The notes under the pieces were generated by a model. It worked only from the letters and a program-made list of their open reading frames with translations. It was not told where the DNA came from and did no database searches. The position numbers were made by a program, and so were the translations under genes. This document shows, in pieces, positions 1 to 64,000 of a stretch of 64,000 nucleotides of DNA. Position 1 is the stretch's first letter. Every line of letters starts with the position of its first letter. Source of the stretch: Marsupella aquatica (Eukaryota > Plantae > Marchantiophyta); the NCBI GenBank assembly GCA_973895155.1, contig OZ316897.1:19657224-19721223 (forward strand). The letters run 5' to 3'.

Positions 1-1269
1 AACGCACACCCAATTTAGCCCCCCTTTGAGAAGGATTCGATAATACTTGACGGCCAGGGGGACTTGTACTCTCAGATGAGTCCGAAGACTCAGAGTGCTC
101 ACTCAGACAAGGACCAAATACTTTTTGCTGAATATTTGGTACACTTAGAGCCTTTCCTTTCAACTTACTCATTGGAGTTGGGGGAAGCATCTCCAAGATA
201 GTGGTTTTACTAGGAGCATCTGGAGAAGTAACAGGACAAGGACAATCCGGGAAGGAAACATCATCCGAAATACCATCAGAATAATCGTCTGACTCATAAC
301 AGGCTGCCATTTCAAAAATTGCACAAAACTCACAAGGGAACACCTAGAACACCAAATGAACTCAAACTGAAAAATCGAAATGAGATATAGTCATGAATAC
401 GAAGCCCCTTTTATAGATTTTGGAAATAACTCAAAAACTTAATTAGCAATAAAATAAGAAAAAGGGCCACGCCCTTCATTAGTAATTAGTGACAAGGAAA
501 GAAATCTTTCATGAGAAAATAGTTTATTATTTATCCAAATCTCACAGGTTTACTTATGTTTTCAGGTCTTCTCATAATTTTATTTTTTACTTAAAGCATA
601 TGTTTTCATGCCAAACTCTTAAGATAGTGTATCAGTAATGCATTGGTCATTTTTACCCCATGTTTTCTTTGATGTTTTTGGAGACTACTCAATTGCAACA
701 AAAAATGTCTTCGATGACCTCTGTTTTTAGAGGTTTTTTTGGTTTTTCTTGTATTTCTTTTACCCATGGTATTTGTTATTTTGGGCCCAAATTTTGACTT
801 TTTACTAGATTCTTTCAAAATGATACTTGATTCCCTTTCATGAATTCATGAAGGGTTACGACCTTCCTGGATCCTGAAGTGGAGGTGGCGAAAGCTTCAT
901 GAATTCATGAACCCAAAAATTAGAAAATGCTAAGTTTGAGACAAATTGGACTGTCAGGTGCTTGGAGTGTGGGCGTGCATCTGCAAAGGGCGAACGGAAA
1001 GGAAGCTTGGCGAAGAGCTATGGTGGGCTGATGCTTGGTGCTGTGGAAAGCTCTTCCCTCAGTGATTGGTGTGGTCTGAATAGGAGTTGGGTTGAATCCC
1101 TAAACTGGAACGAAAATCGGGGGCGGACCAACATTTGGTGCAGCTCTGTAATTTCCTGACTGTTGAGGCGCAGATCGGTCGTGGAACAGAGGATTAATTG
1201 TGGAAGGGAGTGGAAGAAATTTGGTTAGGAGGCAGCAAGATCAAAAGCTGTCGTGCAAGTTTGCGCTCG

Positions 1270-1700
1270 GGAAGGGGATTGTCTCAGGCCTGGGGGGAAA
1301 TTGGAAAAATTCGGGGGAGGGGGGAGAAATTCTTGAAGGCCAGGGGAGGGAGGCAAAATTGGCAAAGGCCGGGGGGAGGAAAAATTGTCGAGGCGCAGCC
1401 AGGGGCGCGAGGAAGAAGCGCCGGCCGAGGGGAGGGGAAAAATTGTCAAGGCGCAGCCAGGGGCGCGGGGAAGAAGCGCCAGCCTCGGGGAGGAAAAATT
1501 GGCAAAGGCCTAGGAGAGGAAATAGTGTCGAGGCCGGGGGGAAGAAAAAGTGTCGGGGCGCGAGCGAGGGGGGAAGAAAAATTGTCGAGGCAAGGGGCGC
1601 GAGCGTCAAAGGTTGGGGGAGGGGAAATAGTCGAAGCGCCAGGGGAGGAAGAAATTGGCGAAGGCCGGGGGAGGAGAAACTATCGAAGGGCCAGGGGAGG
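1270..1700. repeat. Degenerate purine/GC-rich tandem repeat (~30-bp unit, GGGGGAGGAAAAATTGTCGAGGC / CCAGGGGCGCGAGG) upstream of the ParB-MTase gene
   Basis: About a dozen imperfect copies of GGARRAAAATTG(T/G)C visible; explains the low-complexity ORFs at 1198-1841. Confidence 0.75.
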
Positions 1701-2017
1701 TCCATTGACGAAGAGACGAGGTCCAAATCGGGGAGTACATTGCAAACGACAGTAAGTGGGGAGGGGTCGATCAGCTCGAGCATCTGCCAGGGAGGTGAAG
1801 GACATAAGCTAAGCCAAAATCAGGGAGAAAAATACCAGTGACACTCTTCTAAGCGGGAACAACCGTCTAGGCTCAGGCGCTGCAAATTCAACTTCCGACT
1901 CACACTGTCAAGGTAAGAACCTTGCTTCATGAAATCATGAACCTGAATTCTGCAACTGAACTTGAAAAACAAACAGAGCTGACTTTGCATTGTTGGACTT
2001 GATTTCAGGAAGTCAGA

Positions 2018-5000
2018 ATGGTTGAACCAAAATCACAGGAGAAGGTGTTAGACGCTATTTTCGTTGAGCATCCATTGACAGATTTTGGAAACTCTTCCTG
2101 GAGAATATCATTGGGTACAGAATCGTGGAAGAAGCCTTTTTTGATGTTGTGCATCTACGAGACCTTGCCTTCTGGAGGTCTTGGTTGGGTGAATTATGGC
2201 CGGATTGATGTCTTTCGACGAGGGGCTGATGTCCTCAATATGCTTATCACAACAAAGGAGACATCTACACTGATTGCAGTTGACAGTGAGAGATTTTCTG
2301 GAAGAGCTGCGCATTGTTACTTGCCTGATGACATTGAGATGATTATTGAGAAGGTGAAGAATCTGTCTGCAGAAGAAAGCTACAATGAGATTGCAGAGCT
2401 CATTGCTGGTTTTGTGTTTGAACATCATGCCAGCACATTGAAGAGTGCAATTCGAAAGTCTAGGGAGATTCTTCGAAAAGCAGCAGAGAAGAGTGCCAGT
2501 GCCCGTCCACCAAAGTCTGGTCCTTCTTCTGCTCCTTCTGGATCTCGTCCGAGTTTTGTCCCAGCAAGAAAGATGGTTGTTACATCTCCAATATCTGGTG
2601 CTGGTTCACAAATTGCAAGATCACAAGAGGGGACAACTGTGACTGGAGGATCAGCACAGGGCACTGCCGGTACTCGGACTTCATCAAAGAAACGTGGACC
2701 AGAGGGTTCTCAAGGTGCAAGACCAAGTCCACCAAAATCCAAGAAGCAGACGTTAGAAAAAGTCCCCACTCATCTGGAGCAGAAGGCTCAATCTATGTCT
2801 ATGGATGCTCGGGTGGTGTACCAGGAAGGGATTTTGATGAGGTGTGGAGTTCAAGAGGAGACAATCACAATTGACATTGCACAACTTCACCCACCTGTTC
2901 GGGAGAAATCTTTGGAGTTGCTAGTGTACCAAGTAAGGCATATCCATCCCTACTTTCTTACATAGTTGACAACAAGGATGAAAGCAGCTGGAGCTAGTCC
3001 ATTGGCAGCACCTTTTGTTCTCTTGGTTGATCCCAAGGAGTGCCCAACTCGAGCTGATTTTGATTTCTCAAAAAAGAATGATTACCACTATTACGTGATT
3101 GGGGGAAATCATTCTGCTTGTGCAAAGGCAGACCTAGCATTACAATTTCCCAACAACAAGTCGTACAGGAGAGTGCAATCTTGGATCTTTGCAGGTCTGT
3201 CTATCCAGGAAGCAAGGAACTTAGCTTGGAGTCATAATATAGACTCTGAATTTCGTCAACAAATGAGCACCATCCAAAGAGTGAATTACATTCACATGCG
3301 ATTTGTAGAGAATGGATCATCATCAAATGTTGATTTCAAGAAGGAGTGTGCCACTGAAATCAATCTAAAGGACTGGGGTGTACGTAAAGATTATGAGGTT
3401 CTGAATGCCAATGATAATTTATTTCAGTTGGCATTTTGTAAGGATCTTGTTTGGTCTTTCATACGGCAGATCTTTGATAGATGGGAGAATTGTGAGATAA
3501 AAGGACAGAAAGGAGATAAGACCAAGAAAAAGATGTCCAAGTCTGGAGATGCTAAAATGCTATGTGAGGATATGAAGTTGACTGAGTGGAGACACATGCA
3601 GGCATTGAAAGATCCGGACATGATCTGTCCAGTGCTACAAAGGGTTTTGGCAAAGGAATTATCTCTTCAAGAGATGGGACAGGAATTTCAACGACACAAA
3701 TTCCAAATGCAAGTTCAAAAAGCATTTCTTACCTGTCTTCACGAAGAGAGTTGGAAGAATTGCAAAACCAAGTACCCAGAACACTGCACTGATAATGTGC
3801 TGAAGAATTTTGTTCCTGTCTTCCAGACTTGGGTAAGTTTATTTGAGATTGACTGAGCATTTGTTTTACAGTTTTATTCTTAAGTACATGTAGGAATCTC
3901 ATGTACCCAATTTTGTTTTCTCAGAAAGACAGCAGCTCCCGAAAAAAGAAGGGAGAGAATGAAGAAAGCAAAGAGTTGAAGTCCTTCCCAGATAAGTTCA
4001 ATGCACATATTGCACAAGCACAGAACTGGTTGGCAATGAAGAAATCTTGCCAAGAGACCCAGGGAAGTGAACTTCATCCTAATGCTTTTGAGCATCCACA
4101 TTTTGGGGATGTGTACTATGATATCTTTACACACGATGCTCAGAGGTTGCACGAGGTAATCCCATCACGAGCTTACACATTGGCTTTGGCAGATATTCCT
4201 TATGGGTTTGGAATGACTGCTTGTCTTCACGAAGACAATGTTGGATGGGGTGTGGAAGAGGTGACCAAGATGGTTCAGTCCTTCAAGGTTGTCACCAAGG
4301 CAAATCTTTGGCGAATTATCATTCATCATAGTATTGACCAGTATGATGTTGTCAAGACTGTCTTGAAAGCTGAGTGTAATGGTGGTTTCCAGAATTGTAT
4401 TTGGTAAGAAACATTTCAAAAGGTGAATATGTTTTTTTGGTGTTCATGATTTCATGATGTTTGATTTTGAAACAAATCCATAATGCAAGTTTTGGTTTTT
4501 GCAGGGTGAAAGACAATGTTAAGAATGCAGGAGGTGCAAGGCTTAACAGCAATTTTGAGTGTTTCACCATTGGCTTTCATAGTCAGGATGGGAAACGGTC
4601 TTTGGAGCATTTCAATTTTAAGACTAATGAGTCTCAAAATAATGTGGTTGTGTGTCCAGCTGTGACCAATAAGTTGAAACACAACGGGGACAATAAGATG
4701 GTGAACTTTTACCAGAAGCCAAGAGTGTTATTGGATTGGGAAGTTACCCACTTTAGCCAGGTTGGAGACTGGGTGCTAGATATTTGTTCAGGGTCAGGCA
4801 CAGGATTGTCTTCCTCTTTGGCACAAGGAAGACATTGTGTTGCTATAGAAATTGATGAGCGCCAGAGTAGTGTCTTGAAAGGGAGAATTCTAAACCTGGT
4901 GGACAACATTGAGGAAGATGATGGCAAAGGCATGGTGGATTTAGATGTTGATGTTCAAGAGACCATTCTACCAATACTAGAGATAGGAGTTGGAGAGGAG

Positions 5001-5063
5001 GAAATCATAGGACTTGACTCTTCAGGAGTTGTTGGAAGTGTTGAGGAAACAAGAGATGATTAG
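2018..5063 (+). pseudogene. Intron-containing ParB/sulfiredoxin-like domain + beta-class N6-adenine/N4-cytosine DNA methyltransferase; one premature stop
   Basis: ParB-like APFVLLVD...YYVIGGNHS; motif IV-like LALADIPYG; CIWVK..NSNFECF; motif X/I YQKPRVLL..FSQVGDWVLDICSGSGT; motif II GRHCVAIEID. GT-AG introns 3833-3924 and 4404-4504 join the ORFs in frame (Trp codon split TG|G). In-frame TAG at 2963-2965. Confidence 0.85.
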
Positions 5064-5499
5064 CTGAGGATATTTCTGTAAGACTTTTTAGGGTTGTTTT
5101 AGTTGCATAGAAGTAGACTTTACTTGCAAGTTTTGAGATGTCAATGGCCTTGGAGCCTAGACTATGATATAAATGATTGTTTTTGACAGGTCAATTCTAT
5201 GAAAATCAAGTTTTGAATATGTTTTGTCTCAAACATTGATGTAAAGTCTAGTTTAAAATGCAAAGGGTGAATGTCAAACAAATATGCTGATTTTATTGCT
5301 TGTTTTAGGACTACATTTCTAAAAATCATAATTTTTTGGAAAAAGGAATTAAGTCCTTAGACCCATCCTTTAAGGCTTCTTGTTATTGGTGGAAAGCAAG
5401 ATTGAGGGGTACCAAAAAAGGATCTCCAATGTCTCCACCAAAAAGGACCTGAGACTCCTTTGAATGCAATAAATAGGCACTAGTACATTTTTGACAACT

Positions 5500-5995
5500 T
5501 TCCGATACTCAAAATGCGACTATTTTGTCATGTCCGAACCCGAGAGAATCGGACGTTGTCCAATACAAATACCTTCGTAATGTCTGATGTGCACCGCATC
5601 GGATTTAGTTAGTCCGATGTGTTCCCTAACGCAACATCGGAATGTTTCCAAAACTAAATAAATCAGACATTTGACCAGAAAAGTATTGTCAAGGGTCCGA
5701 TCTTCAGGTTATCGGATACAATGTGCGTTAGAGACAACATCGGATATTGTCCGATGTTTATTCCAACGGACATGGTTTTCGTAATAGAATACTACGGACA
5801 TAAATTGCGTAAGGTAAAGAATCGGAAACATTTCCGAAGCGGTCAATATCGGACCCCTCTGTTGGAATATTGGACAAGGGGTCCGATGTTTCCAATATTG
5901 GATGTGAGTGTTCCGATAGTTGTGATATCGGACAATTGCTACGATTGAGCCTTTTGTGCTCCGATGCATATCCGATGCAAGTTTCATCGGATAGA
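5500..5995. repeat. CACTA subterminal repeat array (TCCGA/TCGGA in both orientations)
   Basis: Many TCCGAT/ATCGGA motifs directly inside the TIR, typical of En/Spm subterminal binding sites. Confidence 0.75.
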
Positions 5996-6182
5996 CCATT
6001 GGACACTGGTTATCTTGAGGTTCTTAGTTGAGTGGGGTTGAGAAAAAAATTAGAGATACTTTATGGAATATGTTTTATGCAAGAGTGGACATTGAGAAAC
6101 AAATATAGTGCCGAGAAATATATAATGTCGGGAAAATAAACACAAATATGGTAGGGGGCTAGCTATAGTTGCTACTTACTAG

Positions 6183-9100
6183 CTAAGTGGTGGAGGGGAT
6201 GTCATCATCTTCCACTACAACTACGTTGGATCTATCCTGGACTATGGATCGTGATCGAGGGATATATGACATCACAATAGACCAATTTGAGTCATCCGGA
6301 TAAGGTAGGTAAAACATTGCTCAAGGTGATGTGGGAATGCAAACGGATTTGAAGACCTCCAATTTGAGCTGATAACACTTGTCTTCAACCGAGTAAATCC
6401 GCATGCATCATCTTCATATGTACGATTGTGGCCCACAAGATTCATCTTGAACCATTTGCACTTCAATACCACTTCCTCCAAAGTAGTATGTGCATGGTAC
6501 TTCACAGTTAGGATCTCCTCAATCTTTCCATAATGAGCGATAGTGGACCGAATGGGATTCCTGTCCGATGTGCTGCTCTGTGAATCCTGGGTGAACCAAC
6601 CCATGACCCCACAATCTTGTGTAGCTGCCCTCTTCTCATCAAGTCGTTCCACACAAAAGTGTCTTCCCTTGGACCACATGGCAGTCCGAGTTGTGACTAT
6701 AAGTAGTGGACCATGAACAAGGGTACAAAGCTTATCAGTCACCTCTAGATAATGCAATACACTCTACCCTGTACCCACCAAGGCATCCACTTCTAACAAC
6801 TTTGACTTCATGTATGGGTGAAACTTAGGAAATATCCGTGGTCGTCGACTATTTTGCTTCCCCTCCTCATAAAACGATGTCCACTCCCCTACAACCTCTG
6901 GTGAGTTGTACAACATAAATGTTGTGAGTTGCAAACGCTCCGCTGAGCTTAAGAGACGCTCTTTTGATGCCCCAGTGAGTCTATCATCCTCGTAGTTCGC
7001 CTCTCGTGCTGCCTCATCTATCCATCCCCTAGGAGCATTTGGATCTAGTGTGGCAACTATGTTTGTACAATAAAACATACTCTCTGCTCCAAGATGACGC
7101 TCTGCAATGCTACCTTCCACCCTAGCGCGATTAGAGACATACGATTTCATCACTCCCATATAACGCTCTACCCAATACATCCATCGACAATGCACTGGGC
7201 CTGCAATTACAACCTCACGCACTAAATGTATGAGAAAATGAACCTGACCATCAAAAAATGAGGGAGGGAGTGCCTTCTCCAACTTGCACACAACCTCTAC
7301 TCCAAATGTCTCCATTGCAGCAGTTTCATCTTGGCTCCTGTACCTCCTTCTGACATACCCATCTCAAAAGCTTTCCCAATGACCAAAGGGCATCACGAAG
7401 TTCCTCACTACCCAATCCAATAATCGCAACTGGAATGACATGTTCTAGTAACCGATGATAATCATGTGTTTTCAAGTAAGATGGCCATTTTGGAGAATCA
7501 TCCCCCCCAAATGCTTTTCGGAGATTTGCGCCATAACCTGTGGGAAACCTCATTGACCCAATACGTCTGCAAAACTCAGTGCGCTCTGCCCTACTCAAAA
7601 CCCAAGGAGGATGGATGTTGGGGGGGTCACCAGGGGGGTCCAAAGATGGCCAAAAACCAAGAAGACCATGCATCCCCATCTCCTCACAACTTTCTCTCTA
7701 ATTGTGGTTCTTTTCCCCATATAGATGACGAATCAATGATCTGCCCACATTCCCCTCAATGTGCATCGGATCTAACAAGTGATTAATGGGCAACTCTGAC
7801 CAATATGGCAATTGTGACAATGCAGACAAACGGGTCATGCCACATTGGAGAATTTGTAATGGATCATCTAGGTCTTGAACTCTTTCCCATACCTCTCTCC
7901 AATATGTTGGACCCTTTCGCTGAGGTTGAGGACGAGTGTCGGGTTGGCCATCTTCAGTATCATACAAGAAATGATCACTCCTCCAAGGATGGTCTTCTGG
8001 AAGATATTTGGTATGGCCAATGTAAACTATCTTACGCAAAGTACTTGACTTGCGTCTTGCCACACCCTCCAAATCTGGTCCGCACGAAGGGCAAGCTCTA
8101 TAGCCTGATGTTTGCAATCCAGAGATACCCTAAACCCTAAACCCTGCGCTTGATCAATACACAACCAGCCAATGAAAGTAAGTTAAATGATACAAATTAT
8201 AACCAAAAAAATTTAATTAATAAGCATGGTGTAAATAGATAGCAATGGAAATAAGGGTTTAATACCCTACCTGGCAAATCATGCATGGTCCACATAAGAA
8301 TCATGGCCTTCATGGTAAATGTGCGGGATAAACCTCCAATGTTGTCACGTCCGTCATAACAATCCACCCCTCTCCAAAGTTTCAAAAGCTCATCAATCAA
8401 GGGTTGCAAGTAAATGTCAATCTTTTTTACTTGCTTAGGACCAGGGATGATCATTGAGAGTAGTAGATGACCTTTCTTCATGGCCATCCATGGAGGGATA
8501 TTGTAATTTGTGAGAACTACAGGCCATACTTAATATGGCTTAGCTTTACCTGCTAATGCAAAATGACTGATACCATCTGCTGCCAAGCCAAGTCGAACAT
8601 GTCGCGGGTCAGTTTTGAACTCACCCCATCTGCCCTCTACAAATCGATTGGCAAGAGAGTCTACCATCATCCGCATGGTACTAGAGTCTGTACCCATATC
8701 CAAACGATGTTGTGAGTGCCAGACCGTATACTCAGCCAACTCTGCACAACGATATTGATGGCGCAATCGAGGGATGAGAGGAAAGTACCGCATAACCTTT
8801 TGAGGCACCTTCCTCATCAACATGTCATCACGGAACCGCGGCTTCTCACACATAGGACATATAATTGCATTCTCATGCTCACCCCTGAAAAGAATGCAAT
8901 CATTCACACATGCATGTATCACTTCATATTTTAGGCAAATGGACTTCAACACCTGTTTAGCCTCCTTCCAAGAGCTTGGCATGTTGTTGCCTGGTGATAA
9001 AATACGATCATGTAGGGTACAAAAAACATCATCCAAAAGTAGGTTGCTTGCCCCATGTCTTTGTTGCACATTCAACAACAACATTATTGCTAAGAGCCGA

Positions 9101-9413
9101 GATAGCCTACTCCCCTCAAATATGCGAGTACGAGCATGACGTTGAGCCTCTTCCCATTCCTTTTGCTGCCCCCCCTAGAGACATGCGGATGAGTGTTGTT
9201 GTCATCCTGGCTACCCATGTCCTCCATACCAATGTCCGCATCATTGTCATAGAACTGATCCATGAGCTCATCCATGGCCCTCTCCTTGTCAACATGATCT
9301 TCGGTTGGATTGCCCCCCTCATGCTGTACCTCAGTCTCCTCCCCACGATTGGCCACCATGGCCTCAACAAGGTGTTGCCGCATAGCTCGTGATATTACCC
9401 CAATATCAGGCAC
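6183..9413 (-). pseudogene. CACTA TnpD/Tnp2-type transposase (Transposase_21, DUF4218 and DUF4216-like regions), frameshifted
   Basis: Motifs IHACVNDCILF, CPMCEKPRF, MRYFPLIPRL, DPRHVRLGLAADG, IIPGPKQ..IDIYLQPLIDELLKLW, WTMHDLPG, HLLDPMHIEGNV, LKTHDYH, PPSFFD..H..GPVHCRWMYWVER, HYGKIEEI, VLKCKWF; multiple stops and frameshifts. Confidence 0.92.
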
Positions 9414-9857
9414 TACATATTGGTTCTATCATACAACATGCATCCATGTAATGTCATCAACATCAATCTTGCCAACAATCTCATTAATCCAACATTAGAA
9501 ATGGAAAATAAATTTCAGATATATATATGTATATGTAAGCCCAAGAAACTAAGTTGGACGAGAACATAGAGACAATTTTCTCGGGGGGGTCACTTCCACG
9601 GAAGTGACACATCACGTGCGACGAAGTATAGGCCCATTTAAATGGGTGTGGCGGAAGACTTCCAAAGTTTGGTGGAAGAACACATAGGGCATGTTTTATT
9701 GATTGGTCGACTTTAAAGAACACATAGGCCTATTTAATTGCAAAAAATACTTTCTATAAAGTTTTTAGGGGTTTTTTAATAAAAAATGACAAAACTTTAA
9801 GAAAGAAAGGGCTTTGCAAAAAAATATTTTTCACTTTAAAGTTAGGGGGGTCAAACC

Positions 9858-10828
9858 CTAAAACGTCGCACGCGATGTATGACCCTCCATATAGTGACCC
9901 CCCCGAGACAATTTTGGTGCATCCCTGTCATAATCACACAATAACTCATCTCTTGCTCTAATGGTCCTAATGGCCACTGTCATGATGTGGTCATCCATAT
10001 GTTTCACAAAATATGGGTCTCTAGGTGGACCAAACATTTGGATCCACTCTACATTAGCCTCCAAATCTCTACCTCTACCTGTGGTACTATTGATGTATCC
10101 TGCTAAATTTCCATTCCTAACAGGGTCACCGTCAATCATCCGACAATGCCACGGCCTAGTGAACACCTCGTCTGGGTCTGAGTCCATCCTCAATGCATAC
10201 ACCCCCCAACTTGGGTGTTGACGCAACCAAATGTTCCAACTCTTTGTGTTATATACAGCCCCAATATAAGGGAAAAGGTGCTCTCCATCGTAGCCACGTC
10301 TCCATGGCTTTGGAGGGACAACAATGTCATCCAAAGCATATAGACCATATCCTATATCAGCACCAATAGAGGACTCCTTCACTATCCAAGGACGGCCCCA
10401 TATCTCCACAGGTTCATCAATAGGAATGTAATCTGGAAATTTGAAGACACTGGGAGAAAAGTCTTTCAAAACGTCTGCAGCCCTGCCAGTGAGATAGGAT
10501 ACTCCAAATCGGCCCTCAACGCCAATGTAATCTACATTTGTTGGAGGACGATCACTACCTAACACCCCCTCCCGGATGTCTATGTGGTCCACAGGCTCGT
10601 ACTGCCGTCTACATCTATGAGACCGTGCTCGTGTACGTAGGACTCTTGAAGTCCCAACCTCTGGCCGAGATACTGGTTCTCCCTCTACATGCTCATGTAT
10701 GGGGATAGGAGCTGGGGGGCTAAGAGGAGGATGGGCAGGGGGGCTGCAAGCAAGTCTCTAGCCCTTGCTAGGAATCCTTCTAGACACACAGCCTCATCAA
10801 CCGAAGGAGGTGGGGGTCTACGGGGCAC
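9858..10828 (-). pseudogene. SET-domain protein-lysine methyltransferase exon inside the CACTA element (one frameshift near 10740)
   Basis: GYGLYALDDI (motif I), FPYIGAVY, GNLAGYINST (RxxNHS equivalent), ANVEW, AIRTIRARDELLCDY (ELxxDY); AG acceptor at 10829-10830. Confidence 0.8.
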
Positions 10829-10917
10829 CTATTTCACCACACAATAAATTAGTGTTATTTAAATGCAAGCCCAATTGGAGTTTCATGAATGGAATTAAAG
10901 GGGAGACATATATATTA

Positions 10918-11149
10918 CCTGGCTAGGCAAGTACCCTGGTGTATCACCCTCATGACGGCCATAGTTCTCAATGTGCTCACAAGTCTCCCAGGCATGTCGG
11001 ACCACAAGTCCCTTGCATCTCACACACCAGCAAGGTATGGGCCCTAGTGGAGCACAAGAACGCTCAAGAGGAGGGGGTGGAGGAACCTCCCCCTCTGACG
11101 AGCTTGTGTCTGAGTCTGAATCCGACGTGGAACTATCGGATGTAGACAT
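10918..11149 (-). CDS. First coding exon with CACTA transposase-associated Cys/His domain (PCWCVRC...HIENYG)
   Basis: ATG at 11149; CxCxxC...H..G pattern of the transposase-associated domain; donor CAG|GTAAT near 10918. Confidence 0.65.
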
Positions 11150-11994
11150 CTACATATCATACACATCCAACATGTAAGGCGGATTCAACAACTTATCATG
11201 TTTAAAACCACAATTAAAGAGATATATAAACATCAATTGCCCTACCTCAATGATACCCGTGCTTTGCCGTGCCTACTGGGCTGTATTCTCTACACACAAG
11301 GTGTGGGATATCCAAAATCTCTGCAGGGTGGAGATGAATATGGTTACACAAATGTTGCATAAATGCAAAAAAGTACTTGACTGACTTTTGGCACACGATA
11401 TATCAAACTTGCCAAAGCAGACCTCAATGTTCCAATCCAAAATGGATGGATGGGCCAGAGAATTACATCATACCTCATGGATGCGCGGTCTCACACTGTG
11501 CATAGTGCATTGTCCAAGAACAAAACCCTACCTAGCTACCCCCCTCAACCCAAAAAAAACAAACCTAGCTACCCCTCGATCAAAACCTAGGTACTGCACA
11601 TAAAATCCAATCACAACCATTAGTGTAACAAAGGCTTAACATTATCCTCAAAAAATGTCTAACAATATCCTATGTATTAAAACCCTATACCAATAAATCC
11701 CAAAAATCAGTCTATTCATTAAACTGCAAAATTCTTTGATCTTTGGACATTTAGGCACCAAAATATATATATTTGGGCATAAGAATTGTACATTTGGGCA
11801 ATGCGAGTTGTACATTTGGGCACCAGATGTTGTACATTTGGGGGATCAAGATTGTACATAGGAGAAAATGAAATATTAATTTGGATTCTAAAGAAAAACA
11901 TTTGGGTGATAATAATGTAAAATATGTTGGATAAGAAGTAGAACTTACTTATATTGATTCAATTTGACTAATAGAATATAAGTGTCTACTAACT

Positions 11995-12127
11995 TAGCTT
12001 CAATATGATCTCTACCCATATAACTAGTAAAGCTTCAATATGATCTCTACCCATATAACTAGTAAAGCTTCAAATAATATGATCTCTACTCATATAACTA
12101 GTAAAGCTTCAATATGATCTCTACCCT
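11995..12127. repeat. 35-bp tandem repeat, ~3.7 copies (AGCTTCAATATGATCTCTACCCATATAACTAGTAA)
   Basis: Directly visible tandem copies. Confidence 0.85.
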
Positions 12128-12587
12128 TAGCTAGCTAAATTAACCTTCTACTTAGTTACTAATTGAGAGCATTTAATATATTAAATTTGAATGATACCTA
12201 GTTTACTATCCATTTAGACAAGTAATTTGTTACATTCTAAGCAACTCGAGTTGAAACTAAGGTTTACTACAGACTAGACAGTACTAAGAGGCACTCACAT
12301 CCTATCATAGATATTAAGACTTCATGTAATATATAGTCTGTATTGATATTATAAAGGTATCCAAGTCCAATTACCTCCACCTATTCAAACTAGTATCCCA
12401 AAATATTATAATAATTAGTTACTTAAATAGATATACTACTTAGTACTAACCAGTTACAGTAAGTACTAAAGACATGTCTGATTCCAAACTAATTGACATA
12501 GACTCCCTCACTCTGACATGTCTAATTCCAAACTAAATGACATAGACTCCCTCACTCTGACAGAGTGACTACTAAAAAACATTTGAC

Positions 12588-15500
12588 TTACTCAAAAATC
12601 CCTTCCATGTAGGTTTTGAGTGTTTTCAAAACATTCTTGGGAATGGTCAAACCTCTATCAATTATATTTTCTTCTCTAGAGCGTGACTTGAATCCATACA
12701 TAGCAAAATTAGCAAATTGCCAACGTTCAGTGGCACTATCAAACCCAGGATCCACCTCCCAAGTCTTAGTGGTCTGAAAGCAATGTGAATATCGCACATG
12801 ATCCGGTGCATCATCCTTACCATGTTTAGGCCTCCACCATTGCACTTGGAACATAGGAGCATACCATGTACTAGTAGGAGAATTCTCATTGCATTGCAAG
12901 TCTCCTGAAGGAACTTCATGGTTGGGTCCACAACACCCAAAGCTCTCACCAACCAGAAACGTTCTTTCCCATTCTTCTTTTCCCATTCATCCTCTAGACG
13001 GAGAAATACAAAGTGACCCTCTTGAATGTCCTGCAGAGGAATCCAACGTGCAAGTTCTCGCTCGTGTCGAGCACCAACAAATGTTGCAACTTGATCCTCC
13101 ATCTCTTCCAGGTACTCATTCTGAAGCTCCACCATTTGTGGATTCTGTGTACTACTACTAGGCTCCCCCAATGGTTCAGAGGTTCCTGTACTATTAACCT
13201 TGTAACCAGTTCCGTGGTTGGTTTTTGGCCAGAATTCATATGTCAATGCTAACTATATTTCTGCCTCCCCTTCAATTGTAAGCTCCCCAGATAATACTTG
13301 CACCACCATCTCCCAATATTTCACCAAAGGAAATCGCTCACGATATGCTATAGAGGTCTCATCCTTACGTACAACTCTTCTTCAAAAACTCAATGTAACG
13401 ATTAAGGAATGGGATGATTTCTTCAACCTTGCCTCGTACATCCCCGGAGATGGGTTTTGCAAATGGTTGACCTTCTGGTAAAATGAGAGCATTGGTGCTG
13501 GAATCAGTTCTCCAAATGGACCTTCCGGTTGGAGGGTACCAAGGTTGTTTCACATGTGCTTTGTATTGATATATTGGAACATTATCTCTCATAGAGAAAA
13601 GAAATGTCACTGGTTTTGAGTGACCCTCTATGTCTTTTACCTTGAAAGTTTTTAAAAACTCTTTGTAAGCTGCAACCTCTTGGATCAACCGTGGGACAGG
13701 ATGAATGCTTTCACACTCCCAAACCTCAGCCATCAACCCCAAGAGGGTAGAAACCTCCTTGTACTTCACTTGGTTGGATACTTTTGAAAACAATGCATCG
13801 ACATCCTCATGGGTGTGACCAACCATGAGAAACGACATCTGCACTGTTTCAAAAACCCCTCTACTAACAAGCTCACTGCAAAATGCCATCACGTACTGGT
13901 TTTTGTTATCTTTCCCTGAATTATCCATTTGCAAGGTCAGGTGCCTTGGCAATGGTTTGAAAGAGGTAGACGTAGCCTTGGGATCAACACCAAAGTCATC
14001 TTGGTCATCTTCAGCTCCTTGAAATCTAGCAATTGAGACTTTTTTGGGTTCTAAGTAACCTGCGAGAAATGCTTCAAAGTCCAAAAGAGATTGAAAAATT
14101 GGCCTCGTTGCAGCCCAATATAATCCTTCAAGGAGGTCTCCAGATTTGTCCCCCTTGTAATCCTCCAGATCTCTAAGGCACTTTGCCAATGATGTCACTT
14201 GTGAAGTCTGCATCTCCCGGCCAAAGCCCAGTGAAACTGAAGTGAGCATACACTTCGAGATCCCTTCCATGGGTCAACATCCCAATGAGCGCAATGGGGA
14301 GCGGTTGACCACTACCAGACAATGATTTAGGAGTGGGGACCAACCTAGGGATCCATGTCTTGGCCTGGTCCATCTTGTCATGTATAATGCAAAGATAGTT
14401 CTCAGGATCCTTCTTCGCAAGAACCCTATGAGCATAGTAAACATATCTCCTAGACATTTGCTCACGAAGATGGCGAGCTCTTCTTTCCTCAATCTCTAAA
14501 CGCTCTTTCTTTCTCTTCTCCCGCATCAACTGATCTTTGAACTCAGTGCAAAGTGTACACTTTGCAAATGCACTTCCCTTGTGAAAGTCAAAATTCATGA
14601 AGGACTCACTCCAGAGTTTATACATAGTGTTTTCACTCACCTTCACGTAGCCATCTAATTCCATTTTTGAGTATACCTCCTCAAAAATCTCTTTCTTCGT
14701 GAAACAAGATGGAAGTCTGTACTCAACCGTGTCAGTCCCGTGAGACCCTCCATAGGGAAGATGCGGCATGGGTTCTCCGTTTTGGGTTAGAATGGACTCC
14801 AACAAAGCATGAGCATGCAAGGTGCTTCCCCGTGTCTTGTGTGAACCCTTGTTTCCGTGGAATCCAACCGTGCAACCTACTTCATATTGATTTTTGTAAT
14901 CATAATACTTGGCAGTGCTGAATCCATGCATTTTAATAAATGCACCCTTGCAAACAAGTCTACTTCTTACAACAAAATATCCTTTTGTCTCCACTTCCTT
15001 CTCCCTATAGCCAAAAAGAGTAAGAATGTGACTGGTTTTGTTGTCGCTTGACATCCCATGGTATTCCCTCCTTATCGCTTGTAGGTCTTCTCTCGGCATG
15101 CTGAGGCAACACTTCAACTTACAACAACCTTCTCTTTGGATGGAGTCAATTTCCTCCTCTATGATTTTCAGTATGCCCCGAGACTCCAAGTGCTTCTTCC
15201 TTTTTTCATCTGGGTTGACCTTCGTTCTCTTGATGAAATTATACGAGCGCTTCGAAAACTCAGTGTCACCTTTCATATCTACCTCTAGATGATCTCGACC
15301 ATCAATAATTGGTTTCGGAGAAACCTCTTCAATGAGATCCAGAAGAAAAATACCCCTTGATATCAGCAGAAGTGAACGGACGGCCCACCTAACAAGACCA
15401 GGCACTCCTGGGGAGATATTTGGGAAAAATAGAGGGTCAATCATGCGTGTGACAACAACCCCAACGTGATCTGGTCCAAGAACATCATCATCAATTGCAC

Positions 15501-16182
15501 CTGACTCGAAAGGAACTGTGATGATGCCAACCCCCACTTTGGTCCGATTATCCTCAACATACAAAATTTTCCACCTCCTTGGTCATCCAATTAGAACGCA
15601 AACTATAATCGTTGAAATTATAATTTGAAAAAACATCCCGTGTGGACAGGTCGTTTAGCATATCCTGGGAAGAACTCCTCCGAGTAACATCCTTTAAATT
15701 CTAGAATACAAAAGTGTCCAATGCTTCCTGAACGGTATCGGCTCCATTGTGAGGAAAGGGTAACCTCTCCCTTCCTTGAAAAACTTCACATATTTTCACA
15801 CTAATCCTAGAAGTGCCAAGTCTTTCATTGTGACAGGTCTCATCGGGATTCGTCTTGAACACAAATCCACGAGCCACAATCTGATTGCCGATCCAGAGCT
15901 CGACTTCATCACCAGATATAATCGAGTCTCCAAAACTTCCCACCGAAGATTTGTCTGGTACAAAACCGGGAACCGTATCCTTTGTAGAACAAGAGACATC
16001 CATTTGTGTTGTCGCTGGAGTTGACTGTGACTTCAAATATGCAAAAGAGGCATCCGCAGGAGTCGACAGCATCAAACAGGGTCCTGATTGGCGGCAAAGG
16101 GTAAGGAATTTCTCGTGATCCCTCATAGCACTTCTCAATGAGAACTCCTATACGATTACTTCCCAAATCAACATTACGCACT
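12588..16182 (-). pseudogene. Sola-like DDD transposase with N-terminal Tnp1/En-Spm-like repeats (copy A)
   Basis: IIHDKMDQAK, LQMDNSGKDNKN, FLMVGHTHEDVDALFS, GCCKLKCC, AKCTLC; several frameshifts; collinear with 27297-30981. Confidence 0.8.
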
Positions 16183-16394
16183 GAGAATCCCAAATGGGAT
16201 ACGCCGTATCTGGACCGCCATTAGACTCACAAGAGAAAATGTTGTTTTCCCAGGAAAGCTAAAGCTTGAGTCGGTGTCCGTCACTGAACGGCAGCAAGAG
16301 CTTCAGTGCGTGTTTAGTCAAACTACGCCTGCGAAACAATCAGCAATCCATAAGACTTTTCCCATCATTCCAAGAAAACTCTAGGTAGATACCA

Positions 16395-16870
16395 CATGGG
16401 ATACCCCGTACCCCACTTCGCATCCAATCTCTTTTTTTAGCTAAAGAGAAATCAAAACTGGACATTTGAAGGGTGAATCCCAAACGGGATACGCCGTATC
16501 CCATTTCGCATTCAACGTTGAGGTTTTGACATTTGGAGTCTAAGATGCTTCATATTTGGAGGTTGGATGTGACATGGGATACCCTGTATCCCACTTCGCA
16601 TCCAACCTCTTTTTTTAGCTAAAGAGAAATCAAAACTGGACATTTGAAGGGTGAATCCCAAACGGGATACGCCGTATCCCATGTCGCATTCAACGTTGAG
16701 GTTTTGACATTTGGAGTCTAAGATACTTCATATTCGGAGGTTGGATGCGATATGGGATACCCCGTATCCTACTTCGCATCCAACCTTCTTTTTTAGCTAA
16801 AGTGAAACAAAAACTGGACATTTGAAGGTTGAATCCAGTTCAAACTGGACATTTGAAGGTTGAATCCTTG
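16395..16870. repeat. 178-bp tandem repeat (~2.5 copies), each unit with two GGGATAC-N3-GTATCCC palindromes
   Basis: CTAAAG anchor at 16441, 16619 and 16797; isolated palindrome copies also at ~16195 and ~17184. Confidence 0.85.
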
Positions 16871-17379
16871 AATCCATGAAGATTCTCACTTGTTAGTCAA
16901 ATCTGATTTTTGGGGAATACAAGTTTGTATAGACGGTGTGCATTCGTCGAGAGTAAGAGGATACAGAGCGAGAAAAAATGAGTGGAAAATTCTCAAGCGG
17001 TGATCTCCTATTTATAGTTTTCTCTCTGACCGTGGTTAGTATTTGACTGCAGTTGCATCGCAGTCGGTTAAATGTTACCGTTGAGAAGAATTATTTGGGA
17101 ATATTCTTGACGGGTAAACCAATATCGGCACTTTTACTGCGTTTGTTTTAATTTTTTTTGGAATTCCGCGGTTGGATCCAAAATGGGATATGCCGTATCC
17201 CATCTTCGTATTCGTGTCGATTTTTCCCATTTTTTAAATTTGAAAAACTAGTTTTTAGGGGGAATACTAATTCTGTATCCAAGACTTTTTTGCTTTAGAA
17301 ATTTTTTTTGCCGCGGGCAAAATGAGAAGTGTGGTCACACTTCTCGTTTGGTCCGTCACTGTGTTGCCATTGATATCAT

Positions 17380-17765
17380 TCCTTCTAATAGGTTGTATAT
17401 CATCCTAGTTAACTTTGTCTAGACAGTATAGTCATTCTAAGGCAAATTTTCTTACTTAGTTAGATATCTTACCCAAGCTAAATGTCTTAAATATAGATGC
17501 TATCCAAGCTTATATGTTATTACTAGATTCTATCTATTTTCCAACCAAATGAACACTTTTGTCACCCAAATGTTTTTTAATATCATCCAATTTAATATTT
17601 AATTTTCCCAAAATTTCATTTTTTGTCTCCAAATTTACATTTAATGATACTTGAATTTTCATTTTTCATCTTCCAAATTTACAATTTTCATGCCTAAAAC
17701 TATGTTTTTGAATCTCCAAATTTCCCTATATCCTTTATAATTTCAGTTTTAATGAATATAGTGAT
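17380..17765 (+). mobile_element. Isolated 3'-terminal fragment of the Sola-like family (copy C)
   Basis: Collinear with 35175-35557 and ends in the same TIR (TTTTAATGAATATAGTGAT at 17765). Confidence 0.75.
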
Positions 17766-18357
17766 TGGAGAAATCATTTGGTTAAATTTCAGAAAGTAGG
17801 ATGTTTGGATCTCAATTGTAATTATTTTGTGATAGACCTCCGGGTAGACCAACTATTAGCCTAAGTAAGTCATAATTTGAACCTCCGAGTTGATTCTGAA
17901 GTATCACAATATTCATTAAAACTGGAAATTTAAAAGTCCAAATTATGATCCTCAAATTTACATTCTTGTCTCTAAAAAGTCCATTAATTTTGCTCCAAAT
18001 AAACAAGTTTTCAAGACTAAATATACACTCTTTTTGGTTTAAAATTACACTTTTGCACTCCAAATTTGATTTTAATCAATTAATCATAATACAAAAAATA
18101 TTAATATTAATTGTATTTGAAATTAAATAGATAAGTGACAAACATGTATCATTTGGTCAAAAACTCATGATTAAATTCAAAGTGAGATTAATCATCTCAT
18201 TTATCATAACATATATTCAAGGTTGGCTAGCCATAATGTCGATCCTACTCCAATGGTCAAGCTAGTGTAAAGTCCAAAGTAGTTCTATGACCTGTGAAAT
18301 AGAAAAATGATTGCATGACTCCAATCTTGTGTCCTACAATATACAGAAACATAATGA

Positions 18358-19433
18358 TTAATCATCTAAAATTTCAAATTCTATGTCTCCATGAATATGT
18401 CTACATGACTGATTTGAACAAGTGAGTCGCTCTCCATTTGGGTCATATAGTCTGTCACGAGTGCAAGTGTCTTTGGGATAACGGTTTTTAAACTTAGAGG
18501 TGAGATCCCTAGTCTTTAGAACTTCCCAGACAAATCGGCGAGGATTTTCTCTGAAGGGACCTGCATAAGACTCGCCCAAACAGTTGTTGACCACATCTTT
18601 CATATCATCTTCGGTCAGGTTCTCAAATGTAGGGTAAGATTGTACCATATCCCTCACTTCCCAACATATCTCATCTCCAGTGACATCCAAGATGGTATAC
18701 TCAATCTTGGAACGCCAAATCTTATTTCCCCACTTATGGGAAAGTAAAGCATAGATTGCAGCATTACTTTCACGGTCATCATTTATATTAACAAATGACC
18801 AAAGTGGATTGTTGACAGATATATATTGTCGGATGTCATAAGCCTTCCACAATTTTCTAAGGAATGGCCAAAGTATCTCTGGTAGAAAATTGTCACTCTC
18901 GGCAATGTGTGATCTGAAGGGAGTTGGGAACAAACCACTATACTGTGGATTTGCAAAAGCCTTCACTGGAGAGTCATCAATAAGTAGAGTGTTTGTATCA
19001 TCATACTTGTCTCCAAAATGACTCCACACCACACGCAAATCCTTCAACATAATATTTGCTTTCCCATCTGCTACGTCCGGTCTTTGTATGCCAGTATCAA
19101 AAGCATCTTCTTGTGTGAAAACAAATTTAAATTGCCTCCGCTCCTCTTCTTTGAAAATCAAATTCATCATTTCATTAGTTCTTGGCCTCCCCGCACAAGT
19201 CCACAATGCAACATCAAAACCTTTGAAAGCCACCTCCAAAAATTGGTGCAACCCTGGCCTTTCCACGTACATGAAATTGAATCCACCCCGTCTCCCCCAA
19301 TGCACACCCCGCACAGTTGTTGTAGATCTTAACGGTCCCGAGCTTTTTGTTTTCACACAATCCCAACAAATTTTGTTCAGGTCCAAAATCAAGAGTTTTC
19401 TTCTTATATCAGAGTGCAATTTAGGAGTGAAAT
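18358..19433 (-). CDS. FCP1/NIF-family HAD phosphatase-like domain with C-terminal CCCH-like finger; probably the last exon of the cargo gene
   Basis: KLLILDLNK, ERPGLHQFL, FDVALWT, MLKDL..VW, NTLLIDDSPVKAFANP; C-x14-C-x4-C-x3-H near the C-terminus. No ATG of its own; TTTGCAG acceptor ends at 19434. Confidence 0.8.
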
Positions 19434-19581
19434 CTGCAAAGATCCAAATGAATCAAAATTATATCTAAAAGATATAAAAGAAGAACTTAGGGTCGAACCT
19501 GGATCCGACCCGACCTAATGGGGAAAACAAACATTTTATTTTTGAATGTCAAAGCATTTTGATATATCAATGTAGAAGTAC

Positions 19582-22500
19582 CTTGCTCAAATGCTTTGTC
19601 TTGGACCAGGGTACCGCTTGCTGAAGGTAGACCAATAATATCCTTCGATGGAAGAGATGCTATGACAAAACTTTGGTCTGTCCATATATGATTTCCAAAC
19701 ATAATATTTTAGATTATTGTGAAAAATAGAAGAACGAAACCATAATATTAACCTCCACTACTAAATGACCCATATTCATCTATCATTTTATCACCTAGAT
19801 CACTTTGGATATCAGAATTGACGCCAACAGGAAGCTGCTCCACCAACGTTGGCGGCGCAAACACTGGACTCAATCTCAATTTGTCTATTATGTAATCAGG
19901 TTTGACCATTAACTTAGGCGCACCAAGTGGAAGGTTGTCTTCAATTGCTTGTGCAATACCAACTTGTAGGTCCGTGGTGGGTGTAGTGGCCCCAATATTC
20001 TGCCAACCTGCATCCAATGTGCACGATACCTGCGGTCTCTCGGGATGCAATTTTGATACTTCAGGGTTGAGAGGATTTGCTGGAGGGTCACCCTCAGGGC
20101 GACCCGACATCACTATGTTGAGTTGAGGTAGCCCTTCAACACCGTAGGTAGTAATGCCAACCATTTCTGTTGCTCGAGCATCCCAATTTCCGCCAAAATC
20201 CTCCTCTACCATAGGACTTGAACCTCCATCATCATGCTGCAACTCACCATCCTCAAGGTCAACTCGCTGAGGGCCCGGTTGGGGGTTGTCCATAGGCCCG
20301 CAAAGAACACTTAGATGAGCTCTACTAGGACCATGTACTCCCATCCGCTCTTTCATAAGGGAGGGAATCCTGTTGCACAAAACCCTTGCATATGCTTGGG
20401 TGAAATGGTGTTCTTGCAAAGTGTCTGAATAGACAAAACAATCTTGGTATGCCAACAAGGCCACCTTCAAAACCTGCCCTCCTGAAAAAAAATCGAGGAC
20501 AGTCTCCCCCTCACCGGAAAAACATTCAATAATATTTTTGAGCATGTGTCGGGGCTTGGCATGCGGATTGACAAATCCTCCTCGACTTCCGACCATCTCA
20601 AATATTGGAGCTTGCCGCAATAAATCTGCCATATCAAATGCGAGAGACTGCTCCTCTGTCTCATTCTCTTTTCCCTTGCTTTTCTCTTGCTTGTCAGCCT
20701 TCACTTCAATATTGAAATCACAGTCAACATCGAGGTGAAAACTAAATTTTGAATTGAACTCTGGCTTAAACAATTGATTCCAATCAAAATTGTCTTCACC
20801 TGTAATTCCAGCAAAAATGACACATTGGCATCGCCTCTTCCAATAACTCTGGCGTGGTTGTCTTCATTAGATTCTCACTGAAGAACGTCAAGACAGGCTC
20901 TGTTCGTGTGCGCCCAACTCCACCAAATTGTTTGCAGTACAACCCGTCTAATCTCACCATTAGACTTTGAGGGAAAGCCTCCTTCACAATGTTCTTCCTT
21001 AATAAACTGCTAAGGTAGACCTCCCCAGCTGCTCTTCGCAATTTTGTCAACTCAAGTTGAGATCCCAAGGCCGGCATGATGTTGACCACCGAAGCCCACG
21101 ATGTCCCCCCGGGAAACTTCTCCTTGTGCTTCTCAACAAAGTACTCAACAATGACTTGCTTCAATTTAGTCATTACCTTGATGGTATGAGCCATATCTGG
21201 CATTGACACCAGATCCATCTTGTTGGAGGCATCTTTCTTGAGAAGTGCTTTCTTCTCATAAACCGCGGTCAATATATCAATGATATCCTTAGAACTGATC
21301 TCCCCTTCAAAACATCTAAAAAGAGTTGGCATGACCAACTTTAGTGGCCGCGGCCCACCATACTCTCCTGCCCCGCCAGGGAGCTTCCCTGCCAACCAAT
21401 CCCAACAAACAGTTTGCCATAAATGGAAAAGCTTATCCTCAACAAAGAGCAACCAAAAAATGGCTTTCAGGCTCGACTTTCCCATTGTTATCTTTGCGAG
21501 GGCAACCAATCCTGCATTTACATTCATCCACCAAAAAACATGTTAGATATTTAAACTTAGAAACTTCAACTAGCTTCTCTGCCTCGCCCCTAGAGCGAGG
21601 CAAAGAAAATGACAAAGCCATATGAAAATGGTTGGGGCAATCATTGTATTCATAGTTCAATTCCGTTTGGATCGCTCCAAGAGCGAGGCAAAATTAAACT
21701 ACAGTTCCAACTAATGAAAATGTTTACCTGGTATTTCTGGTTGTCTATACTTTGGTTTGTTCCAATTCCTGGACGCGGTGGTTTCCCACATTCATCAAAT
21801 TGCCTTCTCGCATGAACAACTGTCTCTAGAAAACAAGACTTAAACTGCATGGTCTGATTTACTGCATTTGAAAGGCTCAAGTGCTCAACCAAAATTGCCC
21901 TTGGAGTGAGGTCTGATAAGATCCTCGCTTTCCAATATTGGAGTTTGCTAGCAAGATCAGTTAGCTTGGCATCCTTGTCTGCCCACCCTTGAATCCATTG
22001 TGCAGCCTTTGCGGAATGTTGCCCACTGATTGCAAGAAATTGTATCTCTTGTTTCTTAACACCAAACAAAAACTGCTTCCGATCGCGTGCGGTATTGTCA
22101 AAATGTAACAACTGCTTAGTGCGCTCTAGAAATGGAATCAAATCTGCAACATGTGGTTCCTGGCCAGGGTTTTTCATCATTGATTTTGCTATCTCTAAGG
22201 CATGAGCCTGGTTGAACATCTGATACACAAAAACTGCAGTAGGCGGAAGAATACTTTTAACCGGGATTTCAAAAACCTCCCTGATTCCAAAAGTGTAGTA
22301 TTGCTCAATGTTCGGCAAAGCTTTCTGCCCCTCCAATACATCTCGTTCCTCTGGTGCATCTGTTGGGCATGTATCATCCTCCGGATCCAAGACCAACCTT
22401 GCTTTTGACGCTGACACGGGCTTTGATTTTCCAATCTTGGCCTTCTTCTTGGGCTTCTTGTCGGAGTCCTTATCTTTCTTCTTCAACGCCGCCTTTTTTT

Positions 22501-23792
22501 CTCTAGTACTTCCTTCACTCCTTGGCTCTCTTTGTTTTCTCTTCTTTTGTGTTTCAGCCGGCGTCATTTCTTTGGCCTTCATCTTCATCTTCCCCTTACC
22601 TCGATGCTTTTCTTCCTTCTTCTTTTGAGTTGAAATCCACTTCATGCAAGCATCTTCGTCAAACTCATCAGAGAAAATAAAACTCTTATCAATTGCTTGC
22701 TCATATGAAAAGCGTGTTGTTTCAATCATCCTCTGGACAACCCATGTGTTAGGAAGATCTATAAGGTCCGGATGATCATGCATGTACCGCTTCACAGAGA
22801 GGAATCCAAAGACATCATCAACCCCACTTAATTTGAATCTTCCATGCCTCTCAAGAACATCCTCTGCAGTGAACCCATCTGGAAGAAATCCCATTGAACA
22901 AATACTAGCCTCCGAGCGTGCTATCCACTCCACGTTGATAATTGACGAGTACATCTTGATTGGCAAGTAAAGTCTCATCCACTGAGATCTTTCTCTGGAT
23001 TCAATAATGATTGTAACATTGCGGTTGTCACTGCAATTTACAAGGACCATAGGGCCCAACGCAACTATCTTCTTGTTGTTCATTGTCTCAGCAGTGATTG
23101 CCTTGATACAAATCATTGACAAGTCATTCTCCATGATCCCTACTTCAAGTGCCCACAAAAATCCTGCCTTATCTTGTCCAGGGAAAATAAAGTCCTTGAC
23201 ATCCTCGGCCATAATATTTAACTCTGGGGATCCAAGTTGTTATCCTGGCAAAACAAATTGAAATGACAAACATTAAAGCAAGAGATCTTCTATGTCGCCT
23301 CGCCCCTAGAGCAAGCTGGAGACAAGGTCTACATCAACAAACATGTGGGTTGGGTCGCTCCTGGAGCGACCCTAAGAAAACTTAAATCAAGGTCCAACCA
23401 ACAACAAATTTGGATCGCTCCTGGAGCAACCCTAGGAAAACTTAAATCAAGGTCCAACCAACAACAAAGTTGGGTCGCTCCTGGAGCGACCCTAGGAAAA
23501 CTTAAATCAAGGTCCAACCAACAACAAAGTTGGGTCGCTCCTGGAGCGACCCATGACAAATCTAAGGCAAGATAGAGCGACCCGTCAAAGACTAACTTGC
23601 ATCAATTGTTGAATCATACTTACGTGGAACTGTGATATGAAATCCCTTTGAGGCGGCCAAAGCAGATTCCACCGACATCTTTAGTAAAGTGTCTTGAGAA
23701 TCATACTCAAAGATTTTACTAGAATCAAAGTTCAAGGACTGCCCAGAACTAGAAGTGCTAGTAGAATCATCAGAACTAGAGGAAGTGGCCAT
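19582..23792 (-). pseudogene. Second, divergent ParB-like + partial amino-methyltransferase gene (multi-exon cargo of the Sola-like element)
   Basis: ParB-like FLAISGQHSAKAA; SAM-binding half HAKPRHMLKNIIECFSGEGETVLDFFSGG; N-terminal region and layout parallel the gene at 2018-5063. No motif IV visible; frameshift near 20830. The 5' exon boundary is tentative. Confidence 0.7.
23347..23552. repeat. 60-bp tandem repeat x3.5 containing the palindrome GGGTCGCTCC-T-GGAGCGACCC (probably intronic)
   Basis: Near-identical units recur at exactly 60-bp spacing. Confidence 0.9.
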
Positions 23793-24939
23793 TGAAAAAT
23801 GCCTCACAAACATTTAGATGACACGTGGCAGCCTAGGATACAAGAACGCCTATAGCTAGACCACACCACGGAGCGAGGCTACAGAGCGAGGAAAAAAATC
23901 TACTCTGAGCAAGGCAAAATCAACAGAGCGAGGCACGAAAATCTACTATGAGCGAGGCAAGAAGGAGGAGGGAAACCAGGGCAGCCGGGCAAGAAGACAA
24001 TGAAGGAGGAGATGGATGCAAGAAGACAATGAGGCAAATGAGGTAATGTCTTTGCCTTTTGCCTTCCTATACCCTCACTGCCACGGCCAATCCTACCTGC
24101 GACCCCCAGCCACGGCCAATCGTACCTTCAATGCCCAGCCATGGCCGATCGTACGCGACCTTACGCAACCCAGCCACTTGCTCCCTTCCACGCGCCTGTG
24201 AACTTGCAACCCTCATAATGACCTAGCTGTACGGGTATCCATAGATTTTGAAAAATGATGCACGGTCGTACGGGTGTCCACAGAATGCCGATCAGAGTAA
24301 TCAGACTTTCAGCCGCTCGATTTTGTGAACCTCTGACAAACTTGGCTAAAGCCTGCTCACAAATGCTATAAAGCTCTACAGTTCCAATCATTTCTCTCTT
24401 TTGTATGGCGCGTGCGTTTCTGGTCATTGCTCACTCTCGGTCTCGCCCTTCGGCCCTTGTCTATCTGACTGATTCTACTGACTTGGACATTTATGGTTAC
24501 AAGAGTTTGTGCAAGGAAAGTCCTGTTTCAAGTACATTGCATTAGTTTTGGTGTCCTTGGTTGGCGACACGTCTTCTACAGTCCTTAAGAGAGGTATTAC
24601 TTCATCTACCATTCTCTTAATTTCTTCTCTATGATATCCACCAAATATTTGGCCCTAGCTTTATCTTAATATATGGACCAAACTAAGCCCTAGATAATGT
24701 AGGGTTCCTAACGACACACTCGTCTTCCCACACGTCTACACACCACAATGGTCTAATTCAGCTTAATCATTCCCATGATTTATTCATTTCCATATTTTCT
24801 CTTTTCCTTCACAATTCTTGCTTCTCCAGGAGTGTGCTCATCTTTTCTTGCTCTCCCCTTGCCTCGCTCCAAGAGCGTCATACACTTACCTTTCATCAGG
24901 AGCATCTTGCCCTTTCTTTTCTCCAAGGGCATCCGCTCT

Positions 24940-25258
24940 CCATTGCCTCACCCTCGGAGCGTCCCTCAACCGCCTTGCCCCTAGAGCGACCCTCCATCGC
25001 CTCGCCCCTAGAGCGACCCTCATTCACCTTGCCCCTAGAGCATCTCTCCATCGCCTTGCCCCTAGAACGACCCTCATTCACCTCGCCCCTAGAGCGACCC
25101 TCATTCACCTCGCCCCTAGAGCGACCCTCATTCACCTCGCCCCTAGAGCGACCCTCATTCACCTCGCCCCTAGAGCGACCCTCATTCACCTCGCCCCTAG
25201 AGCGACCCTCATTCACCTCGCCCCTAGAGCGACCCTCATTCACCTTGCCCCTAGAGCG
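24940..25258. repeat. 27-bp tandem repeat x~11 (CCTCGCCCCTAGAGCGACCCTCATTCA)
   Basis: Directly visible array. Confidence 0.92.
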
Positions 25259-27002
25259 TTGTTGTGAAGTTCGTGGGCGATGTCGGGAAAGCCCAGGCTT
25301 CTGTCTGTCGAAAGAACAATGCGCTACGACGTGCTAATAAAACACTACGATCATTACCCAAAATCGTTCAATTGTCATGGGAACAACGAATGGAATCGGG
25401 GATGAAATGATCATGGTATATGCCAACTCCCCAAAGTTTCTGATGATGAAGGCTCGAAACTCAGTTTTTTGGCGACATATCACCCGAACATTACAATCTA
25501 TACTAAAATTAGGCCTAGGAACTCTATTGAGGTCCATCTTGTAATTCAGAATCACAGTACAAGCTTTTTGAACATAGGAAATTCACCTACGGTTGTCAAT
25601 TTCCTTTGTACCATATCAAACAAGCCAAGTACTTACTATCCTATCATCCCTCAAAGGTTCGAGTCAAAACTCTATCTCCATCAATAGGTACAAAGAAAAA
25701 TGGTGGACCTATCTAGATTGCAGGCTACGAAGACCCTGTCACCGTCACCATACTATATATCTCACTTAAAGATAGATATACCCTCGAAAAGTTTTCCTAA
25801 GCATGACATAGCTTCTTATCTATTTCCAGGAAAAAATTTCAAATATGCATCTTATTCTAGGAAAATATTATAAGCAATATTCAAACTCAGAAAAATATGG
25901 TTCTATTTGAGCATAATCTAAACCTTCAAGTCATCATAACTTTCTAGTATTATACCAAAATCAAGTGATTCCAAAAGAAAACTTGGTGTGCTCATCAAGG
26001 TGATCAAAGTTAGAATACTATGTCCCTAAGAAAAATATATCATAATGATTTCCTATATAGTACAACCTTTACTATTTAATAACTTTCTAACAATGTCACA
26101 TCTCTAGCTTCCAAGCACATTCTATGAATTCTTATACTTCCCACACTATTCTTGCACATAAGTTTGGAATAACAAAGAAAACTCACCATGCCACCCCCAA
26201 GGGGCAGGCCTCTTATTTATAGTGCTTTGGAGGGGTAATGACTCACCCCTTTGGTACACATGGTCCAATAATATTTGAACATGTAAACAACAAGGTGTTT
26301 GGATGCTATTGGGCATGTTTCCATGCTTATCCTCCTTTCGACACCTAATTGGCCATGTGTTTGATTCTAAATGGACATGCAACCATGCAAGGCCTTTTTA
26401 CACATGTATGCCACGTATCCCTATATATTTTGCTATGTCACAAATCTAGTGGAAAAGTAAAGCCACCTAGTAGGCCTATACTCTAGTTTATGATAATTAT
26501 TCCTATAGCCCACAATACTTTATTTAGAAGTGCTTTGTTGTCACTCTAACCCATCATAGGATGCCTAAATTTTGTAACTAGGCATGATGAATCACCAAAC
26601 TAGCTACTATGTTAAAACATAAAAACATATGCCCCACTTATGTGCATATGTAAGCGTGGGTAAGAACAAAGGTTGAGCGGATTCTTCAACCTCCCGAAGG
26701 AATCGCACACCAAAGTGATGCACGATGAATTGCCAAAAATGAACTTTCTCCATAACCCGAAACTAAAATTCAACGTGATTTGAAAATCCAACTGGCGCCC
26801 CGTGCACTCCGTCCATTGCTGCTTTCTTGCCTTAGAGTTGTTGCCTCCTCCTCTTGTTCCTCGTTTTTTTATGAATCGGCAACCCGCTACAAGCATAGGT
26901 ACCCGACTTATGGTCTTATTTGTCATCTTAAGTCGAGATGTTGTAAACCCAAAATATACCCGTGTAACTTAGGTGTACTATTTGCACCAAAGTTACCACG
27001 AC

Positions 27003-27119
27003 AGCGTCCCTCCATCGCCTCGCCCCTAGAGCGACCCTCCATCGCCTCGCCCCTAGAGCGTCCCTCAATCGCCTCGCTCCTAGAGCGTCGCAACCTTGCC
27101 TCGCTCCAAGAGCGTCCCT
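27003..27119. repeat. 27-bp tandem repeat x~4 with the same CCTCGCCCCTAGAGCG core, upstream of the transposase exon
   Basis: Directly visible; same core as the 24940 array. Confidence 0.85.
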
Positions 27120-27296
27120 GACCTTAGAATCCTGTTGTGTAAAGCCAATACACATAAAATCCCAAATATTTTTTTCCTTTAAATAGAATTCAAATGTTTA
27201 GATCTAAAATTGTAATATCTAGAGTAGTGCTTATCAGTATGCACATCAGTTGAACAATTTTTAAATGTTTTTGGATGCAGAGATCCTTTCGCTACC

Positions 27297-30200
27297 ATGA
27301 GTAAATTTATGCAAGGGGATGAAGTTTCATTGATAATTGATGGTTTTGAAGTGGCAATTGGGACCATCCAAAAGGTTGATCCCAAAGACACTATACACAA
27401 TATTTGTCTTGGGAAAAATCGAATTGGGGTCCTTATCGAGAGGTGTCTTGAAATATCTTGTCCACTACCATTTCCATCCAAAACATCATCGAGCCTAGGT
27501 GATGCAGTTGACTCGTGTGTGATCTGGGATTCTTCCTTGGCATATTTGAGGTCTTCAACATTGCCGAAAAGAACCGCTGTGGATGGTGTTCCTACTCCAG
27601 TGGACGAGGATGAAGGATGTTCCGAAATGGACATTGGTGGTAAAGGAGGCAACCTTGCTGAAGGAGAGGAGGTTGAGATGTTCATTTTAGATGAACTTGT
27701 ATCAAAAGGAGTTGTCTTCAATACCAATCCAATGGACACTTGTCATAGTGAACGACTCGGTGTTGGCCGTGTTAGTATACAAATATCAGAGGTTGTTCAG
27801 GGAAATAGAAAATTACCGTATCCGCATCCTGGAGCTGACATAGTGCAAGAGGCAATGCAGACTTGGGTAATGTGGGATGTTGCTGATGTTTCAAGAAAAG
27901 GCTCTATTCAAGGTTCTGGCGTGTTTGTTGGTGCAAACCCGGGTGCAAACCTGTTTAAGGATCTTCCATTGAAAGATTTTACAATGCGTTCCAACTGGAT
28001 GGCAGAGGAAGTTGACTTGTATGATGTTTCTCATTGTCGTAAGGTTGCGACAGGGGTTATCACAGTTCCTTTTGAAGCAGGTGCTGTTGATGATGAACTT
28101 CTTGGTCCAGAGCATGTGGGTGTAGCTGTTGTGAATATCAACGATCCCGCATTATTTCCAAATATCCATGTTGGTACTCCAGGTTTGGTGAGGTGGGAAA
28201 TCAAATCTTTGTTGTTGATTTCATCTCAAATGTTTCTTGGGGATATCCTTGAGAAAGGTTCACATGTGTGGATAGAATCGGGTCGAAATGAGAGCGACCC
28301 GGATTTGGATGGTGATGGGAAACCTCAAAAAAAAAAACATTTGCAATCAAGGGCGCTTTTGAAAATCACCGAGGAGTCCATTGATTCCATCCAAAGAGAA
28401 GGTTGTTGCAGGTTAAAGTGTTGCTTGAACATGCCAAGAGAGGACTTGGAGGCAATGAGGAGGGAATTCCATGGAATGTCAAGTGACAACAAAACAAGTC
28501 ATATCTTCAATCTTTTTGGGTGTAGAGAAGACCAAGTCAAGAGAAAAGGATTTTTTGTTCTAAAGGGACGTGTGGTTTGTAAGGATGCGTTCATAAAAAT
28601 GCATGGGTTTAGTACGGCAAAGTATTATGATTACAAAAATCAGTACGAAGCTGGGTGCACAATTGGTTTCCATGGAAATCAAGGGCAACATAAGACACGA
28701 TCAAGCACCTTGCATGCTCGTGCATTGTTGGAGTCCATTTTAATCCAAAATGGAGAACCAATGCCACATCTTCCCTATGGTGGGTCCAACGGCACCGATA
28801 CTGTCGAATATCGACTCCCATCATGTTTCACTAAGAAGGAGATTTTTCAAGAGGTATTTGCAAAGATGTAATTGGACGGCTACGCTAAGGTTACTGAAGT
28901 TACCATGTACAACATCTGGAAAAATTCTTTTGATAATTTTGACTTTCACAAGGGCAGTGCATTTGCCAAGTGCACATTTTGCACTGAGTTCAAAGATCAA
29001 TTGATGCGGGAGAAGAGAAAAAAAGAGCGTGCAGAGATTGAAGAGAAAAGAGCACAACATCTTCGTGAACAAATGTCAAGGAGATATGTTTACTATGCTC
29101 ATAGGGTTCTTGCAAAGAAGGATCCTCAAAACTATCTTTGCATTATTCATGATAAGATGGACCAAGCCAAGACTTGGATCCCCAGATGGGCCCCACTCCA
29201 AAATCTCTCTCTGGTAGTGGTCAACCTCTGCCCATTGCCCTTACTGGGATGTTAACCCATGGAAGGGATCCAGGAGTGTATGCACACTTTAGTTTGACTG
29301 GCCTTTGGCCTGGAGATGTAGACTTCACTGTGACATCTTTGGCCAAATGCCTTCGAGATTTGGAGGATTACACTGGAGACAAAATGGGAGACATGCTTGA
29401 AGCTTTCAATTGGAACGCAACTAGGCCAATATTTCAGTCTCTTTTGGACTTTGAAGCATTTCAAGCGGGTTACTTGGAACCCAAAAATGTTTCAATTCTC
29501 AAGTTTCAAGGCCTTGATGACGGTCAAGAGAGCCAAAAAACCAGCACAACAGATGCTAGTTCTAGAGTTGATCCTGAGACTACGAGCTCTTTCAAGCCCT
29601 TACCAAGGCACCTAACACTGCAGATGGACAATTCAGGAAAAGATAATAAAAATCAAGATGTGATGGCATTTTGCAGCGAGCTTGTTAGCAGGGGGTGTTT
29701 GAAACTGTGCAAATGTCATTCCTCATGGTTGGCCACACCCATGAGGATGTGGATGCACTATTTTCTCAAGTATCCAAACAGGTCAGGTACAAAGAGGTTG
29801 CTACCCTCCTTGCGTTGATGGCTGAGGTTTGGGAGTGTGAAAGCATCCATCCCGTACCACGATTGATTCAGGAGGTTGCATCTTACAAGCAGTATTTGAA
29901 GGCTTTCCAAGTGAAAGAGATTGAAGGTCACTCAAAACCAGTGGCATTTCTATTCTCCATGAGGGATAATGTGCCAGTGTATCAATATAAAGCACATGTC
30001 AAACAACCTTGGCTTCCAGCAACAGGGAGGTCAATTTGGAGAATTGATCTCATCACAAACACGCTCATTTTACCGGAGGGCCAACCATTTGCAAAACCTA
30101 TATCGGGGGAGGTACAAAAGAAAGCCAAGGAAATCATCCCATTCCTTAATCGTTACATTGATTTCTTGAGGAAAAGTTGCAAGGATGAGACCTCTGCAGC

Positions 30201-30981
30201 ATACCGCGAGAGATTTCCTTTGGTGAAATATTGGGAGAGGCTTGTTATGGCACTCTCTGAGGCACTTACAATAGAAGGGGAGGGAGAAAGACAATTGTCA
30301 TTGACAACTGATTTCTGGCCAAAGACTAACCATGGCACAGGTTACAAGGTGATTTTGGGGACCTCTCAACCTTCAAGTGAACCTACTCAAAATTCAGAGA
30401 TGATGGACCTTCAAAATGAGTACATGGAAGAGATGGAAGGTCAAGCTGCACCCTTCGTTGGTGCATGAGAAGAGCGAGAACTTGCACGTTGGATTCCCCT
30501 ACAAGATATTCAAGAGGGTCACTTTGTGTTTTTACGTCCAGAGGATGAATGGGAGCAAAAAAATGGCAAAGGGTGTTTCTGGTTAGTTCGAGCTTTGGGT
30601 GGTGTGGATCCAAACCATGAGGTTTCTTCACTAGATTTGCAATTTAGTGAAGGGTCTTCTTCAAGGTTTTCTAAGAGCATTCACCTAAGTAGCATTCCTA
30701 AGCGGTATGCTCCTATGTTCCAAGTGCAATGGTGGAGGCCTAAACATGGTAAGCATGATGCAAAGGATGATGTTCGATACGAACATTGCTTTCAGACCAC
30801 TAAGACTTGGGAGCTAGATCCTGGGTTTAACACTATCACTCAAAGTTGGCAGTTTGCAAATTCTGCAATGTATGGATTTAAGTCAGGTGCCAAAGAACAA
30901 AATATTATGGATAGAGGTTTGACAATTCCCAAGAATGTTTTGAAAACTCTCAAAACTTACATGGAAGGTATTGATGAGTAG
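27297..30981 (+). pseudogene. Sola-like DDD transposase (copy B), three N-terminal Tnp1/En-Spm-like repeats, several stops and frameshifts
   Basis: Repeats VAIGTI..DPKDTIHNICLGKNRIGV / VSKGVV..NPMDTCHSERLGVGRVSI / VATGVI....LLGPEHVGV; HDKMD, MDNSGKDNKN, VGHTHEDVD; stops at 28869 and 30466. Confidence 0.82.
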
Positions 30982-31081
30982 AGTGATAGAGTGGTCACAA
31001 GTGTCCACTATGTAATGACTTGTAGTTAGGAGGGTCAAGTTAATTTCCATGCATTTGTCTAAAGTAAGTAAGAGAACAAGG

Positions 31082-34000
31082 TGTCACGTCATCAGCTTTG
31101 GCCTTAACTCGGGCTTCAGCTTTAAACGGGCACCTCCTTCGTAAATATGAGGGTTCGGGCAGGGAGGGAAGCGCGTAATGCACCTAATTCACGTAAACTA
31201 GCGCTAAGTGCGCTTACTGTTAGATACGGACATCTCCTAGGTATGGTTTATGTTCCGCCGCCGGAACGTACCTTAGTCGATAACAGGATCGACCCCGGCT
31301 TAAGGACTTCTAAGCCTTTGTGTTGTCCGCCTTCGATCCGGATTCAATGATACAGGTCCTCAACCCATGCTCGCAACCACATACCCGCAAGCTGCACCCC
31401 GTGCACGACTCGGGTAGTGCGTTCGGCCCGGCGTTGCCACCTATACACGAGATTCACACACACATACACGCATACAAGCATACAATCTTGATTTACATGA
31501 AGGAAATAATGGGAAAGGATTTTACTACATAGGGGACATGTGCGTACACTTGGTTGACCCGACAGCTCCGGAATGAACAGATTCAAGGCTGAGAGAGTAT
31601 ACTACAACGGAGCCCGGCTCTGTACTTGCCCGGCGAGCTTAGTCCTACCCCCTCCCCTTGGTACTCTTTCACTCCCAGAGGTCGGGACTCCCGCGCATAC
31701 CACGGATGTCCAACTCTGAGACTAAAAACCCCCCCTGCCTCTACCGAGGGGTGCACTAAATACTAAGGGCCGGAGAACGGAGTGTCCTCCCGACCAAAGA
31801 TTCACTGACTTAGGTCCTAACTAATCTGACTGTCAGGCCGAAAAACGGTTGTGTCTTATTAGAAGATCCTAATCTACGCAGGCTGGACAGCATGGCAGTG
31901 CTGCTGTAACTAAGGCAGGTGCCTGTCCCAATAGCCTGACTTAGCTACTCCTAACCCTATTCTATTCCTACTCCGCCGCTAATGCCTGGTACGCTTGCCA
32001 GAGCCGCCCGAGTGGGAGCGGCCATCCCGCTGCTTACGAAGTCTGTCGTTGTCTGCCTTGAGGAGCTGGACCTGGTCCAGCAAAGATTCGTTCTCTCGCT
32101 TCGCCGCGTTTGTCTCCTCCGCTGCCTCCTCCAGCTGTTGGGCATCGCTCGTCAGCTTGCCCGCCAGCTAGTCCTACTTCTCGGAGCCGTGCCACTTCGG
32201 CCTGTAGCGTGGCTATCTTTGTAGTGTCCCGTTGGGCCCGTTCTTTGGCCTCCTTCAGGTCCTTCTGCCAGATGACAGTTTGATTCTTCAAACTGTCAAT
32301 CTGGTTCCGAAGTTGTGCAATCTCGGCCTCGTTCCCAGCTTTGGCCTGTTCGGCTACGGTGGTAAGGGCGTGCGCCTTTGCTAACAAATCATCGGCGGCT
32401 GCAACTTTGGGTCGTAGTTGCAGAAGCTCAGCCTCTTGAGCCGCAACTTCGTTCTTTAAGTATACGGACTCCACCCGGTACCGCTCTATCCTCTGAAGGG
32501 CCTCTGACTGGGCCTGACCTGCCTTTATTGCAGCAACTAACTCCTGATTGAAGAAACAGGCTACCTTCCGGGCCATGAACTCCCCGGTATCCCAGGAAAT
32601 TTGATGAGAAAAATCTCCCAGAAGCCCGTTCAGAAATGTACCCGGTACGAAGAGTTCCGGGTGATCCAGGTTGTGCCTGTCCGGAGTTGGGCACGGGCAG
32701 ACGTCAACACGCGTGGGGGCCGGGGCAGTGACATCCAGCCCTGGGGACGTAATGTTGGAAGGGGCTGGAGTGTCCTCCTGCAGCAATGTCTGGTTCTCCG
32801 GAATAGCCACCGGTGGGTCTTTGGGAGACACGGGCTCGAGTAAGACCTCCGCTGTACCGACTTCTGTACTTAGCCCGGCCTGTTGGATCGCATCAACAGT
32901 TGCGATAACCGACCCATCCGGTACCTCCTCGGTTACAACTACAGCTACTCGTGGAGGTGGGGTGGGTGAAGCTGGCGTGTCCGCTGGACTTTGGGCCTCG
33001 GGTTGGGGCCGTCTCTCCAAGGCCGGGAAAACCCACCTAGCTGGGACCAGCTTTGTAACGTTGACACGGGGAAGGGTTCGTCGATCAAACCGAGCGTACC
33101 ACTCAAGAATGATCTCGATGTGGCTAGCGAAATACGCCTTCCCACCAATTACAGCGTCTTCCTTCGCCGCTCCATCTCTTCATGGAATTTCTTAGCGAAG
33201 TACAATGCCCACTTCCTAGGTCGATAGTTCTCGACCTGGATAACCTGGGTGGCGAAGATCTCCCCCCGGGGTTCCATCATGTGGAGGGCGTACCTTTGGA
33301 ACTCCAGTCGCTCAGCTATCTCGGGGATGAGGCAGGTCCTCATCACGAACTCGTTGTCCACTGCTCCTTCTGAGGGAAAACTTGAGGATTGGTACTTGGC
33401 TCCCTTGCCCCCGGGAGCCCGTGATTCGACTTGATGATCACCTTCGGGTAATCCAAAGATCATCTTGAGCCGTTCTTCCGTGAGGGACATATTCCTTCCC
33501 CGCAGCCGAGTATGCTGACGTGCGTCATCATAATTCTTGATGAATTCTGTCATGTCCTCCTCGTATGACCTGCAAGTGTTCCAGGGCAGAGCAGCGAGGT
33601 GCTCAAATCCCTGAGTCTTCAGGTACACTGCATGCTTGGGATGGAGGATGTTCTTATGCACGTTTTCCCCCATGCGGTGCATTGTCACCTTGGCCACGGC
33701 TACCGTGGCCAATGGTAACCCGGATGCAGTGGCGGGTTCCTTCCTCTTCTTCCCCCGTGACTGGCTCGGGGAAGGTGACACCTCCCCATCCTCTCGATCG
33801 GGCATAGGTAGTGCTACCGCCGTTAGTATTGGTCCCGGGGCGGCCACGGTCACCGTGTTGTTTGCTGGAGCCACTCCTTGGGTCCGAGCATGGGGAGGGG
33901 ACGATGTAGTGTTGGCCCCCTGAGTGTTTGCTCCTCTAGGCTGCTTGAGCAAGGGTGGGGTAGCCTCGTCGTCGTCGCTAAGGTCCACAGCGTTGATGAC

Positions 34001-35067
34001 GGAGTGTACTTGTACTACTGGCGGGGCGATCGGCGGTGGGGGTTGGCTAGGCTGAGGCTAAGACTGAAGCTGAGCCTGAGCCTGAGTCTGCATTGGTACG
34101 GGTACGGGTATGGGGTCCACTGGGCTGGCGCCGGTGTTTGCGGGTCTAGTTCCTATGAAGCTCTGCAGGTGCTGGTAGAAGTTCTTCGAAGCAAGTGCGG
34201 ACGACCTTGTCGAATGGGTAGTGCTGGACTCACTGTTGATGATAGCCCGAACCTGAGCAGGGATGTGGTCGAAGTGATGTCGTTGCAAGTCGATCGTACC
34301 CGGGATATTGAAGACCTCGTCCGGAAGCAGAAGCAATGCTTCCCAGAAACCGATATATTTGTCTCCATTGAAGAAGTACCCAGATACCTCTGCTGGTCGG
34401 TAAAGCTCGCTCTGAAACGGGTAGTCAAAGTTAAGGATGTAGTGGTGTCGTCCTGCTAGGCGGATGGCTCTCTCGTACTCGCGTTTGATTTCGTATCGGC
34501 GCGGGTTGGCGTGTTTCAACGAGTCGGCCAAGTGCCTTCCGGTAGATAGGTACTGCGTCCAGAATCGAATGGCCAAACTGGAGAGGATTGTGTGCGACAT
34601 TCAGAGGAGATAGTAGTGGCGACTTAGAGCGAACGAGAGAGCTGGGGTCGAAGCTGGCGCGTGGACTGATGGACTGGTGCACTCCAAAGGGTCGGCTCCC
34701 TTTTTATACCTTGAGGGCTTGCCGATCCCCCGACATATCCTCGTTGCCTATAGGCTGAACCGTTCACGCTTGTAGTGTACCGGCCACTCCGCTGGTTTGA
34801 GTCACCGCGTGTCAGTGGACGCCTCCCGAAGTTTGTTATACGGACCCGAGGGAGGGGCCCCTCCACGCTCGTAACCCGGGCGTGCGAATGGCGACGCGCC
34901 GCCAGCCCGAACATGAATTCCCTTTATTGACTAATGATTTCCTACTCATAATGGCTACCTAAATACTATCGTTATGCTAATCATAGCGGCCTAAGATGCT
35001 CCTAACGCGCGTGCTAGGCACGGTTTAGACCAAATTACTCATTACTCGCCGTACTGGCGGCGTCACA
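31082..35067. mobile_element. 3986-bp TG...CA-bounded insertion, solo-LTR-like, protein-coding
   Basis: Starts TGTCACG, ends CGTCACA; 5-bp TSD CAAGG at 31077-31081 and 35068-35072; GC-rich relative to its flanks. Confidence 0.85.
31957..34600 (-). pseudogene. Accessory protein with a plant-retrotransposon mobile-domain-like region plus coiled coil; broken by a stop and frameshifts
   Basis: ORFs 34058-34600 and 33149-33988 are in frame across a TAG; QGFEHLAALPW..EFI..LTEERLKMIFGLP matches the 49168-51906 protein; TATAAAA at ~34702-34708 on the minus strand. Confidence 0.65.
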
Positions 35068-37060
35068 CAAGGCTTGCAATCAAATACTCTATGATCTCTC
35101 TTAGTTATTGAATGGACTTTTTGATAATTATTGTTATTTTTGTCTTAGTACATATATTTCTAGAAAATGATGGCAGTTCTAAGTTACTTGGATGTCATCC
35201 TAGTTTGAATATAAGATATTTAACTTGTCTAGCATTTCATTGTTGCTTAGATAATGATCCTATCCAAGCTAGATGTTTTGAGTATAGATGCTATCCAAGC
35301 TTATGTGTTATTACACAAGTTCTATCTATTTTCAACCAAATGAACACTTTTTATCACCCAAATGTTTTTTAATATTATCCAAATTAATATTTTCTTTGCC
35401 CAAATGTCTATTTTTTTGCCCCAAATTTATAATTCATGATGCTTAAATTTTCATTTTTCATCCTTCAAATTTACAATTCTTATGCCTAAAAGTGTGTTTT
35501 TAAATGCCCAAATTTCCAAATCTTCTTTATAATTCCACTTTTAATGAATATAGTGATAAGTGTAATAAATTCCAAATTCAGATTTTGTAGCTATACTTAA
35601 CTAGTACCATGGCCTCATTGCATATAATTTGTACTCACCAAGGTTTTACTTACAAAGCATGCCTGGGTACTCAGGCGAGTAGACTCAACCAATCAAGCAG
35701 ATTGGTCATAAGTTCCAGTTAAGTTCAGAGTCAACTTACTTCTAGATGACAGGGCAAACATTTGTATTAATAGCAAGCCCTGGGCAATTATTCACTCAAG
35801 TTTTTCAAGCTTGCAAATTACGCATGGGTATTCAAGCCAGTAGGTAGACTCAAACAATGAGGCATATATAACCCCTACCAGTTCCTACTCCAAAGTTAAA
35901 ACATTGGTTTAAATTTCTTTTTGGCTAAGCCAAAACAAAGTTGAAAATACTCGATGCAACCTGGAATCAAAAGCTAAAGATCTTGAGGTCGTGGGAGGCG
36001 ATGGCGGCAGGATCAACACACGAGGAGAATCAAGCGATGGTGGCAACGAGCATGCACGGAGGAAAGCAGTGGCGGAGAGAGGGAAGGGGAATAGACACGA
36101 AGATCATGAAGGCAACAAACGAAAAGAAAGCAGCCAAGGCACAATGAATAGGAGAACGTAACGACAGGTAGTCTCAAGAGGAGACATCAGACAGTCCAAC
36201 AAATAAGTATCCACCCTCAATATTCAAAGGCTAGAAGGACAACAATAGAACAATCAGTCACATAGTCATAGAAGATCACAATGCCCTGTCAAACTCGTAA
36301 GATAAAGGAGAGGTCATTCAGTCCAGGGTCAGTCTGACCGACATCAGGACATGCAATTCAAAATTGCCAACGGAAGTTGCGGATACTTCCACACACTTAA
36401 AGTAAAGTGCAGTAGGTCTTCTCTTTCTCAAATACTCTCAGCAACACTCCATGTTTCCAACAAGCGGATAGGGAACCTTTATTCTCCTTGGAGTCAATAG
36501 CTAGAATCTCACGACAAGAATGCGGTATGAACGATTGGGATGCCACTGAAAACTCAGGCTGCCAGGGACCTTGCTGCTCTTGATTCAGTCTTGAGCCTAG
36601 CCCTCTAGCAGACTACAAGGCGACTGGCTCCAGTCAAGCATCAAAGTAAGGGAAATTAGTCAACTCGGCCGAATGACATCCACACTGGGTCTGGCGAGAA
36701 AGAATCCAGAACCTCGTTGATGGACACCCACTATTCATTATTGTAGAACCCTAAACCCTAAACAACCTGTTGGAGTTGATGAATCGAGCGGAGTGCTTTG
36801 CAAGCATCATCTCTTCCGGTCGTCTCTCACTCTGATAGATAGACTGTAAATCTATTGATACAAAATTGAACACACTGTGAAATTAAATTGAGCCGCAAAT
36901 TCATAGAATTCAAAAGAACGTCACTCCAACGTCCAAGAAAATGAAGTCTTGATTTTCTCAATCTTGCCTTTCAAGCTATCCGGTGGTTGTTGGGAAATGC
37001 GATTCGTCTTAATGTTCCCACAACTCCTCTATTTGCAATTATAAATGTTGTCGTTCTGGC

Positions 37061-39920
37061 TGTCGTATAGCAATAAGTCTCAAAAGTGTAATTTCTCACT
37101 TAAAACCGAGATTATGATCCCTTAAAGAACGTATTTTGGTATGAATTGACTAACTTTCATCATTCTGAGTGATATAGAACTCATAGCTCTACACTTTCTT
37201 TACTTCTCAACAAAATAAAGTAAACAAAACATAAAAGTAATTTAACTTCAGATTTACAGACTAGAAAGGAAATGATTCCAGTTTTGGAGACTCTAGTAAA
37301 TTATTGCCACACCTTCAGAAAGGACTTGGTCTCAATATAAGCACGCCTAAAATCTCTCAACTCATCAATCTTTCTACTGAAGATACAAAATTGAACAGAG
37401 ATGAAATTCTGAATCTGATAAACAAAGCAGCTTTCTGGTTGCAAATGTAATGATATGCCTTAAAATGCCATCAACACGGTTTGACATCAGCGTCGCGCAA
37501 TTCAGTCAAACACTAAGTCATATTCCGGAACAAAGCAATGGTACTGAAAGCTCTGAGAATCAAATTTATTTCTCTTCATCAACCACAGTTACTCTTGAAT
37601 TGGCTAGCGAATCTTGACTCTACAAGCAAGCACTAGTACATATTAAGCTGATTTCCGATGCTCAATTTTTGCGAACAATCGGCGTCCGATTCTTTTAGCA
37701 TCGGAAATTCCGATTATCAAAAAATGGCAATATGCCATACTCTCGGCTTTGGATATCTTCATTTCCGATATAATTGACAACGGAACCTTTCCGATGCGTT
37801 AAAAAACGGATCATATCCGTTAGAAAACACATCGGATCCCTCAACAAAAACTTTGATTGATATGTCCGATGTTTTTTGTAACGAAAATGATGTGCATTAC
37901 AATATTGATCGGAAACTTTCCGTAGTTAATAATAACGAATATTATATCCGATTGTGCTAACATGGCAAAGTCCGATGTTAGGAGAATGGGAAAGTCCGAT
38001 GTTGGGAGTATGGGAAAGTCCGATGCTAGAAGAATGGGAAAGTCCGATGCTGGAAGAATGGGAAAGTCCGATGCTGGGAGTATGGGAAAGTCCGATGCTA
38101 GAAGAATGGGAAAGTCCGATGCTGGGAGTATGGGAAAGTCTGGTTATGACAAAAAGAAAATTTTTGATTATGTTAGAATGAAAAGTTTTGATGTGTTAGA
38201 TGGGGTATGTGGTTGCACCGACATACTCTTCCCAAAAGATGCAATCATTCTTGCATGCATGAATAACTTCATACTTGAGGCAAATGGACTTGAGTGTTGT
38301 TTTTGCCTCATTCCAAGACCCAACATATTGTTCCCTTACGGAAATATGTGCTCAACATGCCAAGTCCAAAATACATCATCTAGAAGGAGGTTGCTTGTCC
38401 CATGTAGTCTTTGTTGCAAGTCCAACAACAACATAGTTGATAGAAGATGAGACAATCAGGAGCCATTGACGCTGAGGCTTTGGAAGGACCAAAATATCAT
38501 CCATAACTAATAAGCCATAATTATCCCATATCAAATCTAATGAAGGAGGGCTTTACTATCGATGAATGACCCCTGCCAGATTTCTATTGGTTTCTCCTAG
38601 GGGAATGTAATAGGGTAACTAGAATAGGTCACTTGATGCAAAGATCTAATCTCATGATAGAGAAAAATGGATCAAGAATGGGTCCAAATTATGGGTCTTA
38701 GTAAACTCACAAGTGTATAAAATCCCCAAACACTCTAAGTCAAACAACAAAAGTGCTAAGCTTGCATGTACAATGTAAGGAATAAGAACCACAAAGTTAA
38801 GCTCATGTTGGAGGAATAGCAATTGGGATGGGTAACCAATTAGTTGAGAAAATTTGAAGAGTTCACATGTCAAGGGAGATGGGCACCTAGCTCATAGTTC
38901 CAAATGAAAGTAGAAACCCAATTAAAGGAAGAGATGGGTGACCTGAGCATGTCGCGTCCGCTGAAATGCATATCCCATTTTGATTGCTTCGGACTTTCCC
39001 ATTCTCCTAGCATCGGACTTTCCCATTCTCTCACCATCGGACTTTCCCATTCTCCTAGCATCGGACTTTCCCATTCTCCCACCATCGGACTTTCCCATTC
39101 TCCCACCATCAGACTTTCCGATAGAAGTCCGATTGTCGATATCCGATACTATTAAAATGGCATGTTGCAATGCTAGTAGTCTCGGATATATGGTTTTTCA
39201 AATTTTATTTTACAAAGGCGTCCGATGTGGAGAGAATCGGAAAAAGGAGGTAAAATGTACTAGTGAAGCCTAGCAGTGAATTCAATACGAGTCTCAAAAG
39301 TCTGTAACTGAATTCAATCACCACAGGACCTGAATTTCAATCACAACTTCAAAAAAATGTTGCTTTACTTCCATACAACGCACTCTCAACATGCCTTGTT
39401 ACAATGGAAGGAGGAGGGACTATTCAGAAGGTCCAATTTTGAATAGAGTGTTGTCTCTGACTCTCTCTCTCCCTCTCTCCTCAAATGAGCATCCTACTCT
39501 GTCTTATAAGTGCTAAGGTCCTAAAATGAAGGAAATATGAAAAGCTATACCTGTTGAACTTGAACTAAGTATGAGGAAAGTACAGCATAAGTACTTAGAG
39601 ATCAGAAAATACTACTATATTGGTAATCTATTTCGAAAGTTAAATCTAAGTATCGGAAAACGAGGGACGCTTCTAAAAGCATCGGGTCAGAGTGGACGCT
39701 TCTGAAAGCGTCATGAGTTAAAGTACTTGGGAATAGTCAACGCTGCTGAAAGCGTCGGGAGTGAATCACTGGATAAGAGCGGACGCTTCTAAAAGCGTCG
39801 GTCAAAAAATGGTCGATGAGGGTAGACGTTTCTGTTTAGCGTCCAGAATAGAACAAATGCTTGAAAAATGTCAAAAATAAACTGTCTTCCAAGAGGAATG
39901 GTAGAGATCGTCATTCCACA
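37061..39920 (-). repeat. 3' LTR (1222 bp net), interrupted by a CACTA derivative
   Basis: Matches 58927-60148 once 37631-39268 is removed. Confidence 0.95.
37631..39265. mobile_element. Non-autonomous CACTA deletion derivative (1635 bp)
   Basis: TIRs CACTAGTACAT...ATGTACTAGTG, 3-bp TSD AAG, empty site present in the other LTR; inverted 24-bp arrays (GGGAAAGTCCGATG) at ~37965-38140 and ~38990-39120; transposase remnant 38230-38440 similar to 8885-9085. Confidence 0.95.
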
Positions 39921-39936
39921 TAGCCCTCCACTGAAA
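39921..39936 (-). other. Polypurine-tract-like primer site adjacent to the 3' LTR (TTTCAGTGGAGGGCTA)
   Basis: Abuts the LTR on the minus strand; purine-rich core AGTGGAGGG. Confidence 0.6.
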
Positions 39937-39996
39937 TTTTGCCGTGTCCACACAAGACAACCACACTTTGATTAAAGACCAGTGTTGGATTCTTCA

Positions 39997-40365
39997 TCAA
40001 AAATCTTCTGGCTTGGGAATCCAAGTGATACTTAAGACCATTGATGGAATATGGTTGTCATTGGGGTTCACAACATAAAAATCGAGGTCATAAAATTCTT
40101 CTCCAATTTGTAATGGCACTTGTTTTACTCTTCCCCAAAGTGAAATTAATCGTCCATCGATTGAGATTTGAGCACATATGGGCTGAACGTGTTGGCGAAC
40201 TAATTGATGAAACAGTCTGTGGGACAGTAAATTTATTCCAGAGCCTGGGTCAATAACAAAGTGCTGAATAGTGTGTTCTTCCAATTTAATCTCCCCTTCA
40301 AGAGAATACTGAAATGCGCGGGAGAGAGAATCACAGCAATCCATAGTAGCTTTTATGGTCCACAT
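39997..40365 (-). pseudogene. Second retropepsin-like aspartic protease domain in the 3' accessory region
   Basis: FVIDPGSGINLLS (D-x-G active site), GRVKQVPLQIG..YDLDFYVV..SMVLSITW (degenerate ILG.xW); parallels the pol protease at 46290-46560. Confidence 0.7.
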
Positions 40366-40474
40366 GATGACTCAAACAGAATAAGTGTTGCTCAGTGCTT
40401 CAATCAGGTCCATTCATACTCCAAGGAATAAACGCCCCTTCAAATCTTATATACATGAAGATGTTACAAATCTG

Positions 40475-42954
40475 CTATCTACTCAGCAACCCTTGAGTGA
40501 CAACGTCCGGCCATGAAGGAGGAGTAGGTAACCTTACTAATCTCCTAAGTGACTTATACCCTTGAGCAGAAGAGTTCATAGCCTTATTCCGTATCAACTG
40601 TTCTCGTAACTTAACAAGCTTTTTCTCATACTTATGCGGAACAGCATACCCTTCATGGCAGACCCAAACAGAGTATTGGTATGGCCAAGGAAACTCTGGA
40701 GTTATTGGCGGAAAAGGAGCTTCAGCACATCGGAGGACATATACCCAACACCAAATTTCATATTCCGAAAATTTATATCTTCTATCCTTATCAATGGGAG
40801 GAACAGCCTTACCCGGCTTATAAGTGGGAATCAACATTCGAATACTCGGTAGATACGTACCAGGTAAAATCTGTTGTTGTTGATGTATACTCTCCATTTC
40901 CAGATGTCAGAAAGCTATCCAAAAATCGTTCTTCTCCCACTTATGAATTGAAGCAAGGTTAGGTATAGGAATTAGGGATGGTAGTACCGCTGTGTGCCAA
41001 AGTTTGGGAGGTACTCTGATAATACAAGGATCTTTGTCTTCCTCTCCATCGCTTGGAGCTCCTTTCCAACAAAAAATAATGTCTGGGTTCGAAGAAGGTA
41101 TCACCGACTCCTTAGTAGGCCAATGTGATAGTACAACAGGAGACGAAGATGCAGGAGGTGGAGAAGAATTCCCCATTGTCGTGTTGATGGGCTTCAGCTG
41201 CTCAAAATCTGGTGAATTCGCTTCATGAAAGATCTGTTGATTTCTTACATGACGCAACCTTTTCCGAGGTCTTCGAGTATATGTCACTTGAAATTGCTCC
41301 GTAATAACTGAACTCTCATCTCCAAGTGATATCCGAGTACCCTTATCTCTGCTTGAATCCAGTAAGATAGAAGGTGATGCAGAGCTAAATGCCAAATCAG
41401 GTGTTCCAGACAGAGGTATGGGTGGAGATACACTCTTGGTCTCAGGTAGCCCTAAATTGCTTGAAGGTCCGAGAGATGGAGTGGTTTGTAGACTGTGTTG
41501 AGACTCACGTAATCTCTCTTCTGGAAGGTAAGCTGGAGAAACCCTATCAACAGATGGGTGTGGAGGAGGCCCTTTTCTCGCCAATGCTTCTACTAACTCC
41601 TCAGACATAATCAGAGCAACTGTTATCCTGGTTTTGGGGGTCGGCCACATAGGAAATGGCATGACAAAATTAGGTGGAGTCGGTTGTCCAGCTACTCCTT
41701 CTACATCTACTATTTCGTCCTCTGAATCAGCCTTAAACAACTTTACGAGCTCCGTGCATAATACCGCCGGAGGTTCCACTGATTGTTGTACAAGAGGAAC
41801 CACATCTAGGTTTGGGGAGGGACTACGAGAATCTTCCGAATTATACTCCTATAAAGCTTTTAAAGCATTATTACTCACTTCCATGGGTGGTGAAGCAGGG
41901 TTCTGTGAAGTTTTATCATACCCATCCGCTGCAGTAGTATATTGTTGAGGAGGTTCTCCTGATAAGCTTTCTTCATCCACATCCATCCTGTCTTCGTCAT
42001 TCGCTCTGAAAGGAAAATTGTCCTGACCAAGATCTTGATCCTCTGATGGGTGGGAAAGAATTGGCTCGTCACTCCCGCCAACTGGTTCTCTTGTCTCTTT
42101 CAGTCTCCGAACTTCATTTACCAGCTCAGATTCTTCGCAAGTGAGTAGTTCGCATAACGCCACCAGTGTTGAACTGGATCGGACTTCTCGTACTTCCGGC
42201 AACTCATTTGCTTCACAGGTAGATGCGCTCCAATGGGTACGATAGAAGACTTTCTCTGAAAGGAGCAGACATTTATGCTTGTGATAAATGTGAGCTAGAT
42301 AGGGAGTCAAGTTGGTAAATCTCAACTTTCCAGCTTGCAACCTGCTACGAAAGTTCTTTACCTGGGTATGAATTACCCTATATAAGATCTTCGTCCAATT
42401 GATGGTCTGCTTCTGTTCTAATGAAGAGATAACGGTGGCAGCTCAAAAGAAAGAGTAATACGCGTCTGACTCTCTGGATAGAAAATTGGTGACAGAAATT
42501 GAAAAAGATGCTGCAAAGAGGTAACTAAACAGTCCGCGGTTACCCAACCATTTTGCCTCTTAAAGGATTCAGGAGCAAAGAAAGACTCTATATAAGCTCG
42601 GGGCTCTCCATCAATCCTCTGCAAATCCTCACCCGTTTTCGGCGTCGAGTAGACTCCTGCTATGAGCGCTTCAGTCCAAACACTTGGACGCGAGCGGACA
42701 CCGATTCCTTCCTCAGCGTCCCACACACCTTGGTTGATGAGGCTGAACTCGCACATCCTCCAAGGGAAACGAAGTAATTTCTTCAAGCCCATCAACGCAA
42801 AATTCATCCTCAATTGTCGGCGGTCCACCATATTTGACGGGATAATTGCGAGTATTGGTCGCGTCGTAAGTTCGGACTCCACCATCGCGTCAATCGTAAA
42901 GGACGCTTCTCTTGCCGTTCCTAGAAGTGGACGCTTCTCATAGCGTCCCGTCAA
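40475..42954 (-). pseudogene. Accessory 3' ORF region of the gypsy element (mobile-domain-like N-terminus, Ser/Pro/acidic-rich middle)
   Basis: Co-oriented ORFs 42418-42954, 41849-42340, 40907-41803, 40475-40897; MGLKKLLRFPW..WTEALIAGVYSTP..NGWVTADC..FQFLSPIFYP resembles the proteins of the TG...CA units. Confidence 0.65.
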
Positions 42955-43129
42955 GACTAAGTTTTAGGGTGGACGCTTCTCTCAGCGTCCAGTGCAAAAA
43001 CTAAAATTCCGAACACTTGTGAAGGGGGAGGGAATGCTGATTCTAATAAAGTACAAACTACCTACCACCCTCCACTGAAACTATGACCTGTCCCAGGTGA
43101 AACACTAAATAGGAGACTCATGATATCGC

Positions 43130-44400
43130 TTAACCCGGAATCCATTGATTCAGGTGTCAAGTGGGTGACCGTCTAAGGTAGTCAAGGAAACCGAACCGTT
43201 AGCCCAGATTTGGGTAACTTGATAAGGACCAATCCAATGGGTATGGAGTTTCCCAGGAAATAACATATAATGGGAATCAAAGACTAATGCTAAATTGCCA
43301 ACATCTAAATTCATGACTCGTAGCTTTTGATCATAAACAAGCTTACGCTTGTTCTGAATTGTAGTTGTATGGTCTAACGCTAAAAGTCTAACTTCTTCTA
43401 ATTTGACAATATCAGAAAAACTATGTGGGAGACTAGCCGCTGGAGAGAGACGGTGGGATACCAAGAGTCGTTCTGTCGGGAAGGAGAATTCAATAGGAAT
43501 AATACTGTCCAGGCCATAAGTCAAGTAGAAGGGAGTGTGAAGGTTTGTAATTTTCTCGGCAGTACGGTAAGCCCATAATGCAGAATGTAACTTCACATCC
43601 CAGTCTGTCTTGTGAGACTCCACTATCTTATTCAGGATCTTGCCCATAATGCCATTAGCTCTTTCCATTAAGCCATTAGCTCTGGGGTTGTAAGGAGTAG
43701 TTTTGCGATGCTTGATAAGAAATGTGTTAGTAATTAACTCCTATCGCTTACCAACTCCAAAGGACACCCGAACCGAGTAATAATGTGCTCAAAGAGAAAT
43801 ACAGTCGTTGTTGTAGCATCATTCTTGCGAGTGGCTTTAGCCTCCACCCATTTGGTGGCATAATCAGTGGCCAGAATAATGTATTTACTTCAGCTTGTCT
43901 GAGCTGCTAGTGAAATTGGGCCAATAAAATCAATACCCCATTTCTCAAATGGTGTCAAAGGCAGGATGGGCGTAAGAGGCCATTTGGAACTAGCAGTGGG
44001 TTTGCCTAGTCTTTGACAGGGGTCACACGTCTTTAATAAAGTTGTAAGTATCTCTATGCATGGTAGGCCACCAATACCCAGCATCCAAAATTTTCTTTAC
44101 AGTAGTATTGACAGCATAATGGCCACCTGTTTCTCCAGAATGTAAAGCTTCAATTACTTGTGGGAGTTCCTTGATCTCCAGAAATCGTCGCATCTTCTGA
44201 TCAGGACCTTGTTTAAACAAAGTGCCCTGAAGGATAGTATAAGATCCCACCTTATGTGCAAAAACAGCTCGTTCTTCCGCATTAAGGCCTTCAAGAAAAC
44301 TACCATGAATCAACATGTGCACAATATCGAAATACCGTGAAGACTCTCTTTCAATGTGCCACAAATGCTCATCTGGGAATTCATCAGAAAGATTATGCTG
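43130..44400 (-). pseudogene. Integrase (HHCC, DDE core, GPY/F), no chromodomain
   Basis: HSGETGGHY..CDPCQR, PFEKWGIDFIGP, ERANG, DWDVKLHSALWAYRT, WIGPYQV. Confidence 0.92.
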
Positions 44401-45783
44401 ATTCTCTGGCCCGGGTAAGCGAGATAAGAAATCAGCATTTTCATGATGTTTGCCAAGTCGTACCTGAACTTCATAATCGAATTCCTAGAGTAATAAAACC
44501 CACCGTGCTACACGTCTTGAGAGGTCAACTTGGTTAACCAAATACTTTCAAGAATTATGATCGGTGTGAAAAATAACTTGATACCCCAGTAAATAGTGCC
44601 GAAACTTCTTGCAAGCAAACACAATAGCAAGAGCTTCACGTTCAGTGATTGAGTAATTTTTCTCTACTACACTCATTTGTTGACTGGCATAATAAATTGG
44701 GTGATCCCGATTCTCAGGATCTTTTTGACTAAGATTAGCACCAATACAGAAGGCAGAAGAATCAATGAAGACATGAAACTTCTTAGTCCAATCCGGGGGT
44801 GACAGAATAGGTGCAGAGATTAATCGATCTTTGAGCAACTGGAATGCCTGCTGCCGATCCTCATTCCACGCATATTCCACATCATTTTTTAACAAGCCGG
44901 TTAAGGGAAAAGCAATATCAGCATGCTTATAAATAAATCGACGATAGTATCCCACATGCCCCAGGAAAGCACGAAGTTGCTTCAAATCAGTTGGTGGTTG
45001 TAACTCCACAATCACCCTAACTTTATCCTTATCAACTTCTATGTCGCGTTGCAAAATAACATGGCCTAGCAAGATTCCCTCTTTCATGCCAATAAAACAC
45101 TCTTCTGGGTGTAGACAAAGTTGGGCCTCTCTGCACTTCCGAAATGTCTTTTCTAAATGCACCATGTGTTCAGCAGCCGATCCATAAACACATAAGTCAT
45201 CAATAAAAATCTCCATGAAATGCCGCAACTACTCCTGAAAAATAATCATCATAATGCGCTGGAAGGTACCCGGGGCATTACACAGACCAAAAGGCATCAT
45301 GGTAAATGCATACGTGCCCCAATCAGTGGTGAACGTAGTCTTGTCACGGTCCTCCTTTCGTATGGACACCTGGTTATAACCAGAGTACCCATCTAAGAAA
45401 CTGTACAGCTCATGAAGAGCCACCAAATCAACTACCAAATCAAAAAATGGCAAAGGATAATGATCTTTCCGAGTGGCAGCGTTCAGTTTCCGAAAGTCTT
45501 GACAAACTCAAATTTTTGTTTTACCATCTGGCCTTGGCTTCTTGGGAACAATGACTATGGGTGAGACCCATTCACTACTCAGGACCGGATAGATAAATCC
45601 AGCAGAGGTGAGCTTGTCTAGCTCTTCTTTGACTAGAATGGAATACTTGGGGTTCAAATGGTACTGCCTCTGACGGACAGGTACTGCTCCTTCCATGAGA
45701 TCAATGCGGTGTTCTCCCAAATGTGGATGGATACCTTTTAAGTCGGAGTGACTCCAAGTGAAGACATCTTTATACTGGGTCAA
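44400..45783 (-). pseudogene. Reverse transcriptase and RNase H
   Basis: SEWVSPIVIVPKK, FLDGYSGYNQV, MPFGLCNAPGTFQR, FIDD, FLGHVGYYRRFI, FIDSS, NYSITEREALA, TDH. Confidence 0.95.
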
Positions 45784-46043
45784 TAAACTGATATACTGTT
45801 CCCGCAGCTTCCCTTAGATGTGTTTACCAATATTCAAAAACTTGCCTGGCTCAATTTTGACATTCTGACACGCCTTAGAATCCACAATTCCATCTGTGAG
45901 ATTTGCCGGCTGAAGCTCAAGTTCGGAGATGTCCGGTTCAAATGGCCCAGGGGTGGACGTCATTCCTATACCATGGCTAGGGCCTTCAGTAACATTCATA
46001 ACAGGAGGGCTGGCTACTGCTGAACAAGATTCCGATGTGGAAG

Positions 46044-48159
46044 TTAATTGTCAGGAAGGCCTGGTCGCGGTAATAGGGGTGTCTGACAAATAAACCTCCA
46101 AGTAACGAACTTCCTCCAATTCATTTCTAGTGGCTGCAAGACAAGCGAAGAGGTCAAAAAATCCAAAGTGTACCCATCATCAGTTTGTGTTTCTCCAAAA
46201 TGTGGTTCCGGAATCCAACTAACAGTCACCTTAGGCTTCCCAAATGACAGTTCTTGGGATTGCCAATTGACTTGCACTTGAGCTTTGTATAACCAAGGCC
46301 GGCCCAACAGAACAGGAAAGCTGGAAGGTATTTCCGGATTAATGACCACATAGTCCAAAAGAAAAGGAACACCAGCAATCAAAGTTTCCACTTGGCTCAA
46401 TTTCCCAACCGGAACAACACGAGACTGATCTGCCATGCGCAAAATTTTCGGTGTGGGCTCAAACTTGGTGAACCCCAGATTAAACGCCACGGGCTGAGTA
46501 ATCAGATTAACACTGGCTCCCCCATCCACAGGAACTCTTCTGATGACACACCCCTGAATTTGGACCTCAATTTCCATGGGTCCTTTGTCCTCACCTTCCG
46601 TTCGTAGTACATCTACAGAAGGTAATTTCTTCTTCCTCCATTTTCCTGCTAGTAGTCCTCTCAGTTGCCGTCGATAAACTGGATTATCCTGTAATAGTTC
46701 CCCAATGGTGATACGAGCAGGATGATTCTTGACATCTTCCACAACATTATAACCTTGATTTTTCAGTGGTGCCTTAGTTTCTACTACCAATGGCGGATTT
46801 GGGGGCCTCTCTTGCTCCTTGACTAGCTCCTCCAAGTGGTCTTTCACCTCCGAAGAGATATCTGGTAAGAAGTACTTTGGATCATATCTATCATATGCAG
46901 GGTCGTCTTCTTTTGGCAGTACTTCCTCACATGGCAAGCGCTTATTATTCTTGGAAGCTTTCGAGGCCTTTTGATGCTCATGCTTCTTGGATTCCTTTTT
47001 CTTCGAACGAGTAGTTGCAAAGATATTAGTCAGAACTCTATCCCTGTTCTGGACTCGGTCGTTTGGTATACCAACTACTTCAGGTTTCACCAAGTGACTC
47101 ACCAGAACATCCGGCACTACCCCTGATACGGGCTGGTGAAACAGGGAGTCTGGCTTTAATTCCACCTGATTTATATCCATATGTTGAATAAAGTTACACT
47201 GCTCCACCTCTTTAGAATAAACCATTCGGACTTTAGCTTCAGGCCGACTTGCTTCTTTAACTGGTTCTTGAGCAAATCGAACCATCAGTCTAGGTTTAGC
47301 CGGATTTGGGCATTCCACAGGTAGGTGCCCTTCCTTCACACAGTTTCCACAAACAGGGGTATAACCCACTTCTTGCTTAGGATAAGGACACTGTGGAGAA
47401 TAATGGTCGCGTTGCCCACAATTCCAGCAAGCCCCTTTTTGACGCGCCACTCCCTAGGTAGGTGGATATCCTCCCGGTGGTCCCATTGGTGGTCTTGGTA
47501 CTGGTCTATTGAAGGCGGTCTTAGGCGGTCCCCAATTCGCCATGGGAGGTGGAGCTGGCGGAAAGTACTGTCCGGTGGGTGTTGTTTGGACAGTATATGC
47601 GGGGTCATACTCATACTCCTCAACCTCCTCCTGACCATCTACGTAATTCACAGGAAATCGCAATGTGGGACACTCATTCGGGTAATGGCCCTGCTGGCTG
47701 CATCGGGTACACCATACATTCATTCTCATGGGAGATGGCAGCCTCCGTACAGGTTTCACGGCTGCGATATTGACATTTAATTTGGACAATTGGCCAGAGA
47801 GTTCTTCCATCATGCGATCCATCTTCTTCTGGTTTGGGCTTTTGCCCTTCACCTTGGTGGGGGCCTTCCTCTTTTTAGGGGCAGTGGGTTCTGAATCGGA
47901 ACTTGAGCTCGAACTATCACTGGTACTCGAGTTCATACTCTCATCATCCTCACTAATGCTGCTTTCACTCGATTCTTCCTCTGAGTCAGATTTAGACCTT
48001 GCCCGTTTCTTCTTCTTCCGTTTGTCTTTCTTCAGATCCTTCTTAACTCGCTTTCTCTCAGAAATTTCCGAGTCCACATACTTCTGGGCTGCCTCTTGTA
48101 CCTCTTCCAGAGTTGTGCCGCCTTCTCTTCTCACATAACGGGCAATCCAGGAAGGTAAA
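46044..48159 (-). pseudogene. Gag C-terminus (three CCHC knuckles) and aspartic protease
   Basis: CTRCSQQGHYPNEC, CWNCGQRDHYSPQC, CGNCVKEGHLPVEC; VPVDGGASVN, VLLGRPWL. Confidence 0.9.
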
Positions 48160-49167
48160 TGTGGTGCGTCCCACGGCTCCCTAAACCCAAGAAACCCCCC
48201 AGCTCAAGCCGATTCCCGCAGGTTTCGCGCTTGGCGAGGCCGTTTCCGCGGCTTAGCGGCATGGGACGCTGCTAACCTTCTACTACTACTATTAACATTT
48301 TACACACATATACTGGACAGATCCTTCATCGGGTCATGAGATACGTAGCCGGCCTAATCTAGGCCTTCCCCTGTCTTCCCCTCCGTCTTGTTAGGTATGT
48401 TTGGATTCCGCCACCGGAATGATCCCCAATAGGCTTGGTTAAGCCGCTAAGACCTCTCTCAGCTCGACACATCCAACTCTCACTCCCCTGCTTACTTTCC
48501 TTCCTTCTGGTTGATGTGGGCACTCTTCACACAAGTTAATGCGACACACAAATAGCAAAATGACTCATTCTGACTGAGTCATACCATGCACTTGCCATAC
48601 AAACAGTACATCTCATACACAAGTTCTGCGAACTAAGCCGTGAGGCCAACTCTATTCAGCTCTTAGGCATGAGGAAACATGAATATACACAAGGGTCATT
48701 GTATGACTAACCGAGAGCTTCTCGTACTACTTGATCCCAGCCCGGCTGGTGCAAACTAAAAACTTGCTAAAGAAGAGGCCCTGAGCTCCCCGCTGCCCAG
48801 GTACTTATCCTGGTAGTGGATCCGCCATTCTTTGCATCGTAAGCCTAATCTACTTAACAGTAATCTACTTGCCCGAATCTACCTATGTACAGCAAGGCAG
48901 GAGCACAAGTGTTGCTCCTACCAGTGGAACCGCAATCCCACTAAGCTAAGTGTCAGGGCCGCTCCTGGTCCTGATCCTAATCCTAAACTTGGAGATCAGC
49001 GCCCGCCCTGCCCACTCACGCCTCCTCCCTCCACGTCCGCCCTCCCTAAAAGGAACGGCGCCCTTGCACCGTCACGACACCGGTGGTGGATCCTTAATGG
49101 ACGCCCCCAACGCTTCCTCCTCAGCCACTGCCGTAGGTTCATTCTCTGACAGATTACCTGCCCTTGA

Positions 49168-52015
49168 CTAAGTCAACTCTCCATCGGCCTGACTGGGTCC
49201 ACCATCGGCGTCGGCATCGGCTCGGGAACCGGTTACGGCCTCAGCCACGGCTTGGGTCTCCCCGGCCTGCTCAAGAGGCGGATCTGGAATACCGGCCTCA
49301 TTACTGAGTAGTTCGGCTTGGGCCGCACCACCCCCATCTGTGATGATAGCGGGATATATTGCTGTATCCATGCCGGAGGATGGTGCTGGTTCTACCTCTT
49401 TGGTCACCACGGCTTGTGGAGTCGGATTACTCCTTGACCCTAAAGGTTTCCGCTTCTTCTTCTTTTCTGGTTCGGCAGTTGGTCCCTTCCCCTTCCCACT
49501 TACTTCCGGCACTGGTGCAGGTGGCGCGGCTTTTTCTTCGGCCAGTACCACTCCTGGTAACTTGGTTGCCCCAATTGGAGTTGGGCCTGATGAAGACAAG
49601 CACTTAAATACTGCGGCTTGTTTCTTCAGCCGCTCCGTTTGGTTGTCGGCCCGCCGCTGGAGGTTCTCCATCTTCCTCGTGATTTCCTCCAACTCCTCCT
49701 GGGTCTCATCCAGGTCCTTGCGTGCCTCCTCTAGTTCCTTCTGGGCTTCCTCTCGTTCTTGTTTCAAGGTAGTCCTCTCCTCCTGGGTTGCTCTTAGCTC
49801 CTTGTCGAGCTCTGCAATGATGACAGACTCCATCTGGTTCATCTTGGCGTAAGTCTGTTCGAGCATCTCGTCCTTCTCCCTTAGGTCGGCCTTGAAGCTG
49901 GCCGTCAGGGACGCAAGCTCCTGCTGCAGCGCCATAATCCCTTGATAGGATTTCCCTAACTCGGCCTCCTTCTGCTCAAGGGCTCCGCGGATTTTCTCGA
50001 GCTCCCCTTTCAACGCCCATTCCTTTCTTTGGGTCTCCGCCATGGCCCGGCTGTTGGCTGTTATATGGGCCTCCTCTATATTCTTCAGCTCTTGCTTCCA
50101 CTTCTCCCTCTCTTTGATCGTGTCGGCCAACTCTCCCTGCGTCTGAGTCAGTTTATCCTTGATATTCTGATTATCAGCCTGCGCGGTGTCCAACTGCCCC
50201 TGCATGATGTTCAGCTCATGTCGTTTAATCCGCAGTTCATCTTGGGCTTTCTTGGCCGCCCTTAGATCTTCAATCTCGGCTTCCATCCTCCTAAGCCGCC
50301 GAATGACCTCGTCCTTCTTGCTTCTCTCTAAAGCCACCGCTTCTTCTAATTGGTGCTTCTCCAACTGCTCCCTATGGAAAAAGGGTCCTACCTCCAACTC
50401 CTCTCCAAAGATGCCGAGCGCAAGTTCCCCACACATCTCACCATACTCCATGGCTCTATTCTTAGCGTAGGTGGAGTAAGTAGAAGTAATCGGCATCGCC
50501 CATCGCGGCCTCTGCTCCCAAGCCGTCTTGCGGATCTCTTCAATCGTGGCTAGAGGTTTGCTTCCTTTTTTGGCTAGCCGCCTGATGTCCTCCGGCCAAT
50601 CTCCTCCTGGTAAATCCTTTTCCCTAGCCAGGGCTGCCTCCTCTTCCTGCTTGATTCGCTCCTGAAATTCCTGCACCGTCTGTTTTATGCCGTCGAAGCT
50701 CGGGGGAGCAACATCTGGTGGGGGAGACTCAGGGCTACTCTGCTGGTTGGGGTCCCCTCGCACTACCCTTGGAAGTGTGGGGACAAACCGGCCACAGGTC
50801 CTTACTCCTGGGACGTGATGGTCCGACCCATAGCCGGAATTATCATGGCTGCAGTCCTCCACTGCCTCCTCTACTTCTTGGCCGTCCGGCTTCTCCCTCT
50901 CCTCTTCGTCGGTAGGAGCTTCAGGCAATTCTGCCTCAGATTCGGAGCTTGAGATTCCCACATACATTTGAACACCGGGCTTGGATTCCGGCCTGATTCT
51001 CTCCTTGTCTCTAGCAAAGGGGTTTTCTCTTGTGAGCCGGTGTAGGCCTACCTCTGTAGTAGTGTCCTGCATTGTTGCCGTTGCCGTTGTTGTTGCCGAT
51101 GCCGATTTCTTTTCGTTCTCCAGTAGTTTCAGCAGACTCTGCATGCCTGGTTGTTGCATCGGCAAGTCCTCCTTCTTGGGCCTAAACACCTGCTCGATCG
51201 TAGGGCTAACAGGTGGTTGAGGCTTCTCAGCCAACGGCCTCGGCGTTGGAGCTTCCTCGGGTGCCCTTACCTGCAGGGGAAGTACTGGGGCAAAAGTCTG
51301 ACCTCTGGCATACTGGCACAACAGCGGCATGTGATAGCCAAGCCGCGACATGCTCCCCATGCCGATTACCTGCTGCTCCTCCTTTAAGATCTTCTTCAAT
51401 TGGTTGAGGAGGTACCCGTTGTAGTCCCGGCTTGGGTCTGGCCTTTCTGCCAGATAGACCTGTGCCTTGCCGATCTCTGCCCTTGGCAAGTTACAATGCA
51501 TGGTCACCCGCAAGAAGTCGATCATCTCTCCTATGTGCGGGTTGGTGCAGGTGTTCCGGAAGAAGCCATTCTTCGTTGATGGCCCGGGGAACGACCGGAA
51601 CTCCTTGTCAGGCAAGGTCTTCCTGGTATCAACTTTGGTCTTATTGCCTATCGGCAAGCCAAACACTTCGGCAATTACCTTGGGAGTAAGATAGAAATCC
51701 TTCCCATATATCCTCGTGCAATTGGTCTCGGGTTCCCATGACCCCACAAATTCTAATAGGTCTGACTCCGGTACCTCCGGCTTCAGCCATGGTAATCTTA
51801 CAAAGGCCTCTAAGCCGGATCCGGCCATGAAGCCTTGGTACTTCTTGGTCTGCATGGCCGTGAAGCATGCATCCTCCTCCCGTGCAAAATGTAGTTGCAC
51901 CTCCACCGGTAGGGTTGCCGCCCAGCCCTTCCAGGTGTCATCCCTGGTTGGAATGGCCTTGATGGGATCGACCTCCTCCTCTTCGGCTTCTCCCTGCCTC
52001 CTGCTCTGCTGCTCG
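49168..52015 (-). pseudogene. 5'-truncated accessory protein (mobile-domain-like + long coiled coil); reading frame otherwise open
   Basis: 912-aa open frame cut at the 52015/52016 junction. Confidence 0.75.
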
Positions 52016-52936
52016 TGTGGTGCGTCCCATGGCTCCCTAAACCCAAGAAACCCCCCAGCTCAAGCCGATTCCCGCAGGTTTCGTGCTTGGCGAGGCCGTT
52101 TCCGCGGCTTAGCGGCATGGGACGCTGCTAACCTTCTACTACTACTATTAACATTTTACACACATATACTGGACAGATCCTTCATCGGGTCATGAGATAC
52201 GTAGCCGGCCTAATATAGGCCTTCCCTTGTCTTCCCCTGTCTTCCCCTCCGTCTTGTTAGGTATGTTTGGATTCCGCCGCCGGAATGATCCCCAATAGGC
52301 TTGGTTAAGCCGCTAAGACCTCTCTCAGCTCGACACATCCAACTATCACTCCCCTGCTTACTTTCCTTCCTTCTGTTGATGTGGGCACTCTTCACACAAG
52401 TTAATGCGACACACAAATAGCAAAATGACTCATTCTGACTGAGTCATACCATGCACTTGCCATACAAACAGTACATCTCATACACAAGTTCTGCGAACTA
52501 AGCCGTGAGGCCAACTCTATTCAACTCTTAGGCATGAGGAAACATGAATATACACAAGGGTCACTGTATGACTAACCGAGAGCTTCTCGTACTACTTGAT
52601 CCCAGCCCGGCTGGTGCAAACTAAAAACTTGCTAAAGAAGAGGCCCTGAGCTCCCCGCTGCCCAGGTACTTATCCTGGTAGTGGATCCGCCATTCTTTGC
52701 ATCGTAAGCCTAATCTACCTGACAGTAATCTACTTGCCCGAATCTACCTATGTACAGCAAGGCAGGAGCACAAGTGTTGCTCCTACCAGTGGAACCGCAA
52801 TCCCACTAAGCTAAGTGTCAGGGCCGCTCCTGGTTCTGATCCTAATCCTAAACGTGGAGATCCGCGCCCGGTCTGCCCACTCACGCCTCCTCCCTCCACG
52901 TCCGCCCTCCCTAAAAGGAACGGCGCCCTTGCACCG

Positions 52937-55900
52937 TCACGACACCGGTGGTGGATCCTCAATGGATGCCCCCAACACTTCCTCCTCAGCCACTGCCGTT
53001 GGCCCGCCTACTGACAGATTACCTGCCCTTGACCGAGTCAACTTTCCATCGGCCTGACTGGGTCCACCTTCGGCTTCAGCCTCGACACCGGCCTCGGCAA
53101 TACCCATGGCTTCGGCCTCAGCCACTCCCACGGCTTCGGCTTTAGCCACTCCCTCGGCTTCGGCCTCCCCTTCCCCTAGGGTAGTTGGATCCTTAGCCGT
53201 GACCCTGTCTGGGGTCGGTGTTGGGTCTACCTCCTTGATCACCACGGCCTGTGAAGTCGTATTACTCCTTGACCCTGGAGGTTTCCGCTTCTTCTTCGTT
53301 GGTGGCTCGGCAGCTGGTCCCTTCCCCTTCCCACTTATTTCCGGCACTGGTGCAGTTGACGCGGCTTGTCCTTCGGCAATTACCACCCCTGGTAACTGGT
53401 TTGTCCCAACGGGAGATGGACCTGCTGCAGCTAAGCATTTAAATACTGCGGCTTGTTTCTTCAGCCGCTCTGTTTGGTTGTCGGCCCGCCGCTGTAGGTT
53501 CTCCATCTTCCTCGTGATTTCCTCCAACTCCTCTTGGGTTTCATCCAGGTCCTTACGTGCCCCCTCCAGCTCGGTTTTGGCCTCCTCCTGCTCCCTGTGG
53601 GCTTCCTCCAATTCCTTCTTCAAGGTAGCCCTCTCCTCCTGGGTTGCTCTTAGCTCCTTGTCGAGCTCTGCAATGATGACAGACTCCATCTGGTTCATCT
53701 TGGCGTAAGTCTGTTCGAGCATCTCGTCCTTCTCCCTTAGGTCGGCCTTGAAGCTGGCCGTCAGGGACGCAAGCTCCTGCTGCAGCGCCATAATCCCTTG
53801 ATAGGATTTCCCTAACTCGACCTCCTTCTGCTCAAGGGCTCCGCGGATTTTCTCGAGCTCCCCTTTCAACGCCCATTCCTTTCTTTGGGTCTCCGCCATG
53901 GCCCGGCTGTTGGCTGTTATGTGGGCCTCCTCTGTATTCTTCAGCTCTTGCTTCCACTTCTCCCTCTCTTTGATCGTGTCGGCCAACTCTTCCTGCGTCT
54001 GAGTCAGTTTATCCTTGATATTCTGATTATCAGCCTGCGCGGCGTCCAACTACCCCTGCATGATGTTCAGCTCATGTCGTTTAATCTGCAGTTCATCTTG
54101 GGCTCTCTTGGCCGCCCTTAGATCTTCAATCTCGGCTTCCATCCTCCTAAGCCGCCGAATGACCTCGTCCTTCTTGCTTCTCTCTAAAGCCACCGCTTCT
54201 TCTAATTGGTGCTTCTCCAACTGCTCCCTATGAAAAAAGGGTCCTACCTCCAACTCCTCTCCAAAGATGCCGAGCGCAAGTTCCCCACACATCTCACCAT
54301 ACTCCATGGCTCTATTCTTAGCGTAGGTGGAGTAAGTAGAAGTGATCGGCATCGCCCATCGTGGCCTCTGCTCCCACGCCGTCCTGCGGATCTCTTCAAT
54401 CGTGGCTAGAGGTTTGCTTCCTTTTTCGGCTAGCCGCCTGATGTCCTCCGGCCAATCTCCTCCTGGTAAATCCTTTTCCTTAGCCAGGGCGGCCTCCTCC
54501 TCCTGCTTGATTCGCTCCTGAAATTCCTGCACCGTCTGTTTTATGCCGTCGAAGCTCGGGGGAGCAACATCTGGTGGGGGAGACTCAGGGCTACTCTGCT
54601 GGTTGGGGTCCCCTCGCACTACCCTTGGAAGTGTGGGGACAAACCGGCCACAGGTCCTTACTCCTGGAACGTGATGGTCCGACCCATAGCCGGAATTATC
54701 ATGGCTGCAGTCCTCCACTGCCTCCTCTACCTCTTGGACGTCCGGCTTCTCCCTCTCCTCTTCCTCGGTAGGAGCTTCAGGCAATTCTGCCTCAGATTCG
54801 GAGCTTGAGGTTCCCACGTACATTCGAACACCTGGCTTGGATTCCGGCCTGATTCTCTTCTTGTCTCCAGCAAAGGGGTTTTCTCTTGTGAGCCGGTGTA
54901 GGCCTACCTCTGTAGTAGTGTCCTGCATTGTTGCCATTGCCGTTGTTGTTGCCGATGCCGATTTCTTTTCTTTCTCCAGTAGTTTCAGCAGACTCTGCAT
55001 GCCTGGTTGCTGCATCGGCAAGTCTTCCTTCCTGGGCCTAAACACCTGCTTGATCGTAGGACTAACAGGTGGTTGAGGCTTCTCAGCCAACGGCCTCGGC
55101 GTTGGAGCTTCCTCGGGTGCCCTTACCTGCAAGGGAAGTACCGGGGCAAAAGTCTGACCTCTGGCATACCGGCACAACAGCGGCATGTGATAGCCAAGCC
55201 GCGACACGTTTCCCATGCCGATTACCTGCTGCTCCTCCTTTAAGATCTTCTTCAATTGGTTGAGGAGGTACCCGTTGTAGTCCCGGCTTGGGTCTGGCCT
55301 TTCTGCCAGATAGACCTGTGCTTTGCCGATCTCTGCCCTCGGCAAGTTACAATGCATGGTCACCCGCAAGAAGTCGATCATCTCTCCTATGTGCGGGTTG
55401 GTGCAGGTGTTCCGGAAGAAGCCATTCTTCGTTGATGGCCCGGGGAACGACCGGAACTCCTTGTCAAGCAAGGTCTTCCTGGTATCAACTTTGGTCTTAT
55501 TGCCTATCGGCAAGCCAAACACTTCGGCAATTACCTTGGGAGTAAGATAGAAATCCTTCCCATATATCCTCGTGCAATTGGTCTCGGGTTCCCATGACCC
55601 CACAAATTCTAATAGGTCTGACTCCGGTACCTCCGGCTTCAGCCATGGTAATCTTACAAAGGCCTCCAAGCCGGATCCGGCCATGAAGCCTTGGTACTTC
55701 TTGGTCTGCATGGCCGTAAAGCATGCATCCTCCTCCCGTGCAAAATGTAGTTGCACCTCCACCGGTAGGGTTGCCGCCCAGCCCTTCCAGGTGTCATCCC
55801 TGGTTGGAATGGCCTTGATGGGATCGACCTCCTCCTCTTCGGCTTCTCCCTGCCCCTTGCTCTGCTGCTCGGCTGGCTTCTTTGGTGCCGCCGACCTCGT

Positions 55901-56563
55901 TCTTTTTGCCGGGGTGGCTTCATCGTTGACGGCCCCCTTCCTCTTCATCTCTGCTGCCGTGGAGGTTTCTCCTAGCACCGTTGCCTGGGTCCACCTTTCC
56001 GTGCTACCCTTTAATTCCCAGTGTATGTCGTTGCAGTTCTTGATGGCCTCTCGGATGCCGACGACGCTGTCTTTGCAAAACAGAAGATCGTCGAGTTGAT
56101 TGGAAGTAGGCGTCCACAGGAACTCGTCCTTGATGAGTTCGCCTCCTAAGAAAGCCGTCTTGTGCAACTCCCACAATCGAGCGAGCTCCTGCCGTTCTCG
56201 AGCTGCCCTTTCTGACTCCTCGTCCTCGTAAGTCTTGATGTACTCAGTTGCCCGTTCGAACAGGCATCCCCAGAAATGTGCCGCTTGATTGACGTTGCTC
56301 ATACCCTCCTTAGGTCGATCGTCGGTATCTACTCTCTCCCCGAGTGCTTGCCTAAGCAGCTGACAGTAGTTGGCCTCCCGTAGTCGTCTGCCTAGTTCGT
56401 GCTCGCAAATGAGCCACCATCTCCTGCAAGCGCTCCTTACCCCTCTCCTCTGCCGGTCCTTCTTCCCGTTGATCCTTCCTAGCCGCCGACGCTTAACGCG
56501 CCCTAACCCTAATCGAGTTTTCACCCTCAGTGTCCTTACCTCCGGCCTCGGCCCGGGTTCCAT
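52937..56563 (-). pseudogene. ~1200-aa accessory protein (mobile-domain-like + coiled coil) with a single CAG>TAG stop at 54050
   Basis: ORFs 54050-56563 and 52937-54049 abut in frame; the sister copy has CAG at the homologous codon. Confidence 0.8.
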
Positions 56564-56683
56564 GGTTGCCCCTAATGGTTTATATTTTCCTTGTTTTGTC
56601 CCTATACTAAGGTGTTCCTAGGGTGCCTTCCTGCTTTACCCACTTAACTGGCCAAGTGATTCCTGTCTAGGCATCACAGTAAA

Positions 56684-57630
56684 CCATTGATAAACTAGTC
56701 TTTAATAGTAGACTTCGAGGTTGTTGGGTTATATTGATCTACCAGATCCAATAATTTATCAGCGTATTTCCTCACAGACCCATGTTTCTTCATGTGGAGA
56801 TGCGAGATTTGAGCAAAGGCACGCGCAGCTGCCCCCTCTTCTTTGTATTTGGCTAAGAAGGCAGCCTTCAATTTTCCCCAATCCTGCTTGTCCGGGAAAT
56901 GGTCATACCATTATTGCGCTCCCTTCTTCATCAATCCACCGAACAGATTGGCCTTTTCAGCATCTTGGCTCTGTCCATTGGATGCTGCTGCAGCCTCAAA
57001 TTCTTTTAAATACACCTCTGCATCCTCTTTGGAGGTACCAAAGAACCGGTCATATCGCACATTATTGCGAGCCATCGTGGCTGGAGCTACAAGTAGAGTT
57101 GAGCGGGTAACAAAAGGTAAACTGAGCGGTGTAGCAAATGGGTTCGGGCTACCTAAGCCTGAATTGCTGCTGCTTGTCTCACTAGAGGACGAACTCCCAG
57201 TTTCACCCAGTGAGTCTGCATTATCCAACTACAGAAAGTTGTCAAGCTTCTCTTGGGAGAATGATTCTGCAATTGTGCTCTCAGAAATGTGAGAGGAAGG
57301 TTCTTCGGCTACACCCGCTTTTCCAGAGTTAATTTGGCTTGAAGAACGGCCAGTCTTTTGGTGGAGGTTGGTCTTTTGTGATCCGACCAATTTTGGGCCT
57401 AAACGAAGGTTTACAAATAGAGGTCGTGATGACGTAGGACTTCCCACCGAGCCACTTGGTATTGCCTCTTGAATAGATCTTACCTGCTTCCACACACTCC
57501 TAGGTGTAGGTGCTCCTGGTGATTGCAACTCGGGTATCAATGTTCGAGGAGTTGCTGCTGATTTTATGGCATCCAAATTGCTGGAGGCCCTGGTAAGTTT
57601 TTTCTTATTTGGTGGATCTCCTTCAGACAT
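56684..57630 (-). pseudogene. Gag N-terminus of the gypsy element
   Basis: YDRFFGTSKEDAEVYLKEFE..LFGGLMKKGAQ is gag-like; reading frame resumes at 48159 across the TSD. Confidence 0.75.
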
Positions 57631-58902
57631 ACCTCATCCTCCAAATAGGTGTGGTACTAAGAGCCAAGAAGCGTTCTCAGCGGACTTATTCGTGGTTGGC
57701 CCAGGTTAGGAATCGATGCTGTCTCTCTAGTTCGGGAGGTGCGTCCTGTTTCCATTCTCGAGGCGTCCCCCAACAGCTTTGTTCAACATCCCCTTCATGA
57801 TTCCTCGCCTTGCTATCTCACTCCCTCAGCTGGTACTTCCCTTAGTACTCAGCCGAGATCTTAAAACCGCGTTACGCCAGGCGTGTCCCCACAGTTGAGA
57901 CGCGGGGAGACACAATACAAGCGTCGTACCCCAAACTGGATGCTTTGAAGGCATCCCGACTTGCGCGTTGGTACATCTCAGATTCCACTGGATGCTTCTG
58001 ACAGCGCCCCTTGGAGAGTGGACGCTTCTTGCAGCGTCCCGTCTTAGGTGCGAACGCTTCTGAAAGCGTCCCGCCTTACGGAGTCTTCCGGGCCGGATCT
58101 AGCCGGATGCTTCTGATGGCGTCCCTTGTGAATGCCTCCTTCCGTCAGCTGTCCGCGAAAACAGGGCGTCCGCACAATCGGCCATTCCTATCTGCAGACA
58201 TCTCTTCTCTACGTGGCTCTCTAAGCCAGGACTTCAACTACTCACGCATCTATCTCCTTCTTAATCTTCTATGTAATTCACAGTGCATAATTCCTTCCGC
58301 TAACTCCCGGATGGAAATAACTAAATATCTCTTCTATGTAATCCTACCATTCAGCCTCAATGTTACTAAATGTAAATTTTCATCTTCCCACCAGGTAATA
58401 GATAACCAATGTACGCCATTTCTACCTCTCAAGCTCAAAACCCAAGAGTTAACATAATGATTCCTCAGATTCCTAATTCTTAATATTCCTAAGGATCGGA
58501 TAGGTGGCATCATCTACACGAACCTGGTAACTCAGCAATTTACACCCATACGTCACGCGCAATGTTATGGTAAATTCGCTTGCCACTTATGGTGCCTTTG
58601 TGACTTCAATTCCTGTTACTCCCTCCGAAGCAATCTGATGACCAACCTCTGCTCCACCTTGTGGCACCTTCTCTGTTGGGAGAAGAGTGTCTTCCGCTAA
58701 GTTTGGTCCAACAAATGCCTCCAGAGCTCTCAAGAGAGCTTCCGGGGCATTTTGGATAGAGTATGGTATCACCTCTAAGCGGAAGCTCTTCATCTTTTTA
58801 ACTTTGGTGATGACACCCTTCTACAATAGTAGAACGTGAATTTCCTTCACGTCTCAATCTCTCTGGCATTCACTGCCTTCGTCAATTCAATCTTCAATTC
58901 GT

Positions 58903-58920
58903 TCCCCGGCAGCGGCGCCA
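58903..58920 (-). other. Primer-binding site TGGCGCCGCTGCCGGGGA (tRNA-Asp type, as in Athila)
   Basis: 6 nt inside the 5' LTR boundary; one mismatch to the Athila-type PBS TGGCGCCGTTGCCGGGGA. Confidence 0.85.
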
Positions 58921-58926
58921 AAAAGA

Positions 58927-60148
58927 TGTCGTATAGCAATAAGTATCAAAAGTGTAATTTCTCACTTAAAACCGAGATTCTGATCCCTTAAAGAACGTAT
59001 TTTGGTATGAATTGACTAACTTTCATCATTTTGAGTGATATAGAACTCATAGCTCTACACTTTCTTTACTTCTCAACAAAATAAAGTAAACAAAACATAA
59101 AAGTAACTTAACTTCAGATTTACAAACTAGAAAGGAAATGATTCCAGTTTTGGAGACTCTAGTAAATTATTGCCACACCTTCAGAAAGGACTTGGTCTCA
59201 ATATAAGCACGCCTAAAATCTCTCAACTCATCAATCTTTCTACTGAAGATACAAAATTGAACAGAGATGAAATTCTGAATCTGATAAACAAAGCAGCTTT
59301 CTGGTTGCAAATGTAATGATATGCCTTAAAATGCCATCAACACGGTTTGACATCAGCGTCGCGCAATTCAGTCAAACACTAAGTCATATTCCGGAACAAA
59401 GCAACGGTACTGAAAGCTCTGAGAATCAAATTTATTTCTCATTCATCAACCACTACTCTTGAATTGGCTAGCAAATCTTGACTCTACAAGCAAGCCTAGC
59501 AGTGAATTCAATACGAGTCTCAGAAGTCTGTAACTGAATTCAATCACCACAGGAATTCCTGAATTTCAATCACAACTTCAAAAAAATGTTGCTTTACTTC
59601 CATACAACGCACTCTCAACATGCCTTGTTACAATGGAAGGAGGAGGGACTATTCAGAAGGTCCAATTTTGAATAGAGTGTTGTCTCTGACTCTCTCTCTC
59701 CCTCTCTCCTCAAATGAGCATCCTACTCTGTCTTATAAGTGCTAAGGTCCTAAAATGAAGGAAATATGAAAAGCTATACCTGTTGAACTTGAACTAAGTA
59801 TGAGGAAGTACAACATAAGTACTTAGAGATCGGAAAATACTACTATATTGGTAATCTATTTCGAAAGTTAAATCTAAGTATCGGAAAATGAGGGATGCTT
59901 CTAAAAGCGTCGGGTCAGAGTGGACGCTTCTGAAAGCATTGTGAGTTAAAGTACTCGGGAATAGTCAACGCTGTTGAAAGCGTCGGGAGTGAATCATTGG
60001 ATAAGAGCGGACGCTTCTAAAAGCATCGGTCGAAAAATGGTCGATGAGGGTAGACGTTTCTGTTTAGCGTCCAGAATAGAACAAATGCTTGAAAAATGTC
60101 GAAAATAAACTGTCTTCCAAGAGGAATGGTAGAGATCGTCATTCCACA
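58927..60148 (-). repeat. 5' LTR (1222 bp)
   Basis: TGT...ACA ends, followed by TSD CTGGC; roughly two dozen differences from the 3' LTR by eye. Confidence 0.95.
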
Positions 60149-61091
60149 CTGGCTGCTCAGATCAGTGGACGGTCAGATGCTGTTTATCTCAGCTTATGTG
60201 AACCTCTCAGTCTCATCCTGTCTGTCCCCATCTTGTGATGCTCATCATTGCATTTTCAGTAGTTATCTGATCAAAATCTCTCTTTCTGGAGCGTGAGCGA
60301 GGAAATGCGGTGGCAAGGAAAGGCGGTGGCGAGGAATAGGGACAGCAAAGGGGATCAAGGAGGTTGGAGCTGCCGAAGGCGATAAAGTAAGTTGGTCACC
60401 AAGATGGAGAAGGAAAAATAGACCGGAAACGACAAAGGGAGACGGAGGCCAGGCCAAGAGGAGGCAGTAAAGGATTTCCAATTCGAGACAACAACGATCA
60501 TGACAATCAAGAAGATAAGTATATGGGTTCAACAACTTAATCAGAATGAATAAGTCTCACTCCTAACTAACTTCAACTATCTATCTTCTACATCTTTTGA
60601 ATCAAGGATAAAACATTCAAGTACGCAGAAACAAAAGATAAGTTAATGCACGAAGGCAAAGAAAGTCACCACAACAGAACGTGTCCGATAAACTCCTATA
60701 GAAAACTGAAATAATGAGCCAAACATTAAGTGTTTAAACAACGAGGAAAGTGTATACACATGAACACAAAGATTGACGAAAATGCAGTGGGTAACGCAGA
60801 AAAGATACAGAGACCGACACAGGCGGAAGAAATACAACAAAACCTATTCGAGCAGCGTACAGGGCGACAGGACCGGAAGGATTCAAGAAATGGGTAGAAC
60901 GTACAACTAAAACAGTTTCCTGACATAGTAAGTGTAAGAGAAATGTTCCCTCAGAGCGTGAAGATCAATATGCTCACTCAGACCGTGGAGCTAGGCACAC
61001 TGACACACAAAAAAATCAGGGCAGTATGGCACAAAAGTGCGTTTAAATTCATGAATGGAGTGAGGTCAAGTGTGTGAGCAAAGGAAGACAA

Positions 61092-61271
61092 CAAGTAAAC
61101 TCTGATCCCGAATATTAAGTAGATGAGTCAGACTAAGTGGGCGTAGCCAGCCAGGACAGAAAGAGGATCAGAGTCAAATGGCAAGTAAACTCTGATCCCG
61201 AATATTAAGTAGTTGAGTCAGACTTAGTGGGCGCAGCCAGCCAGGACAAAAAGAGGATCAGAGTCAAATGG
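61092..61271. repeat. 90-bp tandem duplication, each unit bounded by an inverted CTCTGATCC...GGATCAGAG pair
   Basis: Units begin at 61092 and 61182. Confidence 0.85.
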
Positions 61272-61556
61272 AATCAACCAGACAGCCTACCGACCGGCAA
61301 CAAGCTCTAGGCAGTCAGTAAGATCCGCTGCAGCCTGTACAGTAACCTGTGCAGTACCCACTTCTGACAGCGAGGCAAGGGAGCAGGCAAAAGACAAGGA
61401 AACGTGAATTCCAAAAAAGGGTGAAAGGGGGACAAACACAAAGGCAAGCAAGATACATCGAAAAGATCCAAGAAACTCACACATCAGCGCACACAGTAGT
61501 TCGGCGTTAAGGAGCAAGGAAAATTCTCATCAAGGGGGGCACGTGGTTCAGAAACA

Positions 61557-63363
61557 ATGGCGAAACTCAGCGAAATCTTCAAAGCAGAAGGATTAGCATG
61601 CGCAAAGAGAGACAATTTAAACCAGCAAGCTACAGGCTCGAGAGAAGAGGATCAGGTTTCATCCAGACTAGGAAAGGAAGCGATGGAGGATGAATGGGAG
61701 GAAGGAAGCACGAGCAACAATTCGGTTGGAATAGAAAAAGTCACAAGAACTATTGGTAACTGGTCGATCACTACCGAGTGCCAGTCTGCAATAAAATCAT
61801 TATCGGCAAATAGTCTGAAGGACGATTGTTCTAAGATACAGCTACAAATGGATGTCAACCCACAAGCAACGAGTGTCGCAGTTACAGAGCTCCTATCCAA
61901 AGCGGTCCTATTCTTCTTTACAGGTGGAGTCCCTACTTTTAAGCAGTTCTTGAAGTGGGCGCAGGAAGAATTTTGCTTCAAAAGAAAGTGGGCAGTAAAG
62001 AGTACTAAATACGTCGGATTGAATTACTTCCTGGTTACTTTTTGTTCGCATGATCATAAGCTGGCGGCCCTAGGTAGCTCGCCCTGGTACTTGGGCAATA
62101 AATATGTCTACTGTGCACCATGGGACCCAGCATTTTCCCTTCATTCACCTTTCTTGGGGAGAATGCCAGTCTGGGCTGAGCTCACATACCGGGAGTTAGC
62201 CCTGGAAGGGAGTGGAAAACAGGTGTTTGAAAAGATGGGAGATATACTTCACTTTAGTCCAGCGCTTGGGGACTCATCTTCCCCACATGATCGTGCCTGT
62301 CTATTATGGGACATGAATAAGCCCCTTCCGGAGATCCTTGTCATAAATCTGAGAGGAGAGGATCAACAAGAAGTTACAACTATCCATCAACAAGTTGAAT
62401 ATATACACATCCCTTATGTGTGTTATATCTGTAAAGCGCTGGGTCACGTGGGCTCTAACTGCTCAAAGGGATCTCCGCAGTCTGCCCCAAACCAAGACAG
62501 CACACAAACCTTGCCTGCCCAGGCTACGACAAAGGTAAGGACTGATCCAACATCGCTAGCAGAACGGGGGAGTACCTCGCCCGCTCCTAACGTGGATCTC
62601 CATTTGGATCCAGGCCTGAGGTATGAAGGATTACTTCCGTCCCCTCCCATCAGTCTGGGATCATCTGCAGTCAAGATTCCATACCAGATATTCCATGATA
62701 ATAGGGGTATAGGTCGGATCAAGCCTCATCAGGCTCAATATTCTGATGTCTTGATGTATCCACAGTCCCAGGGGATGGAATTGTTGACAGGAGAAGCAAT
62801 GATGCACATCAACGGAGCAGGTCCTCTCTACAAGTGGCAGACCCTTGTCACAGACAATCAGGACACCAATCATCCATCCTTTTTTATACCAGGCTGCACC
62901 TATTCAAACACATTCGCTCCATGGCAGCCATACAACATATCATCAAGATTGGAATCTAAAGCAGACGTAGGAGCTAGGATCTCGCGCTCCACAGATGTAG
63001 TCCTTCCTGCGGTTGGTGTGAACACTCGCACTTGGAAGAGTTCAAATATAGCGTCACCCTCATCAGAAACTACTCAAACTGGAAGGTTGCACAACCGTCT
63101 AGCACGACCATCAAGGAATAAAATCATCAAGAAGAAACAGAATCTCGGCCCATTAATTGTTCTCCTCAGCAGTTCTAAGATCATCAGAAACAGCTTACAC
63201 AACGCTTCTCTACAATCAGATCCTGGGGGATACTTCAGGGCGTTACACCTCCAATAACGAGTCTACGTCAATGGAAGAAGAAACAGGGCGAGACAGCAAC
63301 TCTTCAAGCTCGGAGTACGAAACAATATCCGACACAACAACAAATAATCAGGAAGTAGGTTGA
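61557..63363 (+). CDS. L1-type LINE ORF1 (DUF4283-like + CCHC knuckle), probably frameshifted near the 3' end
   Basis: NYFLVTF..SPWYLG..WDPAF..PVWAEL; CYICKALGHVGSNC. Confidence 0.8.
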
Positions 63364-63401
63364 GGTAATACCGCTCCCTACTGTTATTAAGTGCTTGAAT
63401 T

Positions 63402-64000
63402 ATGGATGATCTCTTGAACATCGCAATATGGAATGTCTCCGGCCTCTGTGATCCAAATAGAAAATATATAGTACAAAAATGGATTAAAGATATGCGTAAC
63501 TCTATACACATTCTAACTCTTCTCGAAATAAAAGCTAACGATTTCCGTCTCATCTCTGCTCTTTCCCTTATTCTTCCTGGATATAAAACTCTTATCGCTC
63601 ACCCGGTTGGTGGGAGGGGAGGGGCAGCTATGCTAATCCACCCTTCCTTCCAGGTCACAAATTTTGGCATCTCACCAGTCAGTAGTGCCATATGGGCCAC
63701 TATTGAAAGCGATAAAGGTTGCTTTGGTATAGTGGGTCTATATGCTTCTAACGTCTCTGCTGTCAGAACCCAGCTTTGGGAATACTTATTGCTCACTCTT
63801 TCGGTCGAGAACTGGGTTATTTCTGGAGATTTTAACATGACAGAAAAAGAAAAAAACTCAGTTGCTGGCCACTCTTCTTTGCTCTCCGGTGCTGAATTAG
63901 AAGCCTGGTGTGAGTTTAGGTGTCGTTTTGACCTTCACAATGCCTATAAACTTGCTCGCTCCGTCTACGGCTCCTGCTACACGTGGAGGAGAGACACTCT
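63402..64000 (+). CDS. LINE ORF2 N-terminal APE endonuclease, runs off the window
   Basis: Translated by hand: MDDLLNIAIWNVSGL..LLEIK..GRGGAAMLI..GLYAS..WVISGDFN..YTW. Confidence 0.88.
   Translation, partial: MDDLLNIAIWNVSGLCDPNRKYIVQKWIKDMRNSIHILTLLEIKANDFRLISALSLILPGYKTLIAHPVGGRGGAAMLIHPSFQVTNFGISPVSSAIWATIESDKGCFGIVGLYASNVSAVRTQLWEYLLLTLSVENWVISGDFNMTEKEKNSVAGHSSLLSGAELEAWCEFRCRFDLHNAYKLARSVYGSCYTWRRDT

Follow-up and report, generated by a model that had tools for sequence, protein, structure and literature searches.

Introduction

The closest described counterpart of the gene considered here is borne by the Ectocarpus transposon Sola1-1_Ec32, in which an accessory gene on the strand opposite the transposase encodes a 1104-aa protein with a ParB-like domain and an N4C/N6A methyltransferase (MTase) domain (PMC12477816). 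Its authors, citing Iyer et al. 2011 and a Bostrychia paper, propose that the protein binds and modifies its own element; in the available part of their account, Physcomitrella Sola1 is tabulated as the best match of the transposase and the accessory gene is called Ectocarpus-specific (PMC12477816). In red-algal Plavaka elements, PAG2 consists of N6_N4_Mtase and SET domains, and PAG3 of ParB and 2OG oxygenase domains (bioRxiv 10.1101/2025.02.11.637652). Self-marking of transposons by ParB-methylases has been proposed in these algal papers, which, in their available parts, name no site for an MTase fusion and report no assay (PMC12477816; bioRxiv 10.1101/2025.02.11.637652).

Here, a gene of this kind is described from a 64,000-nt stretch of DNA of the liverwort Marsupella aquatica (the window). 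The gene encodes a probable ParB-type DNA-binding region fused to a predicted beta-class amino-MTase and lies beside copies of a parS-like palindrome. Since the Ectocarpus gene is already published, the kind is less new than the initial annotation of the window had implied; the transposon-borne combination of ParB and MTase is known, and the land-plant branch and the palindrome are new. In the reading adopted below, which is held at even confidence, the gene belongs as an accessory to a large plant DNA transposon, and its intact copies would encode a protein that binds the palindromes of its own element and methylates nearby adenines.

Gene Structure and Premature Stop

The spliced frame (Table 1) presents its motifs in the order GGNH (residue 362), DIPY (695), QKP (835) and DICSGSGT (857), which is the beta order, with motif IV before motif I. 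The exons have a GC content of 0.42-0.43, and intron 2 splits the codon of Trp765 (TG/G). The intron calls are based on splice signals and homology. Introns 1 and 2 occupy identical codon positions in three metagenome loci (L001, L002 and L003), which are all the related loci for which DNA sequence was at hand, and 11 of 12 unspliced homologous ORFs terminate at or just past the Trp preceding intron 1. The initial annotation had claimed the beta order with DIPY ahead of DxxxGxGT, spliceosomal introns of which one splits a conserved Trp codon, and one visible disabling stop; the spliced frame agrees with the first, the GT-AG signals and the shared intron positions support the second, and codon 316 is indeed the sole internal stop among the 950.

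Table 1. Features of the MTase gene and its surroundings, in window coordinates
Feature	Position	Strand	Remarks
Divergent gene, 5' end	2..310	-	103 codons, runs off the window; likely DUF7869 (Sola-like) transposase
Perfect 16-bp palindrome, core TCATG-N4-CATGA	837..852	.	shared promoter region; core at 838; candidate ParB-HTH site
Second perfect 16-bp palindrome, same core	896..911	.	core at 897
G-rich short direct repeats	1311..1700	+	between the divergent genes; repeat families D4, D10, D11
Probable 5'-UTR intron	1913-2008	+	GT-AG, 96 nt; from splice signals only
Palindrome copy 3	1927-1940		inside the probable 5'-UTR intron
MTase gene, whole spliced frame	ATG 2018 to stop 5061-5063	+	2853 nt, 950 codons and stop
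Exon 1	2018..3832	+	conserved N-terminal domain without assigned fold; low-complexity linker; ParB/Srx-like domain; HTH-type and helical region
Premature stop (TAG)	2963-2965	+	codon 316
GGNH	3101-3112	+	ParB/Srx-like domain
Intron 1	3833-3924	+	GT-AG, 92 nt, GC 0.30, phase 0
Exon 2	3925-4403	+	linker, then first MTase half, which includes catalytic motif IV
Motif IV, DIPY	4192-4203	+	
Intron 2	4404-4504	+	GT-AG, 101 nt, GC 0.29, phase 2
Palindrome copy 4	4444-4457		inside intron 2
Exon 3	4505-5063	+	second half of MTase: QKP, SAM-binding motif I, acidic tail
Motif I, DICSGSGT	4779-4802	+	
CACTA/EnSpm element end	5478..6000	-	terminus and subterminal repeats; neighbour 3' of gene, probably not the carrier
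Tnp2 domains of CACTA neighbour	6272-9174		Pfam
Second, distant MTase-like gene	19748-23239	-	N6_N4_Mtase matched in part, below cut-off (E 3.4e-5)

The premature stop is a peculiarity of the window copy, absent from most related copies. Position 2963, checked in three public runs (X1, X2 and X3), is C in most of the read depth (177 of 197.7, all of 2907.8 and 1518 of 1556, respectively), and the residue at codon 316 is Gln in nine of 12 homologous proteins; a fourth run (X5) has no coverage at this position, and in the far-diverged L001 this codon is likewise a stop. Dead through this single stop, the window copy would need the protein of intact relatives, supplied in trans. The CpG observed/expected ratio of its coding sequence, 0.30, is at the level of methylated plant repeats.

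The Probable Carrier Transposon

The divergent gene at the left edge of the window is linked to DUF7869 by a chain of homology; its 103 codons in view leave the catalytic core outside the window. The first 21 residues match protein P0223 at 14 of 21 positions, the best of all 21-mers in the six frames of the window (the next reaches 10), although by BLASTP alone the E is 0.29. L001 carries a frame at the same position and orientation, and this ORF is 63% identical to its full-length relative P0223 (E 2e-81) and 41% identical to another, P0224. The C-terminal part of P0223 in turn matches the DUF7869 transposase of the window (E 1e-7, 19% over 232 residues), with CC-x3-C and C-x2-C in common. 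DUF7869 is taken here, from its motifs, to be a putative Sola-type transposase. By this chain, the MTase gene likely stands head-to-head with the 5' end of a DUF7869 transposase gene.

Several copies of the family coexist. In one run, four contigs align over positions 2840-3200 (130-356 aligned nt, with 5, 34, 13 and 18 differences), so the family is multi-copy; contig depth was not read as copy number, and a fifth contig of the same run aligns over 34 nt only. Carriage by transposons, as first proposed from the letters, gains support from these divergent copies and from the probable transposase starting at 310 on the minus strand. The initial annotation had suggested looking upstream for a divergent transposase and a terminal inverted repeat (TIR). 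The probable 5' end of the former was seen; no TIR or target-site duplication of the carrier was found, its left end lying outside the window, and a comparison of 5064-5477 with L003 and with the rest of the window found no right end. The CACTA element downstream was considered as the carrier and rejected, in that its terminus with subterminal repeats at 5478 separates the MTase gene from the Tnp2 gene. The MTase gene and the Tnp2 gene thus probably belong to different elements. A search for the other end of the CACTA element was negative, the 13/13 partner at 39253 pairing with another element that starts at 37631.

Age of the Family and Selective Constraint

A search with exon 1 returned 12 homologues among 1908 candidates (54-70% identity), one of them from Calypogeia fissa, and a search with exon 3 returned 285 representatives at E up to 0.001. 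Species names, drawn from 30 proteins looked up and 12 profile-search matches, are Chara braunii, Riccia sorocarpa, C. fissa, Adiantum nelumboides and Ginkgo biloba. This spread from Chara to Ginkgo supports a great age for the family, as the initial annotation had supposed in calling the enzyme old. For a quick tree, 241 proteins were filtered by coverage, which 64 passed, and dropping identical domains left 62 rows including the window, L001, L002 and L003. The window falls into a group with rows from Riccia, Ginkgo and Adiantum (SH-aLRT 92), separate from those of Chara. Prokaryotic, N4CMT and DN4MT1 rows were left out and the root was placed at the midpoint; since the tree has no outgroup, neither a donor nor a sequence of events is proposed from it. 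Among the best 20 of 574 records, phage matches to the full-length homologue P0104 cover the MTase only, at 23-29% identity, and single-protein scans of metagenome and viral contigs gave no match.

The family is under purifying selection. Over MTase residues 665-900, the window and the three metagenome loci are 67-80% identical to one another with pS of 0.58-0.75, and dN/dS is about 0.07-0.14. Comparison of L001-L003 with the window shows saturation of synonymous sites in the ParB region.

Predicted Domains

Exon 3 scores 33 bits with Pfam N6_N4_Mtase, where the cut-off is 26.7 (E 7.9e-8), and 27 members of an alignment of 36 match this family with an E no higher than 1; the match to the CcrM profile is weak (E 2.2e-7, far under that profile's cut-off), and exons 1 and 2 match no Pfam family. 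The fold was examined on the AlphaFold model of P0104, which is 32-34% identical to exon 3 (pLDDT 73, with the MTase part mostly above 85). Its first structural match is CcrM (E 1.2e-12), followed by M.BceJIV and M1.HpyAVI (down to 4e-10); ranks 1-11 consist of CcrM, M.BceJIV, M1.HpyAVI and M.RsrI, and MboIIA is also matched. A beta-class amino-MTase fold is thereby firmly predicted for the family, in agreement with the initial annotation, and both the profile and the structure searches found it. The DIPY motif, which the window shares with L001, L002 and L003, lies in the region under purifying selection, and its first residue is Asp in 56 of the 57 family rows that have residues there (five of the 62 rows have none, and some are near-duplicates).

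The assignment of the upstream region is weaker. A model of window residues 318-605 (pLDDT 68, lacking the residues before 318) has ParB, Noc or Spo0J as its ten best Foldseek matches, at E 0.053-0.27 and over 223-240 alignment columns. By VIA-align, ParB-family chains fill 11 of the 12 top rows, at Z 4.0-5.2, all below 8, and cover both the N-terminal and the DNA-binding parts, including entries of the DNA-binding domain only. In a wide structural search, short helix matches outrank ParB, with KorB at rank 19. The ParB-like GGNH domain named at the outset thus finds weak backing in structure and none in profiles: no ParB match was obtained in Pfam, NCBIfam or PHROGs, and a PDB sequence-profile search with the exon-1 alignment gave no match. 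Given strong matches on the one side and a consistent but weak ranking on the other (best Foldseek E 0.053), the MTase is graded firm and the ParB and HTH fold likely. ParB proteins use the arginine of a GxxR motif for CTP. In the 16 motifs listed, this arginine is replaced, the motif reading GGNH(S/T)xxA or GGGH(S/T/C/Y)xEAR, so CTP clamping cannot be assumed.

A protein of this build could also bind the palindrome with an MTase that is weak or non-catalytic, either autoregulating the divergent promoter in the manner of plasmid KorB or serving as a reader or a shield. KorB heads the VIA-align rows, and the first Pro of DPPY, whose loss could weaken the predicted catalysis, is replaced in most family members: motif IV reads DIPY in 13, DPPY in 12 and DFPY in seven of the 62 rows, and degenerate forms (DLPR, DFPC and DIPH) occur. 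Motif I carries substitutions in L001 and L003. In the second MTase-like gene of the window, moreover, only the second half of the MTase is recognisable. However, the D, P and Y of motif IV persist alongside QKP and DxxxGxGT in proteins from Chara to Ginkgo, and among the four loci constraint on the MTase region equals that on the ParB region; loss of catalysis is on these grounds unlikely.

The Palindrome

The palindrome TCATG-N4-CATGA occurs four times in positions 1-5477 and not once in the remaining 58.5 kb of the window (5478-64000). L001 has four copies, L002 three and L003 one, against shuffle means of 0.005-0.02; these counts are partly post hoc, since the motif was first seen in the window and in the reading frames of L001 and L002. 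An unbiased test is given by a search of the introns for shared gapped words. The sole 5+5 word (spacer 0-10) common to intron 2 of all four loci is TCATG-N4-CATGA, none is shared by their copies of intron 1, and none of 1000 shuffles gave any shared word. Identity of intron 1 between the loci is at background level; that of intron 2 is 0.52-0.57 against the window and 0.64-0.65 among L001-L003, so that these three are not fully independent. The intron-2 copy is nevertheless conserved in the four loci despite near-saturated synonymous sites, and the palindrome is the top blastn match between the promoter regions of the window and L001. ParB, Noc and KorB read palindromes of 13-16 bp. The motif is a parS-like candidate site, likely the one that the encoded protein would bind.

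The second gene offers a parallel case. It lies head-to-head with a DUF7869 transposase gene (27228-30981), and its putative ParB region aligns at the GxH motif with an HHalign probability of 1.3% (E 0.04), while a search of the Atlas gave no usable match. Its palindrome is a different one, around TCGCTC-N3-GAGCGA, with 13 matches in one intron and the region upstream.

Internal repeats to which the transposase binds are common in DNA transposons, and TCATG-N4-CATGA might likewise be recognised by the transposase, or else by a host transcription factor, with the MTase acting independently of it, perhaps genome-wide. The spacer is variable (GAAT, ATTT, ATAT and CTAG), and the transposase frame of L001 contains two copies (one of them mismatched at one position), which are read there as HDIM; this tetrapeptide is found twice in each of P0223, P0224 and P0225. 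Against such a role, the other copies are placed in the promoter and introns of the ParB gene, at a distance from every terminus seen; a different palindrome occupies the promoter and intron of the second ParB-like gene; and TCATG-N4-CATGA is absent from both DUF7869 transposase genes that follow later in the window. A transposase or host site is thus rather improbable.

The Predicted Methylation Product

A Ser at the head of motif IV marks N4C enzymes and an Asp marks N6A enzymes (PMC4738411; PMC8885841). With Asp in nearly all rows of the family, 6mA is favoured as the product, and the MTase is predicted to be of the N6-adenine type. A protein that targets its own element might instead produce N4-methylcytosine, blocking or mimicking host 5mC. 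Such a product could be argued from the structural matches of the P0104 model, which include the bdelloid N4CMT (E 6.5e-10, first at rank 14) and PvuII (rank 32), and from viral structural matches, many of which are labelled N4-specific. Furthermore, 4mC occurs in a liverwort (bioRxiv 10.1101/2021.02.12.428880), and N4C enzymes have arisen from N6A enzymes several times (PMC4738411). Yet the Ser of N4C enzymes is found in one of the 57 rows, and a 4mC product is decidedly improbable.

Proposed Mechanism

Self-directed adenine methylation by intact copies, the reading adopted here, would proceed as follows. An intact copy would make a dimeric ParB-HTH protein fused to the predicted N6-adenine MTase. 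The ParB dimer would use its HTH region to read both half-sites of the palindrome, in the way of ParB, Noc and KorB, and would bind in the shared promoter, in the introns and at the 5' end of the transposase gene. The tethered MTase, with Asp in motif IV, may then write 6mA near the bound palindromes, and the mark might keep the shared promoter active, offset silencing by host 5mC or tune transposase output. That the gene has instead been domesticated by the host, or encodes an RNA methyltransferase, and merely lies among transposons, as its introns, its old conservation and the METTL3/14 structural matches of P0104 (E 2.4e-7 and weaker) might suggest, is very improbable in view of the several divergent copies per run, the copy-specific stop, the CpG decay, the divergent probable transposase in two loci and the ranking of DNA MTases above METTL3.

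A wider form of self-directed methylation is put forward tentatively, as possible rather than probable: across streptophytes, from Chara to liverworts, ferns and Ginkgo, DNA transposons would run an operator-and-methylase circuit of their own, in which the ParB of each subfamily would recognise a private palindrome placed in its promoter, introns and transposase frame and would paint its own transposon with 6mA against host silencing. ParB-like accessory proteins may extend to the DUF3723 proteins of fungal Starships. The enzymes behind the 6mA reported in land plants are debated. If the proposal is true, transposons would be a sequence-specific source of plant 6mA and would hold a natural eukaryotic site-directed adenine writer. 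The land-plant branch supplies a concrete 14-bp candidate site and stop-free copies, so the self-marking idea can be tested by gel shift and a methylation readout.

Comparison with Known Systems

No land-plant account and no binding site were met in the literature searched; part of this family may already be treated in Iyer et al. 2011, in the Marchantia work as published in Cell in 2025 or in the bioRxiv supplements. The Ectocarpus Sola1-1 gene, compared by description, combines in one protein of 1104 aa the two domains predicted here for one of 950, and it lies opposite its transposase, as the present gene lies opposite a divergent gene linked to DUF7869 by homology. It belongs, however, to a brown alga, whereas the present family is found in streptophytes, and the available part of its account names no binding site (PMC12477816). 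Plavaka elements also bear ParB and amino-MTase domains, with inverted-repeat arrays beside the ParB gene, but the two domains reside on separate proteins and the carrier is EnSpm/Plavaka (bioRxiv 10.1101/2025.02.11.637652).

Among the enzymes themselves, CcrM, M.BceJIV, M1.HpyAVI and M.RsrI share the fold and motif order at 14-21% identity; the D-x-P-Y motif, the ParB fusion and the introns set the present family apart. The initial annotation had likened the gene to bdelloid N4CMT and Marchantia DN4MT1, which are also eukaryotic beta-class amino-MTases of prokaryotic type. This comparison was misplaced: those are host genes with SPPY/TSPPY and either a chromodomain or no extra domain, in contrast to the Asp, the ParB region and the transposon context seen here (PMC8885841; bioRxiv 10.1101/2021.02.12.428880). 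ParB/Spo0J, Noc and KorB, with their parS, NBS and OB sites, resemble the upstream half in the predicted ParB-N and HTH parts and in a 14-16 bp palindrome in cis, whereas the present protein scores weakly, has a changed CTP arginine motif, has no ParA and carries a C-terminal MTase.

In function, the nearest likeness is to eudicot VANDAL elements, whose VANC protein targets its own element to alter the epigenetic state; VANC is an unrelated protein that induces loss of methylation, whereas here a mark would be written (bioRxiv 10.1101/2025.02.11.637652). The kind of gene first described in algae is therewith carried into land plants, where it would be a possible writing counterpart to VANC anti-silencing.

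N-terminal domain of the ParB-like/methyltransferase gene

The first ~155 residues of the main gene, a predicted ParB-like and HTH part fused to a beta-class DNA methyltransferase, constitute a conserved domain (2018-2480) with W-x-V/I-x-LG and GRID motifs, which is common to the close homologues of this gene and gave no family match. In two related metagenome loci, L001 and L002, an extra intron seems to follow this domain.

Neighboring mobile elements

The window likely contains a second cargo transposon, in which a DUF7869 transposase lies head-to-head with a gene pair; the pair consists of a distant ParB-like/partial-methyltransferase gene, where motif IV was not recognisable, and then a gene for an NIF (FCP1-like) phosphatase (E 3e-16). 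This element has its own palindrome, found in 60-bp and 27-bp arrays and one intron, and the 27-bp array looks to be interrupted by an insertion near 25330-26960. A third DUF7869 transposase shares ~80% identity with the one at 27-31 kb, and upstream of it are 178-bp repeats based on a GGGATAC..GTATCCC palindrome.

The SET-domain gene (9858-10757; E 6.5e-5), upstream of and on the same strand as the CACTA/EnSpm Tnp2 gene, is possibly a transposon-borne histone methyltransferase. The non-autonomous CACTA element is accompanied by an AAG duplication, and a matching empty site is found elsewhere in the window. The duplication in the gypsy-like retroelement measures 3.9 kb, with 94% identity.

Mobile elements and associated genes in the window
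Feature	Position	Strand
CACTA/EnSpm Tnp2 gene with upstream SET-domain gene	5478-11300	-
Third DUF7869 transposase	12588-17203	-
Second likely cargo transposon	18358-23239; 27228-30981	-; +
Non-autonomous CACTA element, 1.6 kb, and matching empty site	37631-39265; 58927-60148	
Tandem duplication inside gypsy-like retroelement	48160-55871	
LINE	start ~61500	

Comparison with fungal DUF3723

In the ESM Atlas, the ParB-HTH part of the main gene (2969-3832) lies near fungal DUF3723 clusters (cosine 0.94; 174/256 features), a lead that fungal DUF3723 may be ParB-like. DUF3723 is described as conserved cargo of Starships (bioRxiv 10.1101/2021.12.13.472469).

Follow-up and report, generated by a model that had tools for sequence, protein, structure and literature searches.

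A SET-domain exon in the transposase gene of a liverwort CACTA lineage, with a predicted two-way splice

In maize En/Spm and in Arabidopsis ATENSPM3 (AT2TE20205), CACTA transposons whose general anatomy has been described (PMC4158355), one gene gives rise to TnpA and TnpD by alternative splicing, and TnpA of Spm3 acts as an anti-silencing factor (bioRxiv 10.64898/2026.08.24.746577). TnpA of Spm binds DNA through a helix-turn-helix and, according to that report, seems confined to flowering plants; the Arabidopsis Spm DNA-binding domain is described in the same preprint as a tandem helix-turn-helix, not a CxCxxC motif. Anti-silencing encoded by the element itself is also known in the MuDR family: VANC of the VANDAL elements is the product of a separate gene, its function has been tested, and the available text mentions no SET domain (PMC12730594).

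SET genes are known in several DNA transposons: HarbingerS, oomycete MuDR, and Helitrons (PMC12730594; bioRxiv 10.1101/2025.02.11.637652). These belong to other superfamilies and other hosts, and their SET is described as an accessory gene. Within the EnSpm/CACTA superfamily, red-algal Plavaka elements of 17-19 kb carry PAG2, a separate accessory gene in which SET (PF00856) is fused to an N6-adenine methylase, and which is proposed to be a chromatin modulator (bioRxiv 10.1101/2025.02.11.637652). SET cargo in DNA transposons and alternative splicing of CACTA genes are therefore both known. No plant CACTA transposase with a nested SET exon that shares its first exon turned up in the literature searched; Repbase Reports and preprint supplements lay outside the scope of that search, and a survey of 962 Spm proteins might hold an example. 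The main text of PMC13547354 contains no occurrence of 'SET domain'.

The window analysed here is a 64,000-nucleotide stretch of repeat-rich eukaryotic DNA from the liverwort Marsupella aquatica (contig OZ316897.1). Its minus strand holds a CACTA element that reads, in order: a CxCxxC exon, a SET exon, the transposase exons, subterminal repeats, and a CACTA end (Table 1). As in En/Spm and ATENSPM3, one transcription unit is predicted to yield a transposase and an accessory protein; unlike in Spm, the alternative product is a SET domain, encoded between the transposase N-terminal Cys motif and the transposase core. The element joins the HarbingerS, oomycete MuDR, and Helitron captures as a DNA transposon with a SET methyltransferase gene, and shares with PAG2 the carriage of SET (PF00856) by a CACTA-superfamily element. 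Unlike in PAG2, with which it was compared by description only, the SET stands alone and is nested in the transposase gene of a Transposase_21 element with CACTA ends; in the family's SET proteins that were scanned, no N6-adenine methylase is joined to SET. SETMAR (Metnase), a fixed host gene encoding a constitutive SET-mariner fusion, likewise has SET and transposase sequence in one gene. Unlike SETMAR, the unit described here is mobile, and its two products are predicted to be mutually exclusive. The proposed role is analogous to that of VANC: a factor encoded by the element that would act on the element's own epigenetic state.

Table 1. Parts of the CACTA element in the window, and the divergent ORF of the distant family
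Feature	Position	Strand	Remarks
3' terminal inverted repeat of CACTA element	5478..5491	+	flank on that side is AGG
Subterminal cluster of TCCGA-type motifs, both orientations	5492..5990	.	21 motif matches, 5501-5986
Last transposase exon(s)	6180..8129 (lower end approximate)	-	PF02992, PF13960
First transposase-core exon	8269..9425	-	phase-0 acceptor at 9425; two catalytic Asp motifs
MITE, 328 bp, 15-bp TIRs, 8-bp duplication	9580..9907	.	inserted just after SET core
SET exon: Pro-rich linker and SET domain	9908..10828	-	phase-0 acceptor at 10828
First coding exon, 77 codons, 231 nt, phase 0	10919..11149	-	GT donor at 10918
Residual 5' non-coding part of element	11150..11705	-	bounded by end of DUF7869-type element
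Divergent ORF, distant family	L021 386-1615	-	likewise in L004, L007, L008, L023, L025

The exon order given in an initial annotation of this locus stands: the CxCxxC exon, whose end it had put at 10918, runs to 10919 and is followed by a GT donor at 10918, an AG acceptor opens the SET exon at 10828 (one nucleotide from the approximate position first given), and transposase exons and a CACTA end follow. The first exon encodes an acidic, Ser-rich stretch and then CxCxxC...H, a Transpos_assoc-like motif of transposase N-termini; an AG immediately precedes its ATG in the window. The core exon is 76% identical to P0014 of the leafy liverwort Calypogeia fissa, the closest named relative of the transposase, and the last exon(s) carry the CxxC, HxxH, and final catalytic Glu motifs along with DUF4218. 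The DDE core of the transposase is of the Transposase_21 kind and includes C(2)C and H(3-4)H; among its motifs, at 8592, 8292, 8096, 7472, and 7183, are residues that we take to be the catalytic triad. The clustered subterminal repeats are those of CACTA/EnSpm elements. Termini of the CACTA...TAGTG form are present at the 3' end in the window and at the 5' end in four loci of a distant family, that is, in different copies.

The first 14 nt of the inverted repeat at 5478 are identical to the right end, at 39265, of a second CACTA element. This 1.6-kb non-autonomous element (37631-39265) shares that terminal sequence, is flanked by a 3-bp duplication (AAG/AAG), and retains part of a transposase that is 73% like 8888-9092. 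It interrupts a long direct repeat, likely an LTR; the other copy of that repeat (58927-60148, 97-98% alike) represents the empty site.

On the 5' side, no matching terminal inverted repeat was found in the window, where the element abuts a DUF7869-type element at about 11705. Contigs of the examined runs match the residual 5' part, and one X3 contig fits 11483-11705 and then continues into other sequence. The neighbour is one of two opposite DUF7869 transposase-like units (11705-17766 and 27228-35557; PF25273 in the first) that are 80% alike and have related ends starting CACTA-like, possibly with a 2-bp AT duplication. Beside units of this type lie a 178-nt tandem repeat with internal inverted repeats (16388-16867) and a 27-nt tandem array (24861-25312).

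The initial annotation had also noted that no TnpA-like ORF precedes the terminus. Between the transposase end and the terminus, the sole ORF of at least 100 aa is indeed a 104-aa frame within the subterminal repeats; this finding cannot be extended to the whole element, because the window lacks the 5' inverted repeat. In the distant family, the stretch from the 5' inverted repeat to exon 1 holds, on the opposite strand, an ORF of about 400 aa or more. This candidate ORF2 matches nothing in Pfam or the Atlas, and the window has no counterpart of it. Because of it, SET does not simply replace ORF2.

The window copy is dead, and neither product can be made intact from it. Its SET ORF (10757-9858) is real, matching Pfam PF00856 with E 6.5e-5 and 23.7 bits (cut-off 22.4), as the initial annotation had it; a 1-nt shift near 10742, however, puts this ORF in a different frame from exon 1, and the stop at 9858 is supplied by the MITE. 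Exon 1 spliced at 10828 runs into a stop at codon 124. One contig each of X2 and X7 (two of the four runs compared) has one extra base near 10742, and the homologues P0001 and P0002 stay in frame through this region; one X3 contig matches the window there without a gap and may be the window locus itself. The core exon has one frameshift and one stop, and the reading frame of the last exon(s) is interrupted by stops and frameshifts. The MITE site is empty in X2 and X3 contigs (two of four runs), which omit 336 nt; very many contigs of the examined runs match this MITE family.

The SET exon is not peculiar to this copy. Its closest named relative is P0001 of Calypogeia fissa, at 70% identity. 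A metagenome scan yielded 27 loci, most of them 41-45% identical to the window SET; they are counted as one distant family, since the copies are 94-100% alike and some are possibly one insertion. Exon 1 lies upstream of SET in all 16 loci that extend far enough, the other 11 beginning in the SET exon or no more than about 130 nt from its acceptor. A transposase start follows SET in 15 of the 18 informative loci, nine others ending too early to be scored; it is missing in L017, L026, and L027, each with a truncated SET exon. The CACTA 5' end is found about 3.1-3.4 kb upstream of exon 1 in four loci, with three different flanks. In each of the six runs examined, out of eight listed, many contigs match the SET region, as many do the transposase, although depth is not copy number.

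A profile search returned 121 homologous SET clusters at 50% identity; the ten looked up include three Riccia sorocarpa and two C. fissa models. The SET tree was built from 44 rows picked from the longer homologues among the 121. CACTA-linked members fall on at least five branches inside a 26-row group (support 90/93), one of them, P0062, being called CACTA-linked on partial exon-1 likeness only. With context known for a minority of rows, the tree shows neither a single origin nor co-evolution. Distant members with the Asn-Ser motif and no visible CACTA link (P0111/P0170 of Calypogeia fissa, P0113, P0125, P0126, P0129, and P0130) may belong to other elements or to host genes; P0111 has Cys/His repeats at its N-terminus. 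The nearest Atlas models are two streptophyte SET clusters, of 50 and 126 members. No relative of the SET was found in viral contigs (0 of 38 candidate stretches), and viral SETs resemble the family by fold only, at 8-21% identity, which leaves a viral donor unsupported. The window element is a decayed copy of a CACTA lineage that is likely one of bryophytes.

Selection was gauged by comparing the window copy with L004, a locus of the distant family in which exon 1 and SET read through without a stop. For SET, dN is 0.58 and dS about 2.1, indicating purifying selection; as dS is saturated, the resulting ratio of about 0.27 is rough. Identity by codon position is 0.56/0.66/0.37, and dN for the transposase is 0.35-0.46. 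The SET exon is almost certainly element-borne and under selection. Uniqueness to one copy, neutral decay, and a target-site duplication of its own had all been named by the initial annotation as observations that would speak against such an exon, and none of them was borne out. A captured host fragment in neutral decay, or a nested element, is accordingly a very improbable and largely refuted account. The broken state of the window copy and of most retrieved copies is what it would predict; it fails against the retention of position and phase at 42% protein identity, a dN far below dS, the 121 homologous clusters, and the spread of CACTA-linked members over at least five branches of the tree. 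Neither a terminal inverted repeat nor a convincing duplication flanks the SET exon in L004, where a 9-nt AT-rich direct repeat was considered as a target duplication and judged to be chance.

Reading phase speaks for a shared first exon. The 231-nt, phase-0 exon 1 is present in the window and in six of the seven loci where the exon start was found, and the SET and transposase acceptors are both phase 0 in the window family and in the distant family. Exon 1 would therefore fit either product. Two phase matches have a chance expectation of one in nine, and the window and distant families are not fully independent in this respect because they share ancestry. The intron before the SET exon measures 90 nt in the window and about 117 nt in the loci; with the MITE set aside, about 125-145 nt separate the SET stop from the transposase acceptor in either family. 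Exon 1 and transposase are in frame in three of four loci tested. L004 is the only locus seen with a stop-free exon 1 and SET, and most retrieved SET-bearing copies are broken.

The acceptors themselves required some choice. The TGTAG near 9413 that the initial annotation had proposed for the transposase was abandoned: a splice from exon 1 to 9412 loses the reading frame and meets a stop after 82 aa. The in-frame acceptor is GATAG, opening the exon at 9425. X7 contigs part from the window at 9429 and enter a pyrimidine-rich tract, as would be expected at an acceptor. Alternative AGs that restore the SET frame (10757, for example) were rejected, because the start at 10828 is conserved in homologues.

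Database proteins bear on the same question. CxCxxC forms the contiguous transposase N-terminus in the single-ORF relatives P0021 and P0022; exon 1 matches the N-terminus of P0021, which bears PF13963, with a pairwise E of 4e-4, and the exon-1 counterpart in L008 matches PF13963 with E 0.011, below the cut-off. Gene models that join CxCxxC to SET exist in C. fissa (P0001, with the same Q/V junction) and in Riccia sorocarpa (P0057 and P0069), and P0059 has both in one ORF, on a 2.1-kb run contig of unknown DNA or RNA origin. The models, which are predictions, conflict: P0091 joins SET to Transposase_21, and P0091, P0117, P0128, and P0132 splice part of SET into the transposase. Among SET-bearing elements, no database protein has exon 1 joined directly to the transposase core. 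Among the matches listed from the contigs of six runs, no joint corresponds to the exon 1-SET or exon 1-transposase junction, and no listed contig spans either stretch compared. A search for longer SET homologues gave 0 of 1231 candidates, a result of little weight; fused models did emerge from the later profile search. The alternative splicing around exon 1 proposed by the initial annotation is thus supported for the family, through phase in two distant families, but not for the window copy, which makes neither product intact. Judged from the sequences, such splicing of SET and transposase is very probable.

By its modelled fold, the product of the SET exon is a SET-domain protein. An AlphaFold2 model of the homologue P0001 (pLDDT 76) matches solved SET domains in Foldseek with E 3e-7 to 8e-6, and SET enzymes with Z 10.2-10.9 (best rmsd 2.1 across 119 residues). 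COMPASS, PRC2, SET7/9, and SETD8 tie within that range, so that no substrate can be inferred from it. A sequence search of the PDB gave SETD8 matches only, at non-significant E values of about 0.7, and a Pfam scan detected no pre-SET, post-SET, or reader domains. PF01555 is absent from the SET proteins scanned; the PF01555 ORFs of the window lie elsewhere (4458-5063 and 19748-20863).

Those ORFs belong to two accessory clusters, at 2003-5063 (+) and 18358-23239 (-), that encode N6/N4 DNA methylase domains (PF01555, E 9e-8 and 3e-5). Also encoded there are a NIF phosphatase (PF03031) and proteins in which a ParB-like GxH was recognized by eye, with no Pfam match. The clusters resemble the PAG cassette as described for red-algal Plavaka. 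A Gypsy-like retroelement contains, at 48160-55871, a stretch of about 3.9 kb that is duplicated in tandem (94% alike) and encodes long coiled-coil ORFs.

Among 35 aligned SET proteins, the key positions are nearly invariant: G193 in 33, G195 in 34, Y/F221 in 35, G223 in 35, N280 in 32 (Gln in three), S281 in 35, E328 in 35, and Y333 in 34. The family thereby has GxG, YxG, and ELxxxY, presumably SET motifs I, II, and IV. Motif III is the exception, with Ser in place of His in all 35 proteins. The NS reading of the window copy, pointed out in the initial annotation, is therefore a family trait, not decay. The His of the NH motif matters for the activity of several SET enzymes, but it is not known from PR/SET enzymes such as PRDM9 either. 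PRDM9 is active (PMC13137591).

These elements suggest a simple mechanism, in which the shared first exon would be spliced to either of two acceptors, mutually exclusively, SET being the last exon of its own transcript. Splicing to the near acceptor, followed by an end of the transcript in the short intron after the SET stop, would yield a CxCxxC-SET protein about 345-375 aa long; the far acceptor would yield the full transposase. The SET isoform is likely, if less surely than the splicing, to be an active SAM-dependent lysine methyltransferase. The initial annotation had named it a lysine methyltransferase and chromatin writer, a claim that draws on the SET fold and motifs. The N-terminal domain held in common with the transposase could bring the SET isoform to the element or to the transposition complex. 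Against such targeting by exon 1 stands the domain that binds DNA in Arabidopsis Spm, which is not of the CxCxxC type. Once there, the isoform would most probably mark histones, thereby sustaining the element's expression or mobility and acting as the regulator that TnpA is in flowering-plant Spm elements. That its substrate is histones in the element's own chromatin is a tentative proposal. Taken whole, the model of a conserved SET exon in the first coding intron, two proteins by alternative splicing, and a self-marking methyltransferase is moderately favoured.

The main rival keeps the same splicing and changes the target. The SET isoform might methylate a non-histone protein, such as the transposase or a host silencing factor, or might be a weak binder that competes through the shared N-terminus. 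The His to Ser change in every protein aligned and the failure to detect a pre-SET, post-SET, or reader domain point this way, as does the tie of SET7/9 and SETD8 with histone complexes in the fold search; SET enzymes are described as having many non-histone substrates (PMC13137591). The SAM-pocket glycines, the motif-III Asn, and the terminal Tyr hardly vary, however, which makes a dead enzyme less likely, and nothing here tells histone from non-histone substrates. This non-histone or weak-enzyme role has a minor but real share of the probability.

The other two accounts concern the transcript, and both are improbable. SET might be spliced onward into the transposase to give one fusion protein, a mobile analogue of SETMAR, as in P0091, P0093, P0117, P0122, P0128, and P0132, which join all or part of the SET exon to the transposase. 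The junctions of these models vary, however, and most cut out parts of the SET core; an in-frame stop ends the SET exon in L004, P0001, and other complete homologues, and inspection by eye found no donor before the stop that is common to the window and the loci. Marginally less probable still is an independent SET gene that lies within the transposase intron, has a start codon to itself, and bypasses exon 1. In the distant family, codon 4 of the SET exon is an ATG, and many database homologues start within the exon. Those internal starts, though, come from gene callers on short contigs, and the window SET exon has no ATG at its start. Moreover, the gap from donor to exon is only 90-117 nt and ends in a conserved in-frame AG acceptor, and in P0059 a single ORF covers both domains. 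Alternative splicing from a shared first exon remains the preferred reading.

The SET proteins form a distinct group with a fixed Asn-Ser motif, and some of the 'SET domain-containing proteins' in liverwort annotations are parts of transposons, not host chromatin genes. It is conceivable, though at present doubtful, that a CACTA lineage across liverwort classes has turned its transposase gene into a two-way switch, whose SET isoform marks histones in the element's own chromatin to escape silencing; it would then be a self-targeted histone methyltransferase encoded by a land-plant transposon. The intact exon 1-SET frame in L004, together with the liverwort models P0001 and P0057, makes a direct test possible. 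Plant transposons known to counter silencing use DNA-binding regulators (VANC, TnpA); a lysine methyltransferase made as a splice isoform of the transposase would, if true, be a different and directly testable anti-silencing strategy.

What the first reader, a model, noticed from the sequence alone, without database searches (positions are those of the whole stretch)
17903..35557. Large Sola-like DNA transposon carrying a ParB-methyltransferase-phosphatase cargo gene
Seen: ~27-bp TIRs and a 4-bp TSD (AAGT) enclose ~13.7 kb (net of the nested insert). Inside are a DDD/GHTHEDxD transposase on the plus strand and, divergently, a multi-exon gene with a ParB-like domain, the SAM-binding half of a prokaryote-type amino-MTase and a HAD phosphatase. 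Known: 4-bp TSDs and a DDD triad with a GH motif fit the Sola superfamily, usually described as compact transposase-only elements. Inference: this is a cargo-carrying family that encodes its own DNA-modifying or anti-silencing machinery. I know of no description of this arrangement but cannot search to exclude one.
Basis: partly seen in the sequence, partly recalled or inferred. Interest (0 to 1): 0.92.

Follow-up and report, generated by a model that had tools for sequence, protein, structure and literature searches.

The report
Liverwort Sola transposon with pseudo-methylase cargo
This is a real, likely recently mobile 12-kb jumping gene, probably from a liverwort, whose second gene (ParB-like, methylase-like and phosphatase-like parts) likely binds the element's own palindromic repeats to keep it active; the design is already described in a brown alga, but here the methylase family lacks its usual catalytic motif.

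Summary
The element is real. It has 32-bp imperfect TIRs and an AAGT duplication, and the exact empty site occurs in 3 of 4 sequencing runs laid. Contigs about 1% divergent cover both cargo and transposase at about 9-11 times the empty-site depth, so the cargo looks like a fixed part of a small young family. The same pairing shows in Calypogeia and Riccia gene numbering and in 3 distant metagenome loci.

- A second nested insert (25260-27003) was missed, so the net length is about 12 kb.
- The 'half' methylase is a deletion in this copy.
- Sola elements over 15 kb are known.
- The arrangement is published: Ectocarpus Sola1-1_Ec32 (PMC12477816).

What is new, as far as my searches show:
- It is a land-plant lineage.
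- The methylase fold lacks DPPY in 33 of 33 rows covering that motif, yet keeps a conserved SAM-loop variant.
- The ParB box II lacks its arginine.
- An FCP1-like phosphatase is fused on.
- 21 palindromes sit in the introns and the divergent spacer.

Best guess: a non-catalytic self-binding regulator. Verdict: new variant of a known kind.

The parts
17899..17902 (.). Left 4-bp target-site duplication AAGT
   Evidence: empty-site joint
17903..17934 (+). Left TIR, 32 bp, 28 of 32 matching the right TIR
18358..19433 (-). Cargo exon 5 (predicted): FCP1/NIF-like HAD domain, motif I reads DLNKI rather than DxDxT
   Evidence: Pfam NIF E=3e-16; UBLCP1 3shq E=1e-8; 36% to the NIF part of Riccia P0252; splice phase
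19582..19659 (-). Cargo exon 4 (predicted 78-nt linker exon, in phase between exons 3 and 5)
   Evidence: canonical AG/GT sites; inference, no RNA evidence
19753..21511 (-). Cargo exon 3: helical domain, then beta-class N6/N4 methylase fold (motif I DFFSGGQ); about 275 nt covering the motif-IV half are missing near 20820 in this copy
   Evidence: (X1 record 2)
21728..23244 (-). Cargo exon 2: N-terminal domain, basic linker, ParB-like domain (box II reads ISGQHSA)
   Evidence: donor site read
23624..23792 (-). Cargo exon 1 (predicted; ATG at 23792)
   Evidence: C. fissa P0011 has a similar N-terminus; inference
21584..27115 (.). 21 sites of the near-palindrome TCGCYCCWRGAGCGW: 2 in intron 2, 5 in intron 1, 14 in the divergent spacer (27-bp tandem units); none in exons, none outside the element
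   Evidence: 26 strand-matches at 21 sites, 0.03 expected; families D1, D8, D14
25260..27003 (.). Nested insert 2, 1,744 nt, TG..CA ends, 4-bp duplication GCGT; likely a solo LTR; splits the palindrome array
   Evidence: depth dips there and the listed contigs from X2 and X4 are mostly about 12% divergent
27297..30981 (+). DUF7869 (Sola-like) transposase, broken here (stops at 28869 and 30466, frameshifts near 29185 and 29691). Relatives show N-terminal Transposase_23-like repeats, an RNase H core (HDKMD / MDN..KDNKN / GHTHEDVD) and a C-terminal BAH/chromo-barrel-like domain
31082..35067 (.). Nested insert 1, 3,986 nt, TG..CA ends, 5-bp duplication CAAGG; very high-copy LTR-type repeat, absent from family contigs
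   Evidence: joint 31075->35067 in X1, X2, X4
35526..35557 (-). Right TIR
   Evidence: X1 record 6 ends at 35557
35558..35561 (.). Right target-site duplication AAGT

Best explanation
This is a decayed copy of a Sola-like cut-and-paste transposon of about 12 kb, likely from a liverwort, whose divergent second gene is predicted to encode one ParB-methylase-phosphatase protein that likely binds the element's own palindrome arrays and would keep its two genes transcribed rather than methylate DNA. Shown: boundaries, duplication, empty site, the parts, the motif changes across the family, and where the palindromes lie. Inferred step 1: the DUF7869 transposase cuts at the TIRs and makes the 4-bp duplication. 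Inferred step 2: the ParB-like and helical domains recognise the 15-bp palindromes in the shared promoter region and the cargo introns, much as ParB recognises parS. Inferred step 3: the methylase fold keeps a cofactor-binding loop but has lost the base-binding catalytic motif, so it would act as a DNA-binding, reading or shielding module. Inferred step 4: the FCP1-like domain would contact a phosphoprotein such as RNA polymerase II. The net effect would be sequence-specific self-protection from silencing, analogous to VANDAL accessory proteins.
For: Family level: in X1, contigs over the cargo (depth 309-314), transposase 5' part (286) and right end (349) compare with 32.7 for the empty site; X2 and X4 give similar ratios. 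The window copy differs from those X1 contigs at 80 of 7,094 nt. Cross-species linkage: C. fissa cargo CAM6091065 and transposase half CAM6091067 are on one contig (1 of 7 cargo loci, chance 0.017); Riccia R1sor_016354 (methylase+NIF in one protein) and R1sor_016355 (DUF7869) are adjacent tags on one contig (1 of 2 Riccia cargo proteins looked up). One protein: P0294 holds ParB, helical and methylase parts in one 1,009-aa ORF; P0252 holds methylase and NIF. Non-canonical but conserved motifs: motif IV is D-F-x-R (D 30, F 28, R 24 of 33 rows), 0 of 96 relatives have [DNS]PP[YFW], motif I is DFFSGG in most of 43 rows; ParB box II is SGQHS in all 12 proteins where the motif pattern matched, and the arginine lost there is needed for NTP binding in tested ParB folds. 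Palindromes lie only in non-coding parts of the element and recur in three repeat contexts. Petroll et al. propose the same self-binding for the ParB gene PAG3 beside inverted-repeat arrays.
Against: No binding, expression or methylation data were obtained. No listed contig spans the element and contig depth is not a copy number, so co-occurrence in every copy is inferred. Summed depth over the transposase core is several times that over the cargo, so related families lack this cargo or carry a diverged one. Of 23 metagenome loci with at least 7.5 kb upstream of the match, 19 show no ParB, methylase or NIF gene. Palindrome arrays also lie near transposases with no ParB gene detected (window element 2, L004, L019, L051), so the transposase could be the binder. 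Distant cargo proteins keep DPPW (L074) or DLPF (L021), so catalysis is retained elsewhere. Six of 7 C. fissa cargo loci had no transposase among those I listed within 2 accession numbers.
Confidence: 0.42

Rival explanations
1. The cargo is a transposition cofactor, like CACTA TnpA or the Harbinger Myb protein (recalled): it binds the internal palindromes to fold the element or recruit the transposase, with no role in silencing.
For: Two-gene layout conserved across liverwort classes; repeat arrays inside the element; non-canonical catalytic motifs fit a scaffold.
Against: The arrays are in the promoter spacer and introns, more than 3.6 kb from either end. Many related transposases have no such gene nearby.
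Confidence: 0.25
2. The cargo is an active but atypical DNA amino-methylase that marks the element's own repeats with 6mA or 4mC, using the D-F-x-R motif.
For: The whole beta-class fold is predicted, with TM about 0.6 to N6_N4 methylases including viral ParB_N fusions. The motif-IV Asp and the SAM loop are strongly conserved. This is the function proposed for the algal proteins, and a liverwort 4mC enzyme exists.
Against: No PP[YFW] in 96 relatives and no row with the last Gly of FxGxG among the commonest letters. DIRS1 methylase domains are a precedent for a likely inactive, transposon-borne fold.
Confidence: 0.2
3. The cargo is an autoregulatory repressor that limits transposase expression by binding the shared promoter.
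For: 14 of 21 palindromes lie between the two start codons; copy number is modest. ParB-fold proteins such as KorB regulate genes (KorB clusters; function recalled).
Against: Repression alone does not explain the conserved methylase and phosphatase folds.
Confidence: 0.1
4. The cargo is a chance passenger or nested insertion with no function for the element.
For: This copy's cargo is broken; the cargo is patchy among relatives.
Against: No termini of its own; even depth with the rest of the element; domain-structured conservation; the same pairing in Calypogeia, Riccia, three metagenome loci and Ectocarpus.
Confidence: 0.03

Closest known systems
Sola1-1_Ec32 of Ectocarpus (PMC12477816; passages and supplementary table rows read, figures not seen)
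   Same: Large Sola element, 4-bp duplication, accessory gene on the strand opposite the transposase, encoding ParB-like plus N4/N6 methylase domains; its transposase's best hit is the moss Sola1-1_PPa.
   Different: 21.5 kb with 282-bp TIRs and AACCG termini, against about 12 kb, 32-bp TIRs and ATCAC termini here. Its 1,104-aa protein is described with two domains and no phosphatase. Its catalytic motifs are not given in what I read. I could not compare sequences.
Red-algal Plavaka accessory genes PAG2 and PAG3 (bioRxiv 2025.02.11.637652; section 8 read whole plus passages, supplements closed)
   Same: Transposon-borne PF01555 methylase and ParB-like domains; inverted-repeat arrays beside the ParB gene; cassette moves between transposon superfamilies.
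   Different: Two separate genes (methylase+SET; ParB+2OG oxygenase) in EnSpm/Plavaka, Mutator or Zisupton elements; no phosphatase mentioned.
Phage and prophage ParB_N + N6_N4 methylase fusions (bioRxiv 2025.10.10.680097; passages read)
   Same: Domain pair and order; Atlas structural neighbours of the methylase part include such viral fusions.
   Different: Prokaryotic; the liverwort family has lost the box II Arg and the PPY motif, and has introns and a HAD fusion.
DIRS1-borne N6A methylase domains (PMC4738411; passages read)
   Same: A transposon-borne amino-methylase fold judged likely inactive.
   Different: Retrotransposon polyprotein, PCIF1-related clade, no ParB domain.
VANDAL/VANC anti-silencing system (as summarised; detail recalled)
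   Same: Proposed logic: an accessory protein binds the element's own motif arrays.
   Different: Mutator-like elements of eudicots and an unrelated protein family; function shown there, only inferred here.
Marchantia MpDN4MT1 (bioRxiv 2021.02.12.428880; passages read)
   Same: A prokaryote-type beta-class amino-methylase in a liverwort.
   Different: Host gene with a TSPPY motif and shown activity; no sequence comparison made here.

Membership tests
Sola superfamily | 4-bp target-site duplication | tested here: met
   AAGT on both sides and single at the empty site; criterion from PMC10741241
Sola superfamily | TIRs (11-1124 bp) and length (2-9 kb, some over 15 kb) | tested here: met
   32-bp TIR, about 12 kb net
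Sola superfamily | RNase H-fold transposase with a DDD triad | tested here: inconclusive
   Model of relative P0143 matches Mos1 and integrases at Z about 7, rmsd 3.6, 164 aligned, which is a middling Z. Candidate acids lie in HDKMD, MDN and GHTHEDVD; whether the third is the Glu or the last Asp was not resolved.
Sola superfamily | Homology to curated Sola transposases | not testable with these tools
   No Repbase sequences on hand; Bao 2009 and Kojima 2019 not held; Majorek supplement gave no Sola alignment. That DUF7869 is the Sola core is recalled.
Sola1 group | Placement with Sola1 references on a tree; AWWT target preference (recalled) | not testable with these tools
   The tree had no references. 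The one target seen, AAGT, is not AWWT. Sola1 is likely by analogy with Sola1-1_Ec32 and the moss element.
Sola1-1_Ec32-type accessory gene | Opposite-strand gene with ParB-like plus N4/N6 methylase domains inside the TIRs | tested here: met
Beta-class N6A/N4C DNA methyltransferase | Fold with motif IV before motif I | tested here: met
   Atlas model of P0012 residues 140-420, TM 0.58-0.63 to PF01555 clusters (low-confidence model, pLDDT 0.44)
Beta-class N6A/N4C DNA methyltransferase | Catalytic motif IV [DNS]PP[YFW] | tested here: not met
   0 of 96 relatives; D-F-x-R consensus in 33 rows; region deleted in the window copy
ParB/Srx NTPase fold | ParB-like fold | tested here: inconclusive
   Atlas: DUF3723 clusters at 0.96 by features; ParB_N clusters TM 0.46-0.59, under the bar for a name; DndB E=0.03; no PDB sequence hit
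ParB/Srx NTPase fold | Box II arginine (GxxR) | tested here: not met
   SGQHS in 12 of 12 pattern matches; DGxHR is kept in L013 and L074
FCP1/NIF HAD phosphatase | Pfam NIF above cut-off | tested here: met
   59.9 bits against 21.8
FCP1/NIF HAD phosphatase | DxDxT/V motif I | tested here: not met
   Reads DLNKI; seen in this copy only, not tallied across relatives

The most novel reading that the evidence does not exclude
Liverwort Sola transposons have kept, across the Calypogeia-Riccia split, a phage-derived ParB-methylase turned into a triple pseudoenzyme (no box II Arg, no DPPY, DLN phosphatase). It loads on parS-like arrays in the element's promoter and links them to RNA polymerase II: a second, independent sequence-specific anti-silencing system in land plants.
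Probability: 0.2. Interest if true: 0.85.

Novelty: new variant of a known kind. Interest (0 to 1): 0.52.

Why it matters
ParB-methylase accessory genes of transposons have been named in algae but, in the passages I read, their function is only proposed. This family gives a land-plant case with a young multi-copy family, an empty site, a defined candidate binding motif and relatives annotated in two liverwort genomes, so the self-binding idea can be tested directly. The conserved loss of the catalytic motif suggests that, at least in this lineage, binding rather than methylation is the selected function.

Tried and rejected
- No whole genome is held, so copies could not be collected and dN/dS was not computed.
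- No RNA holder was listed.
- A second read-laying at higher likeness gave no result, so the junctions of insert 2 and the flanks of other copies stay unseen.
- Metagenome scan with the ParB alignment found nothing. The viral scan gave 3 weak hits (E=4e-4), not followed up. The viral scan with the transposase found nothing.
- My AlphaFold model of P0012 failed (pLDDT 32) and was not used.
- Foldseek on the transposase model had no match at E<=0.001; the BAH-like hits are weak (E 0.04-0.1).
- PDB sequence searches with the ParB profile and with L013 found nothing.
- The tree (62 of 66 cores, about 170 columns) dropped this element's own core and used the 80%-identical neighbour (13368) instead. 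It puts the liverwort rows in one supported group and L013, L021 and L074 far away. It cannot tell old inheritance from repeated capture.
- I considered that the ParB-methylase gene at 2003-5063 lies inside the adjacent CACTA element; no matching CACTA terminal pair was found, so this is unresolved.
- I considered 11706-17765 as one element; the flanks AAAA and TGGA do not match, so it was rejected as a single insertion.
- fetched an unrelated paper because I misremembered a DOI.
- Paper searches found no description of this cargo in a land plant. Repbase entries for the large moss Sola1 elements and the closed bioRxiv supplements (Petroll Table S6) were not seen and may contain one.
Full report
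Observation. The ends at 17903 and 35557 are inverted copies matching at 28 of 32 positions, each flanked by AAGT. Public contigs from 3 of 4 runs laid join 17898 to 35558 with four shared letters, which is the exact empty site. The element is therefore a real insertion with these limits. Net of both it is 11,916 nt, or about 12.2 kb with the 275 nt this copy lacks.

Host. Named relatives of the cargo come only from the liverworts Calypogeia fissa and Riccia sorocarpa, and 94 of the 120 listed transposase relatives are from Riccia (my count). A liverwort host is inferred. No genome is held.

Family. In run X1, contigs cover 17925-19922 (depth 314), 19923-21462 (309), 21777-23378 (309), 27049-28332 (286) and the right end without insert 1 (349), against 32.7 for the empty-site contig. 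X2 and X4 give ratios of about 7-10. The window copy differs from those X1 contigs at 80 of 7,094 positions. The tool warns that depth is no copy number and that no piece spans the element. I read this as roughly ten near-identical copies that carry cargo and transposase together. The stop at 28869 and the frameshift near 29185 are absent from most laid contigs, so the damage looks specific to this copy. Summed depth over the transposase core is several times higher, so related families exist without this cargo at 80% likeness; one such transposase lies at 12589-16150 in the window (80% identical).

Transposase. It matches PF25273 DUF7869. The full-length relative P0160 (1,230 aa) adds an N-terminal Transposase_23 hit. 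A model of relative P0143 (pLDDT 75) aligns to Mos1, Metnase and integrase cores at Z about 7, with weak BAH/chromo-barrel matches that I assign to its C-terminal beta domain. A 4-bp duplication, TIRs and size fit the Sola description in PMC10741241 (passages). Direct homology to curated Sola proteins could not be tested.

Cargo gene. Canonical splice sites give five predicted exons on the minus strand, about 1,620 aa if the deleted part is counted (my sum). The fusion is supported by natural relatives: P0294 holds ParB, helical and methylase parts in one ORF, and Riccia R1sor_016354 holds methylase and NIF parts in one protein. The 'half methylase' is a deletion: X1 record 2 has 275 extra letters near 20820, and relative P0012 has about 85-90 residues there. 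In the family the fold is whole (Atlas TM about 0.6 to N6_N4 methylases, some with ParB_N; low-confidence model), but the catalytic motif is not. Among 96 relatives from the exhaustive search none has [DNS]PP[YFW]; 33 rows covering motif IV read mostly D-F-x-R, and 43 rows covering motif I read mostly DFFSGG. The ParB-like domain is closest to fungal DUF3723 clusters by features and to ParB_N clusters by structure, below the naming bar. Its box II reads SGQHS, without the arginine that tested ParB folds need for NTP binding; some phage ParB-like proteins have GNHT there (recalled), so loss of binding is not certain. The HAD motif reads DLNKI.

Linkage elsewhere. In C. fissa, cargo CAM6091065 and transposase half CAM6091067 share a contig; 1 of 7 cargo loci is this close to one of 25 listed transposases (chance 0.017). 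In Riccia, R1sor_016354 and transposase R1sor_016355 are adjacent; the other cargo protein looked up, R1sor_011498, had no listed neighbour. Among 80 metagenome loci with a DUF7869 transposase, L013 and L074 have a divergent ParB (DGxHR) plus methylase gene, L074 with an OTU domain and intact DPPW; L021 has an upstream methylase+SET gene; L051, L052 and L061 (one locus seen three times) have divergent NIF-like ORFs only. Of 23 loci with at least 7.5 kb upstream, 19 showed none of these. Pfam was run on 135 ORFs picked mostly from 175 candidates; my own profiles were run on all 8,560 ORFs.

Palindromes. TCGCYCCWRGAGCGW occurs at 21 sites, all inside the element and all non-coding: 7 in two cargo introns and 14 in the spacer between the start codons (0.03 expected). 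It recurs as singletons, 60-bp units and 27-bp units, so the motif is kept beyond one tandem duplication. Different palindrome arrays lie near other family transposases with no ParB gene detected (window element 2, L004, L019, L051; 3 of 30 loci scanned), which leaves the transposase as a rival binder.

Mechanism. I commit to a non-catalytic self-binding regulator that favours the element's transcription (0.42). The rivals are a transposition cofactor (0.25), an atypical active methylase (0.20), an autorepressor (0.10) and a passenger (0.03). The position of the arrays at the shared promoter, and the many relatives with no cargo nearby, favour regulation over a required role in cutting. None of the binding or regulatory steps is shown.

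Known systems. The arrangement is in print. Ectocarpus Sola1-1_Ec32 (21.5 kb, 4-bp duplication) has an opposite-strand gene for a 1,104-aa ParB-like plus N4/N6 methylase protein (PMC12477816; passages; supplement rows). Red-algal PAG2 and PAG3 carry the same domains with inverted-repeat arrays (bioRxiv 2025.02.11.637652; section 8). Iyer et al. describe likely inactive DIRS1 methylases (PMC4738411; passages). Searches found no land-plant case, no phosphatase fusion and no report of the motif loss; Repbase and the bioRxiv supplements were not seen. Two unchecked AI notes from this scan describe similar elements in other genomes; I count them as leads only.

Verdict. A real element, and a new variant of a known kind. 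Interest 0.52: the headline arrangement is already described, but the liverwort form has distinctive, testable features.

Noticed in passing
window 2003-5063 (+): A second, distantly related multi-exon ParB-like (IGGNHSA) plus methylase gene with near-canonical motifs (LADIPYG; LDICSGSGT, Pfam N6_N4_Mtase above cut-off), downstream of a G-rich repeat spacer. Its host element was not identified; it is a candidate active counterpart.
   Followed up: partly
window 5700-10757 (-): Broken CACTA transposase (Transposase_21, DUF4218) with a SET-domain ORF at 9858-10757; methylase plus SET cargo recalls red-algal PAG2. No terminal pair found.
   Followed up: partly
window 11706-17765: Related Sola-like transposase (80% identical) on the minus strand, with a degenerate TIR at 11706, 178-bp repeats holding the palindrome GGGATACGCCGTATCCC at about 16180-17200, and an orphan right end of the main family at 17449-17765; no shared duplication.
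   Followed up: partly
window 17250-17365: High-depth stretch; in run X5, 29 contigs leave the sequence at 17365 with unlike flanks, and a 10-bp-stem hairpin lies just upstream. Possibly the end of another mobile element.
   Followed up: no
window 27297-30981 (+); model of P0143: The transposase seems to carry CACTA-like Transposase_23 repeats at its N-terminus and a BAH/chromo-barrel-like C-terminal domain, a possible chromatin reader (weak hits).
   Followed up: partly
P0006 (C. fissa ParB part): Nearest Atlas clusters are fungal DUF3723 proteins; DUF3723 is, as recalled, an accessory gene of Starship elements, hinting at a shared ParB-like accessory family.
   Followed up: no
L074:711-4283 (-), L021:2360-5743 (+), L013:1564-4122 (-): ParB/methylase cargo in distant DUF7869 elements swaps its extra domain (OTU protease, SET, none detected) and varies from intact to degenerate motif IV.
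   Followed up: partly
window 37061-60148: Gypsy-type remnant (RT-RNase H, zinc knuckle, protease) between long direct repeats, with a 3.9-kb tandem duplication at 48160-55871 encoding coiled-coil ORFs, and 24-bp repeat arrays in inverted orientation at 37923-39140.
   Followed up: no
window 61500-63257 (+): LINE ORF1-like protein (DUF4283 plus zinc knuckle).
   Followed up: no
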